From Clostridiales bacterium DTU032 (GTDB taxonomy: Bacteria > Bacillota > Clostridia > Saccharofermentanales > DTU023): a stretch of DNA of 64,000 bases. A model generated the notes under the pieces. It was given only the letters and a program-made list of their open reading frames with translations. It was not told the DNA's origin and ran no database searches. The stretch lies in NCBI GenBank assembly GCA_001512745.1, contig LFSM01000060.1, positions 4,493 through 68,492 of the forward strand, read 5' to 3'. The position numbers and the translations under genes were made by a program. Shown piece after piece: positions 1 through 64,000 of this stretch (its first letter is position 1; each line of letters begins with the position of its first letter).

Positions 1-265
1 CCACATGACCGTACACCATTTGTATGGGGCAACTTATTTATCGATGTTTGTGAAATTGCTTCTTCGTCTGGTTGGCATCGCCATATTGGGTACGATTTTC
101 GGATATTTCCTTGGGCGAACGCAGCTTTACTTAATACACAGAGCGGCGTATTTGAATGTCGCGGTGTTTGCCGGAATCTTTAACGCTATCTTTGTTTGTG
201 TGATTCAAACAATAAGCTTTTTCAGTTGGAAACAGAAGTACAGTGGGAAGGAGGGGCGTTACTGA
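1..265 (+). CDS. 3' fragment of an FtsX/DUF1430-like membrane permease (5' end outside the window)
   Basis: The frame is open to the window edge. The motif TVHHLYGA followed by hydrophobic helices recurs at the same relative position in the next ORF (ADYTVHHLYGAP), so the two are paralogs. Confidence 0.5.
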   Translation, partial: HMTVHHLYGATYLSMFVKLLLRLVGIAILGTIFGYFLGRTQLYLIHRAAYLNVAVFAGIFNAIFVCVIQTISFFSWKQKYSGKEGRY

Positions 266-266
266 T

Positions 267-1403
267 ATGGTAATAAAACAAATACTTAGGGATCTCCGGA
301 AAGAGTGGTCATGGGCATTCTTTTATGCCGTTGTCGCAACCATGATTGCTATGGCAATACTGTATCTTTCTGTAAGCTTCTCCTCGGTACAAAGACAATC
401 TGCAGCAATTCGATCTTTTGTTGATCAGAACGTAATCATGTTTCAATTGAAGACGGTGCAGATGGAAGCGAATCGGGAAGCTACTGTACTATCGAATGAG
501 TCGAAACAAGACCCTGTTGATATTATGGACTATTTGCAGCGCAATTTGTCCAAAGAAGGAAATGCAGGTAGCTTTGTGTTTGTAGGGAATGATGGATATT
601 TTGATTCTAAATACGAGCAAATACTGATCCTGTTTGGAAAATACAGTGACCTGTCAGGGTTGCACTATGATGGAAGCATGGCTCTATTTGTCCCCGAAGC
701 GCATAAAGAGGATGTAGGCAAGGAGTTCTTGATTTCGGGTCAAAACCTGAGAATTGCAGATAGTGCCGGGTCAAAATACAGTCTGTTCCACCCGCTGCAT
801 TTTATTGATTCTGACGACCTTATGCTGTCGAACACTTTAATCCTTTGCACGAGGGACTTCCAAACCGTAAACGGGATGTTCCCGTGGTGGGGATTGAGCA
901 GTGAAGTATTTGGGCGAATGGTGCTTGTAGATCCGTCCGACAAGGAAGTCGATCAGCTTCAAAGAATCTTCTACGAACATTCAGGAACGTTATATACAGG
1001 GATCTCTACAAAGGATTTTACTCAGGTTACAACATCGGCTTCTATTCGAGCACACCGGCTGTATATTTGGTTTTATATCCTGTCAGGTGTTCTGTTGCTG
1101 ATCCTTTTGATTTGCAATATTATTCGCGTTATTGAAACACATATTGCAGATTACACAGTACATCATCTTTACGGTGCACCAATTCGCACAATTCAGAAAA
1201 GAGTGGGCGGCTTTGTTCTTGCTCTAAATATGCTCCCTATCGTCGGGATAGTATTTGTGCTGTTTAGAAACGAAATGACCCTGTGGTACGTTTTGCCGCT
1301 GGGTATTGCTCTTGTTGCCGGTTTGTGCTTATTTGCCGCTATGTATGCAAGCAAGAGAATTGGTACGATGAACAACTTACAAAATCTAAGGAGAGATTAC
1401 TAA
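267..1403 (+). CDS. FtsX/DUF1430-like integral membrane permease (bacteriocin-associated ABC permease type)
   Basis: The ATG at 267 lies 1 nt after the TGA of the upstream paralog. The protein has an N-terminal TM helix, a ~250-aa soluble segment and a C-terminal TM bundle. Its stop overlaps the ATPase start (TAATG). The family name is from memory, not a search. Confidence 0.6.
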   Translation: MVIKQILRDLRKEWSWAFFYAVVATMIAMAILYLSVSFSSVQRQSAAIRSFVDQNVIMFQLKTVQMEANREATVLSNESKQDPVDIMDYLQRNLSKEGNAGSFVFVGNDGYFDSKYEQILILFGKYSDLSGLHYDGSMALFVPEAHKEDVGKEFLISGQNLRIADSAGSKYSLFHPLHFIDSDDLMLSNTLILCTRDFQTVNGMFPWWGLSSEVFGRMVLVDPSDKEVDQLQRIFYEHSGTLYTGISTKDFTQVTTSASIRAHRLYIWFYILSGVLLLILLICNIIRVIETHIADYTVHHLYGAPIRTIQKRVGGFVLALNMLPIVGIVFVLFRNEMTLWYVLPLGIALVAGLCLFAAMYASKRIGTMNNLQNLRRDY

Positions 1404-2089
1404 TGGAATTGTTATCCGTTCAAAATGTCAGCAAAAGTTTTAAGGATCACAGTTATACAGTTCATGCCGTCAATGATGTTTCTCTCGACATTCATCAGGG
1501 AGAAATGATTGCAATCATCGGCCCTTCAGGGAGCGGAAAAACCACCCTTTTGAATCTAATGGGAATCGTTATCTCTCCCGATTCCGGTGAAGTATATGTG
1601 GAAGGGCAAAAAGCTAGCGGGATGAATGATACTATGCGCTGCCGGATGCGCAATCAGTATTTCGGCTATATTGTGCAGGACTTCGCTTTGATCGAAGAAG
1701 ACACTGCCATGCAAAACATTCTTGTTCCAACATTATATAGCAAGCATAAAAAGAGTTCATCAGAGTATCGGAAGCTAATCTATAGCATGGCTGAAAAACT
1801 GCAGGTTTCCGATAAACTGAAAAGTACGGTTAAGAAGCTTTCCGGTGGCGAGAGACAACGAATAGCAATCATTCGTAGCATGGTTTGCGATCAGAAAATC
1901 ATACTGGCCGATGAACCGACCGGTTCGCTGGACAAGGATAATTCAACGATTGTAATGAAGTGCCTGCGCGAATTAGTCGACGATTTCAAAAAAACCGTGG
2001 TGATAGTTACCCACGATTTGGATGTTGCAAGACAATGTGACAGAACGTTTAATCTTACCGGTGGTGTTCTGACGCCCTGTAACCTGTAG
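1403..2089 (+). CDS. ABC transporter ATP-binding protein (MacB/LolD-like)
   Basis: Walker A GPSGSGKTT, signature LSGGERQR, Walker B ILADEPTGSLD and H-loop VTHD are all present. The start is coupled to the permease stop. Confidence 0.9.
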   Translation: MELLSVQNVSKSFKDHSYTVHAVNDVSLDIHQGEMIAIIGPSGSGKTTLLNLMGIVISPDSGEVYVEGQKASGMNDTMRCRMRNQYFGYIVQDFALIEEDTAMQNILVPTLYSKHKKSSSEYRKLIYSMAEKLQVSDKLKSTVKKLSGGERQRIAIIRSMVCDQKIILADEPTGSLDKDNSTIVMKCLRELVDDFKKTVVIVTHDLDVARQCDRTFNLTGGVLTPCNL

Positions 2090-2110
2090 TGCAACCAACG
2101 GCGTCATTCA

Positions 2111-2359
2111 ATGAATGATAGAAAAATACAACATAAAGAAAGCTTTATGCAGGCACTGCAAGATTTGCACTTTGGGGAATGGAAATCACAGTATGTCAAC
2201 CTCGGGGTTCTAGATGGTACACAGTGGAGTCTGGAACTTCATTTTTCGAATGGACAAAGGACTGTTAGCTTTAGTGGTTCCAATTCCTATCCTTATATTT
2301 TTGACGACTTTTGTAGCCTGATTGGCGAAAGAAGCGATGAAGAAACAGCGGATGAATAA
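2111..2359 (+). CDS. hypothetical 82-aa protein
   Basis: The ORF has no recognisable motif. Its stop overlaps the ATG of the next gene (ATGAATAA). Confidence 0.4.
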   Translation: MNDRKIQHKESFMQALQDLHFGEWKSQYVNLGVLDGTQWSLELHFSNGQRTVSFSGSNSYPYIFDDFCSLIGERSDEETADE

Positions 2360-2993
2360 CTCTCTATCTGAAATATATCAAGCGCTGTTTTTACATTACG
2401 GTGACCTCCAATGGTGGCCGGCAAAGACACCTTATGAAGTGATGGTCGGAGCTATTCTCACGCAAAATACGGCATGGACGAATGTAGAAAAGGCCATCGG
2501 ACAATTCGAGGACGACCTGACGCCGGAACGCATTCATCATCTGCCATTGGAGAAGCTTCAAGACCTCATCCGCCCGTCAGGCTTCTATAAACAAAAATCG
2601 CAGTATCTTAAAGTCTTAACCGAGTGGTTCATGAGCTACGACTGCGATGTGAAACGGATTCAAAATCTTCCTTTAAGCGATGTCCGTAAGGAGCTGTTAG
2701 GTGTTCACGGCGTGGGCAACGAGACGGCAGATTCCATTCTGCTCTATGCCTTCCATTTTCCGACCTTTGTCGTCGATGCTTATACCATGCGGCTTTTCAA
2801 ACGTTATCCACTTGATGCGGGAAAGACCTATGTTCAAGTGAAGAAATTTATCGAGAGCAGGATACCCGCCGATGTGCTTGTCTATAATCGCTTTCATGCG
2901 CTGATCGTTCAGAACGGCAAAGAACACTGCAAAAAGAAAGCACTCTGTGAAGGCTGCCCTCTGGAAGGCTCCTGCAAAAAGTGCTTTGATTAA
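2352..2993 (+). CDS. Endonuclease III-related HhH-GPD protein (COG2231-like) with a C-terminal Fe-S Cys cluster
   Basis: Motifs WWPA, ILTQNTAW, the HhH region LLGVHGVGNETADSILLYAF and the terminal CKKKALCEGCPLEGSC are present. The start could also be 2322 or 2337 in the same frame. Confidence 0.8.
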   Translation: MNNSLSEIYQALFLHYGDLQWWPAKTPYEVMVGAILTQNTAWTNVEKAIGQFEDDLTPERIHHLPLEKLQDLIRPSGFYKQKSQYLKVLTEWFMSYDCDVKRIQNLPLSDVRKELLGVHGVGNETADSILLYAFHFPTFVVDAYTMRLFKRYPLDAGKTYVQVKKFIESRIPADVLVYNRFHALIVQNGKEHCKKKALCEGCPLEGSCKKCFD

Positions 2994-5187
2994 AGCTCCA
3001 TGCCATTCTTGAATACAAAAGTAATCTTGCCATCCCTTGCTACTACAGCATGATCCAGCAGGCTGTGCCAGAGCATGGGGCTGAATTCTTTAATCTCGCC
3101 TTCGGATAGCAGAGTTTTGACAAATTGCTCTGCGCCGAGGAGACGGGATTTTTTGTCCTCAATCCAGGCGGTAAGCTGATCGTATTTTTCTTTGACCGAG
3201 TTAAAACGGTCTGTCATCTCATTGAAGTGTCTGTTGTATTCTTCCTGATCGAGCGCCACTCGGGCATTTTCGCTGATGGTATCTTCCATGCGTTTGGAGA
3301 TGGATTCAAGTTCAACGTAGAGCTTGTCCCGCTCGATTTCCAAATCCGTCGTATCATAGGCGATTCTTTTGATTTCCTCGAAGTCTTCCTTAATCTGCTC
3401 CCGATTAAATACCAGTTGACTCACCGTGTGCATGAAAGCCTTTTCGATTTCTTCCTCCGTGAAATGAGATGTCTGGCACTTGTTTTTAAATTTGCTGTTG
3501 CACTGAAGGACGGTGCGGCGGTACTTCTCGCTTTTGGAATGCCAGAGTTTAGGTCCATACCAGTCTCTGCAGTCACCGCACTGGATTTTGCCGGAGAAGA
3601 TGGAAACGCTGCTGGCCGGGCGTCGACCTTTGCTCACCTGGTCGAGCATGACCTGAACATACTCTCGTCAAAGGCATCAAGCTCCAGGACTTCACGGGTG
3701 AGTTCTCTCAGCGTGGATTCCTTGATGGAGTTGCAGGGACACTGGGCAGACGGCGTTCGGCAGAGCAGGTAATACTCAATTTGTCCCGTGCTGTAGGTGC
3801 GCTTTTGTGCGGCAAAAGTATTGCCGCAGTTTCCGCAGCGGATCATGCCCGTAAAGGGTGTAGAAGCATTTTTGAGCGGTCGCTTGTGCTTGTTTCGCCG
3901 TTCCTGGCTGACCTTTTTCCTGCGTTCCGGAGTCCAGCAGTCCTTTCTGGCAGTGGATTCATAGGTGCGTCGGATGATCGTACCGTCCGTCATGAAAAAC
4001 TCAAGCTGATCTTTTCCCGTGACTTCGATGCGGTCTACCCGCTCCAGAAATAGCTCATCGTCAAACTCGTCAATGCCAAGTACCTCGCAGATCATCTTTT
4101 TAAACTGGTCTTCATGCAGGTCACCCGTGCCGCAGGGGTTGCCCTGGCCTGCCTTGCGGGTGGCGCACATCCAGCCGTGGTATTTTCCGGATTTGAGGTT
4201 TTTGCTTGACCTTTGAAAACTGCGCTGGCAATGCCTGCAGCGAATCATGGAGGTCAGTGCAGAGGTTTTGATGCGGGGGTTGGCAAAAGCCCCCAGCGTC
4301 CTCTTGTGACTCCTCAGCTCCTGCGCCTTTTGAAACGTCTCCTCGCTGATAATGGCGGGATGGGTGTTTTCGGCATAATACTGGGGTAGCTCGCCCTTGT
4401 TATACTTGGTCTTGCCGCTGCCGAAGGTGTCGATGTAGGTTTTCTGGAATAGGGTATTCCCGGTGTAGCGTTCCTGCTTCAGGATGGCACGTATGGCACT
4501 GTTGCTGAAGTGACCTCCCGTATAGGACTTGACGCCCATTGCTTCGAGCTGCTTTTCGGTCTTTTCTGCGGAGATGCCATTCAGGTAGTTATCGAAGATA
4601 AGCCGGACAACCTCAGCTTCTTCCTCGACAATCACAAATTCCGACCCTGTCCAGCGGTAGCCGTAGATGTGAAAGGAATTGCCGATGCCCCGCTGAAAGT
4701 TCTTGCGAATGCCCCATTTGACGTTGTCAGAGATGGACCGGCTTTCCTCTTGTGCGAAAGAGGCCAGGAGCGAGAGCATCAGCTCGCCGTCTTCAGTCAG
4801 GGAGTTGATTTTCTCTTTCTCAAAACGGACTTCAATGCCTAGGCCTTTCAGCTCTCTGACCGTCGCCAAAAGGTCAACGGTGTTTCTGGCAAAACGGGAT
4901 ATGGACTTGGTCAGGATGATGTCGATCTTGCCGTCTCTGGCATCGGAGAGCAGACGCTGAAACTCGGGTCTGTCCGCACTGGTGCCTGAAACCGCCTTGT
5001 CGGCATAAACCCCGGCATACTCCCACTCGGAGTTGTTTTGGATCAGCTTGCTGTAGTGGCTGATCTGTGCAGAGAGGGAGTGCTGGGTTCTGCCTTTCTC
5101 GATGGAGATCCTGGCATAGGCCGCCGTGCGTTTTCGCCTGGGCGGCTCATCGATAGGAGTCTCGATTTTTTGTATTATTTTCGTCAT
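2990..5187 (-). pseudogene. TnpX-like large serine recombinase, split into 517-aa and 219-aa ORFs by a 1-nt frameshift near 3637-3668
   Basis: The N-terminal resolvase domain reads AAYARISIEK..SLSAQ..., followed by a recombinase domain and three successive CxxC zinc-ribbon modules (IRCRHCQ, IRCGNCGN, IQCGDCRD). The third module and the coiled-coil tail are in the other frame. The two ORFs overlap by 16 nt. An RBS GGGAGGA precedes the ATG at 5187. Confidence 0.8.
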
Positions 5188-5447
5188 GATGATTCCTCCC
5201 ACGTCTATACATCACTCAAACCGCTGCTAATAGCAAGTCAAAAGATGGCCAATAACCGGTCTTAGTTTTTGTTCATAGTGAAGGCTGAGATGGTTTACGT
5301 TTGATTTTCTTAAAAATCTTCTTTTCTTTGGATAGGATAACTTCCAATCATCAAATTTTTAATCCGTGATTTCTCCATTAGCATGCTAAAAGTCATTGCT
5401 TTTGTAATTATAAATGGCGAGAAGCTCCTGCTCCCCGCCATTTAATG

Positions 5448-5819
5448 TTATTTGTAGATTAGTTCACTAAATATAATTTCTTCTGCTTGATTTTTAATAT
5501 TGTTTATCAATCGCACCCATTGTATTTGGTCTTTTACTTTTAGCGATTCGGTTACGCCTTGTTTAATTGCAATTTGTTTAGTTATATTCTTTAATTTTGC
5601 AAGAGCGGTTTGCTCAATTTCGTAAAGATATTCATTTAGCTTTCCTGACACTAAAAGATTATTGTAAACTATTCGTTTATGTTGCTCTAAATACGCTTTG
5701 TGCATCATGGCGTATTTACATAGGGACAACTCTGTTTCAGTTAATAAAACTAAGTCTGGGACAAGATAACCGTTCTGCGTTGTATATGTTCCATCGGATT
5801 GTTCGAATATCGTTTTCAT
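5448..5819 (-). CDS. tnpV: TnpV-family transposon-associated protein
   Basis: The 123-aa protein MKTIFEQSDGTYTTQNGYLVPDL...AEEIIFSELIYK closely resembles remembered TnpV sequences of Tn4451-type elements. It is much more AT-rich than its surroundings and sits next to the serine recombinase. Confidence 0.7.
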   Translation of the reverse strand: MKTIFEQSDGTYTTQNGYLVPDLVLLTETELSLCKYAMMHKAYLEQHKRIVYNNLLVSGKLNEYLYEIEQTALAKLKNITKQIAIKQGVTESLKVKDQIQWVRLINNIKNQAEEIIFSELIYK

Positions 5820-5958
5820 AGTGGATCTTTCCTTATAATTATTATTACTACAAATAATCATATCCAACTGTCTTAACAAAGTTTAAGGGACACTTCTTTA
5901 TGTGAAGTGTCCCTCAACCGGTCTTTTTTATACGCTGTTATTATCAATCGGGCTTAGT

Positions 5959-6540
5959 TTACTTGATGAGTGTAAGCTTGCCGATGACAGGCAGTGGTTT
6001 GGCTTTTCCCTGCAGGGCATTCACTATACCGAGGATACCCAATGCGGCCACTCCAATATAAAAGATTGAATTGAGAATGGTACTGATGAAGACCAGACGC
6101 CAGCTGATGGCTAAGAAAATAGCAGAGAGTATTCCGATCACAATGCCACCTGCAATTGATGTCAGCAAGAGTAAAAGTCCCTGATTGGCGTGAAATTTAC
6201 CATATCTTGTTACCGGTTGTACTACCAAAGGCAGGAAAAAAAGTATACCCAGATAAGCAAGAGCGGAAATAACCTTGCTTTGCTCGATTTCTTCTGCTGA
6301 ATAAGCTCCTGTTTGACCAGGCCCTTGTTGCTGATACTGCTGCTGATATTGTGGCGGCTGCTGATACTGCTGCTGCTGGTATTGTGGCGGCTGTTGATAC
6401 TGTTGCTGCTGCTGATATTGTGGCGGCTGTTGGTACTGCGGCTGCTGATATTGTTCTTGCGGCTGGTGTTGTTGCTGTTGCGGCTGATACTGTTCCGGCG
6501 GCTGCTGTTGCTGTTCTTGGTTGGGATCATAGTTTGCCAT
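5959..6540 (-). CDS. Membrane protein with a Q/P/Y-rich repetitive N-terminus and a DUF4870/Tic20-like C-terminal TM domain
   Basis: The ATG at 6540 follows an RBS AGAGGTG. About 75 N-terminal residues are QYQQPP-type repeats. The C-terminus reads LAYLGILFFLPLV...KFHANQGLLLL with 3-4 TM helices. Confidence 0.75.
   Translation of the reverse strand: MANYDPNQEQQQQPPEQYQPQQQQHQPQEQYQQPQYQQPPQYQQQQQYQQPPQYQQQQYQQPPQYQQQYQQQGPGQTGAYSAEEIEQSKVISALAYLGILFFLPLVVQPVTRYGKFHANQGLLLLLTSIAGGIVIGILSAIFLAISWRLVFISTILNSIFYIGVAALGILGIVNALQGKAKPLPVIGKLTLIK
6331..6465. repeat. Imperfect in-frame tandem repeat, unit 30-36 bp, about 4 copies (degenerate copies extend to ~6520)
   Basis: The units ctgatactgctgctgatattgtggcggctg, ctgatactgctgctgctggtattgtggcggctg and ttgatactgttgctgctgctgatattgtggcggctg were read directly. 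Confidence 0.85.
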
Positions 6541-6800
6541 GTTCAACACCTCTTTTCCGGTGAATTAACGTCTGACAATCTGTGTCGATGATTACGACGT
6601 TGGCTTATGATTATTTCTAAGTGTTTTTAACTTTAGCAGGAATAGCGATAAATATCAAGATTTGTTACAAAGGATAAAGATCGATATTTTCAAACAAAAA
6701 GATTGCCGCTTAAGGCGCAGTCTTTATGGAACAGATTGAACTGTGATAGAATAATCTCGCACCGTTGAGGTGTTTCAATCCATCTATTAGGAGGCCTCAC

Positions 6801-7601
6801 TTGGAAAAATTAAAGCTTTACGGTTTCAATAACCTGACCAAAACACTCAGCTTTAACATTTATGATGTTTGCTATACCAGCAGTGAGCGCGAACAGCGTG
6901 AATATATTGAATATATTGATGAACAATATAACTCAGAGCGCCTGACCGGAATTCTCTGTCAGGTAACAGATCTGATCGGTGCTCATATTTTAAATATTTC
7001 GAAACAGGACTATGACCCCCAGGGTGCGTCGGTAAACTTCCTGATTGCTGACCAGACACTGGGTAATACTGAGATCGACAGCACCAATAACCGTGGTATT
7101 GATCCGGCGACGGGGGAGACGATTCATGCTCATCTGGACAAGAGTCATGTGACTGTCCATACCTTTCCTGAGTCGCATCCAAACGCAGCAATATCAACCT
7201 TCAGGGTCGATATTGATGTGCAGACATGTGGCACAGTTTCGCCTTTGTCTACACTGGATTATCTGATTTCGAGTTTTGATTCCGACATCATTACGATTGA
7301 TTACCGGGTGCGGGGCTTTACACGTGATACTGAAGGCAAAAAACATTACATGGATCATCCGATCACATCGATCCAGGATTATATTGATGACAGTACTCTT
7401 GACACTTATGATGCAGTTGATTTGAATATCTATCAGTCGAATCTATTTCACACACGTTTGCTTTTAAAAGAACTTGAATTGCAGAACTATCTTTTTAATA
7501 TTGATATAAAAGAGTTAAGCTCACGTCAGCGTCTCGAGATCAGAGAAGCCTTGCAGCGTGAAATGATTGAGATCTTCAGCGGCACAAATATCTATGAATA
7601 A
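6801..7601 (+). CDS. speD: S-adenosylmethionine decarboxylase proenzyme, long E. coli-type
   Basis: LEKLKLYGFNNLTKTLSFNIYD and the self-processing site HAHLDKSHVTVHTFPE match E. coli SpeD (cleavage at K-S). A TTG start at 6801 lies 5 nt after the RBS AGGAGG. Confidence 0.9.
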   Translation: MEKLKLYGFNNLTKTLSFNIYDVCYTSSEREQREYIEYIDEQYNSERLTGILCQVTDLIGAHILNISKQDYDPQGASVNFLIADQTLGNTEIDSTNNRGIDPATGETIHAHLDKSHVTVHTFPESHPNAAISTFRVDIDVQTCGTVSPLSTLDYLISSFDSDIITIDYRVRGFTRDTEGKKHYMDHPITSIQDYIDDSTLDTYDAVDLNIYQSNLFHTRLLLKELELQNYLFNIDIKELSSRQRLEIREALQREMIEIFSGTNIYE

Positions 7602-9072
7602 GAAAGACGCCATCCCTTCTAAACGGCCGGACCAAAACAAGGCACCGCTGCTTCAGGCTTTAACTGAATATCGCAAAATGCGCATGGTTTCTTTTGACGT
7701 GCCAGGACATAAGCAGGGGAGAGGCAACGAAGAACTTACGCATTTTCTGGGAAAGGACTGCCTTTCCGTAGATGTCAACTCCATGAAAATGCTGGATAAC
7801 CTGATCCATCCGACCGGTGTTATCCTGGAGGCGGAAGAGTTAGCGGCAGATGCCTTCGGAGCTGATAAATGCTTCTTCATGGTCAATGGTACCACTTCGG
7901 CAGTCCAGGCCATGATCATGTCAAGCTGTCTGCCGGGAGATAAAATCATCATGCCGCGCAATGTTCATCGCAGTGCGGTCAATGCTCTGGTTCTGACCCG
8001 TGCTCTGCCTGTTTATGTAAATCCATCGCTGGATCTGGAACTGGGGATACCTTTGGGTATGAGCGTAGATGATGTGCGCCGGGCCATTGCAGGGAATCCG
8101 GATGCCAAAGCTATTTTTCTGAACAATCCTACCTATTATGGAGTTTGCCCCAATCTAAGGGAAATCGTCCGTCTGGCCCATGATGCCGGAATGAGGGTTC
8201 TGGTGGATGAAGCGCATGGAAGCCACTTTTATTTCTCTGACGAGCTGCCTGTTTCAGCTATGGAAGCAGGAGCTGATATGGCGGCTGTATCTTTGCATAA
8301 GACGGGTGGCTCTCTGACACAAAGTTCCTTGCTGCTTCTGGGCCCCAAAATGAGGGAAGAGCTTGGTTATGTACATCAGATCATTAATCTGACGCAGACG
8401 ACGAGTGCTTCTTATTTGCTCCTGTCCTCTTTGGACATAACCCGGCGCAATCTGGCTTTGCGCGGCAGGGAGACCTATAAGCGGGTGATTGATTATGCGG
8501 ATTATGCGCGCTGCGAGATCAACGAACTGGAGGGATATTACGCTTTCGGAAAGGAACGCTGTGATGGTGATGCTTTTTATGCCTTTGATTCCTGTAAGCT
8601 GCCAGTGCATACCCGTGCTATGGGACTCAGCGGTTTCGAGGTTTATGACATCCTGCGGGATGACTATAATATTCAGGTTGAGTTTGGTGATATGGGGAAT
8701 TTCCTGGCCATACTTTCGGTTGGCGACCGGCCGGTCGCCATCGAGCGTCTGATTGCAGCACTGAGTGATATAAATAGCCGCTTTGCCTCGCTGCCGGGGG
8801 GCATGCTGGTGAGTGAATATATCGAGCCGGTACTGGCTATGGTGCCGACAGAAGCGTTTTATGCTGATTATATACGTATGCCGTTAGAAGAATGTAAAGG
8901 CAGAATCTCTACAGAATCGATCATGTGCTATCCGCCGGGTATTCCGATTCTGGCTCCCGGTGAACTGGTTACGGATGAGGTTTTATCTTATATAAGACAG
9001 GCAAAAGACCATGGCAGCCAAATGACAGGAACTGAGGATCCGGCAGTTGAACAGCTTTGTGTAGTGAAATAG
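7594..9072 (+). CDS. speA: PLP-dependent Orn/Lys/Arg decarboxylase (Bacillus SpeA-type arginine decarboxylase)
   Basis: The motifs FDVPGHKQG and SLHKTGGS (PLP lysine) are present. The ATG overlaps the speD stop (ATGAATAA). Confidence 0.85.
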   Translation: MNKKDAIPSKRPDQNKAPLLQALTEYRKMRMVSFDVPGHKQGRGNEELTHFLGKDCLSVDVNSMKMLDNLIHPTGVILEAEELAADAFGADKCFFMVNGTTSAVQAMIMSSCLPGDKIIMPRNVHRSAVNALVLTRALPVYVNPSLDLELGIPLGMSVDDVRRAIAGNPDAKAIFLNNPTYYGVCPNLREIVRLAHDAGMRVLVDEAHGSHFYFSDELPVSAMEAGADMAAVSLHKTGGSLTQSSLLLLGPKMREELGYVHQIINLTQTTSASYLLLSSLDITRRNLALRGRETYKRVIDYADYARCEINELEGYYAFGKERCDGDAFYAFDSCKLPVHTRAMGLSGFEVYDILRDDYNIQVEFGDMGNFLAILSVGDRPVAIERLIAALSDINSRFASLPGGMLVSEYIEPVLAMVPTEAFYADYIRMPLEECKGRISTESIMCYPPGIPILAPGELVTDEVLSYIRQAKDHGSQMTGTEDPAVEQLCVVK

Positions 9073-9090
9073 CTTTAAGGGAGAAGTCAG

Positions 9091-9954
9091 ATGGAGCTGT
9101 GGTTTGAAGAACATAATACGGATGACGCGTATTTCGCTTTACGTGTGAAAAAACAGCTTTTTTCACAAAAATCGGATTTTCAGCAAATTGATATTTACGA
9201 TACATATGAGTTTGGCCGCGTCCTTGTTATGGACGGAGCGATTATGCTCACGGAAAAAGACGAGTTTATCTACCATGAGATGATTGTGCACGTAGCCATG
9301 GCTGTTCATCCTGATGTGAAAAAGGTACTGCTGATTGGTGGCGGCGATGGCGGTGCTCTGCGTGAGCTTTGCTCTTATCCCGGCATTGAGCAGATCGAGA
9401 TGGTGGAAATTGATCCGCTGGTTGTAGATGTAGCTAAGGAGTATCTGCCTGATGTAGCCTCTGCCTTTTCCGATCCGCGCCTTAATCTGATCTTTGCTGA
9501 TGGTCTGCGTTATGTGCGCCATCTCAAACGAGAATATGATCTGATGATTATCGATTCAACTGACCCCTTCGGACCGGGCGAAAGCCTTTTTACCAGAGAA
9601 TTTTATGGCAACTGCAGCAAGGGCTTGCGTGAGGGCGGGATCCTGATTAACCAGCATGAGAGCCCCTATTACAAGAATGACGCTCAAGAAGCACATTCGA
9701 TTTTTAATAAAACGAATAAAATATTTTCAACAGCGAAAGTATATCAGGCTCATATTCCCACTTATCCATCGGGGCACTGGCTCTTCGGCTTTATGTCGGA
9801 CAGCCTCGATCCGATTGCAGACCACGATCCGGATCGCTGGGAAAGTTTCAACATCAAGACGCGCTATTACAATTCTGATTTGCATAAAGGCGCTTTTTCG
9901 CTGCCGACTTATGTCAGAGAACTGCTGACAGAAGGCAGGCTGATAGACGAGTGA
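9091..9954 (+). CDS. speE: Spermidine synthase / polyamine aminopropyltransferase
   Basis: The motifs LLIGGGDGGALRE and IIDSTDPFGPG are present. Confidence 0.9.
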   Translation: MELWFEEHNTDDAYFALRVKKQLFSQKSDFQQIDIYDTYEFGRVLVMDGAIMLTEKDEFIYHEMIVHVAMAVHPDVKKVLLIGGGDGGALRELCSYPGIEQIEMVEIDPLVVDVAKEYLPDVASAFSDPRLNLIFADGLRYVRHLKREYDLMIIDSTDPFGPGESLFTREFYGNCSKGLREGGILINQHESPYYKNDAQEAHSIFNKTNKIFSTAKVYQAHIPTYPSGHWLFGFMSDSLDPIADHDPDRWESFNIKTRYYNSDLHKGAFSLPTYVRELLTEGRLIDE

Positions 9955-9965
9955 GGAGTGACGAC

Positions 9966-10838
9966 ATGGCTATATTTGATCATTTACCGGCGCCGGAGCG
10001 ACCTGCACTTTTGCGTTTCTGTGGCTATGCAGCTACAGAAGCGGAAGCGGATATTGTTGTCTTTGGTGCTCCTTTTGACTCAAGCAGCTCTTTTCGTCCC
10101 GGTTCACGCTTCGCGGCTGCGGAAATGCGCCGCGACTCATGGGGTCTGGAAAGCTGGAGCCCCCGGCTGAAGCGTGATCTGGAGGATCATAAGGTGCATG
10201 ATGCCGGTGATCTGGAATTACCTTTCGGCTCAACAAAAGAGGCACTGCGCATTGTGCGTCAAAGCTGCGCCGCTATTACAGAAGCCGACAAAACACCGGT
10301 GATGATTGGTGGCGAGCACACTCTTTCGCTGGGAGCTGTGGAAGCTCTTTTGGAATTTTACCCGGATTTACATCTTCTGCATTTTGATGCCCATACGGAT
10401 CTGCGGCCGGATTATCTGGGAGTCCGGAATTCTCATGCTTCTGTAATTCGGCGCATCTACGAGTTACTGGGCAAAAATCGTATTCATTCTCTGGGAATTC
10501 GCTCAGGACTGGCTGAGGAATTCACCTTTGCGGAAGAGAATCTTGACTTCCATCCCTTTGATTTAAGCGGAATTGGAGCGGCAGTGAAAAATATCGGAAC
10601 TGCTCCTGTTTATGTTTCTCTGGATCTGGACGTGCTTGATCCTTCTGTACTGCCGGGAACGGGGACAGCTGAACCGGGTGGTGTCAGCTATCAGGAAATG
10701 CTGGCGGCTGTCTATCAGCTTGAGGGTTTGAATATTGTCGGATGCGACATGATGGAGCTGGCTCCTTTACTGGATATTTCCGGAGCTTCTACTGCTGTAG
10801 CAGTTAAGTTATTGCGTGAGATGATTCTCCTGCTTTAA
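9966..10838 (+). CDS. speB: Agmatinase (ureohydrolase family)
   Basis: Mn-binding motifs GGEHT, HFDAHTDLR and SLDLDVLDP are present. An RBS GAGGAG precedes the ATG at 9966. Confidence 0.9.
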   Translation: MAIFDHLPAPERPALLRFCGYAATEAEADIVVFGAPFDSSSSFRPGSRFAAAEMRRDSWGLESWSPRLKRDLEDHKVHDAGDLELPFGSTKEALRIVRQSCAAITEADKTPVMIGGEHTLSLGAVEALLEFYPDLHLLHFDAHTDLRPDYLGVRNSHASVIRRIYELLGKNRIHSLGIRSGLAEEFTFAEENLDFHPFDLSGIGAAVKNIGTAPVYVSLDLDVLDPSVLPGTGTAEPGGVSYQEMLAAVYQLEGLNIVGCDMMELAPLLDISGASTAVAVKLLREMILLL

Positions 10839-10969
10839 GTTTTAACTAGTATTTAGAAAATGCCGGAACTTTCAGTTGAACATGACTTTGAACTTTTGCA
10901 TTAGAATGTATACAGTTAGTTTTTTAAAAAAATAAATCTTAATTAGAGATATGCTTAGGAGGTTTTTTG

Positions 10970-12169
10970 ATGAGTAGAGCAATGATTATCGGAGCCGGAG
11001 GTGTAGCCCGGGTTTGTGCCTACAAATGTGTTGAAAACAGTGAAGTTTTCAGCCATCTGATGATAGCCAGCAGGACCAAGTCAAAATGTGACCAGCTCAA
11101 AGCTGAATTGGATGGGCGGGGAACTGAGATTGAAACTGCTCAGGTGGATGCGGATAGTGTTCCGGAACTGGTTGAACTGATTAATCGATATAAACCGGAA
11201 TTAGTAATAAATCTGGCCCTGCCTTATCAGGACCTGACAATTATGGATGCCTGTCTGGAAGCCGGAGTCAATTATTTGGATACAGCTAATTATGAACCGC
11301 TTGACACAGCGAAGTTTGAGTACAAATGGCAATGGGCGTATCGTGATCGCTTCCGCGATGCAGGGCTTACAGCCATTTTAGGATCAGGTTTTGATCCCGG
11401 AGTAACCGGAGTGTATTCAGCTTATGCCCTCAAACATGAGTTTGACGAGATTCATGAAATCGATATCCTGGATTGCAATGGCGGAGATCACGGTTATCCC
11501 TTTGCGACAAATTTTAATCCCGAGATTAATATTCGTGAGGTAACAGCTAAAGGACGTTACTGGGAAAAAGGCGAGTTTATTGAAACGGAGCCGCTGGAAA
11601 TTAAGCGCAGCTACTATTTCGAGGAAGTGGGCGAGCGCGACATGTATTTGCTTTACCATGAGGAACTGGAATCTCTGGCTGAGAACATTACGGGAATAAA
11701 GAGGATGCGCTTTTTTATGACTTTCGGTGAAAGCTATCTGACACATCTCAAATGTCTGGAGAATGTCGGTATGACTTCAATCGAAGCGATCGACTTTGCC
11801 GGCCAAAAGATTGTTCCGCTTCAGTTTCTCAAGGCAGTCTTGCCTGACCCGGCAACTTTGGGTCCGCGAACACATGGCAAAACCAATATCAGCTGCATTT
11901 TCCAGGGTGTGAAAGACGGTAAAGAGAAGGTATATCGTCTCTATAATATTTCTGATCATCAGGAGGCTTTTAAAGAAACAGGTGCCCAGGCCGTATCATA
12001 CACGACAGGAGTGCCTGCTATGATCGGTGCTTCTCTGGTTTTACAGGGGCAGTGGCGCAAGCCTGGTGTCTTTAATGTCGAAGAACTTGATCCGGATCCA
12101 TTCATGGAAGGAATGAATAAATTCGGGCTGCCTTACACTGAAGATCGCAATCCGATCCTGGTTCCCTAG
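10970..12169 (+). CDS. Saccharopine dehydrogenase-family carboxy(nor)spermidine dehydrogenase
   Basis: It has an N-terminal Rossmann motif IIGAGGVARV, is ~400 aa, and lies directly upstream of a carboxynorspermidine decarboxylase gene. Confidence 0.8.
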   Translation: MSRAMIIGAGGVARVCAYKCVENSEVFSHLMIASRTKSKCDQLKAELDGRGTEIETAQVDADSVPELVELINRYKPELVINLALPYQDLTIMDACLEAGVNYLDTANYEPLDTAKFEYKWQWAYRDRFRDAGLTAILGSGFDPGVTGVYSAYALKHEFDEIHEIDILDCNGGDHGYPFATNFNPEINIREVTAKGRYWEKGEFIETEPLEIKRSYYFEEVGERDMYLLYHEELESLAENITGIKRMRFFMTFGESYLTHLKCLENVGMTSIEAIDFAGQKIVPLQFLKAVLPDPATLGPRTHGKTNISCIFQGVKDGKEKVYRLYNISDHQEAFKETGAQAVSYTTGVPAMIGASLVLQGQWRKPGVFNVEELDPDPFMEGMNKFGLPYTEDRNPILVP

Positions 12170-12204
12170 ACCAGTAGCGAAATTCCCGGAAGATTCAGTA
12201 ATAA

Positions 12205-12235
12205 CGGGCCGGGAGCGATTCTTGGCCCGGTTTTA
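12205..12235 (+). terminator. Short hairpin plus T-run between the dehydrogenase and decarboxylase genes
   Basis: The sequence CGGGCC-gggagcgattctt-GGCCCG followed by GTTTTAT gives a weak 6-bp stem. Confidence 0.35.
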
Positions 12236-12271
12236 TGAAAGCATTTGAAGGCATAGCTGGTAGAAAAAAGA

Positions 12272-13570
12272 ATGAAGAAGAACAATGTAAACACGTATGG
12301 ACAGGATGATGACGCTCTGAATCCACGCAAGCTATTCAAAGAACTGAACCGACCGGCAGCTGCTGACTTGCCGCTGTTTGATGTTCCTACACCTTATTAC
12401 TTAATTGATCTGCGCGCGCTTGAAGACAATTTGCGTCTCTTGAACGCCATCATGAAGGCCGCTGACTGCAAAATTTTACTGGCCCAGAAGGCCTTTGCCT
12501 GCTATCCGCTATACCCGCTGATCGGCAAATATCTCAGCGGTACTGCTGCCTCGGGTCTTCATGAAGCTCTCCTGGGCCGTGAAGAGATGGGTGAAGACAG
12601 TGAAGTACATGTCTATTCTCCTGCTTTCAAAGACTCTGAATTTGAAAAGCTGTTGGGAGTAGTGGACAAGATTGTTTTCAATAGCTTTGAACAATGGATC
12701 AAATATCGCGACCGCCTGCTGGAACACAATCTCTGTGGAGACAGGCAGATCTCTCCCGGCCTGAGGATCAATCCCGGTTATTCAGAGCTTGAACATGAGA
12801 TATATGATCCTGCAGCTCCAAATTCACGCCTAGGTGTTTCAGCCGAACAGTTTAAGGCCGGTGTGAAAGACGGCTTGTTTGAAGGTCTGGAAGGCATACA
12901 TTTTCACTCACTTTGTGAACAAAATTCTGATGCTCTGGCTAACACGCTGGATGCGATTGAAGAAAACTTTGGTGCTTTTCCGAAAGGTCTGCAATGGGTT
13001 AATCTGGGCGGAGGACATCATATAACACGGGCGGATTACGATGTTCAAAGTCTGCTGACCAGCATAAAGCGTGTACAGGCGGCGACCGGTGCTGAGCTTT
13101 ATCTTGAACCGGGAGAAGCGATCGCTCTGGATGCAGGTTTTTTGATAGCGGAAGTGCTGGATCTGGTGAAAAACGTCAAAACTACTGCTATTTTGGATAC
13201 GTCAGCTGCCTGCCATATGCCTGACGTTCTGGAAATGCCCTATACGCCGAAGTGCTTTCTCAGTCAGGAAATCAGTCGCAGCGGTCCTTCCCGCTGGTAC
13301 CAGGCTGCGCCTGCAGCTGAACTTCCCTATGAGATACGTTTAGCGGGACCAACGTGTCTGGCGGGAGATATTATCGGCGATTATTCTTTTGCTGTGCCAC
13401 CCCTGCCCGGTGATAGAATAGTTTTTCTGGATATGGCTATTTACACAATGGTGAAAAATAATACCTTCAACGGCATGCCCCTGCCGGCGATTGGAGTGTA
13501 TCCTGAAGATAAGTCATTGCGGACACTAAAAAGTTTTTCCTATGATGACTTTAAGGCCAGATTGGGCTAA
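12272..13570 (+). CDS. nspC: Carboxy(nor)spermidine decarboxylase (alanine racemase-fold PLP enzyme)
   Basis: TPYYLIDL, NLGGGHH and EPGEAI motifs are present. It carries a ~35-aa N-terminal extension relative to remembered NspC proteins. Confidence 0.8.
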   Translation: MKKNNVNTYGQDDDALNPRKLFKELNRPAAADLPLFDVPTPYYLIDLRALEDNLRLLNAIMKAADCKILLAQKAFACYPLYPLIGKYLSGTAASGLHEALLGREEMGEDSEVHVYSPAFKDSEFEKLLGVVDKIVFNSFEQWIKYRDRLLEHNLCGDRQISPGLRINPGYSELEHEIYDPAAPNSRLGVSAEQFKAGVKDGLFEGLEGIHFHSLCEQNSDALANTLDAIEENFGAFPKGLQWVNLGGGHHITRADYDVQSLLTSIKRVQAATGAELYLEPGEAIALDAGFLIAEVLDLVKNVKTTAILDTSAACHMPDVLEMPYTPKCFLSQEISRSGPSRWYQAAPAAELPYEIRLAGPTCLAGDIIGDYSFAVPPLPGDRIVFLDMAIYTMVKNNTFNGMPLPAIGVYPEDKSLRTLKSFSYDDFKARLG

Positions 13571-13584
13571 GGAGTTTATTGCGG

Positions 13585-14970
13585 ATGCGAATTCGTAATG
13601 TGAATTTAACTGAAGGCAGTATTTGGAAGCAACTATTAATATTTGCTTTGCCTCTGATGATGAGTAACTTTCTGCAGCAGCTCTACAATACAGCGGATCT
13701 CCTGATCGTCGGCAGATTTGCCGGCACTCATGCTCAGGCTGCAGTGGGGGCGACCGGAGCCCTTGCCAATATGCTGGTTGGTTTTTTTGTCGGTCTGGCT
13801 ACGGGTTGTGCTGTTGTCGTAGCACAGATGTACGGAGCAGAAGATGAAGACGGCCTTTATCGGATGGTGCATTCAGCCATGTCGATTGCCCTGACATCGG
13901 GTGTAATTTTGTCTATTGCTGGCTTCTTACTCTCAACTCCTCTGTTGCGTGTAATGGATACACCTGCGGATATTCTAGAAGAAGCCAGCAGTTATTTGCG
14001 GATATTTTTTGTAGGTTCCGTACCGTCTTTGCTTTATAACATGGGTTCGGGAATTCTGCGTTCAGTAGGTGACTCAAAAAGGCCTTTTTATTTTCTGGCT
14101 GTTAGTTCACTGGCAAATATATTACTTGATTTGCTTTTTGTGGCAGTCTTTAAATGGGGGATTCAGGGGGCTGCCTGGGCAACCATTATTTCTCAGGTTT
14201 TATCTGCTCTACTGGTCCTGCTCAGCTTAAGCAGGACTACAAACAGCTATCGCCTTTATCTGCGTGATATTGCCTTCCATGGACCAGTTGGTAAACGTGC
14301 GTTAAAGATCGGTGTGCCTGCCGGTTTTCAGAGTGTTCTGATTTCCGGATCCAATGTAATCATTCAAGCTGCTGTTAATGGCTTCGGAACTCTGGCTGTG
14401 GCCGGTTTTGCGTCTGCAGGCCGTATTGATGGTTTTGTCTGGGTATCTCTGAACGCAATATCTTTGGCGATGATGACCTTTATGGGTCAGAATATTGGAG
14501 CAGGCCAGATCGAAAGAGCAAAAAAGGGTCTGCGTCAGGCAATTGTTCTGGTAATGATGATTGCCGGAGGTATCGGCGCATTTTTCCTGCTTATTTCCAA
14601 ACCGCTGGCAGCACTTTTTAACCCTGATCCACAAGTCAATCACTATACAATGCAGGTAATGAAATATATTCTAAGTCTATATTGGCTCTTTGGAATTAAC
14701 GAAGTCTTTGGTGGTGCTCTGCGGGGAGCCGGCCGCTCAATGGTTCCGATGCTGGTAACCTTGATTTGTATGTCGGGTTTTCGTGTGCTTTGGATTTATG
14801 GCATACTGCCTTTTAAATCTACGTTTGATTTCATGCTCTTAGCCTACCCGCTGTCATGGATTATTACCTTTCTTGCTTATATCATATATATGAAGAAGGC
14901 TGACTGGCTGCCTGTACCGGAAGAGAGCGAAAAATATGAAGAGACGGAAACTACAGAAGCCGGTATATAA
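13585..14970 (+). CDS. MATE family efflux transporter
   Basis: It has 12 predicted TM helices and an N-terminal IWKQLLIFALPLMMSNFLQQLYNTADLLIVGRF typical of MATE/NorM. The start could also be the TTG at 13579. Confidence 0.85.
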   Translation: MRIRNVNLTEGSIWKQLLIFALPLMMSNFLQQLYNTADLLIVGRFAGTHAQAAVGATGALANMLVGFFVGLATGCAVVVAQMYGAEDEDGLYRMVHSAMSIALTSGVILSIAGFLLSTPLLRVMDTPADILEEASSYLRIFFVGSVPSLLYNMGSGILRSVGDSKRPFYFLAVSSLANILLDLLFVAVFKWGIQGAAWATIISQVLSALLVLLSLSRTTNSYRLYLRDIAFHGPVGKRALKIGVPAGFQSVLISGSNVIIQAAVNGFGTLAVAGFASAGRIDGFVWVSLNAISLAMMTFMGQNIGAGQIERAKKGLRQAIVLVMMIAGGIGAFFLLISKPLAALFNPDPQVNHYTMQVMKYILSLYWLFGINEVFGGALRGAGRSMVPMLVTLICMSGFRVLWIYGILPFKSTFDFMLLAYPLSWIITFLAYIIYMKKADWLPVPEESEKYEETETTEAGI

Positions 14971-14986
14971 AAGGAGTTACTGATAT

Positions 14987-15586
14987 ATGGAAAGAGAAGA
15001 AAATATGTCCCTTTTGAAAAAAGAGTATCGCAAAAAAGGAAAGCAAGTGCGGGCAGCTTTGTCCGCTGAAGAGCGTGCAGAAAAATCCAGAGAGATTGAA
15101 CGCCGGCTTTTTCAGTGGGATGCTTTTAAGATTGCAGAAAATGCAAGTGTTTTCATGAGCTTTCGTGATGAGGTGGATACCCATCATTTGATTGATATGA
15201 TGCGGGTTACGGGCAAGCGTGTCTATGTTCCCATTGTCGATAAAGAAAATAACGACTTGCTGCTGTCACTTTTTCATGGTTACGATGAACTGGAAGAGTC
15301 AGATTTCGGCATCATGGAACCGCGTATAAATCCTTCTCGAATCAAAGAGGTGGATGTACTGGACTTTGTGCTGGTTCCGGGACTGCTCTTCAGCAAGGAT
15401 GGATATAGGATAGGTTTTGGCGGCGGTTACTATGATCGCTTGTTATCAAAATTAGGCCCCGATGTGCCGCGGGTAGGTATCTGCTTTGAAGAACAAGTAG
15501 TTGATTTTGTTCCGGCTGAAGAATACGACGAAATATTGGATGCGGTTGTTACAGACCAAAATATTTATCTGTTCAAAGAGTTTTAG
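14987..15586 (+). CDS. 5-formyltetrahydrofolate cyclo-ligase
   Basis: The motif GFGGGYYDR is present and the size (~199 aa) fits. Confidence 0.85.
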   Translation: MEREENMSLLKKEYRKKGKQVRAALSAEERAEKSREIERRLFQWDAFKIAENASVFMSFRDEVDTHHLIDMMRVTGKRVYVPIVDKENNDLLLSLFHGYDELEESDFGIMEPRINPSRIKEVDVLDFVLVPGLLFSKDGYRIGFGGGYYDRLLSKLGPDVPRVGICFEEQVVDFVPAEEYDEILDAVVTDQNIYLFKEF

Positions 15587-15634
15587 GGGATAAATCTAAG
15601 GATATTTATTTTTCTTTGTTGAAAGGAGAATACT

Positions 15635-16195
15635 GTGGCAGATAGAGAAGACATTAAAAACGAATTAAATGAGCGTTTGGAAGCCTTTCGTTTTTTTGAG
15701 TTAAAAAACAAGAAGCAGGAAAGCGGGGACCGTTTCCTCTTACCCTGGATTTATACTCATATGTTTGGTGCCGGCAGGCAGAGCCGAGACAGCAGCAAGC
15801 GTGCCGCAAAAGAGATTAATTTATTTTTTAATCAGAAAGAACTGCGTGAAATCGAGCAGGATGCCGGTGATCTCTGGCTGGAACTAATTGATAGCCACCT
15901 GCAAGATTCTGCGCTGCGGTATTTGAAAATCAGCAAGTCTGATCCAAGTTTTGGCCGCAAATTTCTGGGACTGCTGGCGATGAGCGATGAAGAGAAGGAT
16001 AACAAAATCTTTAGAGATGTCTACAGTGGCATGATTACTCTCTTACTTGATTTGCCGGATTTTCCCTATCAGGCTTTGATGGTAAGAGCACTTGACGAGT
16101 CTTTCCTGACTGTTTATCCAGAACGACAAGGCGAGGTGGATCAGTGGCTTCAAACACTTCCAGATCCCGCCATGCGTGAGATATTTCGTCGCTGA
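15635..16195 (+). CDS. hypothetical 186-aa soluble protein
   Basis: A GTG start follows an RBS AAAGGAG. No motif was recognised. The 3' end overlaps the convergent ORF by 161 nt. Confidence 0.5.
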   Translation: MADREDIKNELNERLEAFRFFELKNKKQESGDRFLLPWIYTHMFGAGRQSRDSSKRAAKEINLFFNQKELREIEQDAGDLWLELIDSHLQDSALRYLKISKSDPSFGRKFLGLLAMSDEEKDNKIFRDVYSGMITLLLDLPDFPYQALMVRALDESFLTVYPERQGEVDQWLQTLPDPAMREIFRR

Positions 16196-16595
16196 GCATA
16201 ATGTCTGAAAGCGGATGAGCGTGGTGGATGACGACTTGAGATTCTATCGCAGATAATATGGGTGCCAGAGGCAGATGCAAAAGGTTCATTACCTGAATTG
16301 TGCGTCTTATATTGGCGAGAGCGTTGCCGGCTTCAATGGAAGATATGGCTGACATTCCCAGATCAAGAGCAGAGGAGATCCGTCCTTGGGTCAGACCCAG
16401 ATCTTTTCGCCTTAGGCGGATGATATGACTTAGCCAGAGTGCAGTCATATCGATATTGTTTGGGTAAACTAAGGTTTCACCGGTATCAATTGAATCAAGG
16501 AGATCAAAGTCCATATTGCTAGCATCCCGATTTGCTTTTGATCTATCATAGCATGAGCTTAACATAAAGATTTCGAACTGGTCGAAATTCCGCAT
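16035..16595 (-). CDS. XRE-family helix-turn-helix protein (start and C-terminus uncertain)
   Basis: The HTH_3-like segment reads RRKDLGLTQGRISSALDLGMSAISSIEAGNA. The annotated start is only 19 nt from hflX, so an internal Met (around 16445) is possible. Confidence 0.5.
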   Translation of the reverse strand: MRNFDQFEIFMLSSCYDRSKANRDASNMDFDLLDSIDTGETLVYPNNIDMTALWLSHIIRLRRKDLGLTQGRISSALDLGMSAISSIEAGNALANIRRTIQVMNLLHLPLAPILSAIESQVVIHHAHPLSDIMLSDEISHAWRDLEVFEATDPPRLVVLDKQSGKTRQVLLPSKPDRENPANQVRE

Positions 16596-16614
16596 TTTCT
16601 AGAAAGTTGGTTTT

Positions 16615-17901
16615 ATGTCTTTAAAAAATTTCTATGGTGATGAAAATTCTACACGCGCATATCTGGTCGCTGCGGTACTGCCAGGTGAAGAAGACAGTAT
16701 TGATCCTTCACTGGACGAGTTGGAAGATCTGGCCAATACCTGCGGCTTTGAGGTCGTCGCCAGAGTCACACAAAATGTGAAGAACATAAACGGCAGCAGT
16801 TATATCGGTTCGGGGAAACTGACTGAAATCAGCGAAATGGCGGAGAATGCAGATGTGGATCATCTTATTTTTAACACTGAGCTGTCCGCAGCTCAGTTTC
16901 GGAATATTGCGAAAGAAACTTCGGCTGCAGTACATGACCGTACCGGTGTCATCCTGGAAATATTCTCTGATCATGCCCGCACAGACGAAGGAAAAATCCA
17001 GGTTGAACTGGCACGGCTGCGTTACAAATTGACCAGACTGGCTGGTAAGGGAACTGAGCTGTCCCGGCTTGGCGGCGGTATCGGAACCCGGGGTCCCGGT
17101 GAGACCAAACTGGAGCAGGACAGAAGAGCGATTCAGCGGCGCATGGGTCAATTACAAAAAGAACTCGATCAGCTGGAAGTGAGACGAAAACACCAGCGCA
17201 GCTCGCGTCAGCGCAAAGATGCTTTGGTCGCAGCAGTTGTCGGCTACACCAACGCCGGCAAATCAACACTTATGAACAAGTTATGCGGCACGGATATTCC
17301 GGCAGAGAACAGGCTCTTTATGACCCTTGATCCCACTGCACGCAAATTGGATCTGCGTGATGGCATCAGTTATGTCATGATCGATACAGTAGGTTTTATA
17401 CGGGAAATGCCCAGACACTTGAAGCAGGCCTTTAAGGCGACTCTGGAAGAAGTGGTTGAAGCCGACCTGATCTTGCATTTAATTGATGTGTCGGACAAAG
17501 AGGCAGCCATGCACCGGCAGCTTGTGGACGAGCAGCTGGCTGAGTTGGGGGCGGGCGCCATCGACACATTTTACATCCCAAATAAAATTGATGAGAAATC
17601 CGAAGTTGCATATCACGACTTAATAACGTCAATACGACGTGACAAGCATGAAGATGTTTTCGAAATATCAGCGCTGACCGGACAAGGCTTGCCTGCATTA
17701 ATCGAGGCAATGGCTTTGTATGCCGAAGGCAGAATGCTCACTTTTGTAGCTGAGATACCTTATAGCTCGTCCGAATTGGAAGCTTATGTTCGCGAATTCG
17801 GGGTTGTCGACAAAATTGAATATGAGAGTGAGCATATCAGACTTGATGGTAAATTACAGAAGAGCAGAATGGGTCCCATAGCTGCTTATGTGCAGGACTA
17901 G
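16615..17901 (+). CDS. hflX: GTPase HflX
   Basis: G1 motif GYTNAGKSTL and G3 motif DTVGF are present, together with the HflX N-terminal domain and coiled coil. Confidence 0.9.
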   Translation: MSLKNFYGDENSTRAYLVAAVLPGEEDSIDPSLDELEDLANTCGFEVVARVTQNVKNINGSSYIGSGKLTEISEMAENADVDHLIFNTELSAAQFRNIAKETSAAVHDRTGVILEIFSDHARTDEGKIQVELARLRYKLTRLAGKGTELSRLGGGIGTRGPGETKLEQDRRAIQRRMGQLQKELDQLEVRRKHQRSSRQRKDALVAAVVGYTNAGKSTLMNKLCGTDIPAENRLFMTLDPTARKLDLRDGISYVMIDTVGFIREMPRHLKQAFKATLEEVVEADLILHLIDVSDKEAAMHRQLVDEQLAELGAGAIDTFYIPNKIDEKSEVAYHDLITSIRRDKHEDVFEISALTGQGLPALIEAMALYAEGRMLTFVAEIPYSSSELEAYVREFGVVDKIEYESEHIRLDGKLQKSRMGPIAAYVQD

Positions 17902-18632
17902 GAAGGCCTGTTTGCCTTGAGATTGGCCAGGTCAGGGTCCTTCTCGGCCAAAGCGATTGCTTCTTTCGCATACAACCAGTCACTGACTGCAGCCATGATC
18001 TCATCTTTTGTCGCATAATCCCCGGCAGATATGGGCTCGCCAAATTCTATAGTCAAAGGTTTTCGCTTCATGCGCCGTAAGTGTATGGGGTAAGGCAGCG
18101 GCATGTATCTGGAGTAAATTTCATAGGCGCCGTTAATATAGCAAGGAATAATGGGAACGCCGGTCTTCTGTGCAAGATAGGCAGCTCCATTCATCATCTC
18201 ACCGATTTTGCCATCGTGGGTGCGGGTTCCTTCAGGATGAATCATAACGATATCGCCAGCCTCCAGCCTTTTTTTTGCTACTATCAGGCCACGAATGGGA
18301 TTGCCATTGCGGTCTACCAAAATAGCCCTGCCGACTCTGAGCATAAGCTTGCCGAGAAGTCCGTAATCATCCTCTAAATCTGATCCGGCCATGCAGGAAA
18401 ATGAAGCAAAGTGTTCTTGGGGTACCCCGCCCATCAGCCACAGACCATCAAAGAAAGACTGGTGGTTGGCTGCGATTATGTAATTGCCTTCTGCCGGCAG
18501 ATTCTCCTGGCCTTTATATGTCAGGCGAACAAGTATTCTGGTTAAAAACATAGCCAGATGGTAGATCGCCTTCCCCATCCAGCTTCTTTCATACATGGTT
18601 ATCTGCTTAGGGGTGTCTTTACTATCTGACAT
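17898..18632 (-). CDS. plsC: 1-acyl-sn-glycerol-3-phosphate acyltransferase
   Basis: The HX4D motif NHQSFFD and the motif HPEGTR are present. The start was chosen at the first Met after the tadA stop, and the ORF is open up to 18722. Confidence 0.8.
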   Translation of the reverse strand: MSDSKDTPKQITMYERSWMGKAIYHLAMFLTRILVRLTYKGQENLPAEGNYIIAANHQSFFDGLWLMGGVPQEHFASFSCMAGSDLEDDYGLLGKLMLRVGRAILVDRNGNPIRGLIVAKKRLEAGDIVMIHPEGTRTHDGKIGEMMNGAAYLAQKTGVPIIPCYINGAYEIYSRYMPLPYPIHLRRMKRKPLTIEFGEPISAGDYATKDEIMAAVSDWLYAKEAIALAEKDPDLANLKANRPS

Positions 18633-18639
18633 TGTTTCA

Positions 18640-19116
18640 TTACTTAACTGTTTCACAATTATTTCTCCGAACAAAGAAGAAGTCGCGCAGCAATTGAGCA
18701 CATTCTTCCTGCAATACTCCACCCGTCACTTCTACCCTGTGATTTGACGGTAAAGCAAAAACATTAGATACAGAACCGGCCATGCCGGATTTTGGATCAT
18801 AGGCCCCAAAAAAGAGCCGCTTAATGCGTGCCTGCAAGATAGCACCTGAACACATCAGACAGGGCTCCAGAGTCACGAACAAGTCAGCATCACAAAGACG
18901 CCAGGACTTAATCTTTTGGCTGGCAACCTCAATCGCTACAAGTTCAGCGTGACCTGTGGCCATTTGTGAGCTTTCCCGGTTATTTCTGCCCTCAGCCAGT
19001 ATGATTCCATCCCGTACTATAACACAGCCGACCGGAACTTCACCGGCAATGGCAGCTTCACGTGCCAGCTCGATGGCTCGCTGCATATAATAATGTGAAT
19101 AGGTTTCCGGCCTCAT
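18640..19116 (-). CDS. tadA: tRNA-specific adenosine deaminase
   Basis: The zinc motifs HAELVAIE and PCLMCSGA are present. Confidence 0.9.
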   Translation of the reverse strand: MRPETYSHYYMQRAIELAREAAIAGEVPVGCVIVRDGIILAEGRNNRESSQMATGHAELVAIEVASQKIKSWRLCDADLFVTLEPCLMCSGAILQARIKRLFFGAYDPKSGMAGSVSNVFALPSNHRVEVTGGVLQEECAQLLRDFFFVRRNNCETVK

Positions 19117-19255
19117 AAGTTGACTCCAAAAAACAATTATTTGGCATTTCTTAATCAAAGAGCCAAAGTTTACTGCAGTATTTCTGCTAGAATGTGTATC
19201 TGTTATAATACACCATGGGTTAACAAATGCTTAGATACATATGAGAGGAAGATAA

Positions 19256-19978
19256 ATGGCCATTAAAGATGCACGCTGTATAAACTGCGGCTCACTGATA
19301 CAAGTAGATAATAAAGAAGACAAGTCATTTTGCATGTTTTGTAATTGTGTATTCGAAACCAGTGAAGGAATGCGCGCATTGGAAAATCCGGAAGACTTCG
19401 AATTTCCCAATGAAGAACAAGCTGAATATGACGGACCGCTTGCCCAACAGTACAGAGCCAGAACCATCGCTCCGGCGCCGGCACAGGCACCTCTGCCACA
19501 ACAGCGCAATAAGGAAAAACCCTTTGAAGCTAAAGTGAAAGAACTGCCTGTACTTAAAATTCCTTCACGGATGAAGCTGATTGTAATAGGTGTAATTGTG
19601 CTGGTAATCGGCATACTTGCTGCGATCTCCTTGCCGACTATTGCTGCTCGCAATGGACGCCACGAGACGATTTCGGCCAGATTTTTGCAGGAGCTGGCTA
19701 ACGAAAATATAGATGAAGAAAGTATTAGTGTCCACAATTTGAAAAGCGACTATATTGTGCTGATTCTGGATGAAAAGCCTACTGAGGAAGAAGCGGCCGG
19801 CATTTTTAACAAATATTGTGCAATACGCGCGGATGTGATGAATCTTGATCAAGCTTCTTTCGAAAAAACACATACAGCTGTGACTATGCGAATCGCCACG
19901 ACTGAGGGCGGCATAGAGATTACTGAACCTGAAAACGAAAGTGCTATTACCGGAGAAGCTTTACGGATTTTGCCCTAA
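19256..19978 (+). CDS. Zinc-ribbon, single-pass membrane protein (240 aa)
   Basis: The protein has an N-terminal CINCG...CMFCNC motif, a P/Q/A-rich linker, a TM helix LIVIGVIVLVIGILAAISL and an external ~110-aa domain. Confidence 0.7.
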   Translation: MAIKDARCINCGSLIQVDNKEDKSFCMFCNCVFETSEGMRALENPEDFEFPNEEQAEYDGPLAQQYRARTIAPAPAQAPLPQQRNKEKPFEAKVKELPVLKIPSRMKLIVIGVIVLVIGILAAISLPTIAARNGRHETISARFLQELANENIDEESISVHNLKSDYIVLILDEKPTEEEAAGIFNKYCAIRADVMNLDQASFEKTHTAVTMRIATTEGGIEITEPENESAITGEALRILP

Positions 19979-20040
19979 GAACATTGCATTATTGAACTTT
20001 TGTTTTTTGTTTATTCACAAATGCTTAGCAGCTTGTACAT

Positions 20041-20091
20041 TCATACTATGTATAATACAAATGTAACTAGGGTTAGATATCCTTTTTTCAT
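20041..20091 (-). CDS. Candidate 16-aa hydrophobic micropeptide MKKGYLTLVTFVLYIV
   Basis: An ATG lies 6 nt downstream of a perfect GGAGGAG. The ORF sits in an otherwise ORF-free 460-bp spacer. It is very short, so it is speculative. Confidence 0.2.
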   Translation of the reverse strand: MKKGYLTLVTFVLYIV

Positions 20092-20115
20092 ACTTTTCTC
20101 CTCCATTTGAGCGAG

Positions 20116-20148
20116 CAGATCCGGGAGTGGTGCCTCGGATCTGTTTTA
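20116..20148 (+). terminator. Rho-independent terminator
   Basis: The stem CAGATCCG...CGGATCTG is followed by TTTT. Confidence 0.6.
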
Positions 20149-20160
20149 GTTTGGAGATAT

Positions 20161-20212
20161 GCCGGCTTATTACCGGCTCGCAGAGGGCCGGCAGTAAGCC
20201 GGCTATTTTTTT
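20161..20212 (+). terminator. Strong Rho-independent terminator
   Basis: GCCGGCTTATTACCGGC pairs with GCCGGCAGTAAGCCGGC (15 of 17 bp, 9-nt loop) and is followed by a T7 run. Confidence 0.7.
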
Positions 20213-20270
20213 GCAAGATTATCGCTATTGCTTAGATTATATATTTAATTTATTTAGCAATTTATTAATG

Positions 20271-20298
20271 TTGATTTGTGATACAATTATTTTATAAT
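20271..20298 (+). promoter_or_regulatory. Sigma-A-like promoter for the 20441 operon
   Basis: The elements are TTGATT, a 16-nt spacer and TATAAT. They precede a ~135-nt leader with several short hairpins. Confidence 0.4.
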
Positions 20299-20440
20299 TG
20301 CCAGACTAATCCTGAAAGAGAAATCAGATTCCTGTTGACTTGCGTTAGCTGATTTAACGCCGACACAATAGGCTTTTCTAGAAAAGATCCTTTTTAAATG
20401 GATCAAGAATAAGGCAGTTATACTGCCGGGAGGTAGAAGA

Positions 20441-22255
20441 GTGGATAAATGTAAACGTTGTGGCGCTGATTTACCTGCAAATGCAAAATTTTGCACCAGT
20501 TGCGGAGAACAGACCGGAACCGATAGTCTAAATGCAAGTACGCAGAACGTAGCTCATGCACAGAACATACAGGGAAGTCCGTATCCGCCATATGAAGGAG
20601 GCGTGCCCTACAACCCTCCACCAGTGTATACCACTTACCAGAAAGCTCCGAAAAAGAAGCGCTGGTGGATTCCTGTACTGATTATTGTACTGGTGCTGGC
20701 GATATTGGCCGGTGTCTGGTTTGTTTTTGGCAACAAGATTAAATCGCTCTTCATGTCGGATACCCAGAAGTGGCAGAAGGCTGAGAAAGCAGCAGGGCTG
20801 GTCCCTGAAGATTCTTTGCTCTATGAGATCAAAGCTGCTTCAACTGATACCCTTAAAAAGAGCAAATCCGGTTATGAAACTGATATCAGCTTCGATATCA
20901 AAGCCGACGCTTTACCTGATGATGTGGCAGGTATACTGACTGTCTTGTCCGGTGTCCGCTTTAATTTGCAGACCAAAAGCGATCTTAATGAGGCTGACCC
21001 GCATTTTTATACCAGAATTGCTTTGGGTAAGCGTGGAGAAAAGTCGGATCTGCTCAGTGCAGAGCTTTATGATGCCGGAGATTATCTGCTTATAGCCCTG
21101 CCTGAGATTTTGCCCAAGCCTCTCGCCATCAATAAAGATTTTATAAGTGAATCACTGGATGATTCCAGCGGATTATCGCTGACGATTGATGACACTTTTG
21201 GCTCGATGGGAGAGTTGAGCAATAGTCTGGGAACTTTCTTCGACGAGGATTTGGATGAAATTGTTGAAGAGATTAAAGAAGTTTTCATTAAATATGCCGG
21301 GGAAGCTGAACTTGTCAAAGGCGAAGAGCAAACTGTAGGCAGTGTCAGTCAGAAACTTGACTATTATACTGTGACAGTATCTGCTGAAGATACCCCCGCC
21401 ATGCTGAGAGAGATCCTGTTGCTAGTGCGCGATAATAAAGCTATTAATAAGCTGATTTCTGAGCTGGCCACGATGGGGCTCTCACTTGATGACACAATAG
21501 ATTTTTCCGGGGAATTTGTTGATGCCATCGATGAAGCCATTTCTGAAATCAGAGATTATCCCGAAGATTTCAAAATTGAAATACAGCGCAAACTATATGT
21601 GGACAAAAAAAATGAAGTTCAGGGCGGTGAGCTGATCCTGAAAAATCTGGAGCTGGACGAAACCATCATACTGGAATCACTCCATGTCATTGATGGCAGC
21701 AAACATGCCCAGAGACTGAAACTGACCGATCCCTACGGCATGTCATTTGAGTATCTAAGTGAATATACTCTGGCTAATGAGCTTTATACGGGTTCTTATG
21801 CCATTACAAGCTCTAATTATGGTTATGTAAATACGGGTAGTTTAAGCGGTTTCTTTAAAGATTTTGGTCTGAAGAAGGCTGATAATGAGCTTTATCCTGT
21901 GGGAACACTGAGCCTTACTTATGACGATCCCAGTGGTTATATGGATCCTATAGTCCTTAGATATGAGGGAAAGATTGATGCCGGCAAGTTGAATGCCAGT
22001 ATCAGCTTTGACATTGATGCTGATGGTTCACCGATAAGCTTCAGTCTAAGTTTTAGCCTTAAATCTCTGCCCAATTCTGAACTGAATTTCAAGAATAAAA
22101 TGCCGGATGATTATATTGATTTATCAGACGAATACGCCTTGAGTGAACTCATGATGGATGATTCTGTCATGAACAAGCTCATGTCTGTCCTGGAGGAATT
22201 AGGTCTGGATCTGGATTCTCTGCTGGGATATGATGACTTTGATGATGACTTTTAG
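20441..22255 (+). CDS. Zinc-ribbon, single-pass membrane protein with a large extracytoplasmic domain (604 aa)
   Basis: A GTG start lies 7 nt after GGGAGG. The protein has a CKRCG...CTSCG ribbon, a P/Y-rich linker, a TM helix WWIPVLIIVLVLAILAGVWFVF and a ~500-aa acidic external region. Confidence 0.75.
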   Translation: MDKCKRCGADLPANAKFCTSCGEQTGTDSLNASTQNVAHAQNIQGSPYPPYEGGVPYNPPPVYTTYQKAPKKKRWWIPVLIIVLVLAILAGVWFVFGNKIKSLFMSDTQKWQKAEKAAGLVPEDSLLYEIKAASTDTLKKSKSGYETDISFDIKADALPDDVAGILTVLSGVRFNLQTKSDLNEADPHFYTRIALGKRGEKSDLLSAELYDAGDYLLIALPEILPKPLAINKDFISESLDDSSGLSLTIDDTFGSMGELSNSLGTFFDEDLDEIVEEIKEVFIKYAGEAELVKGEEQTVGSVSQKLDYYTVTVSAEDTPAMLREILLLVRDNKAINKLISELATMGLSLDDTIDFSGEFVDAIDEAISEIRDYPEDFKIEIQRKLYVDKKNEVQGGELILKNLELDETIILESLHVIDGSKHAQRLKLTDPYGMSFEYLSEYTLANELYTGSYAITSSNYGYVNTGSLSGFFKDFGLKKADNELYPVGTLSLTYDDPSGYMDPIVLRYEGKIDAGKLNASISFDIDADGSPISFSLSFSLKSLPNSELNFKNKMPDDYIDLSDEYALSELMMDDSVMNKLMSVLEELGLDLDSLLGYDDFDDDF

Positions 22256-22919
22256 CTTAAAGGTGCGCGGGCTCAGCAAAGCCTGGTCCGCGCACAAAAT
22301 TCTGGATAACATCTCCTTTGAACAGCCACAAGGCAGTATCTGGGGCATTGCCGGAGAAAATGGTGCCGGTAAAAGCACTTTGCTGAAAATATTGGCATCA
22401 GTTCTGGCGCGAGACAGCGGCGACGTTGTCTTCGAGACAGATTCCTTTTCTGTATCTCTGGATGACCTGAATTCCTGGCGGCAGCTGATAGCTTATGTGC
22501 CGCAGGAACTGGCTCTGGATGACCGCCTCACCGTCAGAGAAACACTTTTATTCTGGACAGCTGCGCGCGGCATTTCGGCTTCAGAAGGAAAAGAACAAAT
22601 CAGGCTGGCTGCAGCAGATCCCCTGATAGCAGATTTTTTAGAAAAACCGATCAGAGAATGCTCCGGTGGCATGGCACGGCGTGTCAGTCTGATTGTTGGG
22701 CTTCTGGGAGATCCACAGTTGATCTTGCTTGATGAACCATTTGCCGGAGCTGATGACCACAGTCAGGAGTTGATGATTGAGAGGCTAAATCTGTTGCGGT
22801 CCGGCGGGAAGACAATACTTTTAGCAGCACATGAAGGAGAGCTCCTGAAGAAGCTGAGTGATCAGATTTTATATCTTCATGACGCTAAAGTGAGAGAAAC
22901 TCTCCTTAATGGTGAATAG
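22230..22919 (+). CDS. ABC transporter ATP-binding protein
   Basis: Walker A GENGAGKST, signature CSGGMARR and Walker B LLDEPFAGAD are present. The start is ambiguous among the Met codons at 22230-22245, and the gene overlaps the 3' end of the upstream gene. Confidence 0.85.
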   Translation: MMTLMMTFSLKVRGLSKAWSAHKILDNISFEQPQGSIWGIAGENGAGKSTLLKILASVLARDSGDVVFETDSFSVSLDDLNSWRQLIAYVPQELALDDRLTVRETLLFWTAARGISASEGKEQIRLAAADPLIADFLEKPIRECSGGMARRVSLIVGLLGDPQLILLDEPFAGADDHSQELMIERLNLLRSGGKTILLAAHEGELLKKLSDQILYLHDAKVRETLLNGE

Positions 22920-22930
22920 GCGGAGTTCAT

Positions 22931-24157
22931 GTGAAGAAAAAACTCTCACATCTGCTCAGTATTATGCGCAAGAGTCAACGTGCTTTCCGAGCTCTGATGA
23001 GACTGGAACTGCGTGCCGCCCGAACGGCTTTGCTCCTGACTTTGACAGCTTCGATTGTTTTATCCGTTTTACTCGTAAACTTTGCCAGAGAAGATAAGAA
23101 GGTGGAGGCGGAAAAGCTTCCTGTCTTGTCCGTAGCGGGTTCCATTGTTGATGAAGATGATTCAGCTCTGGGCCAGATTTTAGCTGCTTATTTAGAAGAT
23201 CTCCGTTATATATCAGCCGTCTATTACGATACGATGGATCAGGCTCTGGAGCGTCTGGAAGCGGATGAAACCATAGTGATATTGCGCCTGCCGCCTACTC
23301 TCTTTGAGGAAACCAGGACCGGCTCACAACGCGAACCGGTAGAGATGTGGCTGAATCCGAGGAAGCCGGCGGAATCAGGACAGGCCAGCTTGCTGGTACG
23401 GCAGTATGCCTCAGTTCTGGATTACTTGTACGGAACAATATTCGGATATCAGAAAGTCTATGTTGAACTTGGCGGCGATGAAAACGACTCATGGAACGAA
23501 GCGACCAGACACTCTATGAATGTTCTCGTTATGTATTTTGGCCGCTATCGTTATGCAGAGACAGGAGATTTTCATCCTTATAATGTACTGCTTCATACAT
23601 ATTCCGCATTTCTGATTGTATTTGCATTGCTGCCGGCCATGGGTGTGCTGGCAGGCACCAGCCGTCTGGCGGGGACATCTTATGAAGACAGACTGCTATT
23701 GTCATCCGGTCCGGCTTCAATGATGGCAGCACGCCTGGCCAGCGGATTATTATGGTGGCTAGTTTTACTGGTTCCGCTCCTGCTTGCCCTGAAGATATCA
23801 GGTTTACTTGCAGGGGTGTTTCCCGTTGCTGCCATATTACTAGCGGCATATTTTACGACAGCTTTGATTATGCTGGCTCTGGGACGCATAAAGGTGCCCG
23901 GCATCAGCATTATGCTGACAGGCTGGCTCACATTTTTGATTATGATTGTCTTGGGCGGCGTTATTTATCCGACTTCGATTTTTCCGGAATGGCTGAATAG
24001 AGGGGCTGCCTTTACCCCGATCTATCCGATGATGCAGTTTTTATACAATAGCCTCTATCAGCAGGGCACTGCCGGGGCATCGGATTTGCTATCCGCTTTA
24101 TGGCCATTGCTGCCGGCCGCCGTTATTGCAGTTATTTTTGGCAGGAGACGTGTATGA
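22931..24157 (+). CDS. ABC-2-type transporter permease
   Basis: The protein has an N-terminal TM helix, a ~170-aa external loop and a C-terminal bundle of 5 TM helices. It starts with GTG. Confidence 0.65.
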   Translation: MKKKLSHLLSIMRKSQRAFRALMRLELRAARTALLLTLTASIVLSVLLVNFAREDKKVEAEKLPVLSVAGSIVDEDDSALGQILAAYLEDLRYISAVYYDTMDQALERLEADETIVILRLPPTLFEETRTGSQREPVEMWLNPRKPAESGQASLLVRQYASVLDYLYGTIFGYQKVYVELGGDENDSWNEATRHSMNVLVMYFGRYRYAETGDFHPYNVLLHTYSAFLIVFALLPAMGVLAGTSRLAGTSYEDRLLLSSGPASMMAARLASGLLWWLVLLVPLLLALKISGLLAGVFPVAAILLAAYFTTALIMLALGRIKVPGISIMLTGWLTFLIMIVLGGVIYPTSIFPEWLNRGAAFTPIYPMMQFLYNSLYQQGTAGASDLLSALWPLLPAAVIAVIFGRRRV

Positions 24158-25302
24158 AAAATCTGGCTGCGCTTACAGGGCTAAAACTCAAACTTTTATT
24201 GCGCCGACCTCTGATTATGGTCTTTTGCATCATTATTCCCATACTTTTATCACTGCTGGCCGGAGCTGCAGTGTCAAAAAATGATTGGTCGCAGGTCAAG
24301 GGTGCCTATGTTGATTTGGCGCAGAACAGTGAAAGTGAAAAGCTCATCCGGATGTTTGAGGAGAGTCATTTTGACTGGGAAGAAAGAGAAATATCGACGA
24401 TAAGCAGAGCCATTGAGTTGTCGCAGCTGGATGGTGTAATTATAATTCCGGAAACATTTGGTGATCTTGAGGCAGCGAAAACTATTGATGATGCTTATAT
24501 CTGTGAGTTTGTGCCGGGAAAAAATGAACTGGCAGCAGATACGGTACATGAAAATTTTGTCGTGTCAGTGATTGCTTTGGCCATGGAGACAAAACTGAGC
24601 CAGGATCTACTTAAGATGGAAGGTGCGTCATCACTGTCAGAAAAGGATATGGCAAGGCAGCTGGATGAAAAAACTGCAGAAGCACGTGCCGAAGGTGTGG
24701 TTCTTAAACTGATAGTGCATGATGAAGACATGGATACGGCAATCCCTTTGATTCAGGTGCCGGATGTCGCGATTGAAATACTTTTTCTTTCCATATTTTT
24801 GCTGCTCAGCAGTTTGATGCTGGCTGACGCTGCTACACAAAGACGCTTACGCTCATTGCCTGGGGGCTTCCGGCGTGACTATATTGCCAGTTTAGTCTCA
24901 CTGGCTTTGGCGGGAGTTGTGCAGCTCGGAATTATGCTGGGAGTGCTCAAACTTCTGATGCCGGAAACAAGCAGACCTGCCAACTATTTTCCCGTCATGT
25001 CGGTTTTGCTCTTATTCATGCTTGCTTTTGGCCAGTTTGTCGCCCTGATTCCCGGCGACCGCCGTTTTGTACCTGCATCTTTGTTGCTTTTCATCTCAGT
25101 TCTGGCGGGCGGCACTTTCCTGCGTCTGCCGTCATCCTGGATGGAAAAGGTCGGTCAGTTCACGGTGCATGGCTGGGCCCTGGCCAATCTTGCCGGTATA
25201 AATACAAAAATATCTGTAGCTGTGGCTGCTGTGCTGGCGGCCGGTCTGATTGTAATCGCCTACCAGTTGCAAAAACGCAGCGATTATCTCTCCGGTTCCT
25301 AA
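24154..25302 (+). CDS. ABC-2-type transporter permease (paralog)
   Basis: It has the same architecture as the preceding permease. Its ATG overlaps the previous stop (ATGA). Confidence 0.65.
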   Translation: MKNLAALTGLKLKLLLRRPLIMVFCIIIPILLSLLAGAAVSKNDWSQVKGAYVDLAQNSESEKLIRMFEESHFDWEEREISTISRAIELSQLDGVIIIPETFGDLEAAKTIDDAYICEFVPGKNELAADTVHENFVVSVIALAMETKLSQDLLKMEGASSLSEKDMARQLDEKTAEARAEGVVLKLIVHDEDMDTAIPLIQVPDVAIEILFLSIFLLLSSLMLADAATQRRLRSLPGGFRRDYIASLVSLALAGVVQLGIMLGVLKLLMPETSRPANYFPVMSVLLLFMLAFGQFVALIPGDRRFVPASLLLFISVLAGGTFLRLPSSWMEKVGQFTVHGWALANLAGINTKISVAVAAVLAAGLIVIAYQLQKRSDYLSGS

Positions 25303-25441
25303 GCCACTTTCAGTTTTGAGAGCAAAGGACTGAAAAGGCAATGATCTTGCTGTTTTTACTGTGCTAAGATACGAATATATAAAGGATCAGTGTTTTTCTA
25401 AAGCCTGGTGATCCGAACAGGAAAGTTGAGAAAAAGAAAGT

Positions 25442-28324
25442 ATGAAAACAGAACAGCTTTTACACGGTTTCCGAGTGAAAGGCAAACGGGAGATCAGTGA
25501 GTTGAAAGCAGATCTCTATGAGTTGCAACATGAAAAAAGCGGGGCGAAACTGATCTGGCTGGATCGGCCGGAACAGAACAAAACATTTTGTGTTTCTTTT
25601 AAAACCATCCCTGAAAATGATACCGGCGTCTTTCATATTCTGGAACACGCTGTTTTAGGCGGATCGAAAAAATACGCAGTGAAGGAGCCTTTTGCTGAGC
25701 TTTTAAAAAGTTCGGTTAACACCTTCCTCAATGCAATTACCTTTAACGATAAGACCATGTATCCCGTCGCCAGCAGAAATGAAGCGGACTTTTTTAACCT
25801 GATGGACGTCTACCTTGACGCAGTTTTTCAGCCTTCAGTATTGGAAGATCCGAATATCTTCTATCAGGAAGGCTGGCATTATGCTTTTGATGATGGGGGC
25901 AAGCCCTTCTATCAGGGTGTTGTCTACAATGAAATGAAGGGTGCATCCTCTAGCCTTGACAGTAAGGCGCAAAGTGAACTTGATAAACTTCTGTTCCCGG
26001 ACTCCTGCTACCGTTTTAATTCAGGCGGCGATCCCGAGTATATCATTGACCTGAGCTATGAAGATTTCAAAAAGGCCCATGCGGACTACTATCATCCTGC
26101 AAATGCCCATTTTTTCCTGGATGGTGATCTGCCCATCGGACCTGTGTTAGAAAAACTGGATAGTGGATATCTCAGTCACTATGTAGCTGAGGACCAGCAT
26201 TTTGAGACTGGCTTTCAGCTTCCGCGTGCGGGCAGAGGAGAACATACTTACGAAATCGGCGCTGATGAAGATGCAGCAGACAAATGCCGTTTTACACTGG
26301 CAGGCATTGTTTGCAGCTGGGAAGATATTGAGAAGCAGTATGCAGTCAAAATTCTCTGTGATGCGCTGGCAGGTTCGAACGAAGCTCCTTTGAAAAAGAC
26401 CATACTTGACCGGGAGCTGGCACAGGATTTCGACATGTATCTACAGACTGGCATTGCTCAGCCCTGGATCGGTATTGAAGCACAGAACACTTCTGAAGAA
26501 AAATTTGCAGATATCAAAAAGACAATTTTCAGCAGCCTGACAGAACTTGCGGAAAAAGGAATTAATAAGGCTGATCTTCTGGCTTCGCTTAATCAGCAAT
26601 ATTTCCGGGTCCTTGATCCTAATGAGCCACGTGGTGTAATTCTGGCCATTACAGCTATGCAATCCTGGCTCTACGGCGGTGACCCTGCCCTCTACCTGGC
26701 TCCTGAAAAATATTTCCAGGCACTAAAAGAAAAAATCGATACGGATTACTTTGAAGAACTTATCCGTGAAATACTGCTGAACAATGAAGCTCTGGTCGAG
26801 TTGCATTCTTTACCTTCGCAAAGCTATGGCAAGGAAAGAGACGCACGGGAGGCTGTAAGGCTGGAAAATGAAAGCAAGCTCTGGACAGAGGAGGAAAAGG
26901 ATGCTCTGATCAGAGAAGAGGCTAAACTTGAGGCCTGGCAGCTGTCTGTTGACAGTGCGGAGGCACTGGCGACAGTACCCTGTCTGACTTTGGAAGATCT
27001 GGCGCAAGAACCGGAATATCTGCAGTCGTCTCAGCTTGAGACCGGGGGTATGACCGTCCTGAGTTACCCGTCTCCCAGTGAGGGTATTGTCTATCTCAAG
27101 CTGTATTTTGATATTTCTGATACAGCACAGGAGGACCTGCCCCGCTTAAACTTCATGACGGAACTGATGGGTAACCTGGGCACAAGCAAACGTGATGCGG
27201 AAGGAATTCAGCGTGAGGTCAAGACTCATATCGGCAATCTGGATTTTTCCATAAGGCCGGTGCCGGATTATGATAAACCTGACCGCTGCAAACTGTTCTA
27301 TGTAGTCAGCTGTAGTGTGCTGAAGGACGAAGTGTCTTATGCTGTGGATCTGATCAGGGAGATTGTCCAGGAAACTGTCTTTGATGATGCCAGCCGTGCA
27401 TACTCCTATTTGCTGCAAATACGTGAAATGCTGCGTCAGTCAACAAATTCGAGTGCTCACAGCTTTGGCATTATGCGTGTTAAGGGACATTATTCTGCAG
27501 CAGCTGCTGCAGTAGAAGCTTCTTCAGGTTTTTCCTTTATTCTTTGGCTCAAGGAATTCCTTACGCTGCTTAACGAAGATTGGGGACAATTTGTGGCCTG
27601 GGCTAACAACTTTCAGGAGAAAATGTTTGGCAGAGAAAGGCTTACAGTAAGCGTCAGCGGTTATTCTGCGGAGACCATAGGCACTGCTCTTGCAGCTGCC
27701 TTTCCGGAGTGTGGCAGCCGGGAGGCAGGCTATGCGAAGTATTCCGCCAGCTATCCCGGGCGCGAAGCAGTTATTATTCCATCAGCGGTATCATATGCCT
27801 GTATGGCTTGTGATACACGCCCGAACGGCGGTAAATATTCGGGACAATGGCTGGCTGCCAATCAGATTATTAGCCTGGAATATCTCTGGAACAAGATCCG
27901 GGTTCAGGGTGGAGCCTATGGCTGCGGTTTCAATATCGACAAAGCTGCAAATTGCTTTTTCTACTCTTACCGGGATCCCCAGCCGTGGAATTCTCTGGAA
28001 AGCTATAAGAAATCCGCTGCTTTCCTGCAAGAATTTGCCGAAGGTGAAAGCGATCTCGATCGCTTTATCATCGGTACTGTATCCGGACTGGACCCGCAAT
28101 TGTCTCACAAAAAACAGGTAGATACAGCTGACCTCTGGTATTTTACCGGCTATTCGGCGGAAAAAAATCTAGCCACGCGACGTGAGCTGATGGAAACAAA
28201 GAGTTCCGATCTGCTAAAACTGTCAGAAGTGCTGGCAAAAGCTGTACAAGATAATGTTATTTGTGTGGTGGGACCGGCGGATGCAGTCCGGGACAAAGAT
28301 CTTGCCTTGATTGATATCAGCTGA
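25442..28324 (+). CDS. M16 (pitrilysin/insulinase) family metallopeptidase, PreP-like, 960 aa
   Basis: The inverted zinc motif HILEH and a downstream E (VYNEMKG) are present. The length is typical of PreP-like enzymes. Confidence 0.85.
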   Translation: MKTEQLLHGFRVKGKREISELKADLYELQHEKSGAKLIWLDRPEQNKTFCVSFKTIPENDTGVFHILEHAVLGGSKKYAVKEPFAELLKSSVNTFLNAITFNDKTMYPVASRNEADFFNLMDVYLDAVFQPSVLEDPNIFYQEGWHYAFDDGGKPFYQGVVYNEMKGASSSLDSKAQSELDKLLFPDSCYRFNSGGDPEYIIDLSYEDFKKAHADYYHPANAHFFLDGDLPIGPVLEKLDSGYLSHYVAEDQHFETGFQLPRAGRGEHTYEIGADEDAADKCRFTLAGIVCSWEDIEKQYAVKILCDALAGSNEAPLKKTILDRELAQDFDMYLQTGIAQPWIGIEAQNTSEEKFADIKKTIFSSLTELAEKGINKADLLASLNQQYFRVLDPNEPRGVILAITAMQSWLYGGDPALYLAPEKYFQALKEKIDTDYFEELIREILLNNEALVELHSLPSQSYGKERDAREAVRLENESKLWTEEEKDALIREEAKLEAWQLSVDSAEALATVPCLTLEDLAQEPEYLQSSQLETGGMTVLSYPSPSEGIVYLKLYFDISDTAQEDLPRLNFMTELMGNLGTSKRDAEGIQREVKTHIGNLDFSIRPVPDYDKPDRCKLFYVVSCSVLKDEVSYAVDLIREIVQETVFDDASRAYSYLLQIREMLRQSTNSSAHSFGIMRVKGHYSAAAAAVEASSGFSFILWLKEFLTLLNEDWGQFVAWANNFQEKMFGRERLTVSVSGYSAETIGTALAAAFPECGSREAGYAKYSASYPGREAVIIPSAVSYACMACDTRPNGGKYSGQWLAANQIISLEYLWNKIRVQGGAYGCGFNIDKAANCFFYSYRDPQPWNSLESYKKSAAFLQEFAEGESDLDRFIIGTVSGLDPQLSHKKQVDTADLWYFTGYSAEKNLATRRELMETKSSDLLKLSEVLAKAVQDNVICVVGPADAVRDKDLALIDIS

Positions 28325-28363
28325 AAAATTTTTATCTAGAGACCGGAGCATAATCCGGACATG

Positions 28364-28393
28364 AGAAAGGGTCGTCGGATGACGACCCTTTCT
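28364..28393. terminator. Bidirectional terminator hairpin between the peptidase gene and tRNA-Ser
   Basis: A 13-bp perfect stem AGAAAGGGTCGTC-ggat-GACGACCCTTTCT was read directly. Confidence 0.7.
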
Positions 28394-28413
28394 GTCACTG
28401 TTAAGTTTACTTA

Positions 28414-28504
28414 TGGCGGAGGGCAAGAGATTTGAACTCTCGATACCATCTCTGGTATACACGATTTCCAGTCGTGCTCCTTCGGCCAGCTCGGACAACC
28501 CTCC
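28414..28504 (-). tRNA. tRNA-Ser (anticodon GGA), class II with long variable arm, CCA encoded
   Basis: Folded by hand. The acceptor stem is GGAGGGT/GCCCTCC, the anticodon stem is CACGA/TCGTG, the anticodon loop is CTGGAAA, the variable arm is ATACCA-GAG-TGGTAT, the T-loop is TTCAAAT, and the 3' end is GCCA. Confidence 0.9.
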
Positions 28505-28532
28505 GTTTAAGCCATTTCTTCACAGCCCCACG

Positions 28533-28562
28533 ATTGTATCACGTCAGATTTGACAGTGTCAA
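28533..28562 (-). promoter_or_regulatory. Sigma-A promoter for tRNA-Ser
   Basis: On the minus strand the elements are TTGACA, an 18-nt spacer and TGaTACAAT (extended -10). They lie ~22 nt upstream of the tRNA 5' end. Confidence 0.55.
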
Positions 28563-28570
28563 ACGGAGAT

Positions 28571-31057
28571 TTAGGCTACAACTATATTGACCAGTCGCTT
28601 AGGCACAACAATCCATTTCCGTACAGTTTTTCCGTCCAGCCAAGTCTCGAAGTCGCTCAAAGAACTGACAATATCCCTGATTTCTTCTTCGCTGGCAGCA
28701 GCCGGTACATGGATACGATCTAGAATGCGGCCATTGATCTGAATAGCGATTTCTACTGTGTCCAGATCCAGGGCTGATTCATCGTACTGAGGCCAGCCGG
28801 ACAGGAAAACGGATTGCTCATGTCCCATCTGCTGCCAGAGTTCTTCAGCGAAATGAGGAGCAAAAGGAGCCAGGAGTTTTATGAAATCACTCAATACGTC
28901 TAAGGTCAGCTCAGGCTTGGCCTGTGGAGCTTTGCTGTATTTTTGCAAGGCATTCAACAGCTCCATCAGGCGGGCGACAGAAGTATTGAATTGAAAGCGT
29001 TCGGCGTCCTTTGTCACTTCTTTGATGCTATGGTGACGGACACGATTCAGCTCTTTATCGTCTGCACTGAGTTCTTGGGGCATAGAGGGCGTAAGCGAAC
29101 TTGTGATTTCATCCGCCGCAAAGCTTTCGATACGCTGTACAAAGCGGGCAATCGCGCGAAGGCCGTCATCACTCCAGGGGCCTCCTTCAGTGTAGGCGAA
29201 TCCGAAGGCCAGATAGAGGCGGAAAACATCTGAACCGTAAGTCTCTATATAAGGGTCAGGCGAAATGGTGTTGCCCCTCGACTTGGACATTCTGTTGCCA
29301 TCGGGACCCAGTATCACACCCTGGTGGATCAGGCGAGTGAAGGGTTCGTCAAAGTCAAGGTAGCCCAGATCGCGCAAAACTTTGGTGATAAAGCGCGCGT
29401 AGAGTAAATGCATGGCTGCGTGTTCTGCACCGCCGATATAGATGTCAACCGGGCACATCCGGTTGACCTTCTTGCTGTCGAAGGCGGCCTGGTCGTTTTT
29501 ATTATCCACAAAGCGGAACATATACCAGGAAGAGCAGACAAAAGTATCCAGTGTGTCCGGGTCACGCCGGGCGGGTCCACCGCAGAGGGGACAGCGGGTG
29601 TTGATAAAGTCCTCAGCTTTTGCCAACGGAGATTTGCCGTCCGGCTTGAATTCAACATCATAAGGCAGCTCTACCGGCAGCTGATCCTCGGGTACGGGCA
29701 CAGTTCCGCATTTGTCGCAGTAGATAATCGGAATGGGAGTGCCCCAGTAGCGCTGACGGGAAACCAACCAGTCTCGTAAGCGGTATTGAATTGTTTCTTC
29801 ACCGCAACCGCTCTGACTTAACTCCCTGACAATAGCTTTTCTTGCGGCGGCTGAGTTCAGACCGCTGTGCTCACCACTGTTGACAAGGATTCCGTCCTGA
29901 ACAAAGGCTGAATCCCGGACCTGCCAATGATCATTCTCAGCTTTCGGACGGATGACTGTGCGAATCGGCAAAGCGAAAGTGCTTGCAAATTCGAAGTCGC
30001 GTTCATCGTGAGCCGGAACTGCCATAACGATACCGGTGCCGTACTGGGCGATGACGTAATCAGAAGTCCAGAGCTCGACCTTTTCACCGGTCAGCGGATG
30101 GACAGCATAAGAGCCTGTGAAAACACCACTCTTTTCTCTGGTTACCGACTGACGCTCAATTTCGCTCAGATGTGCAGTCCTCTCCTGATAAGCTTCCACG
30201 ACTGCACTCTGCTCAGCAGTGATAAGAGAGTCGAGCAAATCGTGTTCAGGCGCTATTACCAGATAGGTGACGCCATAAAGCGTATCAGCCCTGGTAGTGA
30301 AAACACTGAGCGTAAGCTCTTCGCCGTCGAGATAGACTTTTTCACCATCTTTTTCAACGCCGAATTTAATCGTAGCGCCTTCAGAACGGCCGATCCAATT
30401 GGTTTGAATTTTCTTAGTTTTGTCAGGCCAGTCAAGGTCATCCAGGCAATTCAGTAATTCTTCAGCGTAATCGGTGATACGGAAAAACCATTGGGTCAGA
30501 TTGCGCTTGACAACTTCCTGGTGGCAGCGTTCGCAGGTGCCGTCACTCTCAACCTGTTCGTTGGCCAATACTGTGAGACAGCTGGGGCACCAGTTGACAG
30601 GTGCCTTCTTGCGGTAGGCGAGATTGTTTTTATAAAGCTGCAGAAAAAGCCATTGATTCCAGCGATAATAATCAGGATTGCAGGTGGCAAGTTCGGCATC
30701 CCAGTTAAACAGACCACCGATTTCCTTCAGCTGTCCCCGCATGCTGTTGATACTGTCATTAGTGCTGTCCTGAGGATGAATGCCGGTAGCGATGGCGTAG
30801 TTTTCCGCCGGCAGGCCAAAAGCGTCAAATCCCATGGGCTGGAAGATTTCGCGGCCCTGCATCTTTTTCATACGTGCGTAAGAATCTGACAAGGCATAGT
30901 TGTACCAGTGACCGACGTGCAATTTCGCAGCTGAAGGATAGGAGAACATCTCTAAAACATATAACTTATCGGCTATACGTTTTTCATCAAAGGCTGCTAA
31001 CTTGTTTTCATCCCATTTTTTTTGCCATTTGCGGTCAATTTCCTTGGAGTAGGACAT
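28571..31057 (-). CDS. leuS: Leucyl-tRNA synthetase
   Basis: The HIGH-type motif HVGHWYNY and the KMSKS-type motif RMSKSRGN are present. The ATG at 31057 follows an RBS AGAGGAAG. Confidence 0.95.
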
Positions 31058-31126
31058 AGTACTTCCTCTTTTCATAATTTTAAACAATTAAAAATTGATA
31101 TTCGGCTATAAATTTTACGCCACTAT

Positions 31127-32020
31127 TCAGGATAGCACAAACAAATAGCGTAAGAGCGCCACAAGGAGCAAACAGAGCGGGAAGATGGCATAGCGCAGGA
31201 TCCGCATTTTACCACTGTTGTTAGTTGGAGCACGGGGAAAAAGCACTGCAGGTACAAAGACCAGGAGTGAGTAAAAATACACAGGGTTTGCAGCACTGCG
31301 ATAGAAAAGAAGTTCAAGCAGATAGTAGACAGCATTAAATCCGAGCAGAAGCAGGAAGGCGCGCAGCAAATGCTTTTCGTGCTGAAAGATGGATTTGCGG
31401 ACCAGCTTGGCAAAAACTGTCCGATTTACAAAATCATCATCTTGGGGATCTGTATCGAAGAGATCGATCAGGGCCAGATAAAAGCAGGCTGTCAAAAGAA
31501 TTCCGTAGATAGAAAGGATGAAATTCATACGCCAGCTGACGTAGACGGATAAGGCCATTGTTACGATCCCGAGGGCCAGACCCAGCCAGGGTGGCAGATT
31601 ATAACTGCCCGGCTGAATTGATTTAAAGTAGGGACGAGGATCAGCTGAATCGCCGTTATTTGTTTCCAGCCTAATAAGCAGCAGATAGGAGCTGCCAAGC
31701 GCCAGAGCCAGTCCGGCCATAAAACCAAGGGCAGCGGCATAGGTAAAAACAACATTGCGTGTGGAAAAACTAATATCCAGGTAGCATTCAGCCAGGATCA
31801 GAATCAGCTCTACCGCAAATGCAGTTAAGGTCAAACGAAGGAAGTATTTGAAAATGTTTTGCGTGTATGTCAGCCCCCGGGCCAGCAGCAGGGCAAAGAT
31901 CGCAAAAGCAACTACACCCAAAATATCAGCCAGATATAAAAAGGCTGCCGGCAGGAGGGAGGAGAGGAAAATAGCAAGAAAATATATGAATGTTAATATG
32001 TGGCCTATGACACGAAGCAC
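31127..32020 (-). CDS. Polytopic membrane protein of unknown function (~9 TM helices)
   Basis: The protein is hydrophobic throughout and lies 69 nt upstream of leuS on the same strand. Confidence 0.6.
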   Translation of the reverse strand: MLRVIGHILTFIYFLAIFLSSLLPAAFLYLADILGVVAFAIFALLLARGLTYTQNIFKYFLRLTLTAFAVELILILAECYLDISFSTRNVVFTYAAALGFMAGLALALGSSYLLLIRLETNNGDSADPRPYFKSIQPGSYNLPPWLGLALGIVTMALSVYVSWRMNFILSIYGILLTACFYLALIDLFDTDPQDDDFVNRTVFAKLVRKSIFQHEKHLLRAFLLLLGFNAVYYLLELLFYRSAANPVYFYSLLVFVPAVLFPRAPTNNSGKMRILRYAIFPLCLLLVALLRYLFVLS

Positions 32021-32248
32021 TTTTTTCCCTCTGAAACGACTTGTTTAACCTCTGGATAAGATCTAGAATGTTATGGTATTCCTTGCTCTAAGCTGCGATT
32101 TATTGTATCATGACGCTGCCCGAATCACAATTTAGAGCGATATTCCGGAATTTCATTTTTAAAACAATTCCGCAGGTGTTATGATATTTTTCAAACTGGA
32201 AATTTTACGCAGCAGCAAATATAGAGCATTGCGTCATCAGGAGCAGAA

Positions 32249-33259
32249 ATGGGTCTTGGACTTAATATAGGTATTGATCTCGGCACAGCCACAGTTTTAG
32301 TTTATGTAGAAGGCCGGGGCATAGTTTTGCGGGAACCCGCAGTAGTAGCAATTAATACAAAAACAGGAAGAGTGTTGGCAATAGGCGACGAAGCGAGCCT
32401 GATGCTGGGACGGACTCCTGATATCGTTCAGGCGATCCGACCATTACGCGACGGGGTTATTTCCGATTTTCGGATCACGGAACTTATGCTGAAAGAATTT
32501 ATCGGACGTGTCAACAGCGGCTTTTTGGCGAAATATTTTAAACCGACCATCGTGGTCTGCGTTCCCAGCGTGATTACGCCGGTAGAGCAAAAAGCGGTTG
32601 AAGATGCCTGCCGTCATGCCGGAGCCAAGGAAGTATATCTGATCAGGGAACCGGTGGCAGCAGCTATTGGTGCTGGTATTGATGTAACATTGGCCAGCGG
32701 GAGCATGGTTATAGATATTGGTGGCGGTACCACTGATATCGCTGTGATCTCCATGTGTCGTCCTGTTGTTGATGAATCAATTAAAGTTGCCGGCGATAAA
32801 TTTGATGAAGCTATCATTAAATACATTCGTCGTAAACATAACGTTTTAATTGGCGAGCAAACAGCTGAGGAATTGAAAATAAACATTGGCTGTGCGTATC
32901 CCCGTGAAGAGGAACTTTCGATGGAAGTAAGGGGGCGCAATCTGGTTACAGGTATGCCGGCAATATTAACGATAAGCTCCACAGATATGTTGGAGGCGTT
33001 GGAGGAACCCGTTAGCTCAATTTTTGAAGCTATCCATTCAGTATTGGAGAGCACCCCGCCCGAATTAATGGCGGACGTATCCCATCGCGGTATTGTAATG
33101 ACTGGCGGCGGATCCCTGCTTTACGGCCTGGATCGCATGTTGGCCACGCGAGTGGGCATCGAGGTTCTGGTAGCGGAGGATCCTGTATCCTGTGTTGCTG
33201 TCGGCACCGGACTTGCTCTTAATATTATGGATCGTTTCAGCGAGATGGCGGACGATTAG
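32249..33259 (+). CDS. mreB: Rod-shape-determining actin homolog MreB/Mbl
   Basis: The motifs GIDLGTA, DIGGGTTD and MTGGGSLL are present. Confidence 0.9.
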   Translation: MGLGLNIGIDLGTATVLVYVEGRGIVLREPAVVAINTKTGRVLAIGDEASLMLGRTPDIVQAIRPLRDGVISDFRITELMLKEFIGRVNSGFLAKYFKPTIVVCVPSVITPVEQKAVEDACRHAGAKEVYLIREPVAAAIGAGIDVTLASGSMVIDIGGGTTDIAVISMCRPVVDESIKVAGDKFDEAIIKYIRRKHNVLIGEQTAEELKINIGCAYPREEELSMEVRGRNLVTGMPAILTISSTDMLEALEEPVSSIFEAIHSVLESTPPELMADVSHRGIVMTGGGSLLYGLDRMLATRVGIEVLVAEDPVSCVAVGTGLALNIMDRFSEMADD

Positions 33260-33307
33260 AGACTTGTTTTCTCAAATTTATAAAAAAATAGAATATTAGG
33301 AGCATTT

Positions 33308-35050
33308 ATGTCCCAAATCGATTTCAAGGGTAAAACAAAGCAAGACCTTGTCACAATTGCGCACTTGTCTAATTTGCTGACGCCGCGTGATACCAGCAGG
33401 ATGACAAAACAACAACTGGTTGACTTTTTGACCACTGTTGCGGATGAAGCGGAAGTCAATGAGGCTTCGGAGCAAGTGCAGGAAGAAGAGAAAATAGCTG
33501 CAGCCAGCAGCAAGCCTTCCAAGAGTAAAGCAGTTGCAAAGAAAAACACAGCAAAAGCTGCCGAAGCTGAAACTGTGGAAAAGATAGAAGAAAATGATAC
33601 TCCTGACAAAGAAAGTGCCGGCGAACAAGAAGAAGTGCTTGCCGAAGCGGAGACTGTTAGTGAAAAGCCCAAGCGCAGCCGCAAAACAACAAAAAGCAGT
33701 CCCAAGCGTCAGAAGGCAAACAAAGCAGATGAAGCTGAAAAAAGCATACAGGGTAACAGCAGGGAACTTCTCCCGCTTCCGGATCCGGAGAATGAAGAAG
33801 CCGCAATTGTGGTATTTGAAAATGAAAATATCCCTGAAGCCGGCGAAGAGGCTGTTGTTGATGAAAAGGAAATAGTGACCGGAATTCTGGAAATAATGCC
33901 GGAGGGTTATGGCTTCCTGCGGGTAGAGAACTATTTGCAAAGCAATTTAGATATTTATATTTCACCACAGTTTATTCGCAGATTTCACCTGCGTACCGGC
34001 GATCTGGTTAAAGGACCGGCACGGCCGCAAAGGGACAATGAGCGCTACAGGGCACTTTCTTTCATTGATACAGTCAATGACATGCCACCTGAACAGATGA
34101 AAAAAAGACCTGCTTTCGACCGTCTGACTCCGATTTACCCCAACCAGCGTTTTAAACTTGAAACAGATCGTAATGAATTATCTACCCGGATTATTGATTT
34201 GATATCCCCCATCGGCAAAGGACAGCGCGGCATGATTGTCTCTCCGCCAAAAGCAGGTAAGACAATGCTGCTGCAAAAAATTGCCAATGCAATTGCTAAA
34301 AATAATCCGGAAGTTAAACTGATGGTACTTCTGATAGACGAGCGCCCTGAAGAGGTTACAGATATGCAGCGCTCGATCGAAGGTGAGGTTGCATATTCAA
34401 CCTTCGACCGTACTCCCGAAAATCATGTAAAAATTACCGAGTTGGTCCTGGAACGGGCTATGCGTCTAGTTGAGTTGGGTCATGATGTAGTTATTTTGCT
34501 CGACAGTATTACCCGTATGGGTCGCGCCTATAACTTAACCATTAATCCCACAGGCCGCACCTTGTCCGGCGGACTTGATCCCGGAGCCCTCTATGGCCCG
34601 AAGCGCTTTTTCGGAGCAGCCAGAAATATTGAAGATGGCGGGAGCCTGACTATTATCGCCACCGCACTGATTGACACCGGTTCACGTATGGATGAAGTTA
34701 TTTTTGAGGAGTTTAAAGGAACCGGCAATATGGAGGTCCTTCTCGACCGCAAACTGGCTGACAAGAGAATTTTCCCGGCGATTGATATTGTTAAATCAAG
34801 CACCAGGCGTGAGGAACTGCTCCTGTCGGAGCGTGAGCTGGATGCTGTCTGGTCTCTGCGTAAAGCCTTCGGTCAGCTGGAAACTACAGCGGTAACCGAG
34901 ACCATGATCAGCCTCTTAATGAAGACGCGTGATAATGATCAATTCATCTCTTCGATCAATGTGTCCTTCAGTGACCGCTCTCTCTTTGAAGCCATGCGAG
35001 GATCATCTAAGGGCAACGGCAACTCGAACGGAAACAATAACAAAAGCTGA
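33308..35050 (+). CDS. rho: Transcription termination factor Rho with a ~150-aa K/E/A-rich N-terminal insertion and an N/G-rich C-terminal tail
   Basis: The Rho_N helix region, the CSD-like segment [14 protein letters not shown], Walker A PPKAGKT and the motif LIDERPEEV are present. The protein is 580 aa, compared with ~420 aa for E. coli Rho. Confidence 0.9.
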
Positions 35051-35154
35051 AGCTTTGACAGCTTTTGAGTCAAAGAAATATCTGTCGGACTGAAGAACTG
35101 CTGGACTGGTTTTTTAAAAAAAGAGAAAATGCACAGCAGAAGGGAAGGCATCTA

Positions 35155-35793
35155 ATGTCAATATTCAAGCGTAAGAACCAAGTCGACTTTTTCAGTCTAT
35201 TGATGAACTTATGTGAATATTCGGTTCAGGCGGCAGACTTTCTCGAAGATAGTCTGCTGGATTATGATCTTGAAAAAATGCAGGGAGTGCTGACGGAAAT
35301 CCATGAAGTTGAGCATACGGCAGACCTGCTGCTGCGAGATCTTAATCACAAGCTGGCCAGAGGCCATTCTTATCCACTGAAAAAAGAAGAATTCAGTAAA
35401 ATCTCCTATCTCATTGATGAAGTCACGGACAGGACTGAAGACATTTTGATGGGTTTTGATTTGTTTAATGTGCAAACACTGCGCAGTGAGGCTCTTGAGT
35501 TCGCCAAACTGATTTCACGCGGAAGTATAACTCTGGCAAAAATGCTAAAGGAGTTCAGGAGTTATAAAACTTCTCTCTTAGTCCGCGAGAGTATCGTTGA
35601 GATCAATGAGATTGAAGAGGAAGGCGATGATCTTTACGCACGTTCTGTACGCCGCCTCTACAGGGAAAGCAAGGATCCGATTGAAATCATTGTCTGGACT
35701 GATATTTTCTATCGCTTTGAAAGATGCTGTGACAGTATTGAAGAGGTCGCAGAATACGTAGAAACTGTCGTTATAAAAAATACCCAAGCCTGA
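35155..35793 (+). CDS. DUF47 (PhoU-like, Pit-accessory type) protein
   Basis: The helical-repeat protein starts MSIFKRKNQVDFF and contains EHTADLL and EEEGDDL motifs. The ATG at 35155 follows an RBS AGGGAAGG. Confidence 0.7.
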   Translation: MSIFKRKNQVDFFSLLMNLCEYSVQAADFLEDSLLDYDLEKMQGVLTEIHEVEHTADLLLRDLNHKLARGHSYPLKKEEFSKISYLIDEVTDRTEDILMGFDLFNVQTLRSEALEFAKLISRGSITLAKMLKEFRSYKTSLLVRESIVEINEIEEEGDDLYARSVRRLYRESKDPIEIIVWTDIFYRFERCCDSIEEVAEYVETVVIKNTQA

Positions 35794-35887
35794 ACAGCTT
35801 GTTCTGTGATCAGGACCGGAGCCAGAACATACAGGCTGCAAAAAATGTGAGCATTTGTCTTATCTTAGCTTTTGTAATATCATTCAT

Positions 35888-35972
35888 ATGTCGGGGGAGT
35901 CGTAAAACGGCTGAGAGGACTTAGAGTCGACCCTAGAACCTGATCCGGATAATGCCGGCGGAGGGAGTACTG
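35888..35972 (+). promoter_or_regulatory. TPP (THI-box) riboswitch
   Basis: The core tcgggggagtcgt...ggCTGAGAgg...ACCCtagAACCTGATCCGGATAATGCCGGCGgAGGGA matches the remembered TPP aptamer consensus. Its 3' end, GGAGGGAG, doubles as the SD for the GTG at 35977. Confidence 0.85.
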
Positions 35973-35976
35973 ATTA

Positions 35977-36783
35977 GTGTTTTTTCCCAAAAAAGATGAA
36001 TCCTTCAAACAGCAGTTCAGGCATGCCTTTAAGCTGATTTTTCCGCCTGTACTTTTCATCCTGCTGCTGCTCTTGCTTCTGCAGTTTCTGGCTGACAGCG
36101 GAATTCTGAAAAGCTTTGTCCTGCCGGCACCTAGTGCCGTCTTTCATTCTCTGACTGCAGATATGCCGCTCTTTAGACCACATATACTGCAAACACTTAA
36201 AATAGCGTCGCTGGGCTTTGTGCTGAGCGTGATTGTGGGCATGCTTTTTGCTCTTTTGATGTACCGCTTCAAAAGCGTATATCGTATATTTTACCCACTG
36301 GTAGTTGCCTCGCAGACGATTCCGACAATGGTTATAACACCTGTAATCGTACTGATTATGGGCTACAGTGATTTACCGCGGCTCTTCGTAGTAGTACTGA
36401 CTTGTTTTTTCCCGATCACAATCAGCCTGTTCAGTGGCTTGCGTTCCGTTGACAGCGACCTGCTGAAGCTGATGCAGACAATGGGAGCCAGCAGCTGGGA
36501 AACTATGCGACACGTACTCCTGCCAGCGAGTATGCCGCAGCTATTCTCCGGTCTGCGGATCTCGGCCACCTATAGTGTGATGTCAGCTGTTTTGGCTGAA
36601 TGGTCAGGTGGAGGAGAGGGGCTTGGCATACTTATGCTGCGGAGCAAACGTTCCTTCCGTTTTGACCGCATGTTCGCCGCTGTCATATTGATTATTGTGT
36701 TGAGCCTGGTATTTTACGGAATAGTTATAGTGCTGGAGCGCATCATGATGCCCTGGCAGAAATCACTGAAACAGAGAACATGA
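35977..36783 (+). CDS. thiX: ABC permease (NitT/TauT family), HMP/thiamine-precursor transporter
   Basis: It is a BPD-type permease with 6 TM helices and lies immediately behind the TPP riboswitch. Confidence 0.75.
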   Translation: MFFPKKDESFKQQFRHAFKLIFPPVLFILLLLLLLQFLADSGILKSFVLPAPSAVFHSLTADMPLFRPHILQTLKIASLGFVLSVIVGMLFALLMYRFKSVYRIFYPLVVASQTIPTMVITPVIVLIMGYSDLPRLFVVVLTCFFPITISLFSGLRSVDSDLLKLMQTMGASSWETMRHVLLPASMPQLFSGLRISATYSVMSAVLAEWSGGGEGLGILMLRSKRSFRFDRMFAAVILIIVLSLVFYGIVIVLERIMMPWQKSLKQRT

Positions 36784-36883
36784 ATTAGTGCTGTGCATGA
36801 ATTGGTGCCAGGCACGAAAGTATGCAGGGAAGCAGGGATTAGTAATAAATTAAAATAATACTGAGAAAAGAGATGGGGTAATT

Positions 36884-37909
36884 ATGTTTATTTCAAAAAA
36901 TAATGAGAAAAGAAAAAATATGGGCCTTAGGCTACTGCTTGTAATCTTGGTTTTGCTGCTTTTGCCTTTGCCTGCCTGTGGGCAGGATGCTGATACGGAT
37001 GATGAGCTACGCGAGTTGATTTTCGCACTGGACTGGACACCGAATACCAATCACAGCGGATTGTATCTGGCTAAGGAGCGCGGCTACTATGCTGAGGAAG
37101 GTTTAGATATTAGTTTCCAAGAGTCTGACATGAATTTTATCGAAATGGTGGCAAATGGCACTGCTGCTTTCGGTATAGCATCGCAAGAGCAGGTCTTGCA
37201 GGCCAGAGCCTCTGCCGCTGAGATTCCGGTTGTCGCTATCGCAGCCTTGCTCCAGCACAATACTTCCGGTTTTGCGTCACCCGTAGATCGCGGCATTGAA
37301 TCACCGGGAGATTTCGAGGGCAATACCTACAGCGGCTGGGGTACGGAACTGGAGCTGGCTTTTATCCGTTCCCTGATGGAAAAGAGCAATGCCGATTACG
37401 AAAAAGTCGAAATCATTAACCAGTCCGCCTCCAACTTCATTGCCAGTATGGAGACGGAAGCTGATTTCACCTGGATTTATTATGGCTGGGACGGAGTGAA
37501 CTGTGAACTGCAGGATTATCCGATCAATTTTATTCTATTAGGAGATATTGATGAACGCCTGGACTTTTATTCTCCGGTCCTGATCACCAGCGATGAGCTG
37601 ATTAAAACTGATCCGGAGCTTGTAGGCAAGTTTTTGCGTGCCAGCCGCCGCGGATATCGGGATGCAATGACAGATGCCGAAGCTGCTGTGGCAGCTCTGA
37701 TGAAGGCCGCTCCGGAACTGGATCCGGTTCTCTTGCTGGCAAGTCAGGAATGGCTGAATCAGGAAAGCGAAAAAACTGCTGAAGCCTGGGGATCGATGCT
37801 GGCTGAGCGGTGGGAAAATTTTGCTCTCTGGATGAGCGAAAATGATCTTCTTGAGGGTGAATTAGATGTGGATTCTGCGTATTCGACGGAATTTCTGCCT
37901 GAAGAATAG
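36884..37909 (+). CDS. thiY: NMT1/THI5-like substrate-binding lipoprotein for pyrimidine precursors
   Basis: The lipobox-like signal LLLLPLPACG and the motif LDWTPNTNHSGLYLA are present. Confidence 0.75.
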   Translation: MFISKNNEKRKNMGLRLLLVILVLLLLPLPACGQDADTDDELRELIFALDWTPNTNHSGLYLAKERGYYAEEGLDISFQESDMNFIEMVANGTAAFGIASQEQVLQARASAAEIPVVAIAALLQHNTSGFASPVDRGIESPGDFEGNTYSGWGTELELAFIRSLMEKSNADYEKVEIINQSASNFIASMETEADFTWIYYGWDGVNCELQDYPINFILLGDIDERLDFYSPVLITSDELIKTDPELVGKFLRASRRGYRDAMTDAEAAVAALMKAAPELDPVLLLASQEWLNQESEKTAEAWGSMLAERWENFALWMSENDLLEGELDVDSAYSTEFLPEE

Positions 37910-37915
37910 GGAAGA

Positions 37916-38641
37916 GTGATGAGCAAGCTTTTACTTTCCTGTAAAAATATCTACAAGAGTTATGATGACATGCCGGTGCTTGAAGATGTCTCGCTTGAGC
38001 TGCATCGTGGTGAGATTGCAGCCATCTTGGGCAAGAGTGGCAGTGGGAAGTCGACACTGTTTAATCTGCTCGCCTGCCTTGACACTCCCGACAGCGGTCA
38101 GATAGAACACCATGCCCGCATCGGCTATATGATGCAAAAGGACCTTCTGCTCGACTGGAAGACGGTTCAGGACAATATTGCTTTACCCTTGCTTTTCCGT
38201 TCGATGCCCCAAGATGAGGCCAGAGCCACTGTCAGGAAATATCTGCCGGTCTTTGGTCTCGAAGGTCTGGAAAAGCGCTGGCCTGCTACTTTGTCGGGAG
38301 GTCAGCGCCAGCGCTGCGCTCTGCTGCGCACCTGGCTCTATTCACAGGAACTGATGTTGCTGGATGAGCCCTTCTCAGGCCTGGATGCCTTGACGCGCGA
38401 AGCCCTCTACAAGTGGCTGCTGGAACATAAAGAAGAATTGGGTCTGTCGATTCTTTTGATTACGCACAGCATTGAAGAAGCTATATTTCTAGCTGACCGT
38501 CTCTACATTTTGCAGGGAGAACTGCCCTCGCGTGTGAGTCCTCCGATCGAAAATCCCCGGACAGAAGCTATTTCCGGGCCGGAGCAGATTCTGGAACGTG
38601 AAAAACTTCGCCAACAAATCAATGCCGCTTTAGTCAACTGA
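37916..38641 (+). CDS. thiZ: ABC ATP-binding protein of the ThiXYZ-type transporter
   Basis: Walker A GKSGSGKST, signature LSGGQRQR and Walker B LLDEPFSGLD are present. Confidence 0.8.
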   Translation: MMSKLLLSCKNIYKSYDDMPVLEDVSLELHRGEIAAILGKSGSGKSTLFNLLACLDTPDSGQIEHHARIGYMMQKDLLLDWKTVQDNIALPLLFRSMPQDEARATVRKYLPVFGLEGLEKRWPATLSGGQRQRCALLRTWLYSQELMLLDEPFSGLDALTREALYKWLLEHKEELGLSILLITHSIEEAIFLADRLYILQGELPSRVSPPIENPRTEAISGPEQILEREKLRQQINAALVN

Positions 38642-38719
38642 TGAATATTTTCGCGCCAGGCAGCAAATCAGGCAGAAATTGGCAGGAAAATAAGTTATAT
38701 TTAAGTCAGGGGAGTTGAA

Positions 38720-39811
38720 ATGTTGTTTTTTAATTCTGTTTTATTTATTTTTACGGGTCAAGCTGCCTGGCTTAATGAATTTTTTGTTCTGCTCGTGATC
38801 GGGCTGGTCTTATTGCTTTTCCGGAATCAAATCAGCAGAGGAATCTGGCATCTTGTTCTTGCCCGCTTTCGCAAACGGAACCATGAGTATTACCTGAGCA
38901 TGCGTGATAGTCTGGTCCGTCCGCTGGGACTATTGCTGCCTGCCCTGGTCTTTAATACTGCCCTGCATCAGGTTAAGGTCATACCGGATCCGTATTTTAC
39001 TTTCCTGCTCAAGCTTGCAGATACAGCTACTGCCATGATTGCTTTCTGGCTCCTGATCAGTGTTGTGACCGCTTTTGGCCTGATCATGATTAAGGAAAAC
39101 CAAGATAAGGAAGCTAAGACTTCGCCCGGCGCCATCAGCCTGCTGGCGTCAACTATACGCGTAGGGGTTGTGATTGTCGCTGTCTTTGTTATTCTCTCTT
39201 TCTGGGTGAAAAACCTTTCCGGCATTATAGCCGGTGTCGGTATAGGTGGTCTGGCTATAGCCCTGGCAGCCCAGGACAGCCTCTCAAACGCTTTTTCCAG
39301 TCTGATGATCCTCTTCGACCAGCCCTTTGAAGTTGGCGACTGGATTGAAACTTCGGAAGTATCCGGCAGCGTTCTTTCAATCGGCCTGCGTTCGACCAGA
39401 ATCCGCCCTCTTGACCAGAGCATAGTGACCATTCCTAATAACAAGCTGGCTTCTGCTGTAATCTTCAATGGCAGTCTGCGGGAAAAACGCCGGGTTGATT
39501 TAACGATGGTACTTCCCTGGACGCTGACATCCGAAAGTATGGAGGCTTTTCGCCAGGACCTTATTAAACTTTTGGCCCAGCACGACAAGATCGAGCCCGG
39601 CAGCTCAATGGTTTATTTTTCCGAATTGCCCCTTACAGGTGCCAAGCTGACGCTATACTATTATGCGCCGCCCGGCCATGACGAGATGATAAAAGTTCGC
39701 AACGACATCAATATGTCAATTTTGAAGTTAGCAGAAAAACACGAAATCAGTTTTCAGACTGACTTCTTGTATCGTCTCGGCCAAGATGCTTCAGATAAGC
39801 CCGGCTTGTAG
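38720..39811 (+). CDS. mscS: Small-conductance mechanosensitive channel (MscS family)
   Basis: TM helices are followed by the beta-domain motif FDQPFEVGDWIE. Confidence 0.85.
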   Translation: MLFFNSVLFIFTGQAAWLNEFFVLLVIGLVLLLFRNQISRGIWHLVLARFRKRNHEYYLSMRDSLVRPLGLLLPALVFNTALHQVKVIPDPYFTFLLKLADTATAMIAFWLLISVVTAFGLIMIKENQDKEAKTSPGAISLLASTIRVGVVIVAVFVILSFWVKNLSGIIAGVGIGGLAIALAAQDSLSNAFSSLMILFDQPFEVGDWIETSEVSGSVLSIGLRSTRIRPLDQSIVTIPNNKLASAVIFNGSLREKRRVDLTMVLPWTLTSESMEAFRQDLIKLLAQHDKIEPGSSMVYFSELPLTGAKLTLYYYAPPGHDEMIKVRNDINMSILKLAEKHEISFQTDFLYRLGQDASDKPGL

Positions 39812-40805
39812 CCGGCAGGAGCTTCTCAGCAGCAGAAAAATTATTATTTTTTAAAAAATCACGTACGCGGGAAGCACTGACAACTTCTCCTTCCTGACAC
39901 AGCCTTTCTACCAGACAAAGTTCAATTCCGAAATCTGCCAGCTCCCGGCTCAAAACTTGATTGTAAAAATTGCTGATAGGGGAAAGTGGTTCGCTGCCGA
40001 CAAAGCGCTTGCTGATGCCAAGATACTCAGCTATCCGGGCGAAGAGTGCGGCATCCAGCTCGGTTTCATCATTTAGATAAGCTGATTTTTCATCCAGCTC
40101 CGAGGGCGGATAGAAGTAGGACGGAAAGCTGGCTGTTGAAACAGCGTAGGGGCCGCTGGCTGCTGTAAGTACCTGGGGCAGGTCGGCGCAGCCGCGCCGG
40201 ACCATATCAAAACGCTGCTCGAAGGTGAAGCCTTGCTGGGGATCGTCGGAAAGGACCAGCAACAGGAGTTGATCGCATTCTTTTAAGGCAGACTCGACCA
40301 GAAAACGATGGCCCTTAGTGAAGGGGTTTGCGTTCATGACAATGGCAGCCCGCTGCGGCGGCCTGCTTCCGGTTGAGGGCAGCCTGCTAAATTCTGCTTG
40401 CAGTTTTTTTAAAAAATCAGGGAAATGGGCAGCGCTGTTCTCCATAAGAGTGACTCCGCGCCGGCTTTCAGCTAAACCGGTAAAACCTACAGCGGAGAAG
40501 AGTTCCCTGTCCTTGGGCTGGGAGACAAGCATCAGACGCTCGAGTGACCGCCGTGCAGCTTCTTTTTCCAGCCCAGTGATGAGCTGCGCCATTAGCCCGC
40601 TGCCCTGGTGTTCTACCGCTACGGCTATGGAGCGCAGGGTGTAACGAAAGCAAGATCCTGTTGCCAGCATCTTATTATCAGCATAGAGGGCCAGCGACCA
40701 GTCGACCAGCGGGTCAAGCCGGATACCTGCTTCCTGCAGTAAATGCAGCTGAGATTCAACTTGATCTGCATCCTTGGGATCTATCAGATTGGAATAAACT
40801 TGCAT
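39747..40805 (-). CDS. citC: [Citrate (pro-3S)-lyase] ligase-like protein (GNAT plus cytidylyltransferase-like domains)
   Basis: AIVMNANPFTKGHRFLVE matches the remembered E. coli CitC motif. An N-terminal GNAT segment VEHQGSGL is present. An RBS AAAGGAGG precedes the ATG at 40805. Confidence 0.8.
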   Translation of the reverse strand: MQVYSNLIDPKDADQVESQLHLLQEAGIRLDPLVDWSLALYADNKMLATGSCFRYTLRSIAVAVEHQGSGLMAQLITGLEKEAARRSLERLMLVSQPKDRELFSAVGFTGLAESRRGVTLMENSAAHFPDFLKKLQAEFSRLPSTGSRPPQRAAIVMNANPFTKGHRFLVESALKECDQLLLLVLSDDPQQGFTFEQRFDMVRRGCADLPQVLTAASGPYAVSTASFPSYFYPPSELDEKSAYLNDETELDAALFARIAEYLGISKRFVGSEPLSPISNFYNQVLSRELADFGIELCLVERLCQEGEVVSASRVRDFLKNNNFSAAEKLLPATSRAYLKHLGRDDTRSQSEN

Positions 40806-40932
40806 GTTTGCCTCCTTTCGCAATCAGTCTTTAAAGTTTAGAATAGCAGAAGTGACATCTCTCATGTGCTAGAATATCATTTATTTTTGTTTAGCACGCT
40901 TGCTGCATACAGCAGCGTGAGGAGGCGTATTA

Positions 40933-42297
40933 ATGAAAATCGTAATTGCGGGTGGGGGAAAGTATGGCCGCAGCATCGCTGGTGAACTGGTGGCTGAAGG
41001 CCATGATCTGACTTTCATTGAGGAAAAAGAAGAAACCCTGGACTCTTTGATTGAAGATTTTGATCTGTCCGGTATCGTGGGTAATGCTGGTAACTATGTA
41101 ACTCAGCTGGATGCCGGTGTTGACAAATGTGATGCCTTCCTGACTATGACCGGTTCAGATGAGGTTAATCTCATTGCTGCAATTTTGGCGCAGAAACTGG
41201 GTGCAAAGAAAACTTTTGCCCGTGTGGTAAATCATGACTATTCACCTGAAGTTCCTTTTTTCAGACAAGCTCTGGGTATTACTGGCCTGATTAATCCCAA
41301 TCTGGAATCTGCCCAGGAGGTAATGCGTATGCTGCGCTATCCTTCTGCGACCAGTGTAGAAAGTTTTTTCAGAGGGAAAGTGCAAATAGTGGCTGTGCGA
41401 GTCCCTAAGGATAGTTTGCTTGCAGATTTGAAACTGCTGGACTTCAAACGGGTCTGTGGTGACAATCTGATGGTCTGCGTCATTCAGCGCGATGAAGAAG
41501 TGTTCATCCCTGATGGCACAAGTATAATCAAAGCCGGAGATACCATCCACGTAACCGGTGAAGTTGATACTTTACAGGATTTCTATGCGCGTACCAACAC
41601 TCGGATCCCTGCAATCAAGAATGTAATGATTGTGGGCGGCGGAGCTATTTCTTACTGGCTGCTGGGCTTGATGAACAAGAAAAAGTTCAGAGTTAAGATA
41701 ATTGAACGGGACAGGAAAATAGCCGAGATGGTGTACAGGACTTATCCCTGGGTAGATGTACTCTGTGCTGACGGCACCGACCATCAAGTGCTGGAAGAAG
41801 CCAGCATCAGGAATTTTGACGCTTTTATCTCCTTAACCGGTATCGATGAGGAAAATGCTCTTGCATCCATATTTGCTTCGCACAATGGCGTTAACAAAAC
41901 AATTACGAAAATCAACCGCACCCGATTGCTGGAAATTCTGGATGATGAAGATTTGCAGAATATTCTCACACCCCACCACATTGTTTCAGATGAAATCGTA
42001 CGGGCGATCAGAGCGATGGATAATGTTAAGGGTTCAGCGGTGGAAGCACTTTATCGCATGGCTGTGGCCAAGGTGGAAGCGCTGGAGTTTATCGCCGGTC
42101 CGCAGAGTAAAGTGCTTGGAAAAACACTGATGGACCTGCAACTGCGACCCTCACTGCGTCTGGCCTCTATCATGCGGGGTCACGATATTATTTTCCCCGC
42201 CGGTCAGGATATGATACTTGCGGGAGACCGTGTCATTGTTGTCAGTACCGGTAAGCGCATGTCAGATCTGGATGATATATTGGGAGGCCGAGATTGA
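40933..42297 (+). CDS. trkA: Trk potassium uptake system NAD-binding subunit (two RCK units)
   Basis: The Rossmann motifs IVIAGGGKYG and a second one, IVGGGAISY, are present. The protein is 454 aa. Confidence 0.9.
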   Translation: MKIVIAGGGKYGRSIAGELVAEGHDLTFIEEKEETLDSLIEDFDLSGIVGNAGNYVTQLDAGVDKCDAFLTMTGSDEVNLIAAILAQKLGAKKTFARVVNHDYSPEVPFFRQALGITGLINPNLESAQEVMRMLRYPSATSVESFFRGKVQIVAVRVPKDSLLADLKLLDFKRVCGDNLMVCVIQRDEEVFIPDGTSIIKAGDTIHVTGEVDTLQDFYARTNTRIPAIKNVMIVGGGAISYWLLGLMNKKKFRVKIIERDRKIAEMVYRTYPWVDVLCADGTDHQVLEEASIRNFDAFISLTGIDEENALASIFASHNGVNKTITKINRTRLLEILDDEDLQNILTPHHIVSDEIVRAIRAMDNVKGSAVEALYRMAVAKVEALEFIAGPQSKVLGKTLMDLQLRPSLRLASIMRGHDIIFPAGQDMILAGDRVIVVSTGKRMSDLDDILGGRD

Positions 42298-43742
42298 ATT
42301 ACAGTTCTGTCCGTTTTGTCCTGAGTCGTATTTTGCAGATTTGTTCTGTTTTATTTTTGCTGCCGATCATTGTAGCTTTGTTCTATGGCGAGACAAGGCT
42401 GGCCCTGAAGAGTTTCGGTTTAGTAGCAGTCGTCCTGTTTCTGACCGCAAGCCTGACCAGCTTGAAAAGACCTGCAAAATTGCGTCTGCGTGCCAGCGAG
42501 GGCATGGTTATTACTTTTCTTACCTGGGTCCTGATCTCTGCTGCCAGTGCCTTCGCCTTTATGCTGGCAGGGGAGATACCCACTTTTGTTGAAGCTTTTT
42601 TTGAGTCGGTCTCCGGCTTTACTACTACCGGTTCAACCCTCGTTCAGGATGTAGAAGCGGTATCACACTTTGTTCTCTTCTGGCGCAGTTTCACCCATTT
42701 TGTGGGTGGCATGGGTGTTCTGGTTTTCGCCTTAATTATTTCGTCAGGTTCAGCGGATTCTGTAAATATTATGAAGGCAGAGATGCCGGGACCGAGCTTT
42801 GGAAAATTGACAGCCCGGCTGCGTACAACTGCGCTGGCTCTTTATGCCATTTATTTTGTTATGACGCTCATCACAATCTTTTTGCTTTATTTAGGAGACA
42901 TGCCATTATTTGATGCGATCATACATGGCCTTGGTACTGCCGGCACAGGAGGATTTTCCAGCAAAAATGCAAGCATAGGTTACTATAACAGCTCTTATAT
43001 CAACTGGGTTTTGACGATAGCCATGCTGCTTTTCGGAGTCAATTTTCAGCTTTATTTTATCAGCCTTACCCGGGGAGTCAGACAAGCCCTTAAAAGTGAG
43101 GAGTTGCGCTGGTATTTTGGCATATATCTGACGGTGTCACTTCTGGTTTTTCTTGATAACCTCCGTCTCTACGGTTCGGCCGCTTTTTCTTTTGAACACT
43201 CCTTTTTCGCTGTCAGCTCCCTGATGAGTACAACCGGGTACTCCACAGTGGACTTCACCTTGTGGCCCCTGATAAGTCAGCTTCTCCTGCTTCTGGTTAT
43301 GATGATCGGAGGATCGGCGGGATCAACCGCAGGTGGTTTGAAAGTTTCACGCTTTGCCGTTTACATCAAATCTGTGCGCGAACAAATAAACAAAAGCCGT
43401 GAACCGCAACAGGTATCGTCTGTGCGTATGGAGGGGGGGATTCTGCCCGATACTGTAAAACACTCGGTATTGCGTTATCTTTGCATTTATTTAGTGTTTT
43501 TGATCGTGGGTACTTTGCTGGTATCTTTTGACAGCATTGATATTATGACATCTTTTTCTGCAGCTGTGACGGCCTTGAACAATGTTGGGCCCGGTCTGGG
43601 AGCAGCGGGACCTGCTTCTAACTTTCACCAGTTCAATGATTTTACAAAAATTGTGCTTAGCTTTCTGATGATTGCAGGACGACTGGAACTCTTGCCTGTG
43701 CTTTTGTTTTTTTCACCAAAAACCTGGAAAGCTACCACTTAG
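42294..43742 (+). CDS. trkH: Trk/Ktr-type potassium transporter membrane subunit
   Basis: Repeated pore-loop motifs (SGFTTTGST, GTGGFS, TTGYST and GGSAGSTAGGLK) are present. The TTG start overlaps the trkA stop. Confidence 0.9.
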   Translation: MNYSSVRFVLSRILQICSVLFLLPIIVALFYGETRLALKSFGLVAVVLFLTASLTSLKRPAKLRLRASEGMVITFLTWVLISAASAFAFMLAGEIPTFVEAFFESVSGFTTTGSTLVQDVEAVSHFVLFWRSFTHFVGGMGVLVFALIISSGSADSVNIMKAEMPGPSFGKLTARLRTTALALYAIYFVMTLITIFLLYLGDMPLFDAIIHGLGTAGTGGFSSKNASIGYYNSSYINWVLTIAMLLFGVNFQLYFISLTRGVRQALKSEELRWYFGIYLTVSLLVFLDNLRLYGSAAFSFEHSFFAVSSLMSTTGYSTVDFTLWPLISQLLLLLVMMIGGSAGSTAGGLKVSRFAVYIKSVREQINKSREPQQVSSVRMEGGILPDTVKHSVLRYLCIYLVFLIVGTLLVSFDSIDIMTSFSAAVTALNNVGPGLGAAGPASNFHQFNDFTKIVLSFLMIAGRLELLPVLLFFSPKTWKATT

Positions 43743-43864
43743 TCATCCGGCAAGATCTTTTCTGCAAAGCTTTCCGGTTTTAGGGGAATAGTCAGTCTTT
43801 TCATATGTTATTATTAATCTTAAATCTTAAATAGCAACAATGCTTTAGTTAGGAGCGTATAACA

Positions 43865-44545
43865 ATGAGTCAGCCGCGTGATCCCGGAAGAAATAAGGGA
43901 AAAGACTCACGAGTTAAAAATAAAGCAAAGCAAAACAATGCCAAAAAAACTAGTCCTGCGCAATCCAGTCAAGACAGAGAAATACGCAATAAAGTGAAGC
44001 GAATCTATCTTGTTACAGTGTCTGTCTGTGGTGTACTGATTATAGTCTTTTCGCTGCTTGTAACTAATAAACTTAAAAAAGCCGGTGTCGTTTTCAGCCC
44101 TGATGAAACTGACCAGATGCTTGAAGCTGATTTCCCCAGAGAAAACAAAGAGACGGAAACTGCTGCAACTACAGACCCTTATGAGACATCCGAAACACTA
44201 GCTGCCGAAACAACAGAAACGACAGTTTTTGCTCCCGGTACGGACAGTACTACTTACTGGAATTATTACTATTCCGGCAATATCAATATTGCAGGCAGTG
44301 TGACTACAGTTACGACATCAGCTTCTTCTTCAGAAACTACAACTTCTTCGGATCCAAATGATCCGGATACAACGGTTGAAACAGATCCTTCTGGTGAGGG
44401 CGGCGAGACAGAAGCAACGGATCCAGGCAGCGAAACTACGGGCGAAGCATCAACAGATCCAGCCAGCGCGGATCCTGATCCGACAGACCCGGTGCCTCCT
44501 GCCGGAGACACAGAGGCTGACGGCGATGCCGGAGAAGACTCCTGA
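43865..44545 (+). CDS. Single-pass membrane protein with a basic N-terminus and a T/E/D/S/P-rich acidic low-complexity ectodomain
   Basis: A TM helix IYLVTVSVCGVLIIVFSLLV is present. The remainder is compositionally biased. Confidence 0.55.
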   Translation: MSQPRDPGRNKGKDSRVKNKAKQNNAKKTSPAQSSQDREIRNKVKRIYLVTVSVCGVLIIVFSLLVTNKLKKAGVVFSPDETDQMLEADFPRENKETETAATTDPYETSETLAAETTETTVFAPGTDSTTYWNYYYSGNINIAGSVTTVTTSASSSETTTSSDPNDPDTTVETDPSGEGGETEATDPGSETTGEASTDPASADPDPTDPVPPAGDTEADGDAGEDS

Positions 44546-44606
44546 AGCCGGGCAAAGACCGAAAGTCATTAAGTAGTTTTCGTAAAAAAGGGAAAGGAAG
44601 ATACTG

Positions 44607-45599
44607 ATGGCGACAATTTCAGATTTGATTATACTCACAGTCGACGATCTTGAAGATCAGTTGGGCAGCAGTAAATACCCGAAATTTGTCGCTGAATCTG
44701 AAAAGATGTTTTCTGATCAGGTAAATGCCTTTGCTGAAAAGGTTTTGGCTGATGAAAAGATCAGAGCGATTTTTGTTTCCGGCCCCACTTCATCCGGCAA
44801 AACCACTTCTGCCCGACTACTGTCACAACATCTGATCGCTAAGGGCCGGCATACTATTCCGATTGAACTGGATGATTTTTACCGGGCTCAGGATTTGCGT
44901 TACGATGAGGAAGGCCGTCCGGATTATGAGAGTATTGACACACTGGATCTGGAATTGCTGGCTGAAACATTGGGAGGTCTTTTCCAAGATGGAGAGTGTG
45001 AAATTCCTACATTTGAGTTTGCCAGCAGGCGCAGATACTACGAAGACCACAAGCGGATTAAACTGAATGAAGGTGACCTTGTTATTATAGAGGGCCTGCA
45101 CGGCCTTAATGAAACTGTAAGCTCCCATGTCCCTAAGGAAGCGCAACTGAGTTATTTTATCATGCCTCACGGCCGGGTTCTTGCTGATGCCAGAATGATA
45201 TCCAACAGCGATATTCGTATGCTGCGCCGGATCAGTCGTGATGTTAATAAACGCGGTTCGTCAGCTATTGACACTATTGACTACTGGCCGATGATTGACC
45301 GTACTGAAAAGGATTTTATCCCTGCCTACCTGAAAGCTGCTGATTACTTTATTAATTCCCTGCTGCCTTATGAATTTACAGTTATTGCACCTTTGGCGCG
45401 CGATAAAATTAACGAGTCTCTGGAACGTTTTTTTGACGGCACTCTTATCACATCAACTTATACCAGAAATGCACAGGGTCATTCCAACCTGCGCCTGGCA
45501 GTCCAGGAAGCAATGCGTCTGGTCTGGATCTGCGAACAGCTGCCGGCAGTTTCGCCATCTGTCGTGCCGGCCGGCTCAGTCCTGCAAGAGTTTATATAA
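44607..45599 (+). CDS. P-loop kinase of the uridine kinase/phosphoribulokinase family
   Basis: Walker A GPTSSGKTT and the motif VIIEGLHGLN are present, followed by a ~130-aa C-terminal extension. Confidence 0.6.
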   Translation: MATISDLIILTVDDLEDQLGSSKYPKFVAESEKMFSDQVNAFAEKVLADEKIRAIFVSGPTSSGKTTSARLLSQHLIAKGRHTIPIELDDFYRAQDLRYDEEGRPDYESIDTLDLELLAETLGGLFQDGECEIPTFEFASRRRYYEDHKRIKLNEGDLVIIEGLHGLNETVSSHVPKEAQLSYFIMPHGRVLADARMISNSDIRMLRRISRDVNKRGSSAIDTIDYWPMIDRTEKDFIPAYLKAADYFINSLLPYEFTVIAPLARDKINESLERFFDGTLITSTYTRNAQGHSNLRLAVQEAMRLVWICEQLPAVSPSVVPAGSVLQEFI

Positions 45600-45790
45600 T
45601 CAAAAATCTGTGTTTATTACAAGAGACGGCTGTGATAATTGCAGGCCTTATTATTTCACGACTATCTTTAAGCAAAACCGGCGAAGGTAACTTTAGACAC
45701 TAAAGTGTGAAAAGCATGCAAAACTTATTATCATGTACAAGATTAAAAGTGCCTGGCACTGGAATAAATATTTTTTGAAGGAGAAGTATT

Positions 45791-46108
45791 ATGACACTTA
45801 CATTGACAAAAGCTAATTTTAAAGCAGAAGTTCTGGACAACGAGAAACCTGTACTGGTTGATTTCTGGGCCAGCTGGTGTGGACCTTGCCGCATGGTCGG
45901 GCCGATCGTGGAAGCTCTGGCAGAGGATTTTGACGGACGGGCCGGAGTGGGCAAAGTCAACGTTGATGAAGAAGACGACCTGGCAAGACAGTACTCGATA
46001 ATGAGTATCCCGACGCTGGTAATCTTTAAAGGCGGCGAAGTAGTTGAGCGTGTGGTCGGAGCTCGTTCACAGGGTGAACTGGCAGCATTACTGGAAAAAC
46101 ACATATAA
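45791..46108 (+). CDS. trxA: Thioredoxin
   Basis: The active site WASWCGPC is present and the protein is 105 aa. Confidence 0.95.
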   Translation: MTLTLTKANFKAEVLDNEKPVLVDFWASWCGPCRMVGPIVEALAEDFDGRAGVGKVNVDEEDDLARQYSIMSIPTLVIFKGGEVVERVVGARSQGELAALLEKHI

Positions 46109-46163
46109 GTAAAAAATAAACATAGCAGCAGTCAGACCTTTAATTGTTTTTCGGAGGTGACAA

Positions 46164-47720
46164 GTGCAAGGCGCATATCGTTTAGTGACAAGAGCAGAAC
46201 AAGGGTTGCTGGACAGAGCTTACACCAAGCTAACAGGCCTGCCGTCGATCCTTCTCATGGAAAATGCCGGCAAGGCTCTGGCGGATGCAGTTTTAACTAT
46301 GTATACAGCAGCGCAAGCTGCTGTATATGATTGTCTGATTTTTGCAGGCAAGGGACAAAATGGCGGGGATGGCTATGTAGCTGCCCGCCATTTGCAGTCT
46401 GAGGGACTTAAAGTTGCCGTAGTTGATGTGAGCTCAGGTCAAGCTCACATCAACGATGCAGCTGTTAACGTTTCTGCCTGGAAAAAACTGGGCGGAGAGA
46501 TTATCAGGGATTTAACAAGAGTACCGACAGACTCGGTACCAGTCATTGTCGATGCAATCTACGGCAGTGGTTTTGCTTTGGATCGAAAACCCGATGCTGA
46601 TGCAGTGCACGCTTTTGCCTTGATGAGTGAATTGCAGGAAAGCGGTTCTGCAGTTATTGCCTGCGATCTGCCCAGTGGTCTGCTTGCAGACACAGGTCAA
46701 GTCAGCTCATTTAGCTTGAAGGCGGATCTGACTGTGACTTTCGGCAGGATTAAGCTGGGACTGATAACGCATCCCGGATGTCTTTATTCGGGAGAAATCT
46801 GGCTGGAAAGTCTGGGTATGGATGACGATTTCGTCGATGGTCAGCTGAAGGGAGATCCGGCTTATATTCTGGATGCCAGTCTGGCTTCCAGATTGGACAG
46901 CAAAGTTGCAGATGATGCTCATAAGGGTGATAACGGCAGAGCTTTGCTGATTGGCGGTTCGAAAGATATGCCGGGAGCCATGCTTTTATCGATTGAGGCC
47001 TGTGCCCGGTCCGGAGCAGGCTATACCATGGTGAGGGCACCGGAAGAGATTATTCCTCTGCTGGCAGAAGTTATCCCTTCTGCATTGTACTCATCGATTC
47101 CTCAAGGCGAGGGCAGAAAACGGGACCTGCCGGGTCCCATAGACTCGATTGCTATCGGCATGGGGGCTTCAGATGCCGGCTGGATTGCCAAAGCTTTAAG
47201 CAGCTTGATCCCTAACACAAAACGCCTGCTGATTGATGCTGACGGCTTAAATGCCCTGGCTAAGATGCCGCAGGCAGACGAGCTATTGAGAGAGAGACAG
47301 GAGAAGGGACTGGAAGCTCTGGTCCTGACCCCTCATCCCGGAGAGTTTGAACGACTGGCACCCGAGCTGGCCACGCTTCTGCATGAAGATCGGGTTGCTG
47401 CTGCGCGCAGTTTAGCCCGTAAGAAGTCACTTATAGTCGTATTAAAGGGAATGGCTACAGTTGTCGCTTTCCCTGATGGAACAGTTTTTATCAATGAATC
47501 GGGTAATTCAGGTATGGCTAAAGCAGGTTCCGGAGATGTTCTCACCGGTATGATTGCCGGCAATATGGCTGTACTTAAGGACAGTTACAAGGCCGTCCTG
47601 CTCTCAGTCTATTTGCACGGACTGGCTGCTGATATTGCCCTGTCCTTGCACGATGATCCCCGTTCTCTTTTGCCGGAAGACATTTTGGAAAATATTTCTG
47701 AAGCCAGACAGACTCTCTGA
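46164..47720 (+). CDS. nnr: Bifunctional NAD(P)H-hydrate epimerase / ADP-dependent dehydratase
   Basis: The protein has a YjeF_N domain (GKGQNGGDG) and a carbohydrate-kinase C-terminal domain (GSGDVLTG). It starts with GTG. Confidence 0.85.
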   Translation: MQGAYRLVTRAEQGLLDRAYTKLTGLPSILLMENAGKALADAVLTMYTAAQAAVYDCLIFAGKGQNGGDGYVAARHLQSEGLKVAVVDVSSGQAHINDAAVNVSAWKKLGGEIIRDLTRVPTDSVPVIVDAIYGSGFALDRKPDADAVHAFALMSELQESGSAVIACDLPSGLLADTGQVSSFSLKADLTVTFGRIKLGLITHPGCLYSGEIWLESLGMDDDFVDGQLKGDPAYILDASLASRLDSKVADDAHKGDNGRALLIGGSKDMPGAMLLSIEACARSGAGYTMVRAPEEIIPLLAEVIPSALYSSIPQGEGRKRDLPGPIDSIAIGMGASDAGWIAKALSSLIPNTKRLLIDADGLNALAKMPQADELLRERQEKGLEALVLTPHPGEFERLAPELATLLHEDRVAAARSLARKKSLIVVLKGMATVVAFPDGTVFINESGNSGMAKAGSGDVLTGMIAGNMAVLKDSYKAVLLSVYLHGLAADIALSLHDDPRSLLPEDILENISEARQTL

Positions 47721-47787
47721 AAATTTGACTTGGAACAGATGCTTGTATGAGCTGTAACGATAGTGTATATTATTTTCGTACAAATAA

Positions 47788-47952
47788 ATATTTCCGGGGC
47801 AGGGCGTGAATCCCTACCGGCGGTGATGCTCCTTGGCGAGACGAGCCCGCGACCTTAGTGGATGACGGGGTGAGAACCCCCGGCCGACCGTATAGTCGGG
47901 ATGAGAGGAAAGTGGCTTTTAGCGAAGTTATGCCCCATTTTGGGGCTTTTTT
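47788..47952 (+). promoter_or_regulatory. FMN (RFN) riboswitch with an intrinsic terminator expression platform
   Basis: The segments ccGGGGCAGGGcGtGAAtCCCTACCGGCGGTgAtG...AGCCCGCGA...CCGaCCGTATAGTCgGGATGagAGa match the remembered RFN consensus. The terminator GCCCCAttttGGGGC plus T6 lies at 47932-47952. Confidence 0.9.
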
Positions 47953-47975
47953 ATGCCTCAAGAAGAGAGGTTGCA

Positions 47976-48650
47976 ATGCAAGAATCTAATAGTAATAATG
48001 AAATCGCTGTTGTTAAACAAAATGGCTCTGAAGAAGGCAGGCGCACGCTTAAGAAAGATTCAGCTTCTCACAAGCGGGTCGTATGGATCAGCAAAATAGG
48101 GATACTGTCTGCAGTTGCCATTGTGTTGATGTATTTAGAATTTTCTCTGCCGATTTTCCCAGTGTTTTTGAAGTTTGACTTCGGTGATATTCCGGCTTTG
48201 CTCGGTGCATTTTCGATGGGACCCTTAGCGGGTATCTTTATCCAATTAATCAAAAACATAGGCCATCTGCCTGCCACGCACACAATGATGGTCGGCGAAC
48301 TGGCGAACTTTATTATGGGCAGTGTTTTTGTCGGAACAGCCGGGTTGATTTACAAGTATAAAAAGACCCGCAGCGGAGCGATTATTTCCCTGATCTCAGC
48401 TACGATTGCCCTGACAATATCGGGAGCACTGATTAATTATTATATTAGCATTCCTTTTTATATCGAAGTGCTGGGGATGACTCTGGAGGACATTGTGGCA
48501 CTGACGCGGGCAGTAGGGAACACTTTTGTCACAGATCTTCGCAGTCTGATTGTCTTCGCTTTTGTTCCTTTTAATCTTTTGAAGGGAAGCGTAATTTCGC
48601 TGGTAGTGGGACTTCTGTATAAGCGGCTAAGTCCGATATTACATAAGTAA
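47976..48650 (+). CDS. ribU: ECF-transporter S component for riboflavin
   Basis: It is a 6-TM protein directly behind the FMN riboswitch. The ATG at 47976 follows an RBS AGAGAGG. The longer ORF from 47901 would overlap the riboswitch terminator. Confidence 0.8.
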   Translation: MQESNSNNEIAVVKQNGSEEGRRTLKKDSASHKRVVWISKIGILSAVAIVLMYLEFSLPIFPVFLKFDFGDIPALLGAFSMGPLAGIFIQLIKNIGHLPATHTMMVGELANFIMGSVFVGTAGLIYKYKKTRSGAIISLISATIALTISGALINYYISIPFYIEVLGMTLEDIVALTRAVGNTFVTDLRSLIVFAFVPFNLLKGSVISLVVGLLYKRLSPILHK

Positions 48651-48692
48651 CTTGTGAGCGGAAAAGCAAAATTAGATTGTAAAACTAAAAAG

Positions 48693-48720
48693 GCCACGGA
48701 TTTTTCCGTGGCTTCTTTAT
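48693..48720 (+). terminator. Rho-independent terminator after ribU
   Basis: The hairpin GCCACGGA-tttt-TCCGTGGC is followed by TTCTTTAT. Confidence 0.7.
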
Positions 48721-48867
48721 GGGGCAGGCAGTTTTTAGCTCTGAGAAAAGCTGGTCTGATCTTTCTTAGTGTGCCCGGCTTTGTTATAATGGTTTAAATT
48801 ATTGAAAAGGTTTCTGTCGCTTTAGAGAATTAAAGATGGCGGACATTCCTGATCACAGGGGGATTAA

Positions 48868-50289
48868 TTGCCGAGCTTCTTTTCGGAAATAGGTGAATTT
48901 TTCAGCGGCATCTGGCGGAGTATGGCGGATGGCCTGCTCTTTTTGGGCGGCCCGCTTGATATGTTTGTTTCGGCCTTAGATATTCTGATAACAACTCTGG
49001 TCTTCTACTTTATTCTGAAATTATTCCGTGACTCGAGAGCCTGGCAGCTTTTGCGGGGTATTTTACTGATTATAGCTTTTGCGATTGTGACCAGCTTTCT
49101 TGGCCTTAACACCATTAGTTTTCTTTTTAATAATACAATTTCCATTTTAGCGATTGCAGTTTTAATCATCTTCCAGCCTGAACTGCGGAAGACTTTAGAA
49201 AAATTGGGTCGAAATCGTCTGGTTAAGTACATTTCGCCCAAGGAAAGAGAGAATGCTGTCGATCCCGGTAAACGGCAGCTGATAGAGTCCATTGTTTCTG
49301 CCTGTGAGTCAATGAGCAAAACCAGAACAGGCGCCCTGATCATAATCGAACGGGATACGCGTCTAGGTGAACTGCAATCACAGGAAAATGCTGTTCAGAT
49401 AGATGCAGGTGTTTCTACAACTTTACTTAAACAGATTTTTTATACCGGTTCACCTTTACATGATGGAGCAGTTCTAATCCGCGACGACCGGATAGCAGCA
49501 GCCCGGATTCACGTTCCTTTGTCGGATGCCTATCATCTTCGTCATGAATTCGGAACAAGGCACCGGGCAGCGGTTGGCGCGAGCGAACTGGGCGATGCGG
49601 TTGCTGTTGTTGTGTCTGAGGAGAGGGGCACCATCAGTCTGGCTGTTGAAAGCAGGCTGTTCGAACTGGCCAATGCAGATGCTTTGCGCAGCCAGCTCTA
49701 TCGACTTCTTATGCCCGAAGGCAGTGGAGAAAAACGCAGTTTTAAAGAGTGGCTGCAGGATATTTTCATCAAAAATGATGCCGAAAAACTGGAGCAGGAG
49801 GCAGCAGCAGCTGATGCTGAAGCCAAGGATGAGACTGAGGAGCCGGAGAGCAAGAGAACAAGACGCAGTCGCAGCAGCCGGACCAAACAAACCACTTTAC
49901 TTAAAAAACAACGTATCGGACTGGCAGCTTTCTCATTTGTTCTGGCATTTTTCTTTTGGCTCTATGTCCAGGTTACAGTCGATCCGGTTACAAGCAGCTC
50001 ATTTAATGTCCCTCTTACATATCATGGCGTAGAAGCAGCAGCTGAAAAAGGTTTCGGCATTCAAGGTTATCCGGTCACTGACATTCAACTGACTCTGAAG
50101 GGGCGCACTGAGCTTTTAAAGAATATATCTGTTACGGACCTTACAGCCTATATCGATGTCAGCGAAGTTGAACGGGCAGGTGTGATAGAATTATCTGTCG
50201 GGATTGAAACGGATACCCTGCTATACACGAAGACTGAAACCGTTTTGCCGGGTTCAGTTCGTGTTAATGTATATGAACTTCAACCCTGA
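48868..50289 (+). CDS. cdaA: Diadenylate cyclase CdaA fused to a TM helix and a single YbbR (CdaR-like) domain
   Basis: Three N-terminal TM helices are followed by DAC domain motifs TGALIIIERD, GSPLHDGAVLI and GTRHRAA. A charged linker, a fourth TM helix IGLAAFSFVLAFFFWLYV and a ~110-aa YbbR-like beta domain follow. It is one uninterrupted ORF of 473 aa. The TTG start follows AGGGGGA. Confidence 0.85.
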   Translation: MPSFFSEIGEFFSGIWRSMADGLLFLGGPLDMFVSALDILITTLVFYFILKLFRDSRAWQLLRGILLIIAFAIVTSFLGLNTISFLFNNTISILAIAVLIIFQPELRKTLEKLGRNRLVKYISPKERENAVDPGKRQLIESIVSACESMSKTRTGALIIIERDTRLGELQSQENAVQIDAGVSTTLLKQIFYTGSPLHDGAVLIRDDRIAAARIHVPLSDAYHLRHEFGTRHRAAVGASELGDAVAVVVSEERGTISLAVESRLFELANADALRSQLYRLLMPEGSGEKRSFKEWLQDIFIKNDAEKLEQEAAAADAEAKDETEEPESKRTRRSRSSRTKQTTLLKKQRIGLAAFSFVLAFFFWLYVQVTVDPVTSSSFNVPLTYHGVEAAAEKGFGIQGYPVTDIQLTLKGRTELLKNISVTDLTAYIDVSEVERAGVIELSVGIETDTLLYTKTETVLPGSVRVNVYELQP

Positions 50290-50303
50290 TAATAAGAGGA
50301 AAT

Positions 50304-51674
50304 ATGTCTAGATTATTTGGAACTGATGGTGTTCGCGGTGTCGCGAACAAAGATTTAACGCCTGATTTGGCATATAGATTGGGATATGCAGCTGCCTACA
50401 TCCTGACAGACAGGCATATGGGCAGACCACGTGTTCTTGTAGGTGAAGACACCCGTGTTTCCCGTGGTATGCTGGCTTCTGCCCTGGTGGCCGGACTTTG
50501 TTCTGCCGGCGCCGATGCCATCGAGTGTGGGATCGTGCCCACTCCTGCAGTTGCCTGGCTGATAAGACATTTTTCAGCTGATGCCGGAGTGGTTATTTCC
50601 GCTTCCCACAATAGCTTTGAATTCAACGGAATTAAGCTGTTTGGAGGCGACGGCTATAAACTGGCAGATGAGACGGAAGATTTAATTGAAGCCCATGTGA
50701 GAAAGTATCGCGAAAAAGATCACAGCCGTCCCTATGGTGAGGATGTCGGCCGCAGGATTGAGGCTTTTGAAGCTGCTGATCTCTACCGCGAACATTTGGA
50801 GGATATTTCAGGACTTGATCTTAGTGGAATGCGCCTGGGCCTTGATTGTGCCAACGGTGCCAGTTACGAGATAGCCCCGCGTCTCTTCCGTGATTTGAAT
50901 GCTGAAGTTCATGCCATCGGGGTTGAACCCGATGGTTATAATATCAACCGTGAATGTGGCTCTATGCATTTGGACAAACTTATTGCACTAGTCAAAGAAA
51001 AAAAGCTTGATCTTGGTTTCGCCTTTGACGGTGACGCTGACCGTGTATTAGCAGTGGACTCGGATGGCTATGTCTGTGATGGAGATATCATCATGACCAT
51101 CCTTGCTCTTGTCTTAAAGAAAGAAGGCAAGCTGATAGAAGACACTCTGGTTACTACTGTCATGAGTAATTTCGGCCTGAACCAGATGGCGGAAAAGTAC
51201 GGGATTGTGCTGGAACGTACCCAGGTTGGTGACCGCTATGTCATGGAACGCATGCGGGAAGGCGATTTCAATTTGGGTGGAGAACAAAGCGGACACATTA
51301 TTTTGAGGGAGCATTCGACCACAGGCGACGGAATACTTTCAGCTCTTCAGCTTTTGAAAGCCCTGAATAGTGAGGGGCAAAGCCTGGAAGAGGCCAGACA
51401 GGCAGTGAAAATCTGCCCTCAGGTTTTAAAAAATGCTCATGTCAGCAGTGAATCAGCTAAGAAAAGAATAATGGGACACAGTAAGCTCAGCAAGAAAATA
51501 AAAGAAATTGAAAGTGTTTTGGGGAAAGATGGGCGTGTACTGGTGAGATCCTCAGGCACAGAACCTCTGGTCAGGGTTATGCTGGAAGGCAACGATACCG
51601 ACGAAATCAATGGCTATGCTGACGAGCTTCTGGATCTGGTCTATTTCCTGGACAAGGACAACAGGGGGAACTGA
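50304..51674 (+). CDS. glmM: Phosphoglucosamine mutase
   Basis: The start MSRLFGTDGVRG and the active-site motif SASHNSFEFNGIK are present. Confidence 0.95.
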   Translation: MSRLFGTDGVRGVANKDLTPDLAYRLGYAAAYILTDRHMGRPRVLVGEDTRVSRGMLASALVAGLCSAGADAIECGIVPTPAVAWLIRHFSADAGVVISASHNSFEFNGIKLFGGDGYKLADETEDLIEAHVRKYREKDHSRPYGEDVGRRIEAFEAADLYREHLEDISGLDLSGMRLGLDCANGASYEIAPRLFRDLNAEVHAIGVEPDGYNINRECGSMHLDKLIALVKEKKLDLGFAFDGDADRVLAVDSDGYVCDGDIIMTILALVLKKEGKLIEDTLVTTVMSNFGLNQMAEKYGIVLERTQVGDRYVMERMREGDFNLGGEQSGHIILREHSTTGDGILSALQLLKALNSEGQSLEEARQAVKICPQVLKNAHVSSESAKKRIMGHSKLSKKIKEIESVLGKDGRVLVRSSGTEPLVRVMLEGNDTDEINGYADELLDLVYFLDKDNRGN

Positions 51675-51677
51675 TCA

Positions 51678-52958
51678 ATGCGTCGCCTGCAAAGTGCTCG
51701 TATTGTATTCGTCATCAGTCTGGTATCGATCCTTCTGCTGATATTATCATTTGCCGGTGTTTTGAACCCTCCTATAGCCGGAGCAGATCGCTTTGCTGAG
51801 GAGCGTGAAGCTGCGCATGATCTCGGTGCTCCGGATTTGCTTAATCCTAATGAAAGTAAAAAGGATAGTGATTCTACAGGACAAATCGTTGATTCATCAA
51901 TAGATCCAACTGAGTCACAAGAAGGGCATGACAGTCTTGACCCGGAGGGAAGTGATCCGGTGTCTACTATCACTTTGGATGTCAGCGGAAATGACCCGGC
52001 TTTAGTACCGGCACGGGAAGACGGGATGCTCAGGGTCTGGCCCCAGGAATTATCCCTGCCAAAACTGCATGATGTAGATTATGATTATTACCTTTCCCTT
52101 GAGCAAGAAAGCAGACCTCTCAGTGGAATAACAGTAATACTGGATCCGTCTTTCGGTGGCAGCTCAACGGGTGCCAGTGCTGTAACGGATAGTGGTGTTT
52201 TAGCTGAAAAGGACATTGTGCTCGTTATTGCACAGATAGCTGAGCGCTATCTGACAGAAATGGGAGCCAATGTGATTATGACGCGCAGCAGCGACATTGA
52301 ACACTCTCTCTTCTATGTGGCAGCCTTAAGTGCGGACACTGTGCTGGAAGCTTATTCCAAAGAAGCCGCAGCTGCTAATTATGATACACAACTGATCGAC
52401 GATCTGCGCCTTCAGATGTCTGATGTCATGCGCATTAATCAAAATAGCGCCGACTCGGGCGGCCGTGGTCTCTTTGGCGGTATCGGAACTTCTGCACGGC
52501 TGCGCCTGATCTATGATATTCAAGCCCAGTACGGCGATGTGCTTTTCATTAATATATCTTTGAATCAGGATAATGATCCTAATAAGTCGGGAGCGGAAAT
52601 CCGTTTAATGAAACAAGATTTTGTAACAGAGGTAAACAACAGCTATGTTGAGGATCAGGACCCCAATAGCTTGTCGCCGAATTACAGCATGATTGACAGT
52701 CAGAACCGGACAAAACTGGCCTGGCTGCTTTATGGACATCTTAAGCATCAGTCACCCACAATCGCAGCGGATGCTGAACCACGTCTTACTGAAACTGATA
52801 TGGCGGTGCTGCGGCTGAATAACCTCACTTCGGTGTCAGTTGTGCCCGGCTATCTCAGCAACGCAGCTGACCTGGCAGAGCTGGGCTCTGCAGCAGGCCA
52901 GCAAAGAATCGCTTCTGCGATTGCCTATGCAGTTCGTCAATACTATGTTGGTCCATAA
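51678..52958 (+). CDS. Secreted/anchored Amidase_3-like protein lacking the zinc ligands (probable pseudo-amidase)
   Basis: ILDPSFGGSSTGA aligns with the canonical DPGHGG..GA. AEKDIVLVIAQ...GANVIMTRSSD matches the fold. VLFINISLNQ aligns with the canonical LFISIHANA. Confidence 0.6.
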   Translation: MRRLQSARIVFVISLVSILLLILSFAGVLNPPIAGADRFAEEREAAHDLGAPDLLNPNESKKDSDSTGQIVDSSIDPTESQEGHDSLDPEGSDPVSTITLDVSGNDPALVPAREDGMLRVWPQELSLPKLHDVDYDYYLSLEQESRPLSGITVILDPSFGGSSTGASAVTDSGVLAEKDIVLVIAQIAERYLTEMGANVIMTRSSDIEHSLFYVAALSADTVLEAYSKEAAAANYDTQLIDDLRLQMSDVMRINQNSADSGGRGLFGGIGTSARLRLIYDIQAQYGDVLFINISLNQDNDPNKSGAEIRLMKQDFVTEVNNSYVEDQDPNSLSPNYSMIDSQNRTKLAWLLYGHLKHQSPTIAADAEPRLTETDMAVLRLNNLTSVSVVPGYLSNAADLAELGSAAGQQRIASAIAYAVRQYYVGP

Positions 52959-52964
52959 TTTTTA

Positions 52965-52999
52965 GCAAAAAAATGGCTGCCCGATTGCAGCCATTTTCT
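52965..52999. terminator. Bidirectional terminator
   Basis: An A7 tract, the hairpin AATGGCTGC-ccgatt-GCAGCCATT and a T tract are present. Confidence 0.75.
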
Positions 53000-53018
53000 G
53001 AAGTATAAAAGATCAATT

Positions 53019-54053
53019 TTACTCTGCTTCGGAGAACTTGGAGAAATTCAAGGCGTAAGTTGCAGCTACTGACAGAGCATAATCAGGATCACTCTCATCT
53101 AAATCTCTTAAGATTTGGATCATTTGCTCTTCTTGTTCCTTTTTGATTACCATTAAAACCATATTTCGTTCAATGTCAAAACTCTCTTTGAAAAAACTGC
53201 CGGCTTTGTCTGTGTGTCTGATACCGCGGCCATGAATGATGGTTGCCCCCATATTTCCTGCTGCCTCGCAAGTTTGAATTATACTTTTGGTTTTGGCACG
53301 GTTTACCATCACTAAAAGAACAGTATGAGGGCTGGGAGTAGTCACTGTCCAGCTTCCTCTAATCAGCTGCTCGGTGTCTTCATGCCCCATAATTCCCAAG
53401 GTTTCTGTGACATAAAGAGAAAAGATTATTCCACGGCCCGGTGTGCTGGTGCTAAGAGCTTGCAAGAGCGCCTGCTGTAAACTATCAGCTTTTTCTTTGT
53501 CGCTAACCAGGAGAACCATATCTTTACGCGGATTAATATCAAAATCGAAGACATGGGCACTATGATCAGCGCTGCCCATTGCAGAAATAATGGTGGCACC
53601 GGCAGCTCCATTTTCGCGTGCAATATCAACAACAGTATTACCTTCACCGTTGTCGACTATTGTGATCAGAGCCCGATAGTTTGCTTCTGAAGTCCCCATT
53701 TCCAAATTAACTGCAGACTGCTTATCTTCTTTCTTCTCAAGATCCAGCAAAGGCTGGATAAAGGCGATACCTAAGTCTTTTTCGCCAAAATGACCGATAT
53801 CTCTTATCTTGTGCAGAAGCTCTGAGGCTGTTTGCAGCTTTCCCACAGTTATGAGGATAAGTTCGCGCCGTATCTCATCTAAGCCCAGCATGCGCAAGAT
53901 GCGCTTGGGGACAGTTCCGTGACCGGAAAATACTGTAGCACAGCTGGCACCTTCCTGGAGTGCAAAATGAGCAATTGCCTCCGCGCGTCCAGGGGGTACA
54001 ATCATAAGCAGGATGGCCTGGTTAGCAAAACCTATATCAGAAATAGTAGTCAT
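53019..54053 (-). CDS. Protein made of three tandem P-II-like (GlnB-fold) domains
   Basis: Three ~100-110-aa internal repeats share the GA.GATI(I/V).G.G core and flanking hydrophobic strands. An RBS GGGAGGA precedes the ATG. Confidence 0.7.
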   Translation of the reverse strand: MTTISDIGFANQAILLMIVPPGRAEAIAHFALQEGASCATVFSGHGTVPKRILRMLGLDEIRRELILITVGKLQTASELLHKIRDIGHFGEKDLGIAFIQPLLDLEKKEDKQSAVNLEMGTSEANYRALITIVDNGEGNTVVDIARENGAAGATIISAMGSADHSAHVFDFDINPRKDMVLLVSDKEKADSLQQALLQALSTSTPGRGIIFSLYVTETLGIMGHEDTEQLIRGSWTVTTPSPHTVLLVMVNRAKTKSIIQTCEAAGNMGATIIHGRGIRHTDKAGSFFKESFDIERNMVLMVIKKEQEEQMIQILRDLDESDPDYALSVAATYALNFSKFSEAE

Positions 54054-54088
54054 TTATTCCTCCCGGAAAGCCTGTGCTGAAAGCAAGT

Positions 54089-55591
54089 TTACGTCAAGTC
54101 TTCGCTGGCAGGGACTTGCTCTTCTTTGCGCTGCCGGCGTTTATAAATCAGGCCCATTGCTTGAATTGTTATTAACGGAGCCATCGCTACCAGAGCGACT
54201 ACACCAAAGCCATCGACAAGGATATTAGCGCTAGGATGAGCACCGGCAGCTCCCTGGGCAAAAGCGAGTATAAAAGTTGCCGTCATCGGTCCTGATGCAA
54301 CACCACCCGCATCGAAGGCGACACCGATAAAGAGATCCGGTGTAAAATAGCTCAGAATCATGATGAGAATGTAGGCAGGCAGAAGAATATGCCAGAGCAT
54401 CAGACCTTCAACATATATCCTTATCATAGCAAGAACAATGGAAAAAGCTACGCCAATTGCCAACGATAGCAAAGTCAGACTTCTGGGAACTGTGCCGCCG
54501 GTGTTTTCCTGTACCGAGTCCGTGAGAACATGGACGGCAGGCTCAGCGATAACCGTTAGCATACCAAGAAAAAATCCTGCCAGGATTGTCAGAAAGGGTG
54601 AATATTCAAGTACAAGTTGAGCGCCGATATAGCGGCCGACCCGCATAAAGCCTCCGTTGACCCCGGTCATAAAGAGACTGAGGCCAATATAGCAATAAAG
54701 CAGACCGATCATAATTCGGGAAACAGTCTTATCTTTAAGCTTTAGTATTCCCAGCTGAATAACAATAAAAACAATAGCCAGGGGAGCAATACTAAGCAAA
54801 GAATCAACTAAGACTCCGGATAGAGATGTGATAAAAGGTTCCATGAAAAATGCCGGAGCCAGATTTTCTGCCATGTCGACTTGTTGATAACTGACCGGAG
54901 AATCGACTGCACCCTGAATCAGCATAGCAAATATAGCGCCCGCAGAAGCCAGACCTACCATGCCATAGCGATCTCTGGCATCTTCAGCTTCACCTTCAAA
55001 TAAACCGGCAATTCCTGCGGCGAGTGCGAGCAAGAAGGGGGTGGTTATGGCCCCTGTGGTTGAACCTGAAGCATCAAAGGAAAATGCGAGAAATTCGGGA
55101 GAATTAAATAAGGCCAGCAGAAAGATTATGCCATAGGTTACCCAGATAACAGTACGCAAACGAATATGTTTGACTAATCTCCAAAAGCCAATCATAACCA
55201 TCACTCCGACACCGATAGAGACTACCAGAACCATCTGCCATCTGCCAACGACGTTGGCAGTAAACTGTTCTACCTGTACAGATAAAACATGGAGGTCAGG
55301 TTCAGCGATGGAAATAATGAAGCCTAAGAGAAGTCCGCCGATCAAAAGAACAGGCATATTATTCGTTTTGACCAGAGCTCCACCACTCAGCTCACCTATG
55401 GGTGTAGCTCCAAGGTCAACCCCGACCAGGAATATTCCCAGGCCAACGATAATTAAAACAGCACCAATAATAAAACGCCAAAAATCATCAACAGGGATGG
55501 GGGTCAATGTGAAATGTAATAAAATAACGAAAAAGGTGATCGGTAAGACCGATGCACCCATTTCTTTCAGTTTCTCAGTAAATAATCCCAA
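54089..55591 (-). CDS. Internally duplicated polytopic membrane protein, DUF1538-like (2 x ~250 aa)
   Basis: The protein is 500 aa with ~12 TM helices. The two halves share GLxxFLxGV and IAEPDLHVLSVQVEQ / IAEPAVHVLTDSVQE. The TTG start follows AAGAGG. The DUF1538 assignment is from memory. Confidence 0.6.
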   Translation of the reverse strand: MGLFTEKLKEMGASVLPITFFVILLHFTLTPIPVDDFWRFIIGAVLIIVGLGIFLVGVDLGATPIGELSGGALVKTNNMPVLLIGGLLLGFIISIAEPDLHVLSVQVEQFTANVVGRWQMVLVVSIGVGVMVMIGFWRLVKHIRLRTVIWVTYGIIFLLALFNSPEFLAFSFDASGSTTGAITTPFLLALAAGIAGLFEGEAEDARDRYGMVGLASAGAIFAMLIQGAVDSPVSYQQVDMAENLAPAFFMEPFITSLSGVLVDSLLSIAPLAIVFIVIQLGILKLKDKTVSRIMIGLLYCYIGLSLFMTGVNGGFMRVGRYIGAQLVLEYSPFLTILAGFFLGMLTVIAEPAVHVLTDSVQENTGGTVPRSLTLLSLAIGVAFSIVLAMIRIYVEGLMLWHILLPAYILIMILSYFTPDLFIGVAFDAGGVASGPMTATFILAFAQGAAGAHPSANILVDGFGVVALVAMAPLITIQAMGLIYKRRQRKEEQVPASEDLT

Positions 55592-55621
55592 AATATACCT
55601 CTTTTATTAAGGATAACCTGA

Positions 55622-57616
55622 CTAGAAGAATGGCGCAAACACCATTGCCACTATGGTCATCAACTTAATAAGGATATTGATTGAAGGTCCCGAAGTATCT
55701 TTGAAAGGATCGCCAACAGTATCACCGACAACAGCAGCACGATGTGCTTCACTTCCGGGACCGCCTTCATGACCTTCCTCAATATATTTCTTAGCATTGT
55801 CCCAGGCACCGCCTGAGTTGGATAAGGTAATCGCGAGGACTACGCCGGTTACGAGAGCTCCGGCCAGCATGCCGCCTAAAGCAACCGGACCTAAAGTCAA
55901 ACCTATAAGGACCGGGCCTAAAACCGACAGCAAGCCCGGCAGAATCATTTCGCGGAGGGAAGCATTGGTGCTGATCTCAATACAGCGGTTATAATCAGGC
56001 AGTTCTGTTCCTGCAATGATACCCGGCTCATTTCTAAACTGCCGCCTGACTTCTTCTATCATCTGGAAGGCAGCTTTGCCCACCGAGTTCATAGTTAAGG
56101 AAGAGAAAAGGAAGGGAAAGGCACCACCGATAAACAAACCAATGATAGCATGCGGATCCAGTAAATCTATAACTGCCAGATTGGATACCTGTGCATAAGA
56201 GACAAACAGGGAGAGAGCTGTCAGAGCCGCTGAGCCGATGGCAAATCCTTTGCCGATGGCAGCTGTTGTGTTACCGACACTATCCAGCTTGTCAGTAATT
56301 TCACGGACTTCATGCGGCAGGTCAGCCATCTGTGCGATACCGCCGGCATTGTCGGCGATGGGGCCATAAGCATCAACGGAAATAGTCATACCTACTGTGG
56401 ACAGCATGCCGACTGCTGCCAGAGCAACTCCGTAAAGGCCAACTGACCTGAAGGAGGCGAAGGTGGCTGCAGCGATGAGCAGAATCGGGACAAAGGATGA
56501 GCCCATACCAAGGGCGAAACCGTCAATTATGTTAGTAGCAGCTCCAGTTCGGCAGGCCTTAGCCAGATTTTTCACCGGTTTGTAATCAGCAGAAGTAAAA
56601 TACTCAGTTGTAGTGCCGATAAGAACACCGGTAATCAGGCCGGATGTAACGGCGATAAAGTGCTGGTAGGTACCAAAGAGCCAATAGCTGAGTCCCAGGG
56701 CCGCCAGCATGGTTAACAAGCTGCTGACATAAGTACCGGTATTAAGAATTTTTGCAGGATTTTTCATTTTAATCCTGGTCACAACAATAATACCAATAAG
56801 TGAAAAAAGAGCTCCGGCTCCACTTAGCAGGAGCGGATATGATACGGCTGCTATCCGATTGCCGACCAGCTCAGCAGGCAGTGTAACAGCAAGAGTGATT
56901 GCTGATACGATAGCTCCGACATAAGACTCGAAGAGGTCACTGCCCATACCGGCGACATCGCCGACATTATCACCAACGTTATCGGCAATAACTGCAGGGT
57001 TACGCGGATCATCTTCAGGGATTCCTGCTTCCAGTTTGCCGACCAGGTCAGCGCCGACGTCAGCAGCTTTGGTATAGATGCCGCCGCCTACGCGTCCAAA
57101 TAAGGCCATGGAGGAAGCGCCCAGGCTGAAACCGGTAAGAGCTTCAAGCAAGCCATTGCCGCTGCCCAACTGAATAATTGCGCTGATACCGAGCAAACCC
57201 AGACCGACAACACTAAGTCCCATGACTGTTCCGCCGCTGAAAGCAACCCTCAAAGCTGAACCGATGTCTTTTGTCTTTGCCGCTTCAGCAGTACGGACGT
57301 TAGCCAAAGTTGCAGTGCGCATGCCGAAAAAACCGGCCAGAACAGAGAAAAGGCCTCCGACAACAAAGGCGATAGCGGTAGGCCAGCCCAGAAGGGCCAG
57401 CAACACAAGAAACATGACCACAACAAAGATGGTAATAAACCTATATTCCCGTGAGAGGAAAACCATAGCCCCTTCTCGTATGTATGAGGCTATTTCCTTC
57501 ATCCTGTTGTTGCCTTCAGGCTTGAGTTTTACTGTACGGTAAATAAAAAATGCTGCGATCAAGGTAATTAGCGCAGTGACGGGTAAGATAATTCTGGAAA
57601 ATATCTCGTAGTTCAA
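55622..57616 (-). CDS. hppA: Membrane-integral pyrophosphate-energised cation pump, K+-dependent subclass
   Basis: The motifs [38 protein letters not shown] and [10 protein letters not shown] are present, the last with Ala at the K+-dependence position. The TTG start follows GGAGGA. Confidence 0.9.
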
Positions 57617-57996
57617 CTTCTTTCCTCCACATAGTCAGAAATTTTATAAAAACAATACGTTTAAGCGGTCAGCCCCCTCTTCATAAACGCATTGTTAATC
57701 CAAATATTATGAGCTGAAAGTCCTCCCGGTATTTTGTATTAATCAGTCAAAATAAAAAAAATAATATTCCCTTTCCTGGCGGGCAAGACAGGGTCCTTAT
57801 TTTTTCTTCGAAGTGTATTCACAGCCATTGAGCATTATTCTGAGACGGCTCTGCAGCTTTCTGACTCCGTCTCGATTTATACTAAGTAGTATATTGTATA
57901 AGAAGTTAAAAGGCAAAAATACATAGCTAATATTATGAATATGTATGAATGTTTGCAGGGAAATTTAGGCGAATAGTCAAGAGAAATACTATTTTC

Positions 57997-58011
57997 ATTC
58001 ATTCAATGAAT
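57997..58011. promoter_or_regulatory. Perfect 7-1-7 palindrome ATTCATTcAATGAAT (candidate operator)
   Basis: It was read directly. It lies ~85 nt upstream of the 58096 start and just upstream of an extended -10 element TGcTAATAT (58042-58050). Confidence 0.3.
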
Positions 58012-58095
58012 ATGAGTTTTTGGGCAAAATTACCAAAGCTATGCTAATATTTAACTGATTTCTTTCTAATATCAATACTATCTGGAGGGGACACC

Positions 58096-58410
58096 ATGGA
58101 CAGTAACAGAATATTGGAGCATCCGATACTGGAATTTACTGAGGGCGAAGATCTGCCCTTTAGTTTTGACGGCAGGCAACTTGTGGGCAAGTCCGGTGAT
58201 ACTATAGCTTCAGCTTTGCACGCTGCCGGAGTGCGAGTACTGGGCCATCATTTCAAGACCGGCCGGCCGCGTGGCTTTTATTGTGCCATCGGTAACTGCT
58301 CGTCATGTCTGATGATTGTCAACGGTGTGCCTAACGTACGTGTTTGTGTCGAGCCCTTGCAGGCAGGCATGGTCGTATGTTCCCAGAATGACAGGGGGGT
58401 CTTGCCATGA
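58096..58410 (+). CDS. Small [2Fe-2S] subunit (HcnA / sarcosine oxidase alpha N-terminal-like)
   Basis: The Cys pattern C-x4-C-x2-C-x12-C occurs in FYCAIGNCSSCLMIVNGVPNVRVC. The protein is 104 aa. Confidence 0.8.
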   Translation: MDSNRILEHPILEFTEGEDLPFSFDGRQLVGKSGDTIASALHAAGVRVLGHHFKTGRPRGFYCAIGNCSSCLMIVNGVPNVRVCVEPLQAGMVVCSQNDRGVLP

Positions 58411-59492
58411 TTTCTCTGCCGCTCTTAATAGTGGGAGCCGGTCCGGCAGGATTATGTGCTGCATACAGGGCAGCAGAGGCCGGAGTTGATGTGCTGATTC
58501 TCGAACGAGCGCAGAAAGCTGGCGGCCAGCTGGTGAAGCAAACACACAAATTTTTCGGATCTGAGAAGCAATTCGCATCTACTCGCGGCATCGAAATTGC
58601 GAAAATTTTGACTAATCGGCTGCAGGGGCTGCCGGGACGTGTCCGGCTGCAAACAGATGCGACAGTCCTTGGCTTTTATGAGGATGGTGTAGTTACCGCT
58701 CAGGTCCAGGGCCAGTTTATGAAATATCGTCCGGACTGCTGCATAGTGGCAACAGGAGCTTCAGAGAAAACTCTGGCTTTTGCCGGAAATGATCTGCCAG
58801 GTGTCTATGGTGCCGGTGCTGTGCAGACCCTGATGAACGAATACGGAGTACGTCCCGGAAATCGAGTTCTGATGATAGGTGCAGGCAATATTGGCCTGAT
58901 CGTTTCATATCAGTTGTTGCAGGCCGGCGTGAAGCTGGCAGCAGTTTTGGATGCAGCCGACGAAATTGGCGGTTATCTGGTTCACGCCAGTAAAATCCGC
59001 CGGGCCGGTGTCCCAATTTTAACGCGGCATACAGTTGAAAGAGCTTATGGCAATGAAAAAGTAGAACACGCTATTATTCATGCTTTAGATGATGAGTGGA
59101 AGAAAATACCGGGGAGTGAACAGCAGCTGGATGTGGATGTTATCTGTATTGCAGTCGGCCTTTCACCTCTGGCTGACCTGCTGTGGCAGGCTGAAGTAAA
59201 AATGAAATATATTGCTGCTTTGGGCGGTTATGTGCCCCTGCGTGACGCCGATATGATGACTTCAGCAAAAGGTCTTTATATCGCAGGTGATGTTGCCGGC
59301 ATAGAAGAGGCCAGTTCAGCCATGGTTGAGGGCGAAATTGCCGGTATTGCCGCAACGCAGCGTTTAGGCTTTTCCACTGAAAAGAGTGAGCTTTTGAAAA
59401 AGGATTGTCTGCAACAACTGCGTCAGCTGCGGGCAGGTCCCGGCAGTGAAAAGATCAGGACGGGTATGGCCCTGGCCGGAGGCTATGTGTAA
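58407..59492 (+). CDS. FAD/NAD(P)-binding pyridine nucleotide-disulfide oxidoreductase-family subunit (HcnB / archaeal PDH alpha-like)
   Basis: Two dinucleotide-binding motifs, VGAGPAGLCAA and IGAGNIGLIVS, are present. The start overlaps the previous stop (ATGA). Confidence 0.8.
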   Translation: MISLPLLIVGAGPAGLCAAYRAAEAGVDVLILERAQKAGGQLVKQTHKFFGSEKQFASTRGIEIAKILTNRLQGLPGRVRLQTDATVLGFYEDGVVTAQVQGQFMKYRPDCCIVATGASEKTLAFAGNDLPGVYGAGAVQTLMNEYGVRPGNRVLMIGAGNIGLIVSYQLLQAGVKLAAVLDAADEIGGYLVHASKIRRAGVPILTRHTVERAYGNEKVEHAIIHALDDEWKKIPGSEQQLDVDVICIAVGLSPLADLLWQAEVKMKYIAALGGYVPLRDADMMTSAKGLYIAGDVAGIEEASSAMVEGEIAGIAATQRLGFSTEKSELLKKDCLQQLRQLRAGPGSEKIRTGMALAGGYV

Positions 59493-60322
59493 TGAAGACT
59501 AAATTATCACTGCTAAAAAGAGAAGGTCTGGCTACAGCGGACGATCTGAGGGGACGCCTGCCGGGGGAAGATGACAAGAAGAGAGGACCCTACGCGGTTA
59601 TTGAGTGTTTCGAAGAAATACCCTGCAATCCCTGTGTTGTTTCTTGCCGTTTCAATGCTATTTTGCCATTTAAAGATATAAACGATCTCCCCTATGTGGA
59701 CTTTTCTGCCTGCACAGGTTGCGCTGTCTGCGCCCGGGTCTGTCCGGGCCTGGCCATCTTTATTGTTGATGAATCCATGGATGGAGATATGGGCACGATC
59801 ACGCTGCCATATGAGTATTTGCCTTTGCCTGAAAAAGGCTGGCAGGTGCTGGCGAGAGCCCGCGACGGAAGTGCACTCTTCCCGGCCACAGTAGTGCGGG
59901 TAATGAAAGGTGGCAAGGGTAAAACAGCCCTGGTCAGTCTGGAAGTTCCGAAAGAGTATTTGCAGGAAGTACGGTCTTTTACAGTTCCGGAGGAGGAAGA
60001 TTCCGTTCCCTGCAGCTGTGCAGAGTTGGACTTGGCGGAAGAATCTCCTACGGTTTGCCGTTGTGAAGGTGTGGACCTGCAGGAGATCCGCGATTTGATC
60101 GCCCGCGGCTATAAAACTGTGGACGAGATCAAGCACAGAAGCCGGGCCGGCATGGGACCCTGTCAGGGACGCAGCTGCCGGCAGATAATCCTATCTGAAC
60201 TTGCGCGGGATGCGGGAGTTTCACTGGAAGAATTTGAAGCGGGTAGTTTTCGACCGCCAACAACACCGGTTTCAATGGATGTTTTAGCGAAAGGTAGCGA
60301 AGAAGATGCAGAAAACAGCTGA
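59492..60322 (+). CDS. Iron-sulfur subunit: 4Fe-4S ferredoxin motif plus a C-terminal BFD-like [2Fe-2S] domain
   Basis: The motifs CTGCAVCARVCP, CNPCVVSC and CRCEGV...GPCQGRSC are present. The start overlaps the previous stop (TAATG). Confidence 0.75.
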   Translation: MKTKLSLLKREGLATADDLRGRLPGEDDKKRGPYAVIECFEEIPCNPCVVSCRFNAILPFKDINDLPYVDFSACTGCAVCARVCPGLAIFIVDESMDGDMGTITLPYEYLPLPEKGWQVLARARDGSALFPATVVRVMKGGKGKTALVSLEVPKEYLQEVRSFTVPEEEDSVPCSCAELDLAEESPTVCRCEGVDLQEIRDLIARGYKTVDEIKHRSRAGMGPCQGRSCRQIILSELARDAGVSLEEFEAGSFRPPTTPVSMDVLAKGSEEDAENS

Positions 60323-61457
60323 TGTTGCCATCATAGGCGGCGGAATCTCAGGGCTTTCCATTGCTTTCCAGCTTGCTCAGGCGGGTGTGGGCAATATCGC
60401 AATCATCGAGAAAAACTTCCTTGGCAGTGGTGCGACCGGTCGTTGTGGTGCAGGTATCCGCATGCAGTGGGGGACTGAGCTCAACTGCCTTTTATCAAAA
60501 TATTCCTGTGAATTCTATGAACAGGCACATGAGATTTTTCATAATGATATAGATATAGAATTTGAACAGGGCGGCTATCTGATTGGAGCCGGAACAGATG
60601 AAGAGCTGGAGCAGTTTAAGCAGAATATTAAGCTTCAGAATAAGCTGGGTATTGAATCTGTCTTCCTCAGCCCGGAAGAAGCAGGCGAGATCGTGCCTCA
60701 TCTTGACATCAGGCAGATAAAAGGGGCAACTTTCTGCCACAGGGATGGGCATCTGAATCCATTCCGTACGGTAGAGGCCTATGCCGAAGCTGCTAAAAGT
60801 CTGGGTGTCTCGATTTATGAATACACTGAAGTCAGGGATATTCTTCGTGACGGCAATAAACTGAAGGGTGTGCGGACAGATAAGGGAGATATCAATGCGC
60901 CGGTAGTGGTCAATGCAGCGGGTGGCTATTCCGGTTTGATTGCCGATATGGCATCTGTAGATCTGCCGGTATATTCACAACGCCACCAGATCATGGCTAC
61001 TGAGCCGGTTGAGCCCATGCAGGAACCGATGTTCATGGGCTTTTCACTGAATATTTATATTCAACAAGTACCCCATGGCTCATTCATCATGGGCAGAAGC
61101 GATGACAGCGAGCCGACTGATTTGCGTTTGACTTCGTCCTGGCATTTTCTGGAAGAGATGAGCAGAACTTGTACAAGACTTATGCCACGCCTGGGTCAGT
61201 TAAAAATTGTCCGCCAGTGGGCAGGCCTCTACAATATGACGGCGGACGCACAGCCAATTTATGATGAGGCGCCGGAATTACCCAGTTTTTACCATGCAGC
61301 GGGTTTCTCGGGTCACGGCTTTATGCTGGCTCCGGTTACCGGACACGTAATAGCGAAAAGAATTCTGGGAGAGAAGCCGGATATAGATGTAAGCAGTCTG
61401 AATGTCAGCCGCTTCAAAGAGGGCGGACTCCTGCCGACAGAAAGCTCGGTTGTCTGA
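60306..61457 (+). CDS. FAD-dependent amino-acid dehydrogenase/oxidase subunit (DAO family; sarcosine oxidase beta / HcnC / PDH beta-like)
   Basis: The N-terminal motif VAIIGGGISGLS is present. The protein is ~383 aa and the gene overlaps its upstream neighbour by 17 nt. Confidence 0.8.
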   Translation: MQKTADVAIIGGGISGLSIAFQLAQAGVGNIAIIEKNFLGSGATGRCGAGIRMQWGTELNCLLSKYSCEFYEQAHEIFHNDIDIEFEQGGYLIGAGTDEELEQFKQNIKLQNKLGIESVFLSPEEAGEIVPHLDIRQIKGATFCHRDGHLNPFRTVEAYAEAAKSLGVSIYEYTEVRDILRDGNKLKGVRTDKGDINAPVVVNAAGGYSGLIADMASVDLPVYSQRHQIMATEPVEPMQEPMFMGFSLNIYIQQVPHGSFIMGRSDDSEPTDLRLTSSWHFLEEMSRTCTRLMPRLGQLKIVRQWAGLYNMTADAQPIYDEAPELPSFYHAAGFSGHGFMLAPVTGHVIAKRILGEKPDIDVSSLNVSRFKEGGLLPTESSVV

Positions 61458-61480
61458 GCATTCCGGAGAGTAAATTTTTG

Positions 61481-61519
61481 AAAAAAAGGCCGCTGACTGT
61501 AGTGATCAGCGGCCTTTTT
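61481..61519. terminator. Bidirectional terminator
   Basis: An A7 tract, the hairpin GGCCGCTGA-ctgtagtga-TCAGCGGCC and a T5 tract are present. Confidence 0.8.
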
Positions 61520-61542
61520 AATAAATAGAATTAGCTGTCTGT

Positions 61543-63171
61543 TTAGATTTCCTGCATGAAGGGATAGCTGATCTCTGCTGAAGGCAACAGGTTTTCTTTG
61601 ATTGTGCGTGGGCTGACCCAACGCAGCAGATTTAACACACTACCGGCTTTATCATTGGTGCCGGAGGCTCTGGACCCGCCAAAGGGCTGTTGTCCCACGA
61701 CTGCTCCGGTGGGTTTATCATTTATGTAAAAATTGCCGGCGGAATGAAGCAGGGCTTTTTCCATTTCGACCAGGGCTGCTCTGTCCTGAGCGAAAATAGC
61801 ACCGGTCAGCGCATAGGGTGAAGTTTTGTCGCACAGGGACAGGGTTTCTTCCAGTTTTTCATCCTCATAGACATAAATAGTTAAAACCGGCCCGAAGAGC
61901 TCTTCCTGCATGGTTACATAATCCGGTTTTTTGGCCAAAATCACGCTAGGGGAGATAAAATAACCAACACTGTCGTCGTAGCTGCCGGTCAGAAGTTCAG
62001 CGTCATCCGAGACTCTCGCATTATCAATTGCTGTTGTGATTTTTGTAAAGGCTTTGCGGTCAATTACAGCTGAGAGGAAATTTGAGAAATCCCTGACATC
62101 ACCCATCTTTAGTTCCTTGATCTTTTGCATAAGTTTATCTTTAAGATCGGGCCAGATACTTTTTGGTATATAGGCGCGGGAAGCGGCTGAGCATTTCTGG
62201 CCCTGGTATTCAAAAGCGCCTCTTACCAGTGCCGCCAGCAAACTGTCGCTATCAGCGGTAGGATGCGCGAAGATATAATCTTTGCCACCGGTTTCTCCGA
62301 CCAGACGCGGGTACTGATTGTAGTTGCCGATGTTTTCACCGACAAGTTTGAAAACACTCTGAAATACTGCTGTTGAACCGGTGAAGTGGAAACCGGCCAG
62401 ATTGGGATCTTTGAGTATATACTCTTCAACATCTTTACCGCGGGAAGGCAGAAAAGAGATAACTCCCGGTGGCAAACCTGCTTCCAGAAGAATCCGGTAG
62501 ACATAATAATTTGACAGGCTTGCAGTACGTGCAGGTTTCCAGATCACCGTATTGCCCATCAAAGCGGGGGCTATAGCCAGATTCCCGCCGATAGAGGTGA
62601 AATTAAAAGGAGATATCGCCATGACAAAGCCGTCCAGAGGCCGATATTCCTGGCGGTTCCATACTCCGGGAATGCTCATGGGCTGCTGTTTGTATATCTC
62701 TTCAGCACAGGAAACGCCATAACGAAGGAAATCACAGAGCTCACAGGCAGCGTCGATTTCTGCCTGCATTACGGTTTTGCTCTGGCCCAGCATGGTGGCT
62801 GCATTTACGCGGTCGCGCCAGGGGCCGGCCAGCAGGTCTGCTGCTTTAAGAAAAATTGCAGCCCTGTGCTCGAAAGGCATCGCTGCCCAAGCGGCCTTAC
62901 TCTCCATGGCCGTTTGGATCGCTTCTTTCATTTCGGCCTGGCCTGCCAGATGTGCAGTAGCCAGGACATGTTGATGCTGATGTGGCATCACAATGGTATC
63001 CGTATCAGCGGTGAAGATTTCCTTTCCGCCAATAACTAGCGGAATGTCTATAGTCATCTTGCTCTGGCGATCCAGTTCAAGCTTAAGAGTTTCTCTGGCT
63101 TTGCTGCCAGGTTCATAGCTTAGAATTTTTTCATTACGGGCTTCCGGCACTTTAAAAATGGCATTGTTCAT
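61543..63171 (-). CDS. pruA: L-glutamate gamma-semialdehyde (1-pyrroline-5-carboxylate) dehydrogenase, long ALDH4-like form
   Basis: ALDH motifs ETGGKD and EYQGQKCSA (catalytic Cys) and the P5CDH-typical GAVVGQQPFGGSRASGTNDKAG are present. Confidence 0.85.
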   Translation of the reverse strand: MNNAIFKVPEARNEKILSYEPGSKARETLKLELDRQSKMTIDIPLVIGGKEIFTADTDTIVMPHQHQHVLATAHLAGQAEMKEAIQTAMESKAAWAAMPFEHRAAIFLKAADLLAGPWRDRVNAATMLGQSKTVMQAEIDAACELCDFLRYGVSCAEEIYKQQPMSIPGVWNRQEYRPLDGFVMAISPFNFTSIGGNLAIAPALMGNTVIWKPARTASLSNYYVYRILLEAGLPPGVISFLPSRGKDVEEYILKDPNLAGFHFTGSTAVFQSVFKLVGENIGNYNQYPRLVGETGGKDYIFAHPTADSDSLLAALVRGAFEYQGQKCSAASRAYIPKSIWPDLKDKLMQKIKELKMGDVRDFSNFLSAVIDRKAFTKITTAIDNARVSDDAELLTGSYDDSVGYFISPSVILAKKPDYVTMQEELFGPVLTIYVYEDEKLEETLSLCDKTSPYALTGAIFAQDRAALVEMEKALLHSAGNFYINDKPTGAVVGQQPFGGSRASGTNDKAGSVLNLLRWVSPRTIKENLLPSAEISYPFMQEI

Positions 63172-63294
63172 GTTTCCCTCCCTGCGGCTTGAATAATTGG
63201 CGAAAAACTGTAGCCGTCTAGCTATAATGCTAACATAACAAGTGAGTTTTCAGCTCCAGTCCCTTATCAGCGGTGATTAGATTGAGGTTAGCAA

Positions 63295-63936
63295 ATGAAG
63301 CATGAAAAAGAGAGTAATTCTGATGGTAAAGGTCTTGTTTATTTCATCCGCCATGGACTAACCCAGGCTAATCTGGAGCGAAAGTATATTGGTAGCCGCT
63401 GCGACCCCGGCATAACAGAAGACAGCAAACAATTAATTACAGAAAGAGTCCGCAAAGGAGAGGTTCCCGACATAAACAGCCTCTGGGTTTCTCCCATGCG
63501 CAGGGCTCTTGAGACTGCAAGTTTATACTTTCCCCACATAGATGCTCTTATTTTAGATGATATAAAGGAACGAGATTTCGGCATCTGGGACGGACATAGC
63601 TGGGAAGATCTCAAGGACATCAAACCATATCGTCGTTTTATAGATACTGGGGGACGGGTCACACCACCTGAAGGGGAGACATATGAAGACTATGCGAAAC
63701 GACTTGACTCTGTCCTGGAGCGGATAAGAAAATTGATCTGTGAAGAAGCCGGCTATTTTCCTCTGGCGATTGTCGGTCATGGAGGTCCTGTTCTTTACTG
63801 GACCAGTAAATTATTCAAAAAAGGTGATGAATTTCATAATTATATTCTTCCCGGTGCAGGATGCCTTGCGATCGAAGTAACTGCTGACCTTGTAATTACT
63901 TCTGTATATGATTTTTATTCTAAAAGCAGAGATTGA
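63295..63936 (+). CDS. Histidine phosphatase family protein (PGM/CobC-like)
   Basis: The RHG motif YFIRHGLTQAN and the distal His in VGHGG are present. Confidence 0.8.
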   Translation: MKHEKESNSDGKGLVYFIRHGLTQANLERKYIGSRCDPGITEDSKQLITERVRKGEVPDINSLWVSPMRRALETASLYFPHIDALILDDIKERDFGIWDGHSWEDLKDIKPYRRFIDTGGRVTPPEGETYEDYAKRLDSVLERIRKLICEEAGYFPLAIVGHGGPVLYWTSKLFKKGDEFHNYILPGAGCLAIEVTADLVITSVYDFYSKSRD

Positions 63937-64000
63937 TTATTTGTCCCGGTCAGGTTACGGGACCTGGCCTTGGCGTAACGTTTTTGGAGGCGACGAAAGA

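Follow-up and report, generated by a model that had tools for sequence, protein, structure and literature searches.

The question raised by this locus is whether three closely spaced genes, for a membrane-integral pyrophosphatase, a DUF1538 membrane protein and a triple P-II-like protein, form one functional unit. The genes lie in a 64,000-nucleotide stretch of DNA, here called the window. A sequence-only reading had joined all three into a general PPi-energised, P-II-gated membrane module.

Organization of the locus

The ORF list of the window places the three genes on the minus strand in the order hppA, DUF1538, P-II-like gene. hppA (55622..57616) encodes a membrane-integral pyrophosphatase of 664 aa and has a TTG start. 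The fused two-repeat DUF1538 gene (54089..55591) also starts with TTG and encodes 500 aa, and the triple P-II-like gene (53019..54053) has an ATG start and encodes 344 aa. The gene calls of relatives agree in length: 664 aa for hppA, 499-500 aa for DUF1538 and 340-341 aa for the P-II-like protein. Ribosome-binding sites (RBS) on the minus strand can be read from the sequence ahead of each gene, GGAGG at 57628-57624 for hppA, AAAGAGG at 55604-55598 for DUF1538 and GGGAGG at 54064-54059 for the P-II-like gene. The latter two are carried by the spacers, of 30 nt (55592..55621) and 35 nt (54054..54088) respectively.

A pattern scan of both spacers found no terminator-like site. An intrinsic terminator is present beyond the P-II-like gene at about 52962..52999, where an A-run and a U-run border a 13-bp G+C-rich stem. 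Its hairpin has a folding energy of -20 kcal/mol (z = -3.3), and transcription units converging from either side can use it. At the other end, hppA is preceded on the minus strand by a 479-bp AT-rich promoter/leader region (57617..58095) with 34% GC, against 46.8% across the whole window. This region contains a promoter-like site (57888-57916, minus strand) and two conserved terminator-like hairpins (about 57748-57793 and 57647-57696). No Rfam family was matched in the leader at E <= 5 except for four chance-level matches. Together, these features support an operon-like anatomy for the three genes as judged from the DNA. They also bear out the sequence-only reading, which had described three ORFs with their own RBS, junctions of 30 and 35 nt free of any hairpin with a T-run, a strong bidirectional terminator after 53019 and an AT-rich region of about 480 bp ahead of hppA.

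A conserved pair of DUF1538 and P-II-like genes

A P-II-like gene lies immediately downstream of DUF1538, on the same strand, at 73 of 76 informative species loci. The 80 species loci comprise these 73, three that end at a contig edge, one with about 450 nt left and three true absences; most are from Bacillota, so that conservation of the pair partly reflects shared descent. At most loci the called ORFs of the pair overlap (median spacing near -11 nt), with the extent of overlap over-estimated because the ORF caller took the first possible start. No other neighbour family recurs around DUF1538, the best being an OmpR-type regulator found at 11 loci in variable positions.

The architecture of the pair varies. 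Most DUF1538 partners have two P-II domains, and in Bacillota a fused DUF1538 is combined with a two-domain P-II. Fused DUF1538 with a three-domain P-II occurs in the clade of the window and in a Bellilinea (Chloroflexi) MAG. A Fastidiosipila locus (L016) has a two-domain P-II gene plus a single-domain gene, and on alphaproteobacterial plasmids DUF1538 is split into two genes accompanied by a single P-II. A natural single-chain fusion of DUF1538 and P-II was seen only in P0253, a singleton on one 3.2-kb contig; as overlap of the two genes is the rule, it may be an artefact of a frameshift. No published link between DUF1538 and P-II was found in the literature. Gene neighbourhoods support DUF1538 and the downstream P-II-like gene as a conserved pair across many bacteria, and comparative genomics strongly backs the earlier proposal that the P-II-like protein partners the adjacent DUF1538 protein.

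The explanation favoured here, with moderate confidence, is a sensor-gated cation/H+ exchanger whose coupling to hppA is local to the lineage. Comparative genomics shows a core unit of two genes, which would encode a DUF1538 secondary transporter and then a cytoplasmic tandem P-II-like protein.

The DUF1538 membrane protein

The DUF1538 protein matches PF07556 twice (E 5e-122), and its two halves are 28% identical to each other (E 4e-24). The N-repeat spans about aa 1-235 and the C-repeat about aa 250-490. The AF2 model is all-helical (pLDDT 83.7, pTM 0.84). Scored over 44 DUF1538 homologues, each repeat has two motifs with invariant residues at helix breaks. In repeat 1 these are IAEPDLHVL (aa 95-103; 55283..55309, minus strand; E97 and P98 invariant) and, at the second break, FDASGSTTG (aa 172-180; 55052..55078, minus strand; D173 invariant). 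The repeat-2 counterparts are IAEPAVHVL (aa 348-356; 54524..54550, minus strand; E350 and P351 invariant) and FDAGGVASG (aa 426-434; 54290..54316, minus strand; D427 invariant). The internal duplication and the repeated IAEP..HVL motif recognized by the sequence-only reading are therefore both located. The acidic motifs are also retained by the split proteobacterial DUF1538 proteins, which have in common with the window protein the patterns (A/S/G)EP and (F/Y/V)D(A/S)(G/S)G; UmpAB itself is outside that alignment. Equivalent loops of the two repeats carry opposite K/R bias (0.1 vs 3.0 for L1-2 and 3.2 vs 0.0 for L6-7), which indicates that the repeats are inverted in the membrane. The transporter would thus be one chain with two homologous repeats in opposite membrane orientations, each supplying an invariant acidic pair at its helix breaks (AEP, FDxxG).

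The same reading had given DUF1538 no known function, which is outdated. In Halomonas zhaodongensis the split DUF1538 pair UmpAB acts as a Na+(Li+,K+)/H+ antiporter, an activity measured in one study by complementation and in everted vesicles (PMC5484666). The window protein is the equivalent of UmpA plus UmpB in one chain: both belong to the PF07556 family with two homologous units, but the window units are fused as one 500-aa chain. The NCBIfam UmpA and UmpB models match both halves, but the 150 bits fall short of the 490 and 500 required of an equivalog, and by these scores the protein is a distant relative of UmpAB and not an equivalog. A second difference concerns the P-II partner: no other feature of the DUF1538 loci is as conserved, whereas the UmpAB paper has 0 mentions of "P-II" or "PII" (PMC5484666). 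Homology with UmpAB makes exchange of H+ against Na+, K+ or Li+ the most likely activity of the window transporter. Its substrate may differ from that of UmpAB, since UmpAB is distant and its function comes from a single study.

An unlikely reading, to be taken seriously all the same, is that the pair is real and DUF1538 moves something else, an anion such as bicarbonate, ammonium or a metabolite, with the P-II-like protein reporting the matching metabolic state as in SbtB-SbtA and GlnK-AmtB. A precedent for such cargo is the transport of NH4+ or HCO3- by the known P-II/transporter pairs, and the shortfall from the UmpA/UmpB cut-offs is consistent with it. A fold search of the Foldseek type found no significant match to the DUF1538 model among solved structures in the PDB, SbtA included; the weak best folds, CLC Cl-/H+ exchangers and EAAT carriers, also point to other cargo and are not significant (E 7e-3, TM 0.13-0.18). 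However, the invariant intramembrane acids E97, D173, E350 and D427 suggest cation or proton binding, and cation/H+ antiport is all that experiment has shown for the family. Carbon- or nitrogen-assimilation genes are not recurrent near the DUF1538 loci, and growth-pH statistics place DUF1538 among cation transporters, as one of the Pfam families predictive of growth pH along with Mrp, Kdp and Trk (PMC13255231).

The triple P-II-like protein

The three P-II-like domains, all on the minus strand, are D1 (aa 8-108; 53730-54032), D2 (aa 124-226; 53376-53684) and D3 (aa 240-340; 53034-53336). PF00543 matches the central domain D2 (E 1e-12, 48.6 bits vs a gathering cut-off of 25). The domains are mutually homologous (hhalign probability 98.5-99.6%, E 3e-15 to 9e-24) and three beta-alpha-beta-beta-alpha-beta units are seen in the AF2 model, so the triple architecture proposed earlier holds. 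With three domains in the chain, the model's pTM of 0.73 implies defined inter-domain packing. Two-domain homologues align onto D1 plus D2, which suggests that D3 is a C-terminal addition.

The domains are far from canonical P-II. Single domains match GlnK1 (2j9d), M. tuberculosis PII (3lf0) and CPII (5d4n) by Foldseek, but the best sequence match in the PDB has an E of only 0.017. The T-loops are shortened, an Ile stands where the conserved B-loop lysine would be, and D3 is without the B-loop-like GxGI(I/A)F motif. AF2 confidence is low in two T-loop-like segments (164-173 and 283-288), consistent with flexible loops.

In the favoured explanation the three domains probably pack as a pseudo-trimer within one chain, with ligand clefts that are not equivalent. 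This arrangement does not obviously fit the common two-domain P-II architecture. GlnK-AmtB and SbtB-SbtA serve as models for the proposed docking of the sensor, in which its flexible T-loop-like segments would contact the transporter from the cytoplasmic side. In GlnK-AmtB, where P-II plugs an ammonium channel, a P-II-fold protein is likewise encoded beside its presumed target transporter. The window locus differs in that the partner is DUF1538 rather than Amt, the P-II gene is downstream of the transporter gene and a nitrogen-gene link is absent. The window protein has three tandem domains per chain where GlnK is a homotrimer, and its T-loop is shorter and its B-loop motif lacks the lysine. 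SbtB-SbtA, with the cyanobacterial Na+/HCO3- symporter, shares the gene order of transporter first and P-II-like gene second, a non-canonical P-II-like protein and a putative Na+-linked secondary transporter with internal repeats. The transporter families are unrelated, however, a PF05982 match being absent in the window DUF1538; in addition the window host is a non-phototrophic member of the Bacillota and its P-II domains are in tandem.

The pyrophosphatase and its linkage to the pair

hppA is an ordinary member of the membrane pyrophosphatase family. It matches PF03030 over its full length (E 5e-271) and the NCBIfam model NF001960, "sodium-translocating pyrophosphatase", at 960 bits (cut-off 546), and its relatives with solved structures are VrPPase (4a01) and TmPPase (4av3). 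Under residue rules for K+ dependence and the ion gate taken from PMC5150537, the motif [10 protein letters not shown] at aa 448-457 contains GNTTAA, whose second Ala is taken as the A12.46 equivalent by motif. This assigns hppA by sequence to the K+-dependent class, as the sequence-only reading had it. DLFES (aa 227-231) supplies D6.50, E6.53 and S6.54, and the predicted ion gate is of Na+-type or Na+/H+-type, E6.53 being not fully diagnostic for Na+ pumping (PMC5150537). TmPPase of Thermotoga maritima, which is K+-dependent and Na+-translocating, aligns full length at 571 bits and shares both the GNTTAA Ala and the D6.50/E6.53/S6.54 set, but the plant H+-PPase outscores it, at 610 bits, and is the top-scoring solved relative of hppA. 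In relatives, the c subunit encoded by the adjacent F1Fo operon carries Q...ETSGIY, resembling the Na+-binding signature.

hppA lies upstream of the pair only in the narrow Mageeibacillus-like subclade of the window. Loci L093, L095 and L096, from sister lineages, have the same DUF1538 and triple P-II with the same downstream synteny and unrelated genes upstream, and hppA is absent within 8 kb upstream of the triple-P-II loci L011 and L015. None of 72 more distant DUF1538 loci has hppA nearby (flanks up to 8 kb). Conversely, DUF1538 is near none of the 80 closest metagenome hppA homologues (flanks up to 5 kb), 60 of these loci having at least 1.5 kb of downstream sequence. Judged from these neighbourhoods, the hppA link is lineage-specific, a recent addition in one small lineage. 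Its placement is a local rearrangement and no property of the DUF1538/P-II module. The comparison of neighbourhoods proposed by the sequence-only reading thus upholds the co-occurrence of P-II with DUF1538 and fails to find that of hppA beyond one lineage, and the general three-part module falls with the latter.

The adjacency could, at the extreme, be without regulatory meaning, hppA having landed before an independent DUF1538/P-II cassette with the units expressed and working separately. Elsewhere the cassette does stand alone in almost every genome, presumably preceded by a promoter region of its own, and a promoter may lie within the 3' end of hppA. This is nevertheless quite improbable: a 30-nt spacer is too short for a promoter, no terminator lies behind hppA, and the spacer is 30 nt in three related lineages (L001, L005, L009) although their P-II proteins are only 61-63% identical. 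The converse, one obligate machine with a P-II-gated transporter powered by PPi hydrolysis, would explain the tight spacing free of internal terminators and the order and spacer kept in those lineages, and a Na+-type hppA gate and UmpAB-like Na+/H+ antiport could share an ion. It is very doubtful given the distribution of hppA just described; moreover, the whole flank is syntenic in the lineages with hppA, so conservation of the link may be plain inheritance. Under the favoured explanation, the pair in the Mageeibacillus-like lineage probably relies on the hppA promoter and its structured leader of about 270 nt, so that this lineage would co-ordinate the expression of its PPi-driven Na+ pump with that of a gated Na+(K+)/H+ exchanger.

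The probable ligand of the proposed sensor

Targets of c-di-AMP are mostly K+ and osmolyte transporters, and the P-II gene of the window faces a converging cdaA(-YbbR)-glmM-amidase operon. The same holds for L012 and L093-L096, the triple-P-II clade loci inspected on their downstream side. These points, with the binding of c-di-AMP by the P-II-like proteins PstA and SbtB (PMC4316997, PMC8654305), would fit a K+(Na+)/H+ exchanger serving osmotic and pH homeostasis, controlled by analogy with KhtTU/CpaA through a protein acting like PstA/DarA or SbtB, but the cdaA synteny is clade-confined and may be simple inheritance (CdaA is near DUF1538 in 3 of 80 genome loci) and a PstA family match is absent, which makes this reading highly improbable. 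The likeness to PstA/DarA, a c-di-AMP-binding protein of Firmicutes, lies in the P-II-like fold and in the c-di-AMP synthase operon adjoining the locus of the window's clade. PstA is a stand-alone single-domain trimer without an adjacent transporter, and its sequence does not match the window protein, for which the family matches are PF00543 and faint ones to DUF190, DUF2179 and PG0541.

In the sensor-gated exchanger favoured here, a small molecule bound to the sensor would determine whether the transporter is opened or blocked. The likeliest ligand is an adenine nucleotide; that choice is an assumption because the P-II domains are non-canonical. Separately, natural AmtB-P-II fusions are present in L104 and L111.

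Gene organization of the locus

Three minus-strand genes follow one another exactly where the sequence-only reading placed them: hppA (57616-55622, 664 aa), a DUF1538 gene (55591-54089, 500 aa) and a P-II-like gene (54053-53019, 344 aa). The first two begin with TTG. The coordinates are those of the ORF list, and independent gene calls in related contigs gave the same three lengths. The finer details of the reading were also confirmed. The spacers are 30 nt between hppA and DUF1538 and 35 nt between DUF1538 and the P-II-like gene, and each of the three start codons is preceded by its own purine-rich ribosome binding site (GGAGG, AAAGAGG and GGGAGG, in gene order). A consensus scan placed no terminator-like site in either spacer, the scan as a whole (9 matches, 6.4 +/- 2.9 expected by chance) not being above chance. 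The strong terminator expected after the P-II-like stop codon is a 13-bp hairpin set between an A-run and a U-run (-20 kcal/mol, z = -3.3) and faces a converging amidase gene. This terminator was confirmed by folding; the pattern scan missed it, probably because the stem continues into the A and U runs on either side. Upstream of hppA, the AT-rich region consists of 479 bp of non-coding DNA with 34% GC, against 46.8% for the whole window.

Co-transcription of the three genes is the most economical reading in the window lineage, because the 30-nt spacer is too short for a promoter, hppA has no terminator of its own, and the length of the hppA-DUF1538 spacer is identical in three lineages.

Conservation of the DUF1538/P-II pair

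The loci (L handles; other genomes and metagenomes) were collected from one genome per species using an alignment of DUF1538 homologues as the query. The 80 loci obtained (44-80% identity) come mostly from Clostridia and Bacilli, with a Haloplasmataceae MAG, a Caldisericia MAG and one Bacteroidota-labelled MAG. Annotation used a custom ORF caller together with an HMM for the P-II domain. In 73 of the 80, or 73 of the 76 informative loci, the gene directly after DUF1538 on the same strand is P-II-like, in a sample dominated by one phylum. The uninformative loci either stop at a contig edge (L014, L017, L051) or extend only about 450 nt beyond the DUF1538 gene (L077), and the P-II gene is truly absent from three of the 76 (L035, L065, L081). 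Acetobacterium wieringae and Clostridium and Bacillus species are among the carriers of the pair. The pair is also found further afield. In a Bellilinea (Chloroflexi) MAG a fused DUF1538 gene overlaps a gene for a 327-aa three-domain P-II, and on plasmids of Methylocystis rosea and Chelativorans the DUF1538 genes are split and come before a gene for a single-domain "P-II family nitrogen regulator". The co-occurrence of DUF1538 and P-II-like genes, which the sequence-only reading named as a check, extends across genomes, and the pair shows the conserved gene adjacency across taxa expected of P-II-gated transporter pairs.

In most loci the two called ORFs overlap (median spacing near -11 nt), to an extent that is over-estimated because the caller used the first possible start; such tight spacing would fit translational coupling. 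Clustering of the 411 neighbouring ORFs of the 80 loci gave no third conserved partner, nothing being recurrent except scattered two-component genes. A search of full-text literature, with subscription journals and TCDB outside its scope, found no paper connecting DUF1538 or UmpAB with P-II. A Borrelia paper rich in "PII-like" mentions was discarded as a precedent; its subject is YitT/DUF2179, not DUF1538. The near-obligate DUF1538/tandem-P-II pair is the interesting feature of the locus and is apparently undescribed.

The sole apparent natural fusion of the two partners is the protein cluster P0253, a single 709-aa polypeptide with both DUF1538 repeats and a C-terminal tandem P-II region (profile positions 14-222). 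This cluster is a singleton from one 3.2-kb ENA contig and may be a frameshift artefact across a normally overlapping gene junction. As a possible frameshift seen once, it was rejected as proof of interaction and kept as weak evidence.

The split DUF1538 plus P-II cassette of the alphaproteobacterial plasmids appears mobile, given its plasmid location and its surroundings: in M. rosea pGW6_2 (L092) it sits between IS66 elements, and on the Chelativorans plasmid (L091) it lies near heavy-metal P-type ATPase genes and one of its DUF1538 genes is truncated. In the P-II-less locus of Clostridium sp. FAM 1755 (L035), an 864-aa ORF at 10004-12598 begins about 500 nt past DUF1538; judged from its sequence alone, its product looks like a cation-transporting P-type ATPase.

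The DUF1538 membrane protein

The DUF1538 protein matches PF07556 in two stretches covering both halves (405 bits, cut-off 22.6, E 5e-122). The halves are 28% identical to each other (E 4e-24), in agreement with the internal duplication that had been noted. The statement that the protein has no known function needs correction. UmpA and UmpB, a split DUF1538 pair from Halomonas zhaodongensis, form a membrane heterodimer when co-expressed and have pH-dependent Na+(Li+,K+)/H+ antiport activity (PMC5484666). UmpAB consists of two separate homologous subunits, whereas the window protein carries both repeats in one 500-aa chain; this fused form is the commoner one in Bacillota. The NCBIfam equivalog models for UmpA and UmpB (NF041627, NF041628) score 150 bits each on the window protein, with hits to each half, far below their cut-offs of 490 and 500. 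The window protein is a distant, fused relative of UmpAB and not an equivalog.

That the protein is a carrier binding cations or protons is supported by four features. First, E97/P98 and E350/P351 of the AEP motifs and D173 and D427 of the FDxxG motifs are invariant across 44 DUF1538 homologues. Second, the split proteobacterial proteins retain acidic residues at those motif positions together with the EP dipeptide. Third, both motifs are located at helix breaks in the confidently predicted structure (pLDDT 83.7, pTM 0.84). Fourth, equivalent loops of the two halves have opposite K/R loads (L1-2, 0.1 vs 3.0; L4-5, 3.1 vs 1.2; L6-7, 3.2 vs 0.0), which reads as the inverted-repeat signature typical of secondary transporters. 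In addition, an independent machine-learning study lists PF07556, beside Mrp, Kdp and Trk, among the families predictive of optimal growth pH (PMC13255231).

The DUF1538 sequence has no match at E <= 1 among PDB sequences. A Foldseek search of the PDB with the model gave nothing significant, the best being CLC-ec1 (E 7e-3, TM 0.13-0.18), and a mechanism based on fold was dropped for that reason. Because the model has no significant PDB match, its predicted fold is new among solved structures.

The triple P-II-like protein

PF00543 recognizes only D2, the central of the three domains D1 to D3 (N- to C-terminal), with 48.6 bits against a cut-off of 25 (E 1e-12). The description of the protein as a triple P-II nevertheless stands: profile-profile comparison shows that the three segments are mutually homologous (probability 98.5-99.6%, E 3e-15 to 9e-24). 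The AlphaFold2 model has three beta-alpha-beta-beta-alpha-beta units, and the structural matches of single domains include GlnK1, M. tuberculosis PII and CPII (TMt 0.6-0.7).

The protein lacks the canonical T-loop and B-loop. In GlnB and GlnK the T-loop has about 19 residues with a modification site, whereas the beta2-beta3 loops of the window protein have about 12-15. The canonical B-loop, TGxxGDGKIF with a conserved Lys, corresponds to DLGIAF in D1 and to PGRGIIF in D2, where Ile replaces Lys; a B-loop-like GxGI(I/A)F motif is thus kept in D1 and D2, and D3 is degenerate. The reference sequence was that of GlnB.

Canonical P-II is a homotrimer with three inter-subunit nucleotide sites, whereas here the three domains are in one chain. 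The single-chain model was built on a shallow alignment, a word-indexed search for triple P-II proteins having given 12 proteins only, and has a pTM of 0.73 and a pLDDT of 68 with disordered linkers. The beta2-beta3 loops of D2 and D3 are predicted at low confidence, consistent with flexibility. Such a pTM in a three-domain chain with disordered linkers would imply a defined mutual packing of the domains, and for this reason a single-chain pseudo-trimer is probable.

An exhaustive representative search with the triple P-II profile matched 1394 clusters at E <= 1e-3. Two-domain proteins of ~220 aa make up most of the best 150, which also include ~15 with three domains (300-377 aa). Because the two-domain form aligns to D1 plus D2 of the window protein, D3 is a C-terminal addition. 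In a Fastidiosipila MAG (L016:5692-8215), the gene for a 229-aa two-domain P-II overlaps one for a 102-aa single-domain protein, and this "2+1" state may be an intermediate toward the triple fusion. Three Clostridium-type loci (L020, L021, L033) have two consecutive two-domain P-II genes after DUF1538.

The pyrophosphatase and its linkage to the pair

The hppA product belongs to a well-known family and is an ordinary member of it. It matches PF03030 (H_PPase) over 645 of 645 profile positions (901 bits, E 5e-271) and NCBIfam NF001960 with 960 bits (cut-off 546). Its assignment to the K+-dependent subclass was upheld. K+-dependent membrane-integral pyrophosphatases (M-PPases) have Ala, not Lys, at position 12.46 (A495 in TmPPase, A537 in VrPPase; PMC5150537), and the second Ala of the 10-residue motif at aa 448-457 of the window protein falls on 12.46 as assigned by motif, not by residue-by-residue alignment to TmPPase. 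The sequence DLFES at aa 227-231 supplies D6.50, E6.53 and S6.54, the pattern of Na+- and Na+/H+-PPases by the rules of the same paper (PMC5150537). Na+ pumping is only likely, because E6.53, the semi-conserved gate glutamate, occurs also in some K+-dependent H+-PPases (PMC5150537) and the top-scoring solved relative is a plant H+-PPase.

Within flanks of up to 8 kb, hppA is found near DUF1538 only in the closest relatives of the window (L001-L006, L009, L010). These are Mageeibacillus-like MAGs with P-II proteins 61-63% identical to that of the window, and their whole flank is syntenic with it. The next lineages out, with DUF1538 proteins 56-64% identical to the window's, share with it the triple P-II and, downstream, the converging amidase-glmM-cdaA genes. 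Upstream of DUF1538 they have, in divergent orientation, TldD/PmbA genes, a two-component system or a MalT-like regulator (L093, L095, L096), and no hppA was found in the 8 kb upstream of DUF1538 in L011 and L015 either. Searching from the other side gave the same picture. None of the 80 closest hppA homologues (metagenome contigs, 48-64% identical) has DUF1538 within flanks of up to 5 kb, and 60 of the 80 have at least 1.5 kb of downstream sequence. Near these 80 genes P-II was matched twice, both times as an AmtB-P-II fusion.

The three-gene linkage proposed from the sequence is therefore conserved in part. The DUF1538/P-II pair holds across related genomes, but hppA is missing from the sister triple-P-II lineages, and DUF1538 from the flanks of the 80 closest hppA homologues. 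The pair thus acquired hppA as a lineage-specific addition, and the proposed PPi-energised module reduces to a local operon fusion confined to one lineage. The adjacency of hppA should not be taken as a general feature of the module in annotation.

The two AmtB-P-II fusions (L104:554-2314, L111:2877-4631) are single chains of 584-586 aa with PF00909 and PF00543 domains, encoded just upstream of the hppA homologues. They are of a known type and run parallel to the DUF1538-P-II case.

The hppA leader

The leader (57617-57916, minus strand) is long: the conserved promoter-like block TTGCCT-17-TATACT (57888-57916) lies ~270-300 nt ahead of the start codon. Counterparts are present in three relatives (L003:3950-4465, L005:3950-4460, L009:5480-5995). 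It contains two conserved, terminator-like hairpins. The first, at about 57748-57793, has the arms CCCTGTCTTG...AGGAAAGGG followed by a U-run and shows compensatory-looking changes between lineages, in a comparison of three distinct sequences, too few to judge covariation. The second, at 57647-57696, has a 13-bp stem, AACAAT(G/A)CGTTT...AAACGTATTGTT, with U5-6 and a GAGGGGG-containing loop, and lies ~20 nt before the ribosome binding site. An Rfam search of the 479-bp leader found no credible family; the four matches in 52900-58200 are at chance level (E 0.9-4.3) and fall far short of gathering scores, and a known riboswitch in the leader was ruled out on these grounds. The leader may act as an attenuator or riboswitch, of an as yet unclassified type, for a Na+-PPase operon.

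Adjoining operons

The operon that converges on the P-II-like gene is cdaA-glmM-Amidase_3 (48868-52958, plus strand). Its cdaA has the DAC domain fused to YbbR/CdaR, making CdaA and CdaR one 473-aa ORF. The synteny recurs in those loci of the triple-P-II clade whose downstream side was examined (L093-L096, L012), hppA-less ones included. It may hint at c-di-AMP or be inherited gene order. As a general clue to c-di-AMP it was set aside, being restricted to the triple-P-II clade, and it is kept as a minor rival.

Between the P-II and amidase genes, the closest relatives have a complete F1Fo ATP synthase operon, convergent with the P-II gene (L001 and L003, 9058-16227; L005, 9072-16236; L007, 1386-8550). 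Its c subunit contains ...FGQAK...AMAETSGIY..., and the Q...AETSGIY pattern resembles the Q/E-S/T/Y Na+-binding signature. The window has no such operon at that position, and a tblastn search of all 64 kb with the c subunit was negative. The Na+-type pyrophosphatase together with the F1Fo operon of the relatives suggests a sodium-based energy economy. The use of a gated Na+(K+)/H+ exchanger in such an economy may explain why the cassette moved under the hppA promoter.

Proposed function and significance

By analogy with GlnK-AmtB and SbtB-SbtA, the P-II-like protein would dock on the cytoplasmic face of the DUF1538 protein and gate transport upon metabolite binding. The arrangement is like these two systems in being a P-II/transporter pair. 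It differs from them in the transporter family, in the tandem or triple single-chain P-II and in the local fusion to hppA.

A wider proposal in three parts is offered tentatively, being rather doubtful when the parts are taken jointly. First, DUF1538 with tandem P-II would constitute the third widespread class of P-II-gated transporter, following AmtB-GlnK and SbtA-SbtB, with a transporter fold that has no solved relative. Second, the P-II trimer would have been internalised stepwise across lineages, through the observed stages of a single-domain protein, a two-domain protein, the "2+1" gene set and a three-domain protein; the outcome would be an asymmetric single-chain pseudo-trimer with three clefts free to diverge. 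Third, the window lineage would have placed a gated Na+(K+)/H+ exchanger on the same transcript as a Na+-pumping pyrophosphatase and, with the Na+-type F1Fo operon adjoining in relatives, would have formed a small sodium-cycle island under an unclassified structured leader.

Few signal transducers are as widespread as the P-II proteins. To our knowledge, few of their membrane targets are understood mechanistically, chiefly AmtB and SbtA. The near-obligate pairing would add a new and easily tested P-II target, and it would give a regulatory context to the DUF1538 family, which has thousands of members in Bacillota and for which we know of a single functional report and of no solved structure. 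The tandem and triple chains offer a natural experiment on how a symmetric trimeric sensor turns asymmetric. The label "P-II family nitrogen regulator" beside DUF1538 is probably a misnomer; nothing ties the DUF1538/P-II loci to nitrogen.

Other features of the window

Divergent from hppA, four oxidoreductase genes occupy 58096-61457 (plus strand). They encode Fer2_4, Pyr_redox_2, a protein with 4Fe-4S, BFD and SO_alpha_A3 domains, and DAO. The cluster resembles HcnABC, opine oxidase or heterotetrameric sarcosine/proline dehydrogenase systems, and in relatives an aldehyde dehydrogenase gene adjoins it. The only known riboswitches identified by an Rfam search of the whole window are an FMN riboswitch at 47786-47916 (plus strand, 95.7 bits) and a TPP riboswitch at 35883-35983 (plus strand, 65.2 bits).

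Follow-up and report, generated by a model that had tools for sequence, protein, structure and literature searches.

We found that the window, the whole 64,000-nucleotide stretch of DNA analysed here, carries a four-gene operon (58096-61457) that, judged from its sequence, is a bacterial representative of an enzyme family known from archaea and that probably acts in the oxidation of proline via P5C to glutamate. The host is an uncultured anaerobic Clostridia bacterium (Clostridiales bacterium DTU032). What was established directly is the gene structure, the homology of the subunits, that the cofactor ligands are conserved and that the operon is genomically linked to a P5C dehydrogenase.

The operon comprises four genes on the plus strand: gene 1 (58096-58410, 104 aa), a [2Fe-2S] protein that corresponds to the N-terminal Fer2_4 domain of archaeal PDH2 alpha, split off; gene 2 (58407-59492, 361 aa), an FAD- and NAD(H)-type flavoprotein with two dinucleotide folds that corresponds to the body of PDH2 alpha; gene 3 (59492-60322, 276 aa), a fusion of PDH2 gamma and delta; and gene 4 (60306-61457, 383 aa), a DAO-family FAD subunit equivalent to the catalytic PDH beta. 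The initial annotation had described four coupled reading frames with overlaps of 4, 1 and 17 nt, and both the ORF calls and the direct reading of the junctions agree with it: genes 1 and 2 share ATGA (4 nt), genes 2 and 3 meet in TAATG (1 nt) and genes 3 and 4 overlap by 17 nt. A purine-rich Shine-Dalgarno-like stretch lies upstream of each start in the operon. On the minus strand, a P5C (L-glutamate gamma-semialdehyde) dehydrogenase of the ALDH4A1 type (61543-63171, 542 aa) converges on gene 4 across a gap of 85 nt. Within this gap lies a shared bidirectional intrinsic terminator (61483-61519), a GC-rich hairpin bordered by an A-run and, at its other end, by a T-run (-33.1 kcal/mol, z = -5.6; equally stable shuffles 0/200). 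ORF calls, folding of the hairpin and the TIGR01236 match thus confirm the convergent gene and the terminator that had been proposed earlier. Because the two units are convergent, the operon and the P5C dehydrogenase gene are not co-transcribed in the window. Upstream of gene 1 we noted TGcTAATAT (58042-58050, plus strand) as a candidate extended -10 promoter element; when five upstream regions from close relatives were aligned, each of them kept the pattern TGnTAnAAT. No sigma-54 -24/-12 element was present in 57617-58095 when up to two mismatches were allowed, and within the window neither a proline transporter nor a regulator lies next to the operon. This lack, like the separate transcription of the P5C dehydrogenase, counts against the proline reading.

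The Fe-S cysteine ligands and both dinucleotide motifs are kept across about 80 species loci. Gene 1 matched Fer2_4 in Pfam (PF13510, E 2.7e-29), and the motif C-x4-C-x2-C-x12-C that had been reported for the 104-aa protein was located at C63, C68, C71 and C84, four cysteines that are invariant in 79/79 homologous loci. Gene 2 matched Pyr_redox_2 (PF07992) and has two GxGxxG motifs (residues 10 and 158), both invariant across the homologous loci; its position 182 is Asp or Glu in 72/81 loci. In gene 3 the Pfam domains follow in the order 4Fe-4S (Fer4), Fer2_BFD and SO_alpha_A3, such that a gamma part (residues ∼8-168) with two [4Fe-4S] motifs precedes a delta part (∼184-274) with a BFD-like [2Fe-2S] and SO_alpha_A3 region. 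Its eight ferredoxin-type cysteines are invariant in 81/81 loci and its four BFD cysteines invariant or nearly so (80-82 loci); Cys174 and Cys176 of the linker are not conserved across the same 80-82 loci. Gene 4 matched DAO (PF01266, E 6e-79). The database label for these proteins, 'sarcosine oxidase', is wrong.

The closest characterised enzymes are PDH1 and PDH2 of the Thermococcales, both L-proline dehydrogenases (PMC4364671). The alpha-beta-gamma-delta PDH2 type is dye-linked and is marked by L-proline:acceptor oxidoreductase activity that gives P5C, by an alpha of the NADH-dehydrogenase type with that activity, and by its FAD, FMN and Fe; such activity is predicted for the window complex, with indirect support from its strict genomic link to P5C dehydrogenase. 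As reference PDH2 subunits we used those of the Thermococcus guaymasensis locus, which matches the pdhA/F/X/B cluster, of alpha-gamma-delta-beta order, in PMC4364671. A paralogue that neighbours this PDH2 is orthologous to 1Y56_B, the PDH1 beta subunit of known structure (763 bits). Each of the four window proteins had its best match in a Thermococcus PDH2 subunit, and the order of the genes is equal. Gene 1 is 48% identical to residues 2-101 of PDH2 alpha and gene 2 is 50% identical to residues 119-470 (338 bits), so that the two jointly span residues 2-470 of the 478-residue chain. Against PDH1 alpha, the identity of gene 2 is 25%, and PDH1 alpha, SoxA, OoxA and an opine dehydrogenase-like alpha reached at most 77 bits (61-77). 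Gene 3 is 42% identical to Thermococcus gamma (∼165 aa) over residues 8-168 and 47% identical to delta (∼95 aa) over residues 184-274; among the reference proteins compared, the module with two [4Fe-4S] motifs matched PDH2 gamma only. Gene 4 is 42% identical to the beta subunit of PDH2 and 39% to that of PDH1, and its top solved structure is 1Y56_B from Pyrococcus horikoshii PDH1 (278 bits, compared to 160 bits for SoxB). In a tree of beta subunits, whose backbone is not resolved, the bacterial clade stands apart from the Thermococcus PDH beta clade. SoxB branches nearer to the archaeal group, which indicates that substrate shifts have occurred in the family. The substrate is thus not fixed by the beta-subunit tree alone.

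The genomic context points to proline as the substrate. The product of the convergent gene matched Aldedh in Pfam and scored 779 bits on the TIGR01236 equivalog (cut-off 613.6), 622 bits against the structure of the M. tuberculosis P5C dehydrogenase (4IDM) and ∼566-569 bits against the mouse and human ALDH4A1 structures. We then considered co-occurrence in 41 related genomes, namely the window's genome (88% complete) and 40 relatives. Thirteen of the 41 carry the gamma-delta gene in full length, and a P5C dehydrogenase of TIGR01236 was present in 13/13 of these, compared to 0/28 of the others; in all 13 the two genes share a contig and lie a few kb apart. The initial annotation had proposed an archaeal-type, Fe-S-linked proline dehydrogenase that feeds P5C dehydrogenase, and this proposal is supported by the co-occurrence together with the best matches to PDH2 and the kept gene order. 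It had also seen no PutA/PRODH-type enzyme nearby; this was borne out, as Pro_dh (PF01619) was found neither in the operon proteins nor in the window's genome or the 40 relatives. In a neighbourhood survey of 80 species loci, a P5C dehydrogenase adjoins the operon in 17. Three layouts occur: the gene precedes the operon in the same orientation (11 loci), follows it in the same orientation (2) or lies behind it in convergent orientation (4). A ferredoxin, a tungsten-type aldehyde oxidoreductase (AFOR) and ThiS/MoaD-like genes follow downstream in 28/80 loci, and no locus (0/80) has both the P5C dehydrogenase and the ferredoxin and AFOR partners; AFOR was not found in the window's genome. This either/or choice of partner fits an aldehyde product. 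In 20/80 loci the operon is followed by an M24 peptidase whose N-terminal domain is of the Creatinase/Prolidase type (Xaa-Pro peptidase-like), SSF or SNF symporters stand beside some other loci, and a class-III aminotransferase precedes the P5C dehydrogenase in one. A 786-aa glycyl-radical enzyme is encoded near the Cloacibacillus operon. Elsewhere the window's genome encodes a normal ProC, and neither a proline racemase nor a UbiA-type prenyltransferase was found in it.

From these data we infer the substrate, the formation of a complex, the electron path and the acceptor as follows. The FAD of the gene 4 beta subunit would take a hydride from L-proline and P5C would be released. The Fe-S clusters ([2Fe-2S] and [4Fe-4S]) of genes 3 and 1 would relay the electrons to gene 2, the FAD/NAD(H) flavoprotein, and from there they would go to a soluble acceptor. 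P5C would open to glutamate semialdehyde, which the convergent NAD-dependent P5C dehydrogenase would oxidize to glutamate. In this way the operon and the P5C dehydrogenase may substitute for PutA/PRODH in a quinone-less, amino-acid-fermenting anaerobe.

The midpoint potential of the proline/P5C couple is about -0.12 V (from the PutA literature), and direct reduction of NAD+ by proline is uphill. By analogy with the lactate dehydrogenase-EtfAB complex, the enzyme might be a flavin-based electron-confurcating proline dehydrogenase, a speculative reading that we consider unlikely: reduced ferredoxin would enter via the two-[4Fe-4S] gamma module, proline (∼ -0.12 V) would donate via the beta FAD, and both would jointly reduce NAD+ on gene 2. 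If true, this would explain how proline is oxidized in quinone-less anaerobes and why, in many relatives, the operon is followed at once by a ferredoxin and an aldehyde oxidoreductase that reduces ferredoxin; in the literature searched we found no paper on a confurcating proline dehydrogenase of such kind. Could the same complex work in the opposite direction and reduce P5C with NADH, so that it bifurcates to ferredoxin, makes proline and conserves energy? The combination of an NAD(H) site, at least two flavins and a ferredoxin-like subunit would suit such a role, P5C/proline is a high-potential couple comparable to the acceptors of known bifurcating reductases, and AFOR is also able to catalyse the reduction of acids. 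However, the partner P5C dehydrogenase is effectively irreversible and consumes P5C, the genes for uptake and for the Xaa-Pro peptidase-like protein point to proline being supplied rather than made, and proline synthesis already has the normal ProC, which makes the reverse reaction very improbable.

Proline oxidation, the reading that we prefer, has also to be weighed against other substrates of the same complex. A different secondary amine or imino acid (trans-4-hydroxy-L-proline, L-pipecolate, D-proline or sarcosine) as the main substrate is improbable in our estimate, as the nearest characterised enzymes, PDH1 and PDH2, act on L-proline (PMC4364671). The nesting of SoxB inside the beta-subunit family, which shows that specificity has shifted, speaks for such a substrate; sarcosine is disfavoured by the lack of the folate-binding half of SoxA, of SoxD and of SoxG, D-proline by the failure to find a proline racemase in the window's genome, and pipecolate by the partner enzyme, as that route would need a P6C/ALDH7-type dehydrogenase instead of a TIGR01236 equivalog. 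Hydroxyproline is still a candidate because ALDH4A1-type enzymes also oxidize 4-hydroxyglutamate semialdehyde, such that hydroxyproline could be converted via 3-hydroxy-P5C to 4-hydroxyglutamate by the same enzyme. The peptidase-rich contexts could free hydroxyproline from collagen-like peptides too, and the glycyl-radical enzyme near the Cloacibacillus operon also counts in favour of another substrate. The operon has its domain set (Fer2_4, Pyr_redox_2 plus BFD, DAO) and the gene order A-B-C in common with HcnABC-type glycine dehydrogenase (HCN synthase) and with opine and sarcosine oxidases, but we regard an identity with any of these as hardly credible. The alpha subunits OoxA, SoxA and opine dehydrogenase-like alpha fall as far below PDH2 alpha as given above, and gene 4 scored 95-155 bits against OoxB, SoxB and an opine dehydrogenase-like beta, compared to 273 bits against PDH2 beta. 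The PDH2-specific match of the gamma module and the strict co-occurrence with a neighbouring P5C dehydrogenase argue against HcnABC membership as well, in a comparison that covered OoxA, OoxB, the opine dehydrogenase-like subunits, SoxA and SoxB. The initial annotation had cautioned that the substrate could not be read from the sequence and had kept glycine-to-HCN and sarcosine oxidation as alternatives; the caution stands with respect to the tree, whereas the context makes both alternatives unlikely.

Finally, we compared the operon with known systems. The heterotetrameric sarcosine oxidase SoxABDG was rejected: genes 1-3 line up with the first 600 residues of SoxA, and SoxB is the counterpart of gene 4 (27% identity), but the match to TIGR01372 (profile positions 15-101, 171-491 and 523-597) is far below the cut-off and ends at 597 of 996, and the operon holds no further ORFs and thus no SoxD or SoxG, in contrast to the Ralstonia soxBDAG locus. 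Sarcosine oxidase also lacks the Fe-S clusters that the window complex has. HcnABC, OoxAB/flavin opine dehydrogenase and the D-hydroxyproline dehydrogenase LhpBEF follow the same three-module logic as the window operon (a small [2Fe-2S] protein, Pyr_redox_2 plus BFD, and DAO; PMC4575208). The opine types are much less similar (gene 4 is 27% identical to OoxB and 32% to the opine dehydrogenase-like beta), the gamma module with its two [4Fe-4S] motifs is missing from every opine-type locus examined, and the contexts of these systems are opine or aerobic catabolism. With PutA, or monofunctional PRODH plus P5C dehydrogenase, the predicted pathway is equal and the second enzyme has a bona fide P5C dehydrogenase as its counterpart in the window. 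The first enzyme of that pathway, however, is a quinone-linked Pro_dh TIM barrel, whereas the window complex has an unrelated fold and is predicted not to be quinone-linked; membership was rejected on the missing PF01619. P. horikoshii PDH1 (alpha4beta4, 1Y56) shares the GFSGHGFM motif of its beta subunit with gene 4, and the C-terminus of 1Y56_A aligns with the delta-like end of gene 3. A PDH1-type complex was nevertheless rejected on the low identity of gene 2 to PDH1 alpha and the presence of the gamma module, since PDH1 has a single-chain ATP-binding alpha and no gamma, whereas the window has a split alpha. From Thermococcales PDH2 (T. profundus PdhA/PdhF/PdhX/PdhB; P. horikoshii PDH2) the window operon differs in that alpha, a single chain in Thermococcus, is made as two proteins (104 aa and 361 aa), that a single 276-aa protein unites gamma and delta (they stay separate genes in many other bacteria), and that it belongs to a mesophilic Clostridia bacterium instead of a hyperthermophilic archaeon. 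The P5C dehydrogenase, which is absent from the flanks of the Thermococcus locus, is genomically tied to the operon in the window. All four modules and their order are nevertheless common to PDH2 and the operon, as is a start-stop overlap between delta and beta.

The six-frame ORF list returned the same coordinates that the initial annotation had given for the four genes and their convergent neighbour. On the + strand, gene 1 (58096-58410, 104 aa) matches Pfam Fer2_4, gene 2 (58407-59492, 361 aa) Pyr_redox_2 and gene 4 (60306-61457, 383 aa) DAO, while gene 3 (59492-60322, 276 aa) combines 4Fe-4S motifs with Fer2_BFD and SO_alpha_A3. The proposed identities, namely a [2Fe-2S] protein, a two-Rossmann oxidoreductase, a 4Fe-4S plus BFD-like protein and a DAO-family flavoprotein, were therefore borne out. 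The overlapping junctions are read directly in the sequence (ATGA, TAATG and a 17-nt overlap), and a purine-rich stretch precedes every start. On the - strand, the convergent gene (61543-63171, 542 aa, Pfam Aldedh) lies 85 nt away and scored 779 bits with TIGR01236, the L-glutamate gamma-semialdehyde dehydrogenase equivalog (curated cut-off 613.6); structure matches agree (622 bits to the M. tuberculosis P5C dehydrogenase and ∼566-569 bits to mouse and human ALDH4A1), so that its naming as a P5C dehydrogenase stands. The bidirectional terminator said to be shared by the two units corresponds to a strong hairpin in the 85-nt spacer (61483-61519, z = -5.6), which is flanked by A and T runs.

We compared the four proteins with flavoenzymes of known type. 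The best solved relative of gene 4 was 1Y56 chain B (278 bits), which, though deposited as 'sarcosine oxidase', is the beta subunit of the P. horikoshii L-proline dehydrogenase PDH1; true SoxB chains reached ∼160 bits and glycine oxidases 107-120 bits. One representative homologue was a Thermococcus guaymasensis protein encoded in a locus where a PDH1 alpha-beta pair is followed by four more genes: PDH2 alpha (478 aa, Fer2_4 and Pyr_redox_2), gamma (168 aa, two 4Fe-4S motifs), delta (96 aa, BFD and SO_alpha_A3) and beta (385 aa, DAO). The first beta of this locus is the 1Y56_B orthologue (763 bits) and the second its paralogue (548 bits). In BLASTP comparisons with Thermococcus PDH2, gene 1 aligned with alpha residues 2-101 (48% identity), gene 2 with alpha residues 119-470 (50%, compared to just 25% with PDH1 alpha), gene 3 through its residues 8-168 with gamma (42%) and through its residues 184-274 with delta (47%), and gene 4 with beta (42%). 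Therefore the operon is colinear with PDH2, except that alpha is divided between two genes and gamma and delta share one, and the archaeal alpha-beta-gamma-delta reading of the initial annotation is upheld for each protein at 42-50% identity. An opine oxidase or opine dehydrogenase-like enzyme is unlikely because the annotated OoxB/OoxA and the opine trio score far below the PDH2 subunits, and the same is true of SoxB/SoxA and ThiO for a sarcosine oxidase or ThiO. For the gamma part of gene 3, the sole match among the compared references (OoxAB, opine trio, SoxAB, ThiO and PDH2) was PDH2 gamma. There is solid support for counting the operon as a new, bacterial representative of an enzyme kind known from archaea, and homology to single-chain and solved relatives implies that the four proteins would form a physical complex.

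The cofactor sites were followed across ∼80 species loci together with the Thermococcus and Cloacibacillus loci. Gene 1 carries C-x4-C-x2-C-x12-C; gene 3 carries, in order, C-x5-C-x2-C-x3-C, C-x2-C-x2-C-x3-CP and a BFD-type C-x-C...C-x4-C; and gene 2 has GxGxxG at residues 10 and 158. These cysteines and glycines are invariant or nearly so, while two additional cysteines in the gamma-delta linker of gene 3 lack conservation in the same ∼80 loci. In 72/81 loci, gene 2 has an acidic residue after its second Rossmann strand, which suggests a preference for NAD(H) over NADP(H).

Does the catalytic subunit itself group with proline enzymes? In a carefully built tree of 47 beta subunits, with which a larger quick tree agrees on the main points, the window beta falls within a well-supported Clostridia group, which nests in a weakly supported bacterial assemblage of Synergistota, Negativicutes, Caldisericota/Coprothermobacterota and Brevibacillus. 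In a group apart from this assemblage, the PDH1 and PDH2 betas of Thermococcus are each other's sisters; this group also includes one sequence that carries the MAG label Methanofastidiosia and, on a long stem, the three SoxB. OoxB falls outside, as does the opine dehydrogenase-like beta, and the backbone has no resolution. Thus the window beta grouped with no non-proline clade in a tree that left out HcnC and LhpB, but the tree does not prove shared specificity. What carries the assignment is four-subunit colinearity together with genomic context. Aerobic Brevibacillus spp. (cluster P0169) have a beta homologue (35% identity) within the bacterial assemblage, and therefore the family is not limited to strict anaerobes.

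For the genomic context, a pattern scan with a 7-sequence alignment as query, one genome per species, yielded 80 loci, all of them close bacterial relatives (beta identity at least 56%) from Clostridia and allied anaerobes; the Thermococcus locus came separately, from homologue clusters and their encoding contigs. The closest loci belong to Mageeibacillus and Fastidiosipila MAGs. Neighbours were counted by tblastn with reference neighbour proteins. A P5C dehydrogenase 58-90% identical to that of the window adjoins the operon in 17/80 loci, upstream on the same strand in 11, downstream on the same strand in 2 and downstream convergent in 4, the last being the window's own lineage. In 28/80 loci (L001:9498-12233, likewise L004, L005 and 25 further species loci) the operon is directly followed by a ferredoxin (∼128 aa, two [4Fe-4S] motifs), an aldehyde:ferredoxin oxidoreductase (AFOR, ∼720 aa) and a ThiS/MoaD-like gene. 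None of the 80 loci had both partners among its tblastn neighbours. We regard this AFOR set as a candidate for a tungsten-type glutamate-semialdehyde:ferredoxin oxidoreductase. In 20/80 loci the operon is followed by an M24 peptidase whose N-terminal domain is of the Creatinase/Prolidase type, often in the company of an oligopeptide permease and of peptidases from families M19 and M20. P5C/glutamate semialdehyde as product and proline as substrate would agree with an aldehyde-oxidising partner, whether P5C dehydrogenase or AFOR, and with peptidases that release proline. Other common neighbours are sigma-54 activators and SSF or SNF symporters, and a single locus has a class-III aminotransferase upstream of P5C dehydrogenase.

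In Sedimentibacter-type loci (L034:8271-13939) the operon is followed by the M24 peptidase and then by an M19 dipeptidase, a signal peptidase, an M20 peptidase and an oligopeptide permease, an array that looks like a module supplying proline from peptides. Gene order is permuted in two species, the Fer2_4 gene being located after the DAO gene in one (L037) and the DAO gene leading the Fer2_4, Pyr_redox_2 and Fe-S genes in the other (L047). Cloacibacillus porcorum encodes a glycyl-radical enzyme (786 aa) with its activase (L088:1-1193) on the strand opposite the operon, ∼4.5 kb upstream of it; the enzyme could be of hydroxyproline dehydratase type, feeding P5C.

Among 41 related genomes, 13 have a full-length gamma-delta gene, and exactly those 13 encode a TIGR01236-grade P5C dehydrogenase, a few kb away on the same contigs. 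As the 13 genomes span four genera, they do not represent 13 independent events. PF01619 (Pro_dh) was not found in any of the 41, in line with the earlier remark that no PutA/PRODH-type enzyme is visible nearby. The gamma-delta homologue of one relative (G012:C24:36802-37620) holds an in-frame TAA, which may reflect a pseudogene or an assembly error.

An Rfam scan of 57400-64000 gave nothing close to any gathering score, indicating no riboswitch and no T-box, and a sigma-54 promoter search of the control region found no match. Within the operon, terminator and promoter consensus scans matched about as often as in shuffled sequence. A candidate extended -10 at 58042-58050 is conserved among five close relatives, and upstream blocks at ∼57880-57960, e.g. 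AGTATATTGTA and ATATTATGA, are invariant across all five sequences. The perfect palindrome ATTCATTcAATGAAT (57997-58011) was rejected as an operator because it is not conserved in four close relatives; the invariant blocks are better operator candidates.

The window's genome (1.61 Mb, 88% complete) encodes glutamate dehydrogenase, ProC, Rnf and a GrdE/GrdG-like component B subunit of a glycine/sarcosine-type reductase (contig C78:3162-4442, - strand; 618 bits to NF040793, under its cut-off). No AFOR, proline racemase or UbiA-family prenyltransferase was found in it. Therefore the host is an amino-acid fermenter and probably lacks quinones, and the GrdE/GrdG-like subunit, Rnf and the lack of a detected racemase suggest that glycine-type Stickland reduction could accept electrons from proline oxidation. 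In the proposed mechanism, proline would reduce the beta FAD (gene 4), whose electrons would travel by way of the [2Fe-2S] of delta, the two [4Fe-4S] clusters of gamma and the [2Fe-2S] of gene 1 before reaching the FAD of gene 2, at which a pyridine nucleotide would bind; P5C would be passed to the adjoining P5C dehydrogenase. Kawakami and colleagues reportedly found NADH dehydrogenase activity in the alpha subunit of the T. profundus type. The potential of the proline/P5C couple is near -0.12 V, which makes a simple reduction of NAD+ uphill; ferredoxin-assisted confurcation by the complex would be an attractive possibility.

Our literature search found nothing relevant on PDH2-type enzymes in bacteria, on confurcation by a proline dehydrogenase or on glutamate semialdehyde as an AFOR substrate. 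Strict anaerobes lack PutA/PRODH and quinones, proline oxidation there is poorly understood, and the textbook role of proline in anaerobes is mainly that of a Stickland electron acceptor. With numerous relatives in Clostridia, Synergistota, Negativicutes and other phyla, the operon points to a proline-to-glutamate route that is widespread yet has gone unrecognised. Homologues are named 'sarcosine oxidase subunit beta' or 'FAD-binding oxidoreductase' in the databases, so metabolic reconstructions of digester and gut communities miss this route. New energy-coupling chemistry could come to light through the electron acceptor, or through the loci in which a tungsten-type aldehyde oxidoreductase is the partner instead. 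To our knowledge, PDH2-type enzymes have been studied in Thermococcales only. Many other bacteria encode gamma and delta as separate genes, giving a five-gene operon.
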